16,289 bases of DNA from a virus, in the IMG/VR virus record IMGVR_UViG_3300028920_000020; one strand, given 5' to 3'. Numbering within the stretch: the stretch's first letter is position 1; each line of letters starts with the position of its first letter. The position numbers were made by a program, and so were the translations under genes. The notes under the pieces were generated by a model. That model was not told the origin of the DNA, did no database searches, and was given only the letters and a program-made list of their open reading frames with translations. This document shows positions 1 through 16,289 of this stretch, piece by piece.

Positions 1-127
1 GACTAACTGGCGGTATCGGCCCACTTAACTCTTTTACCGTCGGTCAGATGATTAAGGAAGTTTATGCCGGCAGGTTAAAGTCCCCTCTCACTTCTTTTGT
101 TAGAGCTTGGTCGCCAAAACAAACCGA
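1..127. repeat. Left copy of the 127-bp terminal direct repeat, identical to 16163..16289; circular-contig overlap
   Basis: Base-for-base comparison by eye: GACTAACTGGCGGTATCGGCCCACTTAACTC...GGTCGCCAAAACAAACCGA occurs at both ends. An ORF reads in frame through the junction. Confidence 0.95.
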
Positions 128-1394
128 TCAATATTTCAACGATAATCAAAAGTATTTAATCAGAATGGCGTCAGAGGGAGTCACCCCCAGAGTTCAGGAC
201 TACCAGACGATGTATGAGAACGTCGTCAACTCCCCCACCCTTAAAGAAAAGTTTGGTGAGTTTTGGGAAAACGCCTTCAACAAAGCCACGTTTAAGCGAT
301 TCATGCCCATGCTAGAACTTAACTTGTTTAAAGATGAGTTTGACAGTGCTGTTAGATCAGGCATGTCGGAAAAAGAAGCCTCTAAACTAGCAGGAGAGAC
401 AACCAAAGCATGGTTCGGGATGGTTGACAAACTATCAAGACCCAAGGTCACCGATGATGTGATTTCTACTTTCTTCTTTGCTCCAACTTTTCGCCAAGCT
501 ATGGGGCAATTCTGGATAAACAACGTTAAGGGAGTACTTAAGATTACTGATCCAAAGTACAAATACAACCGACGTCATTTGGTTGGTCTAGCGATAGCAT
601 ACGGACTTATGAACCAGCTAAATAAAAAACTTACTGGCCATTCAATGAAAGACAACAAAAGTGGTAAAAAACTTTCTCTTGAGATCCCAAAGGGAGACAA
701 CACCAGCATTTATATTCCACTCGGCCCGTCAGTCATGACTCTACCCAGAACGGCTTTTGAGATGGGAAGCGCTATGGCGAAGGGAGATTTAAAAACCGCC
801 GGTCAACAAGGTGGCAGATTCTTTTCAACTGGTATCAATTTAGGAGCGGATGTAGCCAGTGGTAAGACATGGTACGGAGGCAATATTTACGAAGACGACG
901 ACACTGCTGGCCAGAAATGGGGCAAAGTGGCCGGTTATACGGCAGAGCAAATGCTTCCCGGTTATTTCAGCAACATGATATCAGTCATGCAAGGCAGAAA
1001 GACGTTGGCAGAAGGCTTTTTAGGAGCCATGGAGTTACCTGTTTATCCCAGCAGGTCAAGTGTCTATATCAGAAAGGACTATAAGGATGACTTTGCCAAA
1101 TTAGTAGAAGCCGGAGAAGACAAAAACAAGGTTCGGAACTTCATCGCATACGAGCAGGAGTTGGACGACTTAAGTTCGGTTAAGTTTAAGAAAATGGCTC
1201 ACCAGCTTATAGCTGAAGGAGAACCCACCGACAAGGTTCTGGAATATGTCCAGTGGCTATCAGATATGGATAAACTAGATAAAAAACTTAAAAAGATATC
1301 AGAGGATGACGACTTAACCCATGCGGAAAAGGTAAAGAAAGCCAAACCAATAATTACCAAACTTAAGAAGTTAGAACAACAAAGAGGCAACTAG
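1..1394 (+). CDS. C-terminal ~464 codons of a ~1,164-aa wrap-around protein of unknown function (continuation of 14062..16289)
   Basis: The ORF-track entry 48..1394 begins at an internal Met (MIKEVYAGRL...). The same peptide is read in frame at 16210 within the open frame from 14062. Frame at the left end: first full codon at position 3, stop TAG at 1392-1394. The C-terminus is K/E/D-rich and looks like coiled coil. Confidence 0.85.
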   Translation, partial: LTGGIGPLNSFTVGQMIKEVYAGRLKSPLTSFVRAWSPKQTDQYFNDNQKYLIRMASEGVTPRVQDYQTMYENVVNSPTLKEKFGEFWENAFNKATFKRFMPMLELNLFKDEFDSAVRSGMSEKEASKLAGETTKAWFGMVDKLSRPKVTDDVISTFFFAPTFRQAMGQFWINNVKGVLKITDPKYKYNRRHLVGLAIAYGLMNQLNKKLTGHSMKDNKSGKKLSLEIPKGDNTSIYIPLGPSVMTLPRTAFEMGSAMAKGDLKTAGQQGGRFFSTGINLGADVASGKTWYGGNIYEDDDTAGQKWGKVAGYTAEQMLPGYFSNMISVMQGRKTLAEGFLGAMELPVYPSRSSVYIRKDYKDDFAKLVEAGEDKNKVRNFIAYEQELDDLSSVKFKKMAHQLIAEGEPTDKVLEYVQWLSDMDKLDKKLKKISEDDDLTHAEKVKKAKPIITKLKKLEQQRGN

Positions 1395-1433
1395 ACCTAC
1401 CAAACCACCACCGCTTCTTTCTAAACTAGAGTA

Positions 1434-1841
1434 ATGTTGTTTACACCGGCTCAAGAAGTCTTTATCAAAAAACTTACTCCCCGCCAGTTGGTTCTTACCT
1501 CATTTTACTTTTCCGGTCAGCCAAAGTATTCCAGTATTGTCCGTGTTTGGGGTAGAGAGAAAAAGGGATTAGACACCGAAGTTAAGAAGATGAAAAAAGA
1601 GCGATTGATTGAAGACTCCAGAGATGAGAAGGGCAAACCAACATTAAAGCTAAGATACCCAAAAGGTTTTGAGGGCATGGACGAACTGATTATTCAATTC
1701 CCCGACTTGGACAGTGACGAATGGGATATTATGGCCGACACCATGGCAGAGACTAAGAAGTTAGTGAAGTTAGCTTTAGAGATGGGCTTTGACAAACAAA
1801 CACTTGAGAAAATGTATAAGGGCTTGAATGTTGAGATTTAA
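1434..1841 (+). CDS. Hypothetical protein, 135 aa
   Basis: Closed ORF, co-oriented and follows the large ORF after 39 nt. No motif recognised; weak SD. Confidence 0.55.
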   Translation: MLFTPAQEVFIKKLTPRQLVLTSFYFSGQPKYSSIVRVWGREKKGLDTEVKKMKKERLIEDSRDEKGKPTLKLRYPKGFEGMDELIIQFPDLDSDEWDIMADTMAETKKLVKLALEMGFDKQTLEKMYKGLNVEI

Positions 1842-1865
1842 GTCGCACAATCTACATTTGGCGAC

Positions 1866-1898
1866 GGTGTTTAGGGTGTTTAGGCACCAGCTATAATT
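1866..1898 (+). promoter_or_regulatory. Tandem 9-bp repeat (GGTGTTTAG x2, 1866-1883) next to a perfect TATAAT (1893-1898); candidate operator and -10
   Basis: Read directly from the sequence. Only a poor -35 (TTTAGG at 1870-1875, 17-nt spacer), so promoter status is tentative. Confidence 0.3.
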
Positions 1899-1958
1899 AT
1901 GGGTAGGTAGTCTCGCATGCGGGATTTATGGCTTATAAGATAATATCGACGTCTTCTC

Positions 1959-1987
1959 TTGACGTGGCGGACATTTTACGCTACAAT
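1959..1987 (+). promoter_or_regulatory. Sigma70-like promoter TTGACG-17 nt-TACAAT, placing the transcription start on or next to the ATG at 1994
   Basis: -35 TTGACG at 1959-1964, exact 17-nt spacer, -10 TACAAT at 1982-1987, then 6 nt (GAGACT) before ATG 1994. Confidence 0.55.
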
Positions 1988-1993
1988 GAGACT

Positions 1994-2455
1994 ATGGCAT
2001 ACCTAAGAAAGATAAAAAGAAAGACCTCGTTTTTTGGAATGGAAAAGCCCCAGACAAGGGCTAAGGTTTACAGATCAAAAAAAAACCGAGTGTATATGCC
2101 CCATGCTTTGACGTGGATATTGAAAGCGGAGACACCGGAGGATTTGAAAGAAGTTCAGAAACACGGGATGATTGACTCCAAAATATGGAGAGCGGAATAT
2201 CAATATTGGGTAATAGAGGAAAGTTACCGTGAAGGCAAAAAGGTCAAATCACGAGTTCTGTTTAATTTTGGTCACCGTTTTGACAAAAAACCAAGCAAGT
2301 TGGCTATCCGTCGTCTCATCAAAGAAATTGAAAAAGACTGGTATCGTTGGATGGAAATTGCCCAGCAAGAAACCACCACAGAACATAAGCGATGGGAAGA
2401 AAAGGCCCGGAAGGACTTACTCAGATTAGAGTACGCATTCTCCCGTCTCTCTTGA
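1994..2455 (+). CDS. Basic hypothetical protein, 153 aa from ATG 1994 (ORF track start 1928 is the alternative); possible DNA-binding protein
   Basis: The ORF track gives 1928..2455, but a near-consensus promoter lies inside its first 60 nt. The internal start gives MAYLRKIKRK.... The K/R-rich N-terminus and a WRAEYQYWV...GKKVKSRVLFNFG segment faintly recall integrase arm-type beta-sheet DNA binders. No catalytic domain is present. Confidence 0.5.
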   Translation: MAYLRKIKRKTSFFGMEKPQTRAKVYRSKKNRVYMPHALTWILKAETPEDLKEVQKHGMIDSKIWRAEYQYWVIEESYREGKKVKSRVLFNFGHRFDKKPSKLAIRRLIKEIEKDWYRWMEIAQQETTTEHKRWEEKARKDLLRLEYAFSRLS

Positions 2456-2480
2456 CACTCCCCTCTTTTTATCAGATACT
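2452..2480 (+). promoter_or_regulatory. Candidate parA promoter TTGACA-17 nt-GATACT
   Basis: -35 TTGACA at 2452-2457 overlaps the upstream TGA stop. Exact 17-nt spacer, then -10-like GATACT at 2475-2480. Confidence 0.45.
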
Positions 2481-2500
2481 GATTTATTAGCAGTTTACAG

Positions 2501-2523
2501 GGACACTCCCAAAGGGACTCCCC
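2501..2523. promoter_or_regulatory. Operator or centromere-like repeats GGACACTCCC / GGGACTCCCC in the parA leader, with a third GACACTCCC at 2454-2462
   Basis: GACACTCCC at 2454-2462 and 2502-2510; GGACTCCCC at 2515-2523. All lie between the upstream stop and the parA ATG. Confidence 0.35.
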
Positions 2524-2531
2524 AAAAACTT

Positions 2532-3287
2532 ATGAAAATAGCTGTAGCAAGTCAAAAAGGCGGGGTCGGTAAAACCACAACATCACTCTCTCTAGCTTCT
2601 TATTTAGCCCGTCAAGGTAAAAAAGTCCTACTTGTTGATACTGATAGCCAAGCCAACGCCTCCAAAGTCCTTATACCTGAATATCTGAAACTGAAAAGAG
2701 ACGAAACCATTTGTGCCACTATCCTTGATCGGAAGCCCCTTGTAGTTTATGAGACAGAAACCCCAAACTTAGATCTAGTCCCCTCTCACATCCTTCTATC
2801 AAATGCCGACACCGAGCTTACCATCGCTAAGGATCACCGGGAATCAAGGCTAAAAACAGAGCTGGATAAAATAGCTGATAGATACGACTTTATCTTTTTA
2901 GACTGTCCCCCATCGCTTGGCTGGCTTACAATCAACGCATTTACAGCAGTAGACAAAATTTTGGTTGTTGTTAGTCCGGGTTACTTCGAGCTTGATAGTG
3001 TCGTCCAGCTTAGCAAAACCCTTGCAGAGTGCCGGGAATACTACAACCCCACCCTTGACCTTTTAGGAATGTTGTTTGTGATGGCCGATCCAACAGTCAA
3101 CAGCAGAGAGAGTTTAAAGATACTTAGACAAACTTACTCCGGCTCGGTATTCAATACCATCATCCCAAGAAACACCGACCTAAGAGACGCCCACTTTCAG
3201 AAACAAGACATTTTTGCTTATAACCCAAATTCAAAAGGTGCTTTAAGTTATAAGAGATTAGTGGAGGAAATATGGCCAAAAAAGTAA
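2532..3287 (+). CDS. parA: ParA/Soj-family partition ATPase, 251 aa
   Basis: N-terminal deviant Walker A (MKIAVASQKGGVGKTTTSLSLA), VLLVDTDSQANAS, FIFLDCPPSLG (Walker B region), and typical ParA length. Confidence 0.9.
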   Translation: MKIAVASQKGGVGKTTTSLSLASYLARQGKKVLLVDTDSQANASKVLIPEYLKLKRDETICATILDRKPLVVYETETPNLDLVPSHILLSNADTELTIAKDHRESRLKTELDKIADRYDFIFLDCPPSLGWLTINAFTAVDKILVVVSPGYFELDSVVQLSKTLAECREYYNPTLDLLGMLFVMADPTVNSRESLKILRQTYSGSVFNTIIPRNTDLRDAHFQKQDIFAYNPNSKGALSYKRLVEEIWPKK

Positions 3288-3700
3288 TCCCCGACACGAT
3301 GGTTAATGAGTTAAGCGGTGGAAGTAGCCTTTTCACCCGCTCCCCTACCCCTAAACCTATGCCTACGGCTTCATCTAAGCCCCCCAAACGCACGATAAAG
3401 AGGAAAGTGGCAAGTAATACCCCAATCAAGAAAGAAAGCGAGCAATCAATCAATCATGATAGCGTGATAGCACTGATTCGGTCAGCAGTTAAAGAAACCG
3501 GCAAAGAAACCTCCTATCATCGACTAACAACAGAAGAAAAATCAAAGTTGGAGGACGTTATCTACACTTATAAGAAGCAGGGGTATCGGTTATCAGAGAA
3601 TGAAGTCGCCAGAATTGCCATAAATTGGTTGATGGAGGATTACAAACAGAACGGCAAAAATAGCATTTTAGATTTAGTTATTGAAAGCTTGAAAGCATGA
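3272..3700 (+). CDS. Small ParA-partner or putative centromere-binding protein, 142 aa
   Basis: Overlaps the parA 3' end by 16 nt, with GGAGGA SD 5-6 nt upstream. It has a disordered K/P/S-rich N-terminal third and a helical C-terminal domain. The call rests on position; no ParB HTH or ParB-N motif was seen. Confidence 0.4.
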   Translation: MAKKVIPDTMVNELSGGSSLFTRSPTPKPMPTASSKPPKRTIKRKVASNTPIKKESEQSINHDSVIALIRSAVKETGKETSYHRLTTEEKSKLEDVIYTYKKQGYRLSENEVARIAINWLMEDYKQNGKNSILDLVIESLKA

Positions 3701-3715
3701 TAGCAAGCAATCACG

Positions 3716-4048
3716 ATGGATAATATTAAAGACATAGTAACCAATCGTAAACCACAAGCGGTGCTGGTGCTTGAAAGAGGCTGGAAAAATAGGGGATATG
3801 TATCAATCAGCAACAAGATTCTCTATAACACCAAACTTGAGCCGGTTGCTAAGCTTCTTTACTGGTATTTACTAACCCGGTGTTTTCAAAAAAAAGATTG
3901 CTTCCCCTCATTGGACATAATTCACAAAGATTTAGGGATAACACCAAAGACAATCATCAAATACAAAAAAAGCCTTATAGAAGCGAAGCTAATCAAAGTT
4001 ACAAGAAGGGGATGGGGGAAGACAGATGTGTATACCCTCAAATTTTAG
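3716..4048 (+). CDS. Winged-helix DNA-binding protein, 110 aa
   Basis: The pattern ...AKLLYWYLLTR...CFPSLDIIHKDLGITPKTIIKYKKSLIEAKLIKVTRRG... is typical of phage/plasmid wHTH proteins (FPS-x3-I-x6-G-x2-x-T). Confidence 0.6.
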   Translation: MDNIKDIVTNRKPQAVLVLERGWKNRGYVSISNKILYNTKLEPVAKLLYWYLLTRCFQKKDCFPSLDIIHKDLGITPKTIIKYKKSLIEAKLIKVTRRGWGKTDVYTLKF

Positions 4049-4053
4049 CTTGC

Positions 4054-4097
4054 TGAATTGTACTTTTTACACTTCATGAATTGTAAAATTTTCACAC
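4054..4097. repeat. Two direct repeats TGAATTGTA(C/A)(T/A)TTTT(T)CACAC in the AT-rich spacer upstream of the wHTH-HNH gene
   Basis: TGAATTGTACTTTTTACAC at 4054-4072 and TGAATTGTAAAATTTTCACAC at 4077-4097. Confidence 0.5.
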
Positions 4098-4148
4098 TAA
4101 TAAATAAGAAGCTAATAATTAAGAATCTAAAAGAAGATATAAATATAT

Positions 4149-4649
4149 ATGGATAAAAACATCTATCAAAACAAAAACTGGATCGTTAGTCGGAGCTGGC
4201 TATTAAAGCAACTGGCACCACTTAAAGGCCCGAAACTATCGATTCTTATTTCCTATCATTTGTTTAGGGCTTCGGGGATATGGCCAACAGTAAGAGATTT
4301 GGCGGATTCTACTGGTTTGGGCAAAGCTGGGGTATCAAAATATTATCGGGAAATGGTTAAGGCTGGCTATTTAGAGCAACCAATTTGTGCTGTTTGCGAC
4401 AAAAGAACGACTATCAGCTTATTACACCGGCACCACGTAAAACCAAGAAGGGACGGGGGAGACGAATCAGAAACTAACTTTTTGAATGTTTGTAAATCGT
4501 GCCACAACAAAATCGAGCCGAGAAAAAGAATAGACAAGGTTTTGAAGGCTAAAAATATACTTGGGCTTTTTGAGAAAGAGGCTGGAATAAAAATGCCGGC
4601 GAGGATAACCAGACCACTGGCAAAGTTTTTGGCCAATAGACTTTACTAG
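4149..4649 (+). CDS. wHTH-HNH endonuclease fusion, 166 aa
   Basis: N-terminal wHTH-like segment (WPTVRDLADSTGLGKAGVSKYYREMVKAGYL). C-terminal HNH core CAVC...HRHHVKPRRDGGDESETNFLNVCKSCHNKIE (Cys pairs, His-His, Asn, His). Confidence 0.8.
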   Translation: MDKNIYQNKNWIVSRSWLLKQLAPLKGPKLSILISYHLFRASGIWPTVRDLADSTGLGKAGVSKYYREMVKAGYLEQPICAVCDKRTTISLLHRHHVKPRRDGGDESETNFLNVCKSCHNKIEPRKRIDKVLKAKNILGLFEKEAGIKMPARITRPLAKFLANRLY

Positions 4650-4692
4650 CTCGCCCCAGTCGCATGATTCTATCTGAAAGGTAATCTTTGCC

Positions 4693-4863
4693 ATGGAGGC
4701 CGCTAGAGGGTTGAGTAAGTTACTTGCGTACGCCGTACGCAACTCTCTACCGAACGCTCCCAAATCGGGGGAAACGAAGGATGAAGGGATTAGAAATTTG
4801 GCTCGTGAGATTGGTAAATCAGAAGCCTATATCCGTAACCACCTCGACCTCCTCACCGACTAA
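4693..4863 (+). CDS. 56-aa ORF resembling the ParB/Spo0J helix-turn-helix region alone (mini-ParB or ParB remnant)
   Basis: Below the ORF-track size cutoff. Translation: MEAARGLSKLLAYAVRNSLPNAPKSGETKDEGIRNLAREIGKSEAYIRNHLDLLTD. The segment LAREIGKSEAYIRNHLDLL matches the canonical ParB HTH pattern (LA-x2-G-K-S-x3-(I/V)-x-N-x-L-R-L-L). There is no ParB N-terminal domain. An in-frame TGA at 4675-4677 closes the frame upstream. Confidence 0.45.
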   Translation: MEAARGLSKLLAYAVRNSLPNAPKSGETKDEGIRNLAREIGKSEAYIRNHLDLLTD

Positions 4864-4940
4864 AAATCTTTCCTTCTGATAACCACCCAAACACCGATCA
4901 GGACAAGACCGGCGATGATCATAATTCTTGATATCGGCAT
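4860..4940 (-). CDS. 26-aa single-pass membrane peptide (MPISRIMIIAGLVLIGVWVVIRRKDF), start-stop coupled to the upstream Zn-ribbon gene
   Basis: The minus-strand ATG (4940-4938) overlaps the TAA stop (4942-4940) of ORF 4940..5182 as TAATG. It has a hydrophobic core flanked by R and RRK, with stop TAG at 4862-4860. Confidence 0.4.
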   Translation of the reverse strand: MPISRIMIIAGLVLIGVWVVIRRKDF

Positions 4941-5182
4941 TATTTAATTCTCTTAATGGCCTTTTCTAGTGTTGCCAGTTTCTTTTTTAGTTCCGCTTTT
5001 CTTAATTCTTTACGTCGTTGTCTTTGATAAGCATTGATTTTCTCTCGGCTCTTTTTTCGGTACTCTTTTTTCCCCTCTAAGTATTTTTTTCGGTTGGTCT
5101 TTTTCCAATGTTCGTGTTGACACCGGTCAGAGCAAAATTTAGGCCTTTTTGTCTTTTTTTTACAAACTATACATCTATTCAT
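4940..5182 (-). CDS. FCS/TRASH-like zinc-ribbon protein with a highly basic helical tail, 80 aa
   Basis: CIVC-x10-FCSDRC matches the C-x2-C...FCS-x2-C zinc-ribbon signature. The remainder is K/R/E-rich (KKYLEGKKEYRKKSREKINAYQRQRRKELRK...). Confidence 0.6.
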   Translation of the reverse strand: MNRCIVCKKKTKRPKFCSDRCQHEHWKKTNRKKYLEGKKEYRKKSREKINAYQRQRRKELRKAELKKKLATLEKAIKRIK

Positions 5183-5193
5183 TTTTCTTATAA

Positions 5194-5299
5194 AACCAGT
5201 CCCCTATCGGGGGTGTCTGTCCCCAAAATTGATATTATAGGCACAAATAACCAGTCCCCTATTGAATAGGGGAGGGGATTGAATAACCGAGCAATAACC
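5194..5299. promoter_or_regulatory. Divergent control region with direct repeats, a 19-bp perfect palindrome and AATAACC repeats
   Basis: AACCAGTCCCCTAT at 5194-5207 and 5249-5262 (55 bp apart). CCCCTATCGGGG at 5201-5212. Perfect palindrome TCCCCTATT-G-AATAGGGGA at 5255-5273. AATAACC at 5246, 5282 and 5293. Minus-strand TATAAT at 5239-5234. Confidence 0.55.
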
Positions 5300-5339
5300 G
5301 CCATTGGCTAATTTTAACACCTATGGCGTAATATTAAGA

Positions 5340-5501
5340 ATGGATGTAAAAAGGGCAAGGAAGTTATTGAAAGGGGAGGGGAGAAGAATGACAGACGAAG
5401 AGGTGAGAGCTACCATAAAAATCGCCACGCTTTTGTCAGATACCGTAATTGACAGTTGCTTGAAACAGACAACCACCAAAAACCCGCCCTCTCACAATTA
5501 G
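5340..5501 (+). CDS. Small hypothetical protein (53 aa from ATG 5340; 37 aa if ATG 5388 is used)
   Basis: The ORF-track start at 5304 is a TTG. ATG 5388 is preceded by GGGGAGGGGAG (SD about 8 nt upstream), so the shorter form may be the real one. No motif recognised. Confidence 0.4.
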   Translation: MDVKRARKLLKGEGRRMTDEEVRATIKIATLLSDTVIDSCLKQTTTKNPPSHN

Positions 5502-5575
5502 GAAAATTGTTCGTCGGCGAGTATTTTGGATGGTATCTAGTGGTAAACCATCTTTTGCCATTGTTAGACTAAGTT

Positions 5576-5890
5576 ATGAAGCACAACGCCCGGCAACTTA
5601 ATTGGATTTTAGGGGAAATTGAGCAAACAGGTTATATCCAATTTGACGACATAAGGGACTACTACAACGATGGCAAATTGAGTGCCAAACACTTAGCCGC
5701 CGCCAAAAAGAGCGTCAACTTTTTGATTAAAGCTGGATGGATAAAGAAAAGAAAAGGCCGGTTAGTTTTTACCAAGCTGGGGAGGGTATCGTGGGGTTTT
5801 GCCGGTAACGCTAGGTTTATAAAAACAATGATAGAGAAGGAATTTAAGTTTTTGGTAGCCGGGTGGGACGTGGGGAAGAGGAAGGACTAA
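5576..5890 (+). CDS. Hypothetical protein, 104 aa, possible winged helix
   Basis: Closed ORF. The segment SVNFLIKAGWIKKRKGRLVFTKLG resembles a recognition helix plus wing. Confidence 0.5.
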   Translation: MKHNARQLNWILGEIEQTGYIQFDDIRDYYNDGKLSAKHLAAAKKSVNFLIKAGWIKKRKGRLVFTKLGRVSWGFAGNARFIKTMIEKEFKFLVAGWDVGKRKD

Positions 5891-5998
5891 AACGACCACT
5901 GGTTGATCACATTCTTTCCTTTTCCGGCCTTCTGATTGGCTTTTAGGAGGATCTTTTTTAGACGATTAAGTTTCAGGCTTGTTTCTTCTGTTTTTTTC

Positions 5999-6412
5999 TT
6001 ATTTTTCCTTTTTTTCATATTTTGGTGAACGAGTAACGGGCCGGGGACAAATCAAGTGATTGCCATAGGAATAAACCATAATGGCGTACTTGGAAGACCT
6101 GCCACTACCCAATTTTATGGGAAGTGAGTGATAGTTTGCCATAAAGACTTTTTCTCCCTTTTTTAGATCACGGTATATCTTGATCAAGGGGATGTTAGTT
6201 TTTGTCGCAAATTCTTTTGGGGTATAGATGACGGTAATCAGCTTTTTGGCGACAGTTTCACCCATGGCTAGATAAAAATTTTTCCCGGCTTTTGTTATTC
6301 CGTTTTCTTCCAACAGACCTTTTTTGTCCCATTGCCAGATTGTTTGGGGGGTGACGTTTTTAGCTTTTGCGATTTGCTTGACGTTACACAGCCCAATGCT
6401 AATTGTTTGCAT
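5999..6412 (-). CDS. DNA-binding regulator with two tandem excisionase/MerR-type HTH motifs, 137 aa; candidate repressor
   Basis: Two HTH motifs: VKQIAKAKNVTPQTIWQWDKKGLL and TPKEFATKTNIPLIKIYRDLKKGEK. The gene is transcribed divergently from the replication operon. Confidence 0.65.
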   Translation of the reverse strand: MQTISIGLCNVKQIAKAKNVTPQTIWQWDKKGLLEENGITKAGKNFYLAMGETVAKKLITVIYTPKEFATKTNIPLIKIYRDLKKGEKVFMANYHSLPIKLGSGRSSKYAIMVYSYGNHLICPRPVTRSPKYEKKEK

Positions 6413-6417
6413 ATCTT

Positions 6418-6447
6418 ATTTTAAGCCTTTTGATAACCAGTTGTCAA
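6418..6447 (-). promoter_or_regulatory. Minus-strand promoter TTGACA-18 nt-TAAAAT ending 5 nt before the ATG at 6412 (leaderless candidate)
   Basis: Minus-strand read: TGC-TTGACA-ACTGGTTATCAAAAGGCT-TAAAAT-AAGAT-ATG. The -35 lies in the imperfect palindrome TTGATAACCAGTTGTCAA (6430-6447). Confidence 0.5.
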
Positions 6448-6564
6448 GCACAAGCCTAAAAAGAAGCCCAAAACATAGTTTTCTCTATGGTGTTGAATAG
6501 GGTATTCCGTTTATCAGAAAATAGTATATAGCCAAAAAAGGCAATTAAAAATTTAGAAAAAATT

Positions 6565-6858
6565 ATGGAAGAAATAGAGAAAGACCACTTTACCACCACG
6601 GATGTTTCCACGGCTTCGGCTTTGTTGGCGACTGGAAAAGTTTTGTTTGACGGCTTGAAAGAATCAGGAAATGGCAGAAAGAATATATGTCTAACCCCCA
6701 GACAGACAGCTTTGGAGCTTTACAGCGACTACAGGAGAGGGGAATTGATGGTAAACGCCAGTGACAACGGCCGATGGGTACAGAAGTTGAAGAAAGAAAT
6801 ATTTGGAGGAATCAGTAGTTTAAGAAATGGAGGCCAAGATGGTGAAATCGAAATCTAA
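6565..6858 (+). CDS. Small protein, 97 aa, DUF5659-like
   Basis: The pattern F-T-T-x-D-x-x-x-A-S-A-L-L-A-x-G...NICLTP...YRRGELMVNA...LKKEIF resembles the DUF5659 family common in phage and metagenomic elements. This comes from recollection only. Confidence 0.45.
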   Translation: MEEIEKDHFTTTDVSTASALLATGKVLFDGLKESGNGRKNICLTPRQTALELYSDYRRGELMVNASDNGRWVQKLKKEIFGGISSLRNGGQDGEIEI

Positions 6859-7483
6859 ATTTACACAAATTCCCAACGATATAATCGAAGCTTTGTGCCG
6901 GACTAATCTAACAGCCACCGAGCTTTCCATAGCTTTTATTGTATTGAGAATGACCTATGGTTATCAAAGAAAATCCAGCGAAATCAGTATCAGTTACCTG
7001 ATGAAAGCGACAGGAAAATCACGCCCTTCAATTACTAAAATGACCAATCAACTAGTTAAGAAGGCGATACTAGTTAAGCAGACTTTACTAGGTAGAACTT
7101 CAAAACTAGGTATTAACCCAAACATAGGGCAATATTCGCATACTAGTAAAGTAGACGATACTAGTAAAGTAGACGATACTGAACTAGTTAAGCAGACTTT
7201 ACCCAATAAAGAAATAAATAAAGAGAGAAAGAAAAAGAATCGCCATTTGAATAAGCAAGACATGGAGAAGATTGCCAACGACTTACGTGTGGTGGTGACG
7301 ACGGTAGAGTATGAATACCAAAAAATGCTTGATTGGCTGGCGTCAACTGGCAAGGTGCGAAAAGATTACGTTGCGACACTCCGAAACTGGATAAGGCGAG
7401 GGATGGAGGATGGCCGAATTAAACCAATTAAAAGTTATGAGGAGCAAGTCCGGGACGAAAACCCAGACATAAAAATTATATGA
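6839..7483 (+). CDS. Lambda O-like (Phage_rep_O N-terminal domain) replication initiator, ~214 aa
   Basis: FTQIPNDIIEALCRTNLTATELSIAFIVLRMTYGYQRKSSEISISYLMKATGKSRPSITKMTNQLVKKAIL matches the Rep-O wHTH signature. The ORF-track start is 6827, but ATG 6839 has GGAGG 5 nt upstream. The gene contains iterons internally. Confidence 0.8.
   Translation: MVKSKSKFTQIPNDIIEALCRTNLTATELSIAFIVLRMTYGYQRKSSEISISYLMKATGKSRPSITKMTNQLVKKAILVKQTLLGRTSKLGINPNIGQYSHTSKVDDTSKVDDTELVKQTLPNKEINKERKKKNRHLNKQDMEKIANDLRVVVTTVEYEYQKMLDWLASTGKVRKDYVATLRNWIRRGMEDGRIKPIKSYEEQVRDENPDIKII
7051..7240. repeat. Candidate origin of replication: five or more ACTAGT(T/A)AAG iterons followed by an A/G-rich, AT-rich tract, inside the initiator gene
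   Basis: ACTAGTTAAG at 7051, 7069 and 7183. ACTAGTAAAG at 7142 and 7160. A 20-mer ACTAGTTAAGCAGACTTTAC at 7069-7088 and 7183-7202. An 18-bp tandem TACTAGTAAAGTAGACGA at 7141-7158 and 7159-7176. AATAAAGAAATAAATAAAGAGAGAAAGAAAAAGAAT at 7205-7240. Confidence 0.65.
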
Positions 7484-9111
7484 AGCCAATAGATTACGCC
7501 AAAGCCTACCTACAACTAGGCTGGTCACTTATACCAATTAAGCCAGATACCAAGACACCGCCTATAAAATGGGCAGAGTATTGCGACACCAAAGCTACAA
7601 TTTTTGAAGTAGAGGAATGGTTGAGCAAAGGATGGTGGTTAGCAGTCGTCACCGGTGATATATCGGGATTGGTGGTGGTAGACGACGACAGGATTAAACA
7701 CAACCTCAAAGAGTGGGGCTTTGATTCTCCTGTAGTAGCCAAAACCCAAAGTGGCGGAAAGCATTACTACTTCAAATATGACCGAGAGATACACAGCCAC
7801 CAAAACCACGAGATTTTTGTTGACCTCAAAGGCTGGCATAGTTATTGCCTATTACCTCCATTCAAGGGTAGAACATGGATCAAGTCGCCAACCAAGAACA
7901 TCGACAAACTCAAACCTTTATCAGATGAGATTGTCAGATTGCTCAATTCCGACAAAAAGGAGCAAAACAGCGACCCCCTAAGAATGGCGGATTTTGTTGA
8001 CATACCCGATGGCAGTCGAACAGATAGTCTTTATCGGATAGCCATGTCTACCTTCCAAAAAATGCCAAAGGATGACGCTTTGAGAGTATTGGCAGGAGTC
8101 AATGCCACCTACAACCCACCACTGACAGAAAAAGAGTTTAAGTATCAAACCTCAAGGGCATTGCAGAAAGTAACCATCGGGACAAAAGTCCCAGTGGTTG
8201 CACGGGACAATAGTTCCACGCAGAAAACTCCATCCGTTATCTATTCAAAAATGTCAGACACCGAGATTGACGATTATGAGACTAGACCCTATCTCCCGGT
8301 AGGATTATCAAAACTAGACAGGGAGTTTCCGTTTCCGTCTGGTTGGTATGTGATTTTAGGCAACCCCGGAAGTGGCAAAAGTTTCATGTCATTGTGGATG
8401 GCTCGTCAGTTCTTTGTGAAGCACAAGAAAAAAAGTGTTTTATTCACCTTGGAGATGTCAGAAGAAGCCTTGAGACCACGGATAATGCAATCGTGGAGTG
8501 ACTTAACCTTGGATCAGTACAGGGGAGGAGTTGACACTAGGAGAGCAAAAGAGCTGATGAAAAAAGACGCCCTTGAGATTTACCCTTTTGGACAGGCCGA
8601 TTCGAGTTATCAAACTCCTGCTAATTTCAAAAAGGACTTTGAGGAGTATTACCAAAAAGGGATCAGGGTGTTTTTCTTCGACCACTTTCACGAACTAGAG
8701 GGAACGACAGACAATAACACTAATCCCCAAGTAACCGAAGCATGGAGTAAAACCTTCGGCGATATATCCAAAGAATATGACGACGTGTGGTTGTTTGTAT
8801 TCGCCCAACCAAACAAAGGCGGAGCAAGAAAAACCATATTGAGGAGAGAAGATGTAGGCGGATCGGGCAAGCTAACCCAGAAATGTGATTTTGTCTTATC
8901 AATTAACCGAAAGGTAAAGAATGGATTAGGAGGAGAGGTGGAAGTAATAAGCGAAGACAGAAGTGTCATTTTATACGTTGACAAATCAAGATTCTTTGAT
9001 CGCACGCACTTTGGTATCAGGCTTCACTTCGACGACACAGGAAATTTTAGAGATCCCAACGAACCACCCACACCGCAAGAGTCGGGATTTAATCGTTCAT
9101 ATAAAGACTAG
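7480..9111 (+). CDS. Bifunctional primase-polymerase (Prim-Pol) / DnaB-like (RecA-fold) replicative helicase, 543 aa
   Basis: N-terminal Prim-Pol motifs: GWSLIPIKPDTKTPPIKW, GLVVVDDD (metal-binding acidic motif) and TQSGGKHYYF. C-terminal Walker A LGNPGSGKSF and Walker B VFFFDHFHEL. ATGA overlap with the initiator gene. Confidence 0.85.
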   Translation: MKPIDYAKAYLQLGWSLIPIKPDTKTPPIKWAEYCDTKATIFEVEEWLSKGWWLAVVTGDISGLVVVDDDRIKHNLKEWGFDSPVVAKTQSGGKHYYFKYDREIHSHQNHEIFVDLKGWHSYCLLPPFKGRTWIKSPTKNIDKLKPLSDEIVRLLNSDKKEQNSDPLRMADFVDIPDGSRTDSLYRIAMSTFQKMPKDDALRVLAGVNATYNPPLTEKEFKYQTSRALQKVTIGTKVPVVARDNSSTQKTPSVIYSKMSDTEIDDYETRPYLPVGLSKLDREFPFPSGWYVILGNPGSGKSFMSLWMARQFFVKHKKKSVLFTLEMSEEALRPRIMQSWSDLTLDQYRGGVDTRRAKELMKKDALEIYPFGQADSSYQTPANFKKDFEEYYQKGIRVFFFDHFHELEGTTDNNTNPQVTEAWSKTFGDISKEYDDVWLFVFAQPNKGGARKTILRREDVGGSGKLTQKCDFVLSINRKVKNGLGGEVEVISEDRSVILYVDKSRFFDRTHFGIRLHFDDTGNFRDPNEPPTPQESGFNRSYKD

Positions 9112-9238
9112 TGAAATTATTATCCCATCCCCTTTACTACATCGGCAGAACCCTTGTCCTAATCGGTGACTGGTTTATTACCCAGAGTGTCCGGGTATGT
9201 TGGAAAGCTATCGACAAATTAAAAATTAAAAAAGATAT

Positions 9239-9499
9239 ATGAAATATCAAAACGTAGGTGCGGGCTGGACTAACACCTCAAAAAAGACCGGCCGAAAGTT
9301 TATTGGTTTATCTTTCAACGACGGAGTAATAGACGCAATTCTAAAAGAGGATTTGCAGAAAAAAATATGTCTATTCCGAGCTGATAAGAAGACGGAATCA
9401 AGCCCTGATTTCAACATCAGCGCCCCCATGCCAGACAGTTATGTTCCGGCTTACCAGAAGCCCAAGGCGGTCGAGGAAGATGGGGAGTTGGGAATATGA
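9239..9499 (+). CDS. Small protein, 86 aa, DUF736-like with an acidic C-terminal tail
   Basis: GAGWTNTSKKTGRKFIGLSFNDG resembles the DUF736 core (G-A-A-W-x-K-T-S-x-x-G-x-x-Y-L-S-V-K-L-D-D), and SSPDFNI resembles its APDYRI motif. The tail is EEDGELGI. From recollection only. Confidence 0.4.
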   Translation: MKYQNVGAGWTNTSKKTGRKFIGLSFNDGVIDAILKEDLQKKICLFRADKKTESSPDFNISAPMPDSYVPAYQKPKAVEEDGELGI

Positions 9500-9576
9500 A
9501 ATTTTTTTTTCTAAAACTAACCGTGGCTTACGTCTTGGCACTTTTAGGCTTTTTATTTATTGCCGTCAAACTATGA
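9496..9576 (+). CDS. 26-aa single-pass membrane peptide (MKFFFLKLTVAYVLALLGFLFIAVKL), ATGA-coupled to the upstream gene
   Basis: ATG 9496-9498 overlaps the TGA stop 9497-9499. GGGGAG lies 8-13 nt upstream. The core is entirely hydrophobic, with stop TGA at 9574-9576. Confidence 0.4.
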   Translation: MKFFFLKLTVAYVLALLGFLFIAVKL

Positions 9577-9719
9577 CACCGCAAGGGAGAATTATCACGC
9601 CCAAAGTCTGGCAGAGAATGAGAGAGGAGTGGTTGAAAGGAAAAATCACACCTCCCTCTTTCATGGCCTCAAATGCAAGTTTACCCATTCAACCGAGTTG
9701 CAAACCCTTTTCCATATAA
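9573..9719 (+). CDS. Possible 48-aa ORF (MTPQGRIITPKVWQRMREEWLKGKITPP...), ATGA-coupled to the membrane peptide
   Basis: ATG 9573-9575 overlaps TGA 9574-9576. This is the tail of ORF-track entry 9441..9719. No motif recognised. Confidence 0.25.
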   Translation: MTPQGRIITPKVWQRMREEWLKGKITPPSFMASNASLPIQPSCKPFSI

Positions 9720-9732
9720 GCCAAACTACACT

Positions 9733-9966
9733 ATGAGCAAATCAACTACTTATCAAGTCAATATTACTTTTCGACCAACCCAGGCTGAAACGCTAAAAAA
9801 ACAAGCGGAAGCAGAGGGGCGGAGTTTGAGTAATCTCGTTAGACACATCTGTGACAATTATTTACGGGAGAGGAAACAGCTGTTACTGCCTACCTCTCCC
9901 ACCACGGAGGGAGGGGGGAAAGGATCGCAATACAATCCAGCCACCCCCTTCTCCCCGACCTTATAA
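9733..9966 (+). CDS. Ribbon-helix-helix (CopG/Arc/MetJ-type) DNA-binding protein, 77 aa
   Basis: From internal ATG 9733, YQVNITFRPTQAETLKKQAEAEGRSLSNLVRHICDNYL is a textbook beta-strand/helix/helix RHH pattern. The tail is P/T/G-rich and looks disordered. Confidence 0.7.
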   Translation: MSKSTTYQVNITFRPTQAETLKKQAEAEGRSLSNLVRHICDNYLRERKQLLLPTSPTTEGGGKGSQYNPATPFSPTL

Positions 9967-9978
9967 ATTAAAAAAATT

Positions 9979-10266
9979 ATGAAAAAGAAAAACAACACTT
10001 GTGACATTTGTCAGAAGAACGAATGGAATTTTATGGTGACATTCTATAACGGCCAAACGGCTAAAATTTGCCTTGATTGTTACCCCATCTTTAGAGAAGT
10101 GAATAACAACCTGATGGTGAAAGACTATCATCAAAAACTCAAAGACATTCGAGACGGCAAGCCCCCCCGTAAAAAGATGACAAAAAAACAAATCAAGCAA
10201 ATTGACGCTGAAATTGAAAAAGAATTTGGGAAAAAGTTAATTGATGAAATCAAAAATGAAGCATAA
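9979..10266 (+). CDS. Zinc-ribbon protein 1 of a tandem triplet, 95 aa
   Basis: CDIC-x19-CLDC followed by a K/E-rich helical tail. Confidence 0.6.
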   Translation: MKKKNNTCDICQKNEWNFMVTFYNGQTAKICLDCYPIFREVNNNLMVKDYHQKLKDIRDGKPPRKKMTKKQIKQIDAEIEKEFGKKLIDEIKNEA

Positions 10267-10537
10267 GTTTTCAAAATGCCACGGCTGTAAAAAACGTTTC
10301 AGGACTGTTCATCTATGGAAGTCTAATCACCCCCTTGCCGCCCCAGCTAAGTTTTTTTGCGAAGCCTGCTGGATGGAGAAGACGGGTATCAACGTCAAAA
10401 TGTTGCTGAGGTATTACGGCTTTGCTAAGAAAAAAGGCAGTACCGAGTATTTAGGCAAGATTTACGACAATAGCACTGATTACGAAAAATATAAGTTCAT
10501 TGAAGCAATAGGGGAGGAGTCAAATGTCGCTATGTGA
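10244..10537 (+). CDS. Zinc-ribbon protein 2 of a tandem triplet, ~97 aa
   Basis: CHGC-x22-CEAC. The ORF-track start at 10241 is a TTG and the first ATG is at 10244. Overlaps the previous gene by 23 nt. Confidence 0.6.
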   Translation: MKSKMKHKFSKCHGCKKRFRTVHLWKSNHPLAAPAKFFCEACWMEKTGINVKMLLRYYGFAKKKGSTEYLGKIYDNSTDYEKYKFIEAIGEESNVAM

Positions 10538-11096
10538 AGTTTGTAAAATTAAGAAACCAGCCAGCCTGATTTTTGATCATACAGGGACTAGACACGCTGT
10601 TTGTGACAAATGTCGACCACAGATTACCGTTCATGCAATTCTTGCAGAGATGGCTATTCAAAAATCTTTTCTTGAAGAAAAACTTTTTAAATATATCCAA
10701 TATCTCAAAGAAAACCCTCATTCCCAAAACACATACCAAATATCACAAAGCTTCAACGAAGATTTCGAAACGATGATGTCTCGATTAAGTCAAATTATCC
10801 TTGTCAAACATTTTGGCAGAGTGGCAAAATCCGATCAGGGATGGATTCAGCCCGATGTCCCACTTCCGGTCATAAAACCCAAAACCAAGCCTAAAAAGAC
10901 AAAAAAACCCCTTGTTAGCGACGATTTAAAGCCCAAAAAAACCAAGCCTAGTACAAAATTACCTAAAAAAGACAAGGAATTATTACACGCCGACAGGGAA
11001 ACTAAACCCAAAGCTAAAAAGACACCCAAAAGCAACAAATATAATCTTACAGATTCAACAAAAAAGACATGGCAAAGAGCAAACAAAAAAACTTAG
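10524..11096 (+). CDS. Zinc-ribbon protein 3 with a long K/P-rich low-complexity tail, 190 aa
   Basis: CEVC-x19-CDKC with GGAGGAG SD 4 nt upstream. The C-terminal third is KPKTKPKKTKKPLVSDDLKPKKTKPSTKLPKKDK...KPKAKKTPKS, resembling a histone H1-like tail. Confidence 0.7.
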   Translation: MSLCEVCKIKKPASLIFDHTGTRHAVCDKCRPQITVHAILAEMAIQKSFLEEKLFKYIQYLKENPHSQNTYQISQSFNEDFETMMSRLSQIILVKHFGRVAKSDQGWIQPDVPLPVIKPKTKPKKTKKPLVSDDLKPKKTKPSTKLPKKDKELLHADRETKPKAKKTPKSNKYNLTDSTKKTWQRANKKT

Positions 11097-11602
11097 GGGG
11101 CAGGCCTTCCAAGTACAAACCAGAATATTGCGATCAAGCTATTAAATATTTCAACATTGAGCCTCATTTTGAGACACCAGTTGAGACACAAAAAAAAGGC
11201 GTCGTCGAGACAAAGATTAAATTTATCCCAGCAGATCTTCCAACACTTGCCGGCTTTGCTAAAAAGATCGGTGTTTCCAAAGATACTTTGAATGAATGGC
11301 GTAAGGTATACCCAAAGTTTTCCGTTGCTATTAAAAAGGGAAAGACCGCCCAAGAGCATATTTTGATCACAAACGCCCTAAAAGGTGGCTACGCCCCGGC
11401 CTTCTCTATTTTCTTTGCCAAGAACAACATGGGATGGAAAGATAAACAGGAGCAGTCAGTAAACATGACCGTTTCCCCTTACGACAACCTATCAGATGAT
11501 CAGCTTGACGAGGTGTTAGAGAAGAAGTTCGGTGAATGGCAGGCAGATAAGAAACGATCAAAACAATTATTAGAATCTAAACAGGAGGCAATCAATGGAT
11601 AA
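11069..11602 (+). CDS. terS: Small terminase subunit, HTH type (Sf6 gp1-like), 177 aa
   Basis: The N-terminal GGRPSKYKPEYCDQAIKYF, then LAGFAKKIGVSKDTLNEWRKVYPKFSVAIKKGK (HTH), then FFAKNNMGWKDKQE. Together these match the conserved GRP-x-x-Y-x-PE ... W ... F ... and LKN...W+DK pattern of this TerS family. Confidence 0.7.
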   Translation: MAKSKQKNLGGRPSKYKPEYCDQAIKYFNIEPHFETPVETQKKGVVETKIKFIPADLPTLAGFAKKIGVSKDTLNEWRKVYPKFSVAIKKGKTAQEHILITNALKGGYAPAFSIFFAKNNMGWKDKQEQSVNMTVSPYDNLSDDQLDEVLEKKFGEWQADKKRSKQLLESKQEAING

Positions 11603-11837
11603 CACATTAAAAGCTTTACTTGAAGCCTTGGAGGTTATGGCCAGTCGTAAGCAGGTATGGATTGTTAGTTACGATAAGAAAACCAATAGTGCGGTCACCG
11701 AAGATGGCAGACCCTTTAATCCGCTAATCGCACTATTCGATTGTCTAGTGGTTTATAAGTCCGACATACCCCTCAATGTCTTAAAAGAATTACAAGACAA
11801 ACAAGAGTTTTTTATTAACAAATTACAAATTAAATAA
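11595..11837 (+). CDS. Hypothetical protein, 80 aa
   Basis: AGGAGG SD at 11583-11588. Overlaps the terS stop by 8 nt. Confidence 0.6.
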   Translation: MDNTLKALLEALEVMASRKQVWIVSYDKKTNSAVTEDGRPFNPLIALFDCLVVYKSDIPLNVLKELQDKQEFFINKLQIK

Positions 11838-11842
11838 ACAAT

Positions 11843-12271
11843 ATGCCAAACAAAAACAACACAAAAACACCTCTAACTACAGAGCAACAGATTCACGCCA
11901 ACGAGTTAAGCCGATCCACTGTCACCGGCTTCAAAGACGGCCAATTTATTAGAGAAGATGTGGCCACTCGCTTCGAGAGACAAAGAAACGAAGCCAAAGC
12001 CATGACAAACAAAAAGCACAGTTGGAAACAGGTTAAAACTCAACGCCAGTTGAACATGGAGGAAAGAGCCAAGGAGAGCCAATCTTTTTATGATTTAAGA
12101 CAGGCGAGACAAGAGCAAGCCCAATCCGCCCTTGATAGATTAGCCAAGCAAGTAAAGTCCGAGATCCCCACACCCAAGGCGTCAGTCATGAATGCAAAGG
12201 AACGCCCGGCAAATTATGAATATTTGTCAGATACAGAAAAGAGACTTATTGATTCAGCATTAAAACAATGA
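11843..12271 (+). CDS. Hypothetical protein, 142 aa, charged and helical
   Basis: Closed ORF in an operon context. Q/R/E/K-rich central region. Confidence 0.6.
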   Translation: MPNKNNTKTPLTTEQQIHANELSRSTVTGFKDGQFIREDVATRFERQRNEAKAMTNKKHSWKQVKTQRQLNMEERAKESQSFYDLRQARQEQAQSALDRLAKQVKSEIPTPKASVMNAKERPANYEYLSDTEKRLIDSALKQ

Positions 12272-12504
12272 CCAACCCAAATCCTATTTCACCATCGACA
12301 ATCATGACCGAGAACGCCGTTTTAGAACGTCTTGATATTATCCAAGATCAGTTTGCACATTCATCTAACGATGTTCAGGCACGATTAGACGAACAGAAAC
12401 TAATTCATGATTTTATCAGGGCTTTAACAATCCCCGGTGGAGTAAGAGAACCTAAGAAATGTGCCGAAGCTTTGGTTGAAAGCACACATTTCATCAACAT
12501 ATAG
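12268..12504 (+). CDS. Hypothetical protein, 78 aa
   Basis: ATGA overlap with the upstream gene. Confidence 0.55.
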   Translation: MTNPNPISPSTIMTENAVLERLDIIQDQFAHSSNDVQARLDEQKLIHDFIRALTIPGGVREPKKCAEALVESTHFINI

Positions 12505-12575
12505 ACAGGACACCTTACGGACACTAAATAGAAAAATAGGTGGATAACCCCCCAGTCATATTTTTAAGCTAGGGT

Positions 12576-12728
12576 ATGACTAAATCAAAAGTATTTCGAA
12601 TCATATCGCTTAAAGGTTCAGCTCCGGATGCCCCAATTAAAAAGGGTTTACCAAGCAAGAAACATTTAGCTTTTCTAGCAAAACAAAACCGCAACCCGAA
12701 GAAACAATTTCCAGAGGGAGGTAAATAA
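12576..12728 (+). CDS. Possible 50-aa basic protein (MTKSKVFRIISLKGSAPDAPIKKGLPSKKHLAFLAKQNRNPKKQFPEGGK)
   Basis: Below the ORF-track cutoff. Its TAA (12726-12728) overlaps the ATG of the 444-aa gene as TAATG, which would fill an otherwise 223-nt gap. Confidence 0.35.
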   Translation: MTKSKVFRIISLKGSAPDAPIKKGLPSKKHLAFLAKQNRNPKKQFPEGGK

Positions 12729-14062
12729 TGGCATTTGCTAACGCATATTACGACGAGCAACAAAATCAAAACATTGCTCCTACTCTATCTCAACTACAGG
12801 GCAATTTCTCAGAACCTCTAAATGCTGGTGTAGCCGCCACAGGCACAGGTGACGCCGACACTTACTGGAATCAAGGCTGGAACATGGGTTTTAATAATCC
12901 TTCTACTGGCTATTCAGGAAGTGACGTAAATGAACAAGCTGGCTATATTCAAGGTCAGAAAGACTATTGGCTAAGAAATCCCCAAACAACCACTAGCCCT
13001 ACAACGAATAACAATCCTCAACCAACCACCCCCCAACCGACAAACAACACCTCAGGCGAACTTTCATTTGACGATATTTACAACCAGGTTTATCCTGGAT
13101 GGGGAAGACAGGAGGCATATAACGACTGGGTGGCAAAGGGAAAGCCCCAGCCCACAATCGGAACAGGTGCTAATGGTCAACTTTCCGAAGAACAACTAGC
13201 TCAACAACTAACTAATGATTTAAATTCAGCCTATCAGCCAGCTATGGATGTTTTAGGTCAACAAGAGCAATACCTTCGTGATGCTCAACCCGCTTCCGAA
13301 AAAGCCATTCAAGATCAATTTTCTTTACGCCGAGGCGAACAAGAGGGAGATTGGAAAAGTGCTCAAGAACAATCCGAGTTAACCCAGCGAAAACTTTGGG
13401 ATGAAAAAGAAAACGTACTCGACCAATCACGCCGGTTATACGATGAGTTACGCCGAGGAGCAAGACAGCGATTTGGTGGTTCTTCATCCGCAGGTGAGGC
13501 AGTCAATACTCTTTTGGGTTTGGAACAACAGCGACAAATGGGAGACACCAAAAGAACTTACATGAACAACATTGCAGAGTGGGAACGATCAAAAGCCGAC
13601 ACCGAGAGAGCTTATAAGCAAAATGTAGCCCAGCTTAATCTGGCAAAAGACGAAGCAATTCGAAAATCTCAAGACGCTTTTAATGCCGGTATGCTTCAAA
13701 TTGCTCAAAGTAAAGCAGGACTAATGACCGAAAAAGGGCTTCGACGACTAGACCTACTAACCAACCTCCGTGATTCGATTATGAAGGCTCAAGCAACAGC
13801 TCAGGAATGGCAGGATAAACTTTCATACCAGCGGGAATTAGCTGAGATGAATTTTGCCTACAGACTCCAGGAAATTCAAGCAATGGCTAAATACAAGACC
13901 TATGCCCCAACCAAATCAAGCTACTCCACAGTCGACGTTGATGGCACAACTAAAGTATTTGATAAAACCACGGGGCAAGTTAGCGATATAGGTAGCGCCC
14001 AGGGCCAAATTGGTTTGCCTTCAACATATAAACAGTATTACGGACTTGATGAGGAGGTTTAA
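12728..14062 (+). CDS. 444-aa protein of unknown function: Q/N/G-rich N-terminus, P/T-rich linker, long coiled-coil C-terminal half
   Basis: Very strong SD (GAGGGAGG). Features include NNNPQPTTPQPTNNT and a heptad-like charged region from about aa 170 to 400. No enzymatic motif recognised. Confidence 0.8.
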   Translation: MAFANAYYDEQQNQNIAPTLSQLQGNFSEPLNAGVAATGTGDADTYWNQGWNMGFNNPSTGYSGSDVNEQAGYIQGQKDYWLRNPQTTTSPTTNNNPQPTTPQPTNNTSGELSFDDIYNQVYPGWGRQEAYNDWVAKGKPQPTIGTGANGQLSEEQLAQQLTNDLNSAYQPAMDVLGQQEQYLRDAQPASEKAIQDQFSLRRGEQEGDWKSAQEQSELTQRKLWDEKENVLDQSRRLYDELRRGARQRFGGSSSAGEAVNTLLGLEQQRQMGDTKRTYMNNIAEWERSKADTERAYKQNVAQLNLAKDEAIRKSQDAFNAGMLQIAQSKAGLMTEKGLRRLDLLTNLRDSIMKAQATAQEWQDKLSYQRELAEMNFAYRLQEIQAMAKYKTYAPTKSSYSTVDVDGTTKVFDKTTGQVSDIGSAQGQIGLPSTYKQYYGLDEEV

Positions 14063-16289
14063 TGCCCTCATTCAACGAACTCTTTCAAACAGCCCTTAGC
14101 AAGCTAGTCAATTCCAAGCCAGTATCAACAGTTCGAAGTGCTGGTCAAAACGTCCTTCAAAGTGCTAAGCAGGGCTACGCTCAATGGCAAGCTAAACCCT
14201 ACAATCAACTGGTTAAAAATATCGGCTCGACTATATCTCAAAAGGTAGAGTCTGCTATCCCGGGTGGTTACGAAGGAGCAAAGCAACGTCTATCTCAAAC
14301 CAAACCCATTCAATACTCACCGTTTGGCTTTATTAACGAAGCCCCACGCAACGCCTCAGTCTTGTTTGGTAAGAACGCAGACATAGCCGAACACGGCCTT
14401 AGGGGGATGATAGACCCCATCGGTTTAGCCAATAAAACCACTCAATATCTCAACCCTTCCTATAATCAATTATTCCAACCTACCACTCAAAGAGAAAAAA
14501 CAGCTAGAAAGGTAGGACAATCAATATCCGGAACCATAGCCACTGCTCCTCTTGGTGGGCCAAATATGGCCGTAAATGTTGGTAGGCGTGCTATTCAGGG
14601 AACTTTACTTGGTACCGGCATGGGGCTAGCTGGTAATGCTTTATCAGGCAATCCCTTAACCCAAGATCTAGACAAATCAGCACTTCAGGGTCTCTCCAAC
14701 TCATGGCAACTTTCCGTAACCAACCTTATAGCCGACAAGATAGGAAGTTTTATACCTAAACTCAAAGGCACAACGTCAGGACAGTTGGATTTAACTGGCC
14801 AACTTCTAAAAAACCAAGCCAAGATGGGAGCAGACACCAAAGCTCTACTCACCAAAACAGCCAAAGACTTATTTTTAAGAGCGATGGTAGAAACAGGGAC
14901 GGAGACGACATGGTTTTCAGCCTTCGATGAAGAAGATAAAAGAAAGTTTCTAGAAAAGTGGTGGTCTAACCTTCCGGGTAACTTCTTAGGTAACGTATTT
15001 TTTGGCAGTTTAGCCTTTACTAAAAGGGCCAGCATTGACGCCAACCCCCAACTAATTATGGACGCTAAAATAGCCTTTCAGAAGACCATGAAGAATATGT
15101 TTGGTGGCAGTCAATACTCTCAACGTGGTGGTGTTGATCCTAAGTATGTGTTTGGAGAAGAAAAACTACCTTGGGAAAAACAAGATCCCAACTCTCCCAA
15201 ACGTAACAGGAAAGAACCCTTCACCGCCAAGCGTGGTGCTGGTAGCTATTCACAAGATCCCACCGTCGACAACCCACTTTTAAAACAAGCTAAACAGGAG
15301 TCTTACAAGTTCGATGACAGAGCTGACATTGACAGAATCGTCACCCTTGGAGAATTACACGAGTATGAGGTAGGCAAGAAGCCAATCAAACAGCTAATCA
15401 ATCGAATCCTTAAGCCATTAAACAACGCCCCGGACAACATTAAGGAAATGATGACGGAATGGAACACCAAACTGATGAAAGGCAAAGTGAAGGCTAATGT
15501 TTTAGCTAAAGACTTTTCCAACATTGATGCCGAGACAGGCTGGAAGTTGACCCAATACATGCAAGACCCAACCCCAGCCAATGCTAGAAAGCTGAAGTTC
15601 GATGTTGAGAAATACGCCCCGGATATTAAGAAGACACGAAAGCTTTTAGACTTCTATTACGACCAAGCTCAAAAGAATGGGGTTGATCTAGGCTACAGAA
15701 AAGACTATATGCCACAGGTTTGGGAGGAAACACCCGGACAGATTGACGCCAAAGTTAGAGGTCTAGGAACTAAACCAGCATTTGCCCAAGAAAGAAGGAT
15801 CCCAAATTATCAGGAAGGTTTAGAACTGGGGCTAACCCCACGCTACACACACCCCGGCCAGCTACTCGCTGATTATCGATACAAACTAAGCAAATCAGTG
15901 GCTAACAAGAGACTAATGGCCAAGCTCTTAGATACAGGCTATTTAGTGCCTTCTAGTGAAGCCCCAGCTGATTGGAAACAAATCGAAGCACCATATCTCC
16001 CCAAAGCTACTATGACGATGGCAGACAGGGAAATTGTCAGCAACTATTCAGCCCCTCCATCTATTGCCGATTCACTTAACTCAATCTTTACCAACGACAA
16101 ATCAGGCCTTGGTGAGCTGGTTGAAATGACAGCAAAACTATCAAGCAAAATCCAAGAAGTTAGACTAACTGGCGGTATCGGCCCACTTAACTCTTTTACC
16201 GTCGGTCAGATGATTAAGGAAGTTTATGCCGGCAGGTTAAAGTCCCCTCTCACTTCTTTTGTTAGAGCTTGGTCGCCAAAACAAACCGA
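14062..16289 (+). CDS. N-terminal 742 codons of the ~1,164-aa wrap-around protein (continues at 1..1394); unknown function, glycine-zipper hydrophobic segment
   Basis: ATG 14062 overlaps the preceding TAA as TAATG, with GAGGAGG SD 4 nt upstream. I translated every codon from 14062 to 16289 and found no stop. The segment SISGTIATAPLGGPNMAVNVGRRAIQGTLLGTGMGLAGNALSG is reminiscent of tape-measure or ejection-protein hydrophobic stretches. Confidence 0.85.
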   Translation, partial: MPSFNELFQTALSKLVNSKPVSTVRSAGQNVLQSAKQGYAQWQAKPYNQLVKNIGSTISQKVESAIPGGYEGAKQRLSQTKPIQYSPFGFINEAPRNASVLFGKNADIAEHGLRGMIDPIGLANKTTQYLNPSYNQLFQPTTQREKTARKVGQSISGTIATAPLGGPNMAVNVGRRAIQGTLLGTGMGLAGNALSGNPLTQDLDKSALQGLSNSWQLSVTNLIADKIGSFIPKLKGTTSGQLDLTGQLLKNQAKMGADTKALLTKTAKDLFLRAMVETGTETTWFSAFDEEDKRKFLEKWWSNLPGNFLGNVFFGSLAFTKRASIDANPQLIMDAKIAFQKTMKNMFGGSQYSQRGGVDPKYVFGEEKLPWEKQDPNSPKRNRKEPFTAKRGAGSYSQDPTVDNPLLKQAKQESYKFDDRADIDRIVTLGELHEYEVGKKPIKQLINRILKPLNNAPDNIKEMMTEWNTKLMKGKVKANVLAKDFSNIDAETGWKLTQYMQDPTPANARKLKFDVEKYAPDIKKTRKLLDFYYDQAQKNGVDLGYRKDYMPQVWEETPGQIDAKVRGLGTKPAFAQERRIPNYQEGLELGLTPRYTHPGQLLADYRYKLSKSVANKRLMAKLLDTGYLVPSSEAPADWKQIEAPYLPKATMTMADREIVSNYSAPPSIADSLNSIFTNDKSGLGELVEMTAKLSSKIQEVRLTGGIGPLNSFTVGQMIKEVYAGRLKSPLTSFVRAWSPKQT
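16163..16289. repeat. Right copy of the 127-bp terminal direct repeat (identical to 1..127)
   Basis: See the left copy. GACTAACT begins at 16163. Confidence 0.95.

Follow-up and report, generated by a model that had tools for sequence, protein, structure and literature searches.

The window analysed here, a stretch of viral DNA 16,289 nucleotides in length, carries on its plus strand at 11069..11602 a gene for a 177-residue protein in which an Sf6 gp1-like small terminase (TerS) signature had been recognised. Family searches bear this out. The protein matches PF16677 (GP3_package) with 47.4 bits (cutoff 29.4) over model positions 1-104 of 105, and the TerS PHROGs 3064, 309 and 606 with E-values from 9e-20 to 1e-11; 293 cultured-phage records also match, the annotations listed for them including terminase small subunit, terminase and DNA-packaging protein. 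The best PDB matches of the TerS family profile (A5) are to the Sf6 gene 1 protein (3hef, 4dyc; E 3e-4, 23.8 bits), a resemblance that appears weak but specific. Judged from its sequence, 11069-11602 encodes a bona fide small terminase of the P22 gp3/Sf6 gp1 type, and its strong terminase-family matches set it apart from a generic HTH regulator, the alternative that the original prediction had itself named.

The TerS is 59-60% identical to the products of terS genes located directly 5' of the large terminase (TerL) gene in two phages of 37-43 kb, L021 and L022. In these phages, as in L011, TerL lies directly 3' of the terS homologue; in the window the next ORF encodes just 80 residues. As far as homology searches can tell, the window TerS is an orphan, with no TerL anywhere on the circle, a status that leaves its family membership unaffected. 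The 80-aa ORF is the first of three small plus-strand ORFs (80, 142 and 78 aa; 11595..12504) that separate terS from a pair of virion genes, and it occupies the slot where relatives carry TerL. All three match nothing in Pfam or PHROGs and are conserved in relatives: by tblastn, the 142-aa and 78-aa ORFs are 59% and 65% identical to L010, and the 78-aa ORF 62% identical to L014. A TerL remnant between terS and the 444-aa gene was considered and rejected, six-frame similarity being absent.

The predicted absence of TerL, portal, capsid, tail and lysis genes holds for the whole circle. No ORF matches a TerL, portal, MCP, tail or lysis family in Pfam, PHROGs or the other family scans, and six-frame tblastn searches with the corresponding proteins of related phages returned nothing (all E > 0.1). 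The adaptor, and the ~650-aa ORF that comes after it in related phages, are likewise absent by tblastn with those proteins. Roughly one ORF in two is without a family match, but, annotated genes aside, the largest unassigned one is no longer than 190 aa. Capsid-size redirection families (cpm, Sid, rcm etc.) are not matched in Pfam or PHROGs, a weak test as these genes are poorly conserved. Defence-system cargo was rejected as well, since nothing on the circle matches a known defence family.

An HNH endonuclease gene does lie at 4149..4649 on the plus strand, as predicted, and matches PF01844 with 35.1 bits. The proposal that its product assists a cos-type terminase, however, finds no support. 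The gene is 6.4 kb from terS, and its product has an extra domain, an N-terminal winged HTH with weak matches. It is missing from four of four relatives, tblastn having found no homologue in L010, L014 or L019, and the HNH Pfam family being absent among the called genes of L027. Its similarity to the terminase-adjacent HNH of phage L004 is at motif level only (E 0.004). The window thus lacks both the adjacency to terminase genes and the conservation with them that characterise terminase-associated HNH proteins of the HK97 gp74 type. Moreover, PF16677-type TerS proteins go with headful (pac) packagers, not cos packagers, which together with the want of linkage and conservation leaves the cos-terminase idea unsupported.

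Closure of the circle and its maintenance genes

That the DNA is a closed circle, as originally proposed, is confirmed by several lines of evidence. Its last 127 bases (16163..16289, no strand assigned) are an exact copy of bases 1-127, a terminal overlap of the kind that assembly leaves on circular or concatemeric templates; removal of this repeat leaves a unit length of 16,162 bp. When the ends are joined, a single unbroken ORF of 1,164 codons results (14062..16289, then 128..1394), whose product is collinear from end to end with a 1,165-aa homologue in L014, at 69% identity. An independent linear contig from another sample, L015, crosses the junction without a break. The same proteins are also found on a contig of 16,303 bp, and 16,303 = 16,162 + 141, which fits the k141 naming of ENA contigs.

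The ParA member of the partition cassette postulated for the circle is confirmed as a plus-strand gene at 2532..3287 for a ParA-type ATPase (PF13614, 168.5 bits; phrog_164, 3.8e-61), which NCBIfam partition RepA/ParA families match below their equivalog cutoffs. The next plus-strand ORF, 3272..3700, overlaps the parA stop in a translationally coupled position and encodes a basic 142-aa protein with no family match in the Pfam, PHROGs, defence and NCBIfam scans; it is a putative ParB-like centromere-binding adaptor. Just 5' of parA, TRF detects two tandem 14-bp repeats (2499..2526, no strand assigned), possibly an operator or parS, both ParB and parS being assigned by position only. There is no recombinase on the circle, and no integrase or att site, the ParA cassette being found instead. 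The description of this as a replacement is a fair one, because in place of ParA close relatives carry a serine recombinase (L010, L019) or, in the case of L027, a tyrosine integrase.

The predicted block of an initiator and primase-helicase with an adjacent origin is likewise confirmed. A lambda-O-like initiator, RepO, is encoded at 6827..7483 on the plus strand (PF04492, 64.8 bits; TIGR01610, 51.8 bits, cutoff 45.5), and arrays of 18-bp iterons (ACTAGTWAAGNAGAC...) at 7051..7203 (no strand assigned), inside repO, form a putative lambda-type origin. RepO is followed at 7480..9111 (plus strand) by a fusion of a primase-polymerase (PF09250, 49.6 bits, residues 7-136) with a DnaB-like helicase (PF03796, 51.8 bits, residues 275-481). 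The divergent pair of HTH regulators placed next to this operon stands only in part. Its minus-strand member, 5999..6412, is divergent from the replication operon and MerR-like, though weakly so (PF00376, 26.2 bits, below the 28.2 cutoff; phrog_2474, 3.8e-5), and a 38%-identical homologue adjoins the recombinase in L019; the 97-aa ORF at 6565-6858, in contrast, matches nothing. Two further small plus-strand genes encode a 110-aa winged-helix protein (3716..4048; HTH_36, PF13730, 42.5 bits; phrog_270, 7e-13) that has a replication-initiator-like N-terminal domain and a homologue in L010, and a ribbon-helix-helix (CopG/Arc-like) protein (9673..9966; PF07878, 31 bits; weak matches to Arc-like PHROGs).

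The virion gene pair and its carriers

The 444-aa and 1,164-aa proteins had been described as unrecognisable, and the circle as encoding nothing structural. Neither description holds: the two are a conserved pair from the virion module of SU10-like podophages. The giant is encoded on the plus strand, its N-terminal 742 of 1,164 codons at 14062..16289 in the circular reconstruction of the ORF, which then runs on across the junction into the C-terminal part (1..1394), where most of the internal virion protein D-like region lies. A profile of the giant family (A1) matches internal virion protein D of Desulfovibrio phage ProddE with 51.3 and 59.6 bits and Syn5 gp45 with 20.8 and 23.4 bits, the best of 200-300 shuffled controls reaching no more than 2.9 bits. 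The same profile scores 219-549 bits with the giant of phage L004 and 124-233 bits with that of L007; direct BLASTP against the phage giants gave nothing convincing, the similarity coming from profile searches. Members of the giant family also match phrog_6651, 'internal virion protein' (E 3.9e-25), and most of those listed among 42 matching phage records are annotated internal virion protein (D). On the strength of these profile matches, the 1,164-aa protein is identified as homologous to internal virion protein D, which in T7-like phages takes the gp16 position.

The likeness to the T7-type internal core has clear limits. It falls in giant residues ~600-1010, which match the gp16-position proteins of the Autographiviridae ProddE and Syn5. 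It extends to gene order, since in L007 the adaptor and then a ~650-aa ORF precede the pair, just as in T7 gp11 and gp12 precede gp14-16, the internal virion proteins B, C and D. T7 gp16 itself, however, is not among the matches of the two-iteration giant profile, no PDB chain is matched by A1, and the window giant has no lytic transglycosylase domain. An AF2 model of the giant, made from a 6-sequence alignment, is too poor for fold comparison (pLDDT 38.6), and for this reason residues 1-~400 are excluded as a portal or capsid protein only by their sequence and by a secondary structure predicted to be all helical.

The 444-aa protein (12728..14062, plus strand) is the putative partner of this ejection protein. 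It comprises a disordered N-terminus rich in Q, N, T and P, a very long α-helical hairpin (154-249 / 254-389) and a small β C-terminus (AF2 model, pLDDT 66), and, like the giant, it is predicted to be mostly helical. Each of its 38 homologues is encoded directly 5' of a giant ORF. Foldseek comparison of the model with the PDB gave generic coiled-coil matches only, and with BFVD low TM scores, tape-measure and DNA-transfer proteins among them; a capsid, portal or terminase fold was rejected on these matches, themselves not diagnostic. The family profile (A2) found nothing useful in the PDB, and no sequence relation to gp14 or gp15 is detectable. The pair is therefore a conserved pair of virion genes and not capsid, portal or TerL, the identities by which the original prediction would have made the circle an autonomous virus; profile searches of the ORFs and a structure search with the 444-aa model, in line with its proposal, revealed no TerL, portal or MCP.

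Phages that carry the same pair are full-size SU10-like podophages of 37-67 kb, in which it lies within the structural module and adjoins genes for SU10_MCP, SU10_adaptor, TerL and a CHAP lysin. In L007 the order is adaptor, 646 aa, 45 aa, 392 aa and 1148 aa, which places the giant in the tail/ejection part of the module. Homologous giants are present there in L028 and L004 also, and in L028 an SLT protein is encoded by a separate gene 3' of the giant. As the pair consists of virion-module genes of such phages, the element does contribute virion (ejection) proteins.

Four other small elements, of 13-16 kb, share with the window the 444/giant pair and terminase genes, without capsid or portal genes. 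L010 (15.1 kb) and L019 (13.7 kb) each have a large serine recombinase, the former with TerS only and the latter with TerS and TerL; L014 (13.3 kb) has TerL; and L027, a closed 15,494-bp circle, has a tyrosine integrase together with TerS and TerL. Closure of L027 is indicated by split ORFs at its ends, which join to give a 265-aa ATPase collinear with its L014 counterpart. The 444-aa proteins of the small elements form a single clade apart from the phage copies (bootstrap 100/100), and no module of this clade is better conserved than the virion pair, the window giant being 69% and ~40% identical to the giants of relatives. Throughout the lineage, ORFs are intact at 30-70% divergence. The TerS types differ (PF16677 versus Terminase_2/phrog_51), and the nearest counterparts of the small elements' terminase genes lie in full-size phages, the TerL of L022, for example, being 58% identical to that of L019. 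Hijacking by means of TerS only would thus apply to the window and L010 but not to the lineage as a whole.

A proposed satellite with its own ejection proteins

What kind of element is this? On balance we favour the view, with some reserve, that the window holds the whole genome of a phage-derived mobile element, a satellite that depends on a helper and is maintained as a partitioned plasmid. Having no capsid, portal, tail or packaging motor, it probably must take all four from a helper virus. The satellite reading of the original prediction thus survives in most of its elements, a real and orphan TerS on a closed circle that has no TerL, portal or capsid gene, but not in its HNH/cos component; its support is indirect, and both dependence on a helper and redirection of packaging by the window TerS are inferred from gene content.

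In the absence of a helper, such an element would replicate from the repO iterons and be segregated by ParA. Were an SU10-like podophage of the L021/L022 type to replicate in the same cell, the element's TerS would bind a pac site on the element and recruit the helper's TerL; phages of this type have the TerS that is 59-60% identical to that of the window, and L022 the TerL that is 58% identical to that of L019. Concatemers would then enter, by the headful mechanism, capsids built by the helper. A capsid made for a genome of ~37-43 kb (the contig sizes of L021 and L022) would hold ~2.5 copies of the element, making capsid-size redirection unnecessary. The element's internal virion proteins would be loaded into these particles and, at the next infection, would form or modify the conduit for DNA ejection, after which the terminally redundant multimer would recircularise and be re-established as a plasmid. 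Sister elements have a serine or tyrosine recombinase in place of ParA, some of them with their own TerL.

The alternative that fares best is that the circle is a cryptic plasmid, what is left of a temperate podophage or phage-plasmid in decay, in which TerS and the virion genes are leftovers with no present role in transfer. Every phage-like gene does have a close counterpart in full-size phages, some relatives have a TerL that the window lacks, only the 80-aa ORF being in its slot, and the exact terS 41-mer is without a match in IMG/VR. Yet five diverged elements have kept one capsid-less gene set with their long ORFs intact, the small elements are a fully supported clade distinct from the phage copies, and both the maintenance modules (ParA, serine recombinase, tyrosine integrase) and the TerS types have been swapped within the lineage. 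This combination fits a functioning lineage rather than independent decay, and we consider a remnant unlikely.

Satellites and prophages interfere with helpers through virion-protein mimics, and this general precedent, together with the standing of the virion pair as the clade's most conserved module, suggests a plasmid with a phage-derived interference cassette, whose gp16-like and hairpin proteins and TerS would poison core assembly or packaging in invading related podophages. The full TerS and TerL pair in L019 and L027, however, points to real DNA packaging, and no known defence family is matched; interference on its own seems to us quite unlikely, although it can coexist with hitch-hiking.

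An autonomous, very small virus, its capsid, portal and motor genes hidden among the many ORFs that lack a family match, is very improbable. At 190 aa or less, the unassigned ORFs fall short of the size of a portal or an HK97-fold capsid protein; the 444-aa protein forms a helical hairpin and the giant belongs to the internal-virion-protein class; and terminase packaging implies a portal and an HK97-type capsid, neither of which was found even with the proteins of related phages as queries. Least credible of all is one segment of a multipartite phage, with TerL, portal, capsid and tail on a second co-packaged or co-transmitted molecule: the gene set would complement what is missing and an orphan TerS would make sense beside a partner's TerL, but the replication and partition system appears complete and independent, the relatives encode integrases and in some cases a TerL, related full-size phages hold all modules, their own 444/giant pair included, on one genome, and we know of no multipartite tailed phage.

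The helper-dependent satellite that we favour has parallels in several known systems. VEIMEs lack major capsid genes, have a TerS related to that of co-occurring phages, and are packaged as concatemers in full-size capsids; some have HNH or primase/helicase genes, and one subgroup has ParA/RepA instead of an integrase (PMC9618062). The window resembles them in falling within their 5-25-kb size range, in its lack of major capsid genes, and in its TerS, HNH and plasmid-like genes, and packaging of concatemers in full-size capsids is the mode proposed for it above. It differs in carrying internal virion/ejection proteins, which are not reported for any VEIME ('internal virion' occurs 0 times in PMC9618062), and in being tied to SU10-like podophages and non-marine-looking metagenomes; the likeness is one of description.

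The order of regulators, initiator and helicase-primase with adjacent origin, small genes and terS, with no capsid genes, also recalls SaPIs and other PICIs, as does a satellite TerS homologous to phage TerS, which in those islands redirects the helper's TerL and here may do the same. Unlike them, the window has ParA rather than an integrase and att site, has no capsid-size redirection genes that could be found, and adds two large virion-internal proteins, and some of its relatives have their own TerL. A closer parallel in lifestyle is P4, which can persist as a plasmid, has its own primase-helicase, and takes all capsid and tail proteins from its helper. The plasmid state, the primase-helicase and the missing capsid and tail genes are common to both, but P4 uses the helper's cos and terminase and encodes Sid/Psu and an integrase; the window has no Sid/Psu-like genes, and itself supplies TerS, ParA partition and ejection proteins. 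Phage-plasmids of the P1/N15/SSU5 type share partition and replication genes with the window, which is without capsid, portal, TerL and tail genes. With cf-PICIs the lineage shares possession of part of the virion gene set, the rest coming from a helper, and L019 and L027 carry both TerS and TerL, as cf-PICIs do; there, however, the division is the inverse, for in cf-PICIs capsid, portal and head-tail connectors are self-encoded and just the tails are borrowed, compared with ejection proteins, and no capsid or portal, in the window lineage.

Known tailed-phage satellites either contribute nothing structural, remodel the helper's capsid, or make their own capsid and steal tails. We raise, more tentatively than the satellite reading itself and as a possibility somewhat short of even, that these elements are a new class, which would encode its own ejection apparatus (the gp16-position protein and its long-hairpin partner) and terminase subunits instead of capsid remodelling, and would come in plasmid (ParA), serine-recombinase and tyrosine-integrase versions that are interchangeable. 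They would be parasites of SU10-like podophages of uncultured bacteria, and in the capsids that they hijack their own proteins would take the place of the helper's internal core proteins. If true, parasite and virus would share the work in a new way, the satellite giving the injected proteins and the packaging specificity and the helper the capsid, portal, motor and tail. Plasmid-borne satellites, of which very few are listed, would also gain an example from the tailed phages; a 2025 review cites one demonstrated case, that of an inovirus (PMC12282955). The clade offers a natural experiment, in which the same cargo is combined with three maintenance strategies and with TerL present or absent, and a functional handle on an uncharacterised family of giant phage proteins that has at least 3,018 cluster representatives.

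Finally, the searches for further occurrences add a little to the distribution of these elements. The circle is contained in the samples ERZ27252253, ERZ27252208, JGI 3300028883 and SRR8554434. An exact 41-mer of terS has no match in IMG/VR, which counts against the satellite reading too; TerS relatives there are at most 43% identical. Neither GTDB genomes nor IMG/VR yielded a relative when scanned with patterns from the N-terminus of the giant. A metagenome scan gained two short contigs and nothing more. The sole hint of a host comes from one phage-borne homologue, labelled 'candidate division CPR3 bacterium' in UniRef.

The small terminase and the closed circle

The ORF at 11069-11602, originally predicted to encode a small terminase subunit (TerS), does so by comparison with protein families, phage records and PDB chains. 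It matches PF16677 at 47.4 bits (cutoff 29.4) and TerS PHROGs at E 9e-20; 293 cultured-phage records match it, the matches listed including terminase small subunit, terminase and DNA-packaging protein; and the best PDB matches of its family profile are to the Sf6 gene 1 protein. It can be taken as a genuine TerS. The predicted absence of TerL, portal, capsid, tail and lysis genes is also borne out: none of these families, and no defence family, was matched by a window ORF, and the TerL, portal, MCP, adaptor and ~650-aa post-adaptor ORF of related phages, used as tblastn queries on the circularised window, gave no match.

Closure of the circle is likewise confirmed. An exact repeat of 127 bp at both window ends implies a unit of 16,162 bp, and circularisation creates one 1,164-aa ORF (14062..16289 joined to 128..1394), here called the giant. 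This aligns end to end, at 69% identity, with a 1,165-aa homologue on another contig, so that the junction is biological rather than chimeric. In another sample, the linear contig L015 crosses the junction at 100% identity, and the same proteins occur on a 16,303-bp contig, whose length, 16,162 + 141, is consistent with the k141 naming of ENA contigs. Together these observations imply a circular or concatemeric template.

The idea that the HNH nuclease assists a cos-type terminase is not supported. The protein, confirmed as wHTH-HNH (4149-4649), is far from terS, bears the additional wHTH domain, is missing from relatives and resembles the terminase-linked HNH of phage contig L004 at the level of motifs only.

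The 444-aa protein and the giant

The 444-aa protein (12728..14062, plus strand) was modelled with a disordered N-terminus, a helical hairpin (about 95 + 135 residues) and a small β domain, at a pLDDT of 66. Foldseek searches with this model returned coiled-coil hairpins from the PDB and low-TM matches from BFVD, among them tape-measure and 'DNA transfer protein' entries; neither database gave a capsid, portal or terminase match. All of its 38 homologues are unannotated, and in every context recovered they have a giant ORF (about 1,070-1,580 aa; the L010 copy ends at its contig end) downstream of them. Only L028 has another ORF between the two; at the other loci they are direct neighbours. The pair is carried by five phage contigs (L001, L004, L007, L011 and L028), four of 37-67 kb and one, L011, of 15 kb; jointly, they encode SU10_MCP, SU10_adaptor, TerL, HNH and CHAP-lysin genes. 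The order in L007 (adaptor, 646 aa, 45 aa, 392 aa, 1148 aa) mirrors that of gp11, gp12 and gp13-16 in T7.

The giant had been called unrecognisable, a description that no longer applies. A profile of the window copy and its five closest relatives, searched against 1.84 billion proteins, reached at least 3,018 cluster representatives. Two family members, P0119 and P0155, match phrog_6651 'internal virion protein', and for P0119 there are also 42 matching phage records; of those listed, most are annotated 'internal virion protein (D)', and they include Syn5, P60, HTVC011P and ProddE. The window-centred profile scores 51.3 bits with ProddE internal virion protein D, 20.8 with Syn5 gp45, 218.7 with the L004 giant and 123.8 with the L007 giant, the best of 200 shuffled controls being 2.3 bits. 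A second iteration raised these to 59.6, 23.4, 549 and 233 bits, respectively, without reaching T7 gp16, and no PDB chain matched the giant profile. The giant thus belongs to the gp16-position class of internal virion proteins, a placement made by sequence and gene position, not structure. With neither protein showing a capsid, portal or TerL identity, and with the TerS genuine, the satellite proposal is not refuted.

Longer members of the giant family carry PBECR1 toxin-like nuclease inserts (P0137, P0146) or a ParB C-terminal-like domain (P0133), in the manner of injected phage effectors of the 'polyvalent protein' kind. The window giant has neither.

A lineage of small capsid-less elements

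Five small elements share the 444-like/giant pair, each with non-structural genes following the giant and none with a capsid or portal gene. The window (16,162-bp circle) has ParA and TerS only; L010 (15.1 kb) has a large serine recombinase, DnaB and TerS only; L019 (13.7 kb) has a serine recombinase, TerS and a TerL-like protein (phrog_2, 6.7e-26); L014 (13.3 kb), the closest relative, has an AAA_22 ATPase, DnaB and a TerL-like protein; and L027 (15,494-bp circle) has a tyrosine integrase, primase, DnaB and TerL. The terminal partial ORFs of L027, a JGI contig, at 1-84 and 14781-15494 (27 and 238 aa), form a single in-frame AAA_22 ATPase of 265 aa when joined, and this is collinear with the 265-aa protein of L014 (41% identity, E 8e-70). 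L027 is therefore a closed circle, represented by a trimmed contig, and a second complete capsid-less element with its own TerL and tyrosine integrase.

Neighbour joining of the 444 family groups all the small-element copies into one clade apart from the five phage-borne copies (bootstrap 100/100). The small elements are thus a diverged, internally consistent capsid-less lineage of 13-16 kb, whose maintenance modules are interchangeable and whose terminase content varies, rather than a one-off deletion product.

The terminase genes of the small elements are nearest to those of full-size phages. In two such phages, L021 and L022, TerS shares 59-60% identity with that of the window and is followed by TerL (then by SU10_portal and SU10_adaptor genes in L021), and the TerLs of L019 and L022 are 58% identical. 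In L010 (8338-8832) and L019 (5839-6285) the corresponding TerS belongs to Terminase_2/phrog_51, as against PF16677 in the window, which suggests that TerS has been swapped within the lineage, perhaps to fit different helpers. Among full-size relatives of the candidate helper lineage, L022 (696-2595) and L028 (23384-24287) have genes for Cpn60 chaperonin homologues, and L022 has one for Cpn10 as well.

Probable helper dependence and plasmid maintenance

ParA (2532-3287), a lambda-O-type initiator (repO, 6827-7483) and a PrimPol-DnaB fusion (7480-9111) are all confirmed in the window. Iterons of 18 bp lie within repO, as iterons lie inside the initiator gene of lambda. The most economical reading is that the window is a helper-dependent satellite kept as a ParA-partitioned, RepO/iteron-replicated plasmid, because TerS and internal virion proteins are of use only with a capsid, and the element has no means of making one. 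Since PF16677-type TerS proteins belong to headful packagers, packaging would be pac-initiated and would fill a ~40-kb capsid with concatemers of about 2.5 copies. Encapsidation, which phage serves as helper, where the pac site lies, how ParB/parS work and what the ejection proteins do are all inferences.

Headful-type concatemer packaging is documented for marine VEIMEs, which include capsid-less members with TerS, HNH and ParA/RepA, a gene content that the window resembles (PMC9618062). Plasmid-like satellites without an integrase have been suggested from marine viromes (PMC9618062), and a 2025 review lists a single demonstrated case, a plasmid satellite that belongs to an inovirus (PMC12282955). 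Our literature search found no paper joining 'satellite', 'helper phage' and 'internal virion protein'; 'phage satellite' and 'ejection protein' co-occurred in passing only, neither in title or abstract. We rate the window as a putative phage satellite with an unusual cargo, a predicted ejection apparatus of its own, and with plasmid maintenance in this member.

The window also encodes proteins of the HTH_36 and RHH types and a weak MerR-like regulator. Just upstream of terS (9979-11096) are three successive, paralogue-like ORFs (95, 98 and 190 aa), each starting with CxxC...CxxC zinc-ribbon-like motifs; they have counterparts in L010 at 7618-8215 and gave no family match. A 302-aa protein of L014 (9891-10799, minus strand), which matches phrog_6247 (annotation: DNA topoisomerase; E 1e-73), has no counterpart in the window. 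The only minus-strand genes of the window are those for the MerR-like regulator and for a highly basic 80-aa protein (4940-5182) with a Cys-rich N-terminal motif, weakly similar to the zinc-finger part of an HNH PHROG (E 3.7e-4). Between the latter gene and ORF 5304, an exact 14-bp intergenic direct repeat, AACCAGTCCCCTAT, at 5194-5207 and 5249-5262 (55 bp apart), is a possible operator or binding site.

Follow-up and report, generated by a model that had tools for sequence, protein, structure and literature searches.

A 1,164-residue candidate internal virion protein encoded across the contig junction of a 16-kb replicon without capsid genes

A gene split by the contig junction

The stretch of DNA analysed here, which we refer to as the window, is 16,289 nt long. 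Its final 127 nt (16163..16289) repeat nt 1..127 exactly, and this direct repeat marks a circular (or terminally redundant) molecule with a unit length of 16,162 nt. The features discussed below are as follows, with P numbers denoting homologous proteins and L numbers denoting contigs.

11069..11602, plus strand: small terminase subunit, TerS (GP3_package; Pfam 2.4e-12, PHROG terminase small subunit 9e-20)
12268..12504, plus strand: 78-aa gene upstream of the pair, conserved in small elements (tblastn matches to L001 and L003)
12728..14062, plus strand: 444-aa partner gene (homologue directly upstream of the big-gene homologue in small elements and full phage contigs)
14051..14064, plus strand: GAGGAGG ribosome-binding site (14051-14057) and TAATG stop/start overlap with the 444-aa gene (14060-14064), from the sequence
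14062..16162, plus strand: 5' part of the 1,164-aa gene, codons 1-700 and base 1 of codon 701 (open frame; P0001 colinear)
14230..15321, plus strand: module A, a Gly-rich amphipathic helical N-terminal module, aa ~57-420 (41-43% identity to P0003-P0006; invariant columns; phmmer domains)
15322..16162, plus strand: module B, first part, aa 421-700 (phmmer E down to 1e-196; 38-48% identity to P0019, P0023, P0026 and others)
16163..16289, no strand: duplicate of nt 1..127 (exact 127-nt terminal direct repeat, an assembly overlap)
1..1394, plus strand: 3' part of the 1,164-aa gene, rest of codon 701 to codon 1164 and stop 1392..1394 (in-frame join once the 127-nt overlap is removed)
1..1064, plus strand: module B, second part, aa 701-1055 (same basis as the first part)
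1065..1391, plus strand: Lys/Asp/Glu-rich helical tail, aa 1056-1164 (composition; AF2 helices 1059-1162; weak similarity to the P0003/P0004 tails)
1434..1841, plus strand: 135-aa gene just downstream of the big gene, conserved in small elements (tblastn matches to L003, L004 and L005)

Frame 1 is free of stops from the ATG at 14062 to the end of the window (742 codons). Joined to 1..1394, the segment 14062..16162 yields 3,495 nt, or 1,164 codons, with zero internal stops before the TAG at 1392..1394; the chance of such a run at the base composition of the window is ~7.5e-32. The automated ORF list gave only 48..1394, the tail of this gene, because the lister omits ORFs that run off an end. 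The original prediction had proposed a hidden gene of ~1,164 aa across the junction, with ORF 48..1394 as its C-terminal piece, and the joined translation confirms it. The contiguity of the two ends on which that model depended is evident from the 127-nt overlap and also from P0001 (1,165 aa, contig L001), an orthologue that aligns end to end at 69% identity and runs unbroken and colinear over the junction residues. Nucleotide identity to this orthologue by codon position (0.705/0.833/0.468) is that expected of a coding sequence under purifying selection. The strong ribosome-binding site and TAATG coupling that had been noted are likewise present: GAGGAGG lies at 14051..14057, and the ATG of the big gene overlaps the TAA stop of the 444-aa ORF, so that the two genes are, to judge from these signals, translationally coupled. 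The junction-split gene of 1,164 residues is real. That a single gene occupying a fifth of the replicon was nevertheless hidden by a linear ORF call is a practical lesson.

Modules, predicted structure and family of the protein

The protein is composed of two modules and a tail. Within module A, the Gly-rich stretch at aa 150-200 singled out earlier contains many invariant G/T/N columns; its 19-residue hydropathy peak is only 0.83, with no classical transmembrane helix, and hydropathy analysis of the whole protein found neither transmembrane helices nor any strongly hydrophobic helix. Module B is a strongly conserved core of ~635 aa (aa ~421-1055), 38-48% identical to many proteins, and the central landmark of the original prediction, DYMPQVWEE...PAFAQERRIPNYQEGLELGLTPRY, is among its most conserved stretches. 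The C-terminus is charged, as described (19% Lys and 21% Asp+Glu over residues 1056-1164), and is predicted to be helical.

Neither module nor the charged tail is represented in Pfam or PHROGs. The earlier failure to recognise a family was thus upheld for the 1,164-aa protein: sequence searches of Pfam, PHROGs and PDB yielded nothing above threshold, the residual noise consisting of FlxA, LPD38 and, on the charged tail, a transcriptional-regulator PHROG. LPD38 (PF18857) scored E=0.057, its 13.9 bits falling short of the cut-off of 27; it was absent from 8 close homologues and from 8 proteins with the alternative cores B' or B'', and reached 1.9e-4 in 1 of 32 family members. PDB was also searched with profiles of the complete family alignment, of the 444-aa family and of the core at the gp16 position, in each case without a match. 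An SLT domain was sought by Pfam, and Phage_Mu_F and TMP domains by Pfam and PHROGs, and none was detected. Tape-measure, portal, HK97 or jelly-roll capsid, MuF and lytic transglycosylase identities, all listed as candidates in the original prediction, were found neither as Pfam matches nor as PDB fold matches.

The orphan status that had been implied does not hold. An exhaustive profile search recovered 3,018 representative proteins at E<=1e-3 (1,274 at E<=1e-30), and phmmer with the protein alone as query gave core matches down to 1e-196 and N-module matches down to 1e-72. A word-indexed homologue search returned 6, 4 and 6 proteins in three tries and overlooked homologues with E of 1e-190; its low count is therefore not evidence of rarity. 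Searches by tblastn with the protein, its core and P0019 gave no match in GenBank phages or in PLSDB plasmids (72,556 plasmids), nor did the coat protein of a related full phage match GenBank phages. Scans of IMG/VR and JGI metagenomes with the N-terminal module found only short contigs, and among species-representative genomes only two MAG contigs matched, one from Ca. Saccharibacteria and one from Acidobacteriaceae. This is best read as a large, unannotated family of podovirus proteins, one that has no curated model or solved structure and whose cores sometimes bear nuclease or JAB inserts. It is modular, with module A shared by proteins carrying any of at least three alternative cores of ~600 aa. 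One such group has a core matching "internal virion protein D", which stands at the gp16 position in Autographiviridae phages. Comparisons among cores B, B' and B'' by hhalign were not significant (probability 0.4% for B against the gp16-position B'), so we do not claim homology between core B and the gp16-position core.

An AF2 model of the protein had a mean pLDDT of 73.8, with the core mostly at 75-98 and module A at ~60-80 over aa ~110-290, falling below 50 over most of aa 290-420; a first run on only 7 sequences had given a mean of 37.8 and an unusable model. Foldseek with the good model returned no PDB match at E<=1e-3, only helical-bundle noise. Against BFVD there were 38 matches at E<=1e-3 (best 3.3e-13, probability 1.00), mostly to LPD-annotated proteins, although the BFVD targets are predictions rather than solved structures and TM-scores were modest (0.2-0.5). 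Most of these matches are to pieces of giant proteins that also bear helicase, LT_GEWL, zeta-toxin or methylase domains. Inserts occur in homologues that share the core: PBECR1 in P0029 and P0038 and a RadC JAB domain in P0100 and P0044. The protein of the window is best read as an effector-less chassis, in which only a disordered linker (aa ~350-420) occupies the place of these inserts.

Gene order in the replicon, its small relatives and full phages

The big gene lies in a same-strand run ~2.5 kb downstream of TerS, the sole recognisable packaging gene of the replicon. Other genes of the window include PrimPol-DnaB, Rep_O and ParA, together with ORFs of DUF736-like and RHH type, the latter with a weak NikA-like match. 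No TerL was found in the window by tblastn, and its Pfam and PHROG annotation includes no coat, portal, adaptor or tail gene. The original prediction passed over this absence of capsid, portal, tail and TerL genes, which is what makes the presence of the big gene unusual.

A second complete circle, L003 (15,494 nt), likewise lacks coat, portal and tail genes. At least four diverged small elements retain the reduced set of 78-aa gene, 444-aa gene, big gene and 135-aa gene, with identity of the big protein down to 41%. Close relatives of the window have TerL directly upstream of the cassette, and recombinases are found in L003 and L004. Scans for tRNA genes in the window, L001, L003 and L004 detected none. 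The occurrence of the gene and its partner on complete 15-16-kb circles without any capsid gene was unexpected.

The 444-aa protein has a disordered P/T/Q-rich N-terminus, a long coiled coil and an acidic C-terminus, and it gave no match in Pfam, PHROG or PDB. A comparable coiled-coil protein of ~400-450 aa accompanies the family member in full phages. On phage contigs of 20-60 kb, the homologue of the 444-aa gene is followed by that of the big gene, and both lie between portal/P22-type coat genes and an SU10-type adaptor gene. The order is SU10_portal, P22_CoatProtein, 437 aa, homologue, 233 aa, 659 aa and CHAP in L040, and P22 coat, 415 aa, homologue, SU10_adaptor and 657 aa in L039; the same arrangement is seen in L006, L007, L037, L038, L014 and L016. 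In six of these contigs (L006, L007 and L037-L040) the homologue is placed between coat and adaptor/nozzle genes, the late or virion-gene neighbourhood looked for in a polyvalent protein. Portal genes (phrog_1216, SU10_portal) are separate from the homologue in the full phages, as is the P22_CoatProtein gene in L039 and L040; L006 has a separate SLT gene after the homologue, and in the full phages a separate gene of ~280-320 aa occupies the usual scaffold position between portal and coat. The gene for the RadC-bearing P0100 itself has a P22-type coat gene on one side and an SU10 adaptor gene on the other. In an uncultivated lineage of short-tailed phages, whose portals and adaptors are of SU10 type and whose coats are of P22 type, the family apparently provides the principal large internal protein.

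Proposed role and alternative explanations

We consider the 1,164-aa protein to be, on balance, probably an effector-less internal virion (ejection or cargo) protein of the short-tailed phage type, encoded on a replicon that would need a helper virion. Of the functions suggested at the outset, a virion or ejection protein fits best, given the synteny in full phage contigs, the fold matches to pieces of polyvalent proteins and the effector inserts in homologues. We infer that the protein would be loaded into the procapsid during assembly, in the manner of T7 gp15/gp16, P22 gp20/gp16, SU10 gp20-24 and the polyvalent proteins, and would then leave through portal and tail, either preceding the DNA or together with it; with its 444-aa partner it may help to conduct or protect DNA across the envelope. 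Since the replicon has no coat, portal, adaptor, tail or TerL gene, it would depend for its transfer on the virion of a related helper phage, presumably supplying its own copies of the two internal proteins.

The ejection proteins of podoviruses have a modular, mosaic make-up and cover the size ranges ~450-750 and ~600-1,340 aa, and gp16-type proteins are described as having membrane-spanning elements (PMC8954989). The pair described here falls within these size ranges. It resembles T7 gp15/gp16, P22 gp20/gp16 and SU10 gp20-24 in comprising coupled helical proteins of ~450 and >1,000 aa in the structural module of short-tailed phages, in its mosaicism (one N-module with three alternative cores), and in that one alternative core is the gp16-position protein of Autographiviridae phages. 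It differs in that the 1,164-aa protein has no sequence, profile or fold similarity in PDB to T7 gp15/gp16 or other solved ejection proteins, and neither an SLT domain nor a clear membrane-spanning helix. The cassette also lacks a gp14-like small transmembrane protein, and the big gene is located before the adaptor gene instead of after the nozzle gene.

Packaging and injection have been predicted for polyvalent proteins (Iyer, Burroughs, Anand, de Souza & Aravind 2017, PMC5512222), and one of them, phi24B gp47, has been detected in virions and proposed as an ejection protein (10.64898/2026.04.10.717836). Like large phage-type polyvalent proteins such as phi24B gp47 and PTXU04_00025, the family is very large, mostly helical and encoded among late/virion genes, and it resembles them in the fold-level matches to predicted structures of polyvalent-protein pieces and in the PBECR1 or RadC inserts of same-core homologues. 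Unlike them, the copy in the window has no recognisable effector, peptidase or MuF domain and only a sub-threshold LPD38; its modules are not Pfam families, and its gene resides on a 16-kb replicon without capsid genes. Where a polyvalent protein combines at least two domains that differ in biochemical activity, this protein has no significant Pfam or PHROG domain.

The best surviving alternative, which we regard as unlikely, is that the replicon is what remains of a decaying phage, or a plasmid derived from one, and that the big gene is a leftover without a current role. The missing coat, portal, tail and TerL genes, the ParA and replication genes of the kind that plasmids typically have and the lack of a known helper would all agree with this. 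A leftover would not be expected, however, to remain intact over 3.5 kb with a pattern of purifying selection against a 69%-identical orthologue, nor would the same reduced gene set recur in at least four diverged small elements, one of them (L003) a complete circle.

Slightly less likely still is that the big protein and its coiled-coil partner are not ejected, and instead form a helper-hijacking factor, either a scaffold or size determinant for 16-kb capsids or an inhibitor of helper assembly. Capsid remodelling by scaffold-like proteins is known from the satellites SaPI (CpmB) and P4 (Sid); here the pair is found beside TerS on a capsid-less element, and the 444-aa protein, with its coiled coil and acidic C-terminus, is scaffold-like. 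Homologues of both genes nevertheless occupy a constant position within the structural module on ordinary 30-60-kb phage contigs, which argues that they are standard phage parts and not satellite inventions, and those phages have a separate gene in the usual scaffold position. We do not favour a helper-interference role, since the gene pair is also present in ordinary full phages.

Two further readings are very improbable. A polyvalent protein of the plasmid or conjugative-element type, moved by a secretion system and not by a phage head, might be suspected from the RadC JAB inserts in homologues, RadC being listed among the domains of such proteins (Iyer et al., PMC5512222), and from the ParA, DUF736-like and RHH ORFs, but the window annotation includes no relaxase, coupling protein or T4SS gene, the RadC-bearing P0100 is encoded between coat and adaptor genes, none of the 72,556 plasmids matched, and TerS is present, with TerL in relatives. 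The size and central position of the protein, and the TerL directly upstream of the cassette in relatives, would suit a tape measure protein or a disguised capsid building block (portal, coat or fusion) that made the 16-kb element a self-sufficient minimal virus, but the confident model has no PDB fold match linking it to a portal, HK97/P22 coat or tape measure, the capsid and portal candidates are further weakened by the separate SU10_portal and P22_CoatProtein genes of homologue-carrying phages, and those phages are short-tailed (adaptor and nozzle), types without a tape measure.

Returning to the internal virion protein that we prefer, the family is a defined target for studies of DNA delivery in such phages. 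The window combines an absence of capsid and tail genes with packaging specificity (TerS) and autonomous replication genes, as a satellite does, and the absence of capsid genes here and in the complete 15.5-kb relative suggests, from gene content, a satellite-like element. A more tentative proposal, possible though short of probable, is that the window, L001, L003 and L004 are ~14-16-kb self-replicating satellites of an undescribed kind, without capsid, portal and tail genes, and with a terminase subunit and their own pair of ejection proteins. Such elements would be maintained as episomes by ParA or would integrate, helper-built particles would be loaded with the DNA-delivery proteins of the satellite, and the alternative cores behind the shared N-module may reflect a match to different helpers. 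We know of no described satellite that carries homologues of internal virion or ejection proteins, and to our knowledge none has been seen in P4, PICI, PLE or cf-PICI elements; if the proposal is correct, these elements would show that ejection proteins can be brought along by a satellite itself. Like PICI/SaPI satellites, the replicon is ~15-16 kb in size, has its own primase-helicase, replication initiator and TerS, and lacks coat, portal and tail genes. Unlike them, the circle in the window, which would presumably depend on a helper, is kept by ParA and has no integrase, whereas L003 and L004 do have recombinases, and its close relatives carry TerL.

A gene across the junction of a circular unit

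Nucleotides 1-127 of the window are repeated exactly as its last 127 nt. Exact end overlap is a customary sign of circular assembly, and the unit is therefore a circle of 16,162 nt. When the overlap was removed, 14062..16162 and 1..1394 translated as one ORF of 3,495 nt (1,164 codons) free of internal stops, bearing out the original prediction of a hidden gene spanning the junction. As that prediction also held, frame 1 stays open from the ATG at 14062 up to the window end, and the start is coupled through TAATG to the 444-aa gene. The ORF list shows just 48..1394 because the lister skips ORFs running off an end. The features at the start of the gene, the two motifs having been read from the sequence, are:

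12728..14062 (+), 444-aa partner gene
14051..14057, GAGGAGG, just before the ATG of the big gene
14060..14064, TAATG, start of the big gene overlapping the stop of the 444-aa gene
14062..16162 joined to 1..1394, big gene, 1,164 aa

At the window base composition, the chance of an open frame this long is about 7.5e-32. An orthologue, P0001, from the independent contig L001, is 1,165 aa in length, shares 69% identity with the window protein end to end, and runs unbroken across the residues at the junction. When the two genes are compared at codon positions 1, 2 and 3, nucleotide identity is 0.705, 0.833 and 0.468, a pattern that reads as a clear coding signature. We regard the gene model as certain; even with a true terminal repeat, the gene would be contiguous in the replicative form.

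A large family with alternative cores

Searches of the window protein against Pfam, PHROG and PDB sequences gave no significant matches, in line with the earlier statement that no family could be recognised. An exhaustive HMMER search, using an alignment of six relatives from the word-indexed search, identified 3,018 representative proteins at E<=1e-3 (1,274 at E<=1e-30), and by sequence the protein is a member of a very large family, not an orphan. The word-indexed protein search itself returned four to six matches over repeated tries (six in the first) and missed homologues with E values of 1e-150 to 1e-196; claims of rarity from that search alone would therefore be wrong. Low-complexity, Lys-rich words saturating its 8,000 candidates may account for the shortfall. 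The family has no curated model or solved structure, and no cultivated representative was found among GenBank phages and PLSDB plasmids. Searching the fetched matches with the window protein alone resolved a three-part layout:

aa ~57-420, module A, Gly-rich, 41-43% identity to homologues P0003-P0006, many invariant G, T, N and W positions
aa ~421-1055, module B, 38-48% identity to more than 25 representatives, E values down to 1e-196
aa 1056-1164, helical tail, rich in Lys, Asp and Glu

Module A contains no classical membrane helix (hydropathy maximum 0.83), and the linker between A and B (aa ~350-420) is predicted to be disordered. The central region originally noted as conserved-looking (the DYMPQVWEE stretch) does fall in the very conserved motif blocks of module B. 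In various proteins module A is paired with at least three alternative cores of ~600 aa: core B, that of the window protein; core B', in P0005, P0006, P0007 and about 60 others; and core B'', in P0003, P0004 and about 45 others. Profile-profile comparison did not support relatedness of B, B' and B''. The swap of cores behind module A suggests modular exchange, which possibly serves to match different virions. Across P0003-P0154, one module A was seen with three ~600-aa cores of unrelated sequence. Cores are swapped even among small elements, with core B in the window and L001, and core B'' in contigs L003 and L004.

AlphaFold gave a pLDDT of 37.8 with a 7-sequence alignment, and a mean pLDDT of 73.8 (pTM 0.62; core mostly 75-98) with a 48-sequence alignment. 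The model is almost wholly helical, with a few short hairpins. Foldseek found no match to it in the PDB at E<=1e-3, a result that speaks against a portal or an HK97/P22 coat, against T7 gp15/gp16 and against solved folds in general. Among predicted viral structures there were 38 matches at E<=1e-3 (best 3.3e-13, probability 1.00), most of them annotated as phage "large polyvalent protein" and many being fragments of giant proteins in which helicase, lytic transglycosylase, zeta-toxin, methylase or nuclease domains are found as well.

In two homologues with the same core (P0029 and P0038, 38-41% identity), a PBECR1 nuclease domain separates the N-terminal region from the core; in two others (P0100 and P0044) that position holds a RadC-like JAB domain. 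At this point the window protein shows nothing but the disordered linker. Such domain fusions are a hallmark of polyvalent proteins, for which virion packaging and injection have been predicted (Iyer et al., PMC5512222). By architecture, the window protein is a variant of the phage polyvalent/ejection proteins, and it fails to show several formal features of membership; the Pfam LPD38 signature stayed below threshold in it (E=0.057) and was absent from eight close homologues and eight B'/B'' proteins. A DnaJ J-domain (Pfam 1.1e-6) lies near the N-terminus of another core-B homologue, P0023 (L008:1487-5173; L023-type contexts), upstream of an Amidase_2 endolysin gene, and is a further cargo-like insert in the family.

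Gene order in phages and small elements

Eighteen IMG/VR contigs of 24-62 kb, and other long contigs besides, carry core-B homologues in a stereotyped gene order: large terminase subunit (TerL), portal (SU10_portal / phrog_1216), a ~280-320-aa gene, coat (P22_CoatProtein / phrog_267), a few small genes, a 390-456-aa gene, the big gene, SU10_adaptor, a ~650-aa gene, fibre genes and endolysin. The 444-aa gene of the window is homologous to the 390-456-aa upstream neighbour; thus this coiled-coil partner and the big protein form a conserved pair within the structural module of short-tailed phages with their own portal and coat. Core B' matches the T7 gp16-position protein ("internal virion protein D") of Desulfovibrio phage ProddE, pelagiphages and cyanopodoviruses. 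The ProddE name carries no BLAST note and so appears to rest on gene position, and the B' profile did not match T7 gp16 in the PDB. Through core B', module A (but not core B) is thereby connected to proteins in the gp16 position.

The cassette that holds the big gene in the window is also found, with replication genes, in L001, L003 and L004, contigs of 13-15.5 kb. The recognisable genes of the window are:

Replication and partition: ParA and a small partner, a Rep_O-like initiator, a PrimPol-DnaB helicase
Others: HTH proteins, an HTH-HNH protein, an RHH protein, three small Zn-ribbon ORFs, and the small terminase subunit TerS (GP3_package, 11069..11602), the sole terminase gene
Cassette: genes of 78, 444, 1,164 and 135 aa

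In the window no gene was found for coat, portal, adaptor, tail, lysis or TerL, and the TerL sequences of its relatives had no match to it in six frames. In those relatives TerL lies directly upstream of the cassette (L001:3-1454, L003:5577-6995, L004:6282-7556); in the window (region compared, 11069..12504) an 80-aa ORF and TerS fill that slot. Joined in frame, the ends of L003 (14781-15494 and 1-84) encode a full-length AAA_22 ATPase of 265 aa that is colinear with L001:7605-8402, which makes L003 (15,494 nt) a second complete circle. Besides the cassette it includes TerL and a tyrosine integrase, with no coat, portal or tail genes. The window and these relatives form a family of small capsid-less elements keeping packaging genes and the internal-protein pair. 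Matches in genome collections were solely to contigs binned to one Ca. Saccharibacteria MAG and one Acidobacteriaceae MAG.

The evidence best supports an effector-less internal-virion (cargo/ejection) protein, one of a large podovirus family, as the product of the big gene. Its partner would be the coupled 444-aa coiled-coil protein, and it would be encapsidated and then ejected; we infer both steps from gene position in full phages, from fold matches and domain fusions, and by analogy with the known ejection proteins of T7, P22, SU10 and N4 and with phi24B gp47. What is unexpected is where such a gene resides: on complete circles of 15-16 kb that have no capsid genes. Since the replicon is unable to make particles of its own, it is most economically seen as a candidate satellite-like element that would use a related helper. 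We also considered that the element is a decaying remnant, and that the big protein is a capsid-remodelling or interference factor or a conjugative-type polyvalent protein. Least likely is that the protein is a portal, coat or tape measure in disguise: the PDB fold search was empty at E<=1e-3 and the full phages encode a separate portal and coat.

Other features of the replicon

The Rep_O-like gene (Phage_rep_O-like, 6827..7483) contains iteron-like direct and inverted repeats at 7046..7203, with units ACTAGTTAAG / ACTAGTAAAGTAGACGAT; repeats inside the initiator gene are likewise the arrangement of a lambda-type origin. Between 9979 and 11096, three successive small ORFs (95, 98 and 190 aa) each open with CxxC...CxxC Zn-ribbon-like motifs, the third having a long Lys/Pro-rich tail; their sole family match is a weak one to DUF7685. 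An 18-nt inverted repeat with 94% complementarity joins 6086..6103 (GTACTTGGAAGACCTGCC), within the minus-strand ORF 5999..6412, to 11099..11116 (GGCAGGCCTTCCAAGTAC), at the start of the TerS gene; by our own estimate about 0.1 such pairs would arise by chance in 16 kb. Minus-strand ORFs are confined to 4650..6565, namely 4940..5182 (Zn-binding, Lys-rich) and 5999..6412, for which L004 has a homologue. At 6447..6418 (-) is the window's best promoter-like match, and the region 4650..6565 may be a regulatory switch.

Follow-up and report, generated by a model that had tools for sequence, protein, structure and literature searches.

We report that the window, by which we mean the whole 16,289-bp stretch of DNA analysed here, is made of one complete 16,162-bp unit followed by 127 redundant bases, and that the element it represents is probably an episomal phage satellite (a satellite-plasmid), a closed circle whose small terminase subunit (TerS) would direct its use of helper particles. 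The satellite lifestyle, the dependence on a helper and the mode of packaging are what we infer in this reading, and the host would possibly belong to the Patescibacteria. Coordinates below are window positions on the plus strand, except where the minus strand is given.

Closure of the 16,162-bp unit

The first 127 bases of the window are identical to the last 127, an agreement that is negligible as a chance event (about 4^-127). The prefix/suffix overlap stops at 127 bp, with none longer when all values of k from 100 to 199 were tried, which sets the unit at 16,162 bp, and the bases beside the two copies are unlike (TCAATATTTCAAC after the first copy vs ATCCAAGAAGTTA before the second). The original prediction had taken such a repeat as typical of a closed molecule linearised by a de Bruijn assembler, and other assemblies of the same element bear this out. 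One of them (L011; ENA ERZ27252234, record k141_1444191, MEGAHIT k141, 16,303 bp) also contains a 16,162-bp unit, with 8 mismatches compared to the window, its opening lies at window position 14060, 2.1 kb away, and its exact terminal overlap measures 141 bp; the length of the overlap, in other words, tracks the k of the assembler (127 vs 141), and the breakpoint is arbitrary. Two further contigs, each with the 127-mer present once, read across the 16162|1 join, namely L001 (12,916 bp, 100% identical, covering 8890 through the join to 5643) and L002 (6,682 bp, covering 9953 through the join to 472). Because the overlap is 141 bp long and sits at another locus in L011, and because the 127-mer is single in L001 and L002, the repeat represents the k-mer overlap produced when a de Bruijn assembler follows a cyclic path, and not a 127-bp terminal repeat. 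A genuine 127-bp direct terminal repeat on a linear phage genome was rejected on the evidence of L011 and also because the 127-mer lies within an ORF: its first copy (1 to 127) is ordinary coding sequence, single in L011 as well, while the second (16163 to 16289) is redundant, and trimming it gives the 16,162-bp unit. Several public assemblies contain the element again, with identities of at least 99.9%; they are independent as assemblies, but their read sets may overlap, so that they are not necessarily independent samples, and their contig ends are scattered around the circle.

The window fits the circular-contig signature of de Bruijn assemblers (metaSPAdes 127, MEGAHIT 141), an exact direct overlap of length k, without any difference, and is in fact a textbook case of it. 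Alone, this signature would look the same for a circle and for linear DNA that is permuted or has long DTRs, since the latter also gives rise to a cyclic assembly graph, so that physical circularity is something we infer, from the plasmid-type genes described below.

A long ORF had also been predicted to read through the junction in frame, and it does. In the circularised sequence, an ORF of 1164 codons runs from 14062 through 16162|1 to 1394, with the join at position 2 of codon 701 and the 127-mer at codons 701 to 743, and the intact 1164-aa gene is called as one gene in L001. In the window its N-terminal 742 codons are at 14062 to 16289 and the gene goes on at 128 to 1394; as an ORF of the linear sequence, the C-terminal part spans 1 to 1394, with the stop codon at 1392 to 1394. 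No minus-strand ORF of at least 60 aa crosses the join.

Replication, partition and regulatory genes

A Rep-O-like replication initiator of 218 aa is encoded at 6827 to 7483 (PF04492 Phage_rep_O, E = 1.1e-17; phrog_678/277), and inside its gene there is a putative origin (7051 to 7241) where five direct iterons (ACTAGTWAAGNAGRC), starting at 7051, 7069, 7142, 7160 and 7183 and clustered at 7051 to 7197, are followed by an A-rich tract at 7205 to 7241. Five iteron matches were observed vs 0.35 expected, and none of 200 shuffles reached five. The lambda ori in gene O is built alike, in that a Rep-O-family initiator carries direct iterons and then an A/T-rich tract within its own coding sequence; the five iterons of the window, however, are 15–18 bp long and of different sequence, and whereas lambda recruits the host DnaB via P, the window encodes its own fusion of a Prim-Pol and a DnaB-type helicase (543 aa, 7480 to 9111, Pfam/PHROG profiles). 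An HTH_36 DNA-binding protein of 110 aa (3716 to 4048) is related to the N-terminal domains of replication initiators.

Partition is represented by a ParA-type ATPase of 251 aa at 2532 to 3287 (PF13614, E = 1.9e-49; CbiA; ParA; phrog_164, E = 3.8e-61). Just upstream, at 2454 to 2524, repeated GACACTCCC and GGGACTCCCC motifs occur together with a promoter-like site, and this region might serve as a par operator or centromere. A 142-aa gene that overlaps the parA stop codon (3272 to 3700) is, from its position, a candidate for the centromere-binding partner; its product matched no Pfam or PHROG family and shares 43% identity with a 131-aa protein of the related element L007. Compared with an iteron-type theta plasmid with active partition, the initiator gene, the iteron cluster and the A-rich tract are all present (with binding of the initiator being predicted), and ParA is clear, while the 142-aa partner and the upstream repeats are candidates only. 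The original prediction had called the molecule a replicon, and the predicted Rep-O-like initiator, iterons, helicase and ParA justify this term.

A MerR-like HTH regulator, which has a homologue in the related element L008, is encoded on the minus strand at 5999 to 6412, and a gap of 152 bp separates it from the replication operon that it faces. Among the promoter-like sites of the window, the best one (6447 to 6418, minus strand) has 11 of 12 consensus positions. Profile matches also identified a winged-helix and HNH endonuclease protein of 166 aa (4149 to 4649, Pfam/PHROG) and a ribbon-helix-helix protein of the CopG/Arc-like type (9673 to 9966). The genome is 92% coding, its longest non-coding stretch measures 173 bp, and neither tRNA genes nor Rfam families were found in the window. 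We also considered a conjugative or mobilisable plasmid, and rejected it as no relaxase was found, the only matches being sub-threshold ones to NikA-like/RHH proteins and DUF736.

Phage-type genes and missing virion genes

The virion-related genes of the element are limited to TerS and to a block encoding proteins of 78, 444, 1164 and 135 aa. TerS (177 aa, 11069 to 11602) is of the gp3 type (PF16677, E = 2.4e-12; phrog_3064/309/606) and shares 29–41% identity with annotated TerS proteins of phages of about 44–48 kb. The 78-aa protein (12268 to 12504) is conserved with the 444/1164 pair in L005 and L007, and the 135-aa protein (1434 to 1841) is conserved in L007 and L008, where its gene also follows the large one. 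The 444-aa protein (12728 to 14062), the upstream partner of the 1164-aa gene, is predicted to combine a disordered N-terminus with a long hairpin of antiparallel coiled coil. The phage-type block takes up about 6.8 kb (42%) of the genome and is intact in all copies other than L002, where the 1164-aa gene has a premature stop. Clustered SNPs in this large gene had suggested diversity-generating mutagenesis, which we rejected given that the substitutions are not adenine-specific and a reverse transcriptase is absent.

The 1164-aa protein, which has a Gly-rich conserved core at aa 57–423, belongs to a family of 1,370 cluster representatives, to which a third word-indexed homologue search, run with the alignment, contributed a single protein. 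Its C-terminal region (aa 427–1054) is 42% identical to a protein of L061/L022. Ten of the 32 family members scanned matched phrog_6651, annotated as 'internal virion protein', and some members bear LPD1, PBECR5, DarB-like or SLT add-ons; the protein of the window itself matched no PHROG or Pfam model, so that the suggested virion role is that of the PHROG labels of distant family members. Genomic context points in the same direction, as 444-like and 1164-like genes are kept adjacent in about 30 loci. In the 36-kb phage L063, the pair has a virion structural protein on one side and the tail fibre/endolysin on the other, and in L010 it adjoins SLT and an SU10 adaptor. Structural analyses gave a predicted all-helical 1164-aa protein, although the model of its homologue is of low confidence outside aa 100–320. 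Searches of PDB sequences with the 444-aa and 1164-aa proteins returned nothing below E = 0.2, and Foldseek gave, for both models, nothing beyond generic hits to coiled coils or helices, with TM-scores too low to be meaningful; as none of these matches was significant, we make no claim that either protein is a structural homologue of T7 gp15/16 or of tape-measure proteins.

No TerL, capsid, portal, tail, lysis or integrase gene was found in the window by Pfam/PHROG profiles, six-frame analysis, ORF size or fold checks. Searches by tblastn with the TerL proteins of relatives and with the recombinases of L007 and L008 were negative, and a family-specific TerL HMM run on 315 six-frame segments gave a best score of 0.2 bits. 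Five ORFs reach at least 200 aa, every one of them assigned, which leaves no space for further virion genes, and fold models were made within this size class, with the two large proteins of unassigned family (444 and 1164 aa) predicted to be all-helical or a coiled-coil hairpin. There was neither a match to a capsid or protease family nor an ORF suitable for one, and the complete virion module (TerL, portal, major capsid protein, tail) of a phage-plasmid of the P1, N15 or SSU5 type, or of an autonomous tailed phage, is absent. Because the unit is closed, the gene list is complete, and TerL, capsid, portal and integrase are truly absent from it rather than lost through contig truncation. The inventory had been expected to be complete and its gaps meaningful, and both expectations hold; relatives do carry TerL and recombinases.

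Relatives of the element

The block of 78-, 444-, 1164- and 135-aa proteins is common to three integrated mini-elements of 13–15 kb (L007, L008 and L016), at 33–43% identity. These resemble the window in the shared block, in carrying a primase/helicase and in having no capsid, and differ from it by carrying TerL and a tyrosine or serine recombinase (tyrosine integrase in L007, serine recombinase in L008), whereas the element studied here has TerS only, plus ParA. L016 is an island of about 14 kb, with TerL, the gene pair, a D5 primase and a serine recombinase, in a 158-kb Gottesmanbacteria (CPR) contig, with host-type genes on its left flank. The element of the window would be an episomal form of these mini-elements, without TerL. 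A 27-aa fragment at the start of L007 was considered as the tail of a ParA, and is not one.

A megablast search of phage and plasmid collections with the whole unit came back without a match, a literature search for the sample accessions had no hits, scans of IMG/VR with the 1164-aa protein or its alignment gave no relatives, and a profile scan of JGI metagenomes gave short fragments only. MT835830, a 17-kb 'Bacteriophage sp.' record, was discarded as an analogue because TerS is all that it shares with the window and it seems to be a piece of an ordinary phage.

Discussion

The life cycle that we consider most likely, and that would make the element a satellite-plasmid, is the following. The Rep-O-like initiator would bind the five iterons in its own gene beside the A-rich tract, in a lambda-like intragenic origin, and the Prim-Pol/DnaB helicase would drive replication, with the divergent MerR-like regulator facing the replication operon; ParA and its small downstream partner would partition the copies, and the element would persist in the cell as a circular plasmid. 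Upon infection by a related helper phage of about 40 kb, the TerS of the element would direct the helper TerL to package element concatemers into helper capsids, into which the element's own internal or ejection-type proteins could perhaps be loaded.

It is also conceivable, though unlikely in our view, that this is an ordinary low-copy plasmid, inherited vertically and transferred incidentally, whose phage-derived genes (TerS, HNH and the 444/1164 pair) are cargo or relics, with no dedicated hijacking of a phage. ParA, the Rep-O protein with its iterons and the helicase would indeed make a self-sufficient replicon; the exact TerS was seen only on copies of the element, and no helper phage was found by that route; and the premature stop in L002 hints that the 1164-aa gene is dispensable. 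Such a plasmid, however, would devote 42% of a 92%-coding genome to a phage-type block that is intact in the other copies. Relatives in which TerL accompanies the block moreover conserve it at 33–69% identity, which speaks in favour of selection for packaging or transfer, and we know of no role for TerS beyond packaging.

Still less probable is a linear phage-like genome with its true ends elsewhere, either circularly permuted and terminally redundant by headful packaging, or with direct terminal repeats longer than k, that collapses to a cycle in the de Bruijn graph. Either topology would give the overlap signatures of the window and of L011, and the TerS is of the gp3 family, whose founding member, P22 gp3, comes from a headful-packaging phage. 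Two contigs (L013 and L014) both end at window position 9734, but four assemblies read through this position, and an exact-pattern scan of JGI metagenomes, a collection evidently without the samples of this element, found no variant branching there. No non-coding stretch exceeds 173 bp, as a terminal region would call for, and ParA with an iteron origin points to a circular replicon within the cell; a linear form, besides, would concern the packaged DNA only and would be compatible with a satellite-plasmid. We give very little credence, finally, to the idea of a minimal virus that is autonomous and whose capsid, portal and packaging ATPase escape recognition because they have diverged too far or are too small. 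Relatives of about 40 kb also have few recognisable structural genes, and thirteen small ORFs of the window are without annotation; no unassigned ORF, on the other hand, reaches 200 aa, and the two large proteins are predicted to fold unlike HK97 or jelly-roll capsids, portals or ATPases. The relatives, furthermore, use a conventional TerL, by which a portal and an HK97 capsid are implied, and this element can encode neither.

Returning to the satellite-plasmid, which we favour, a TerS-only circle maintained by ParA and with relatives in CPR genomes would extend this lifestyle to uncultivated ultra-small bacteria. To our knowledge, ejection or internal-virion genes are not usual in known satellites, which speaks against this reading, and a satellite encoding internal-virion-type proteins would be an unusual feature. 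A broader reading, which we offer tentatively and with some doubt, is that the window is the closed, episomal member of an undescribed family of capsid-less mini-elements of 13–16 kb tied to phages of Patescibacteria (CPR). Such elements would combine a packaging subunit (TerL or TerS) with their own coiled-coil and giant helical internal-virion or ejection proteins, would act as satellites by supplying the helper capsid with DNA-delivery proteins of their own, and would exist in integrated (recombinase) and plasmid (ParA) forms.

Comparison with known satellites

Satellite P4 in its plasmid state is a multicopy circle that replicates from its own primase-helicase, with all virion proteins provided by the helper. 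The element resembles it in size (11–16 kb), in its own primase-helicase and in the helper supply of virion proteins that we propose; P4, however, has cos sites, no terminase subunit, an integrase and the Sid/Psu capsid modifiers, and no sequence similarity between P4 and the window was found. PICI/SaPI and PICMI resemble it in size and gene content, being about 15 kb in length, with a primase/helicase by the origin, a divergent regulator, their own TerS without TerL, and no capsid or tail genes. Judged by what defines PICI/SaPI, the window has its own primase/replicase beside the origin and its own TerS without TerL, capsid, tail or lysis genes, the exception being the virion-type 444/1164 pair. 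It lacks the integrase and att site of PICI/SaPI and PICMI, with ParA and a lambda-O-type initiator instead, and, unlike in PICI/SaPI, capsid-size-redirection genes were not recognised.

The window also resembles satellites that live as plasmids. For tailed phages, descriptions of satellites carried on plasmids are recent and limited to Vibrio (PMC13230959), and a review from 2025 counts a single proven plasmid satellite (PMC12282955). Circular satellite-plasmids of 11–16 kb are known with parA/repA, TerS and a MerR-like regulator, and without an integrase (PMC13230959). In Vibrio crassostreae, cf-PISP (15.8 kb) and TG93 (11.1 kb) are, like the window, small closed extrachromosomal circles with parA and rep and with neither integrase nor tail genes, and TG93 also shares the small terminase and the MerR-like regulator (PMC13230959). 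Compared by description, capsid genes are present in both (as a full capsid module, or as capsid E with a protease; PMC13230959), whereas the window has none. The window, unlike these two satellite-plasmids, encodes the pair formed by a coiled-coil protein and a giant helical protein of the 'internal virion protein' family, and its host is probably unrelated to theirs.

Results

Direct comparison of the two ends of the 16,289-bp window confirmed, as the original prediction had stated, that the terminal 127 bases are identical, and because no prefix/suffix identity beyond 127 bp was found in the window, the non-redundant unit measures 16,162 bp. When this unit is circularised, a single 1164-codon ORF extends from 14062 across the join (16162|1) to 1394, the join falling on base 2 of codon 701, so that the reported in-frame reading across the junction is also borne out. 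Copies of the element were found on other public contigs through the exact 444-aa protein and the exact 543-aa helicase. Contig L011 (ENA ERZ27252234, record k141_1444191, 16,303 bp) carries the same element, differing by 8 mismatches, with an equal unit length of 16,162 bp, opened at window position 14060 and ending in an overlap of exactly 141 bp. L001 (ERZ27252253, 12,916 bp) matches circular coordinates 8890 through 16162|1 to 5643 at 100% identity, with the 1164-aa gene called intact as a single gene, while L002 (ERZ27252208) spans 9953 to 472, and each of these two contigs contains the 127-mer once. The terminal overlap tracks the final k of the assembler, being 127 in the window and 141 in the k141-named MEGAHIT contigs. 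A 141-bp overlap at another opening point, together with a single-copy 127-mer across the join, means that the overlap is set by k, that the opening is arbitrary, and that the sequence across the join is real; a true terminal repeat of 127 bp is therefore rejected, and the earlier attribution to a de Bruijn overlap on closed sequence holds. The assemblies compared are independent as assemblies and may share underlying reads.

Ends of the partial or complete contigs (n=10) are scattered around the circle, and only 9734 recurs; since four assemblies read through it, a branch point between variants is a likelier explanation for this position than a molecular end. The two contigs concerned, L013 (JGI 3300028883) and L014 (ENA ERZ27252208), differ in sample and in assembler, have starts no more than 19 bp apart (6998 and 7017), both end exactly at 9734, and contain nothing beyond the helicase and the final part of the rep gene, which suggests a second element in these samples with a common 2.7-kb replication segment and divergent sequence outside it. 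An exact-pattern scan of JGI metagenomes, a collection evidently without these samples, found no variant branching at 9734. Differences between near-identical copies cluster in the 1164-aa gene, at 15262-15378 and 16073-16162. In L011, seven of the eight mismatches lie inside 117 bp (3 non-synonymous, 4 synonymous), and in L002 all four lie inside the 90 bp immediately before the join, one of them creating a TAA stop that yields a 670-aa truncated protein. Such clusters may represent recombination patches with a co-occurring strain, and a graph bubble at the cluster may be the reason the assembler opened the circle there.

Coding sequence makes up 92% of the unit, whose 26 genes include 24 on one strand and whose longest non-coding gap is 173 bp; no tRNA gene or Rfam family was matched in the window. 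Its maintenance and replication set comprises a ParA (2532-3287, +; PF13614 E 1.9e-49, phrog_164 E 3.8e-61) whose stop codon is overlapped by a 142-aa gene, an HTH_36 protein, a winged-helix/HNH protein, a MerR-like regulator (5999-6412, -) preceded by the best promoter-like match of the window, a Rep-O-like initiator (6827-7483, +; PF04492 E 1.1e-17), a Prim-Pol and DnaB-C helicase fusion (7480-9111, +), an RHH protein and several small zinc-ribbon-like proteins. Within the initiator gene, five iterons ACTAGTWAAGNAGRC in the same orientation start at 7051, 7069, 7142, 7160 and 7183 (0.35 expected; none of 200 shuffles reached five) and precede an A-rich tract at 7205-7241, the same layout as in phage lambda, whose origin sits inside gene O.

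The coding strand is rich in A over T (5505 vs 3942), with an AT skew of ~0.15-0.27 across most of the element that reverses only at 5000-6500, the site of both minus-strand genes. This leftward-transcribed region holds, besides the MerR-like regulator, a highly basic 80-aa ORF (4940-5182, -), whose N-terminal region contains CxxC...CxxC and which weakly resembles the zinc finger of HNH proteins (phrog_1271, E 6e-4). Three small genes that follow and overlap one another at 9979-11096 (95, 98 and 190 aa) all open with zinc-ribbon-like CxxC...CxxC motifs; the tail of the 190-aa protein is rich in lysine and proline, with repeated DNA units AAACC(C/T)AAA(G/C)C(T/C)AAAAAGAC at 10876-11031.

Downstream lies a gp3-type small terminase subunit, TerS (11069-11602, +; PF16677 E 2.4e-12, phrog_3064/309/606), 29-41% identical to annotated TerS of ~44-48 kb phages, and 3' of it a block of 80-aa, 142-aa, 78-aa, 50-aa, 444-aa, 1164-aa and 135-aa genes, in that order. 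The 444-aa protein has 38 homologues (word-indexed search) and is modelled as a disordered N-terminus followed by a long antiparallel coiled-coil hairpin (helices 154-389, pLDDT mostly 76-96), and its matches in the PDB are limited to generic coiled coils. Close relatives of the 1164-aa protein are few, but a profile search reached 1,370 cluster representatives, and E was <= 1e-30 for 910 of these. Among 32 family members scanned, phrog_6651 'internal virion protein' was matched by 10, phrog_11358 by 13 and phrog_37402 by 11, and individual members carry LPD1, PBECR5 nuclease, DarB-like or SLT domains, accessory domains typical of polyvalent phage proteins that are injected. The model of a homologue (P0001, 69% identical) is all-helical with zero beta strand, confident only at residues ~100-320, and gave no significant match in either of two fold libraries. 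Adjacency of the two genes is kept in ~30 related loci, mostly 35-44 kb IMG/VR contigs; the pair is flanked by a 646-aa virion structural protein on one side and a tail fibre and endolysin on the other in the 36-kb phage L063, and adjoins an SLT protein and an SU10-type adaptor in L010. These positions parallel those of the internal-core genes of T7-like podoviruses, as a positional analogy rather than demonstrated homology. L063 also carries a 375-aa ORF (114-1241) in which an N-terminal fragment from a major head protein (phrog_1328, aa 2-99) is fused with an HNH endonuclease domain (aa ~190-309), which suggests an HNH insertion or intron-like interruption of its capsid gene.

No ORF in the whole window matched Pfam or PHROG profiles for large terminase (TerL), portal, capsid, protease, tail, lysis or recombinase families, and tblastn of the relatives' TerL, tyrosine integrase and serine recombinase against it returned nothing. 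A TerL HMM seeded with four relatives and run unfiltered on all 315 six-frame segments of the circle scored at best 0.2 bits (E = 4.4), while recovering ~21 ORFs in relatives. The five distinct ORFs of at least 200 aa in any frame (1164, 543, 444, 251 and 218 aa) are all accounted for. Closure of the sequence makes these absences genuine, and the meaning originally given to the lack of integrase, TerL, capsid and portal in a complete inventory stands.

Among the relatives, L005 encodes a large protein 69% identical to that of the window, with TerL directly 5' of the same block, while L007 (TerL and tyrosine integrase) and L008 (TerL and serine recombinase) are 13-15 kb contigs without space for capsid genes. 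L016 lies within a 158,781-bp contig (JAUXTO010000042.1) of a Gottesmanbacteria MAG, of the Patescibacteria candidate phyla radiation (CPR). Its left flank is made of host-type genes (DEAD-box helicase, cyclophilin, F420 ligase, hydrolase), and a ~14-kb island (~6900-20670) follows with TerL, 444-like, 1164-like, CAP-domain protein, small ORFs, D5-type primase-helicase and serine recombinase, a candidate phage satellite of a Patescibacteria host. Further genome matches include Patescibacteria MAGs, and UniRef names one homologue a CPR3 bacterium protein. In several related phage contigs TerL is divided between one ORF for the ATPase (~264 aa) and another for the nuclease (~210 aa). The two halves are adjacent in L038, L040 and L054, and flank a 6-7 kb block with a 444-like gene in L053, L055 (3390-4181 and 11511-12137) and L069. 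A 1164-like gene is also present in the L055 block, and none was detected in L053 or L069. Such an arrangement could reflect either a split TerL or insertion of the block into TerL.

Discussion

As an assembly signature the terminal repeat is ordinary, and what matters is what closure brings to light. Both the observation and its interpretation as a closed replicon stand, and we regard closure and completeness as highly probable. From their gene sets, L007, L008 and L016 appear to form a family of compact capsid-less elements with a satellite-like build (recombinase, primase/helicase, packaging subunit), of which the window element would be the episomal form, with ParA in place of the recombinase and TerS in place of TerL.

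How such an element lives can be read in more than one way. Three kinds of molecule yield a cycle in a de Bruijn graph: a circular one, a linear one that is circularly permuted, and a linear one whose terminal repeat exceeds k. The assembly overlap alone does not separate them. The plasmid genes make a physically circular state probable; a linear packaged form, permuted or with long direct terminal repeats, seems improbable, and would concern the particle only, being compatible with a satellite-plasmid. A minimal autonomous virus with unrecognisable capsid genes is very improbable, as ORF sizes, predicted folds and the conventional TerL of the relatives all speak against it. A plain plasmid carrying phage relics is also unlikely in our view, if less so than either of these.

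A satellite lifestyle is plausible, in our view an evenly balanced proposition. The element would be kept in the cell as a circular plasmid and, upon infection by a related helper phage, its TerS would bring the helper TerL to element DNA. SaPI TerS redirects helper TerL to satellite DNA in this way and provides the model for the proposed role. Concatemers of the element would then enter helper capsids, and the 444-aa and 1164-aa proteins may enter the particle as internal or ejection proteins. Closure would in this case reveal a variant of a recently recognised kind, the satellite-plasmid, possibly tied to CPR phages. According to a 2025 review, just one plasmid had been proven as a satellite at that time (PMC12282955). 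In Vibrio, circular 15.8-kb and 11.1-kb parA/repA 'satellite-plasmids' offer a precedent for the parA and rep circle described here, and one of them similarly combines a small terminase with a MerR-like regulator and lacks an integrase (PMC13230959).
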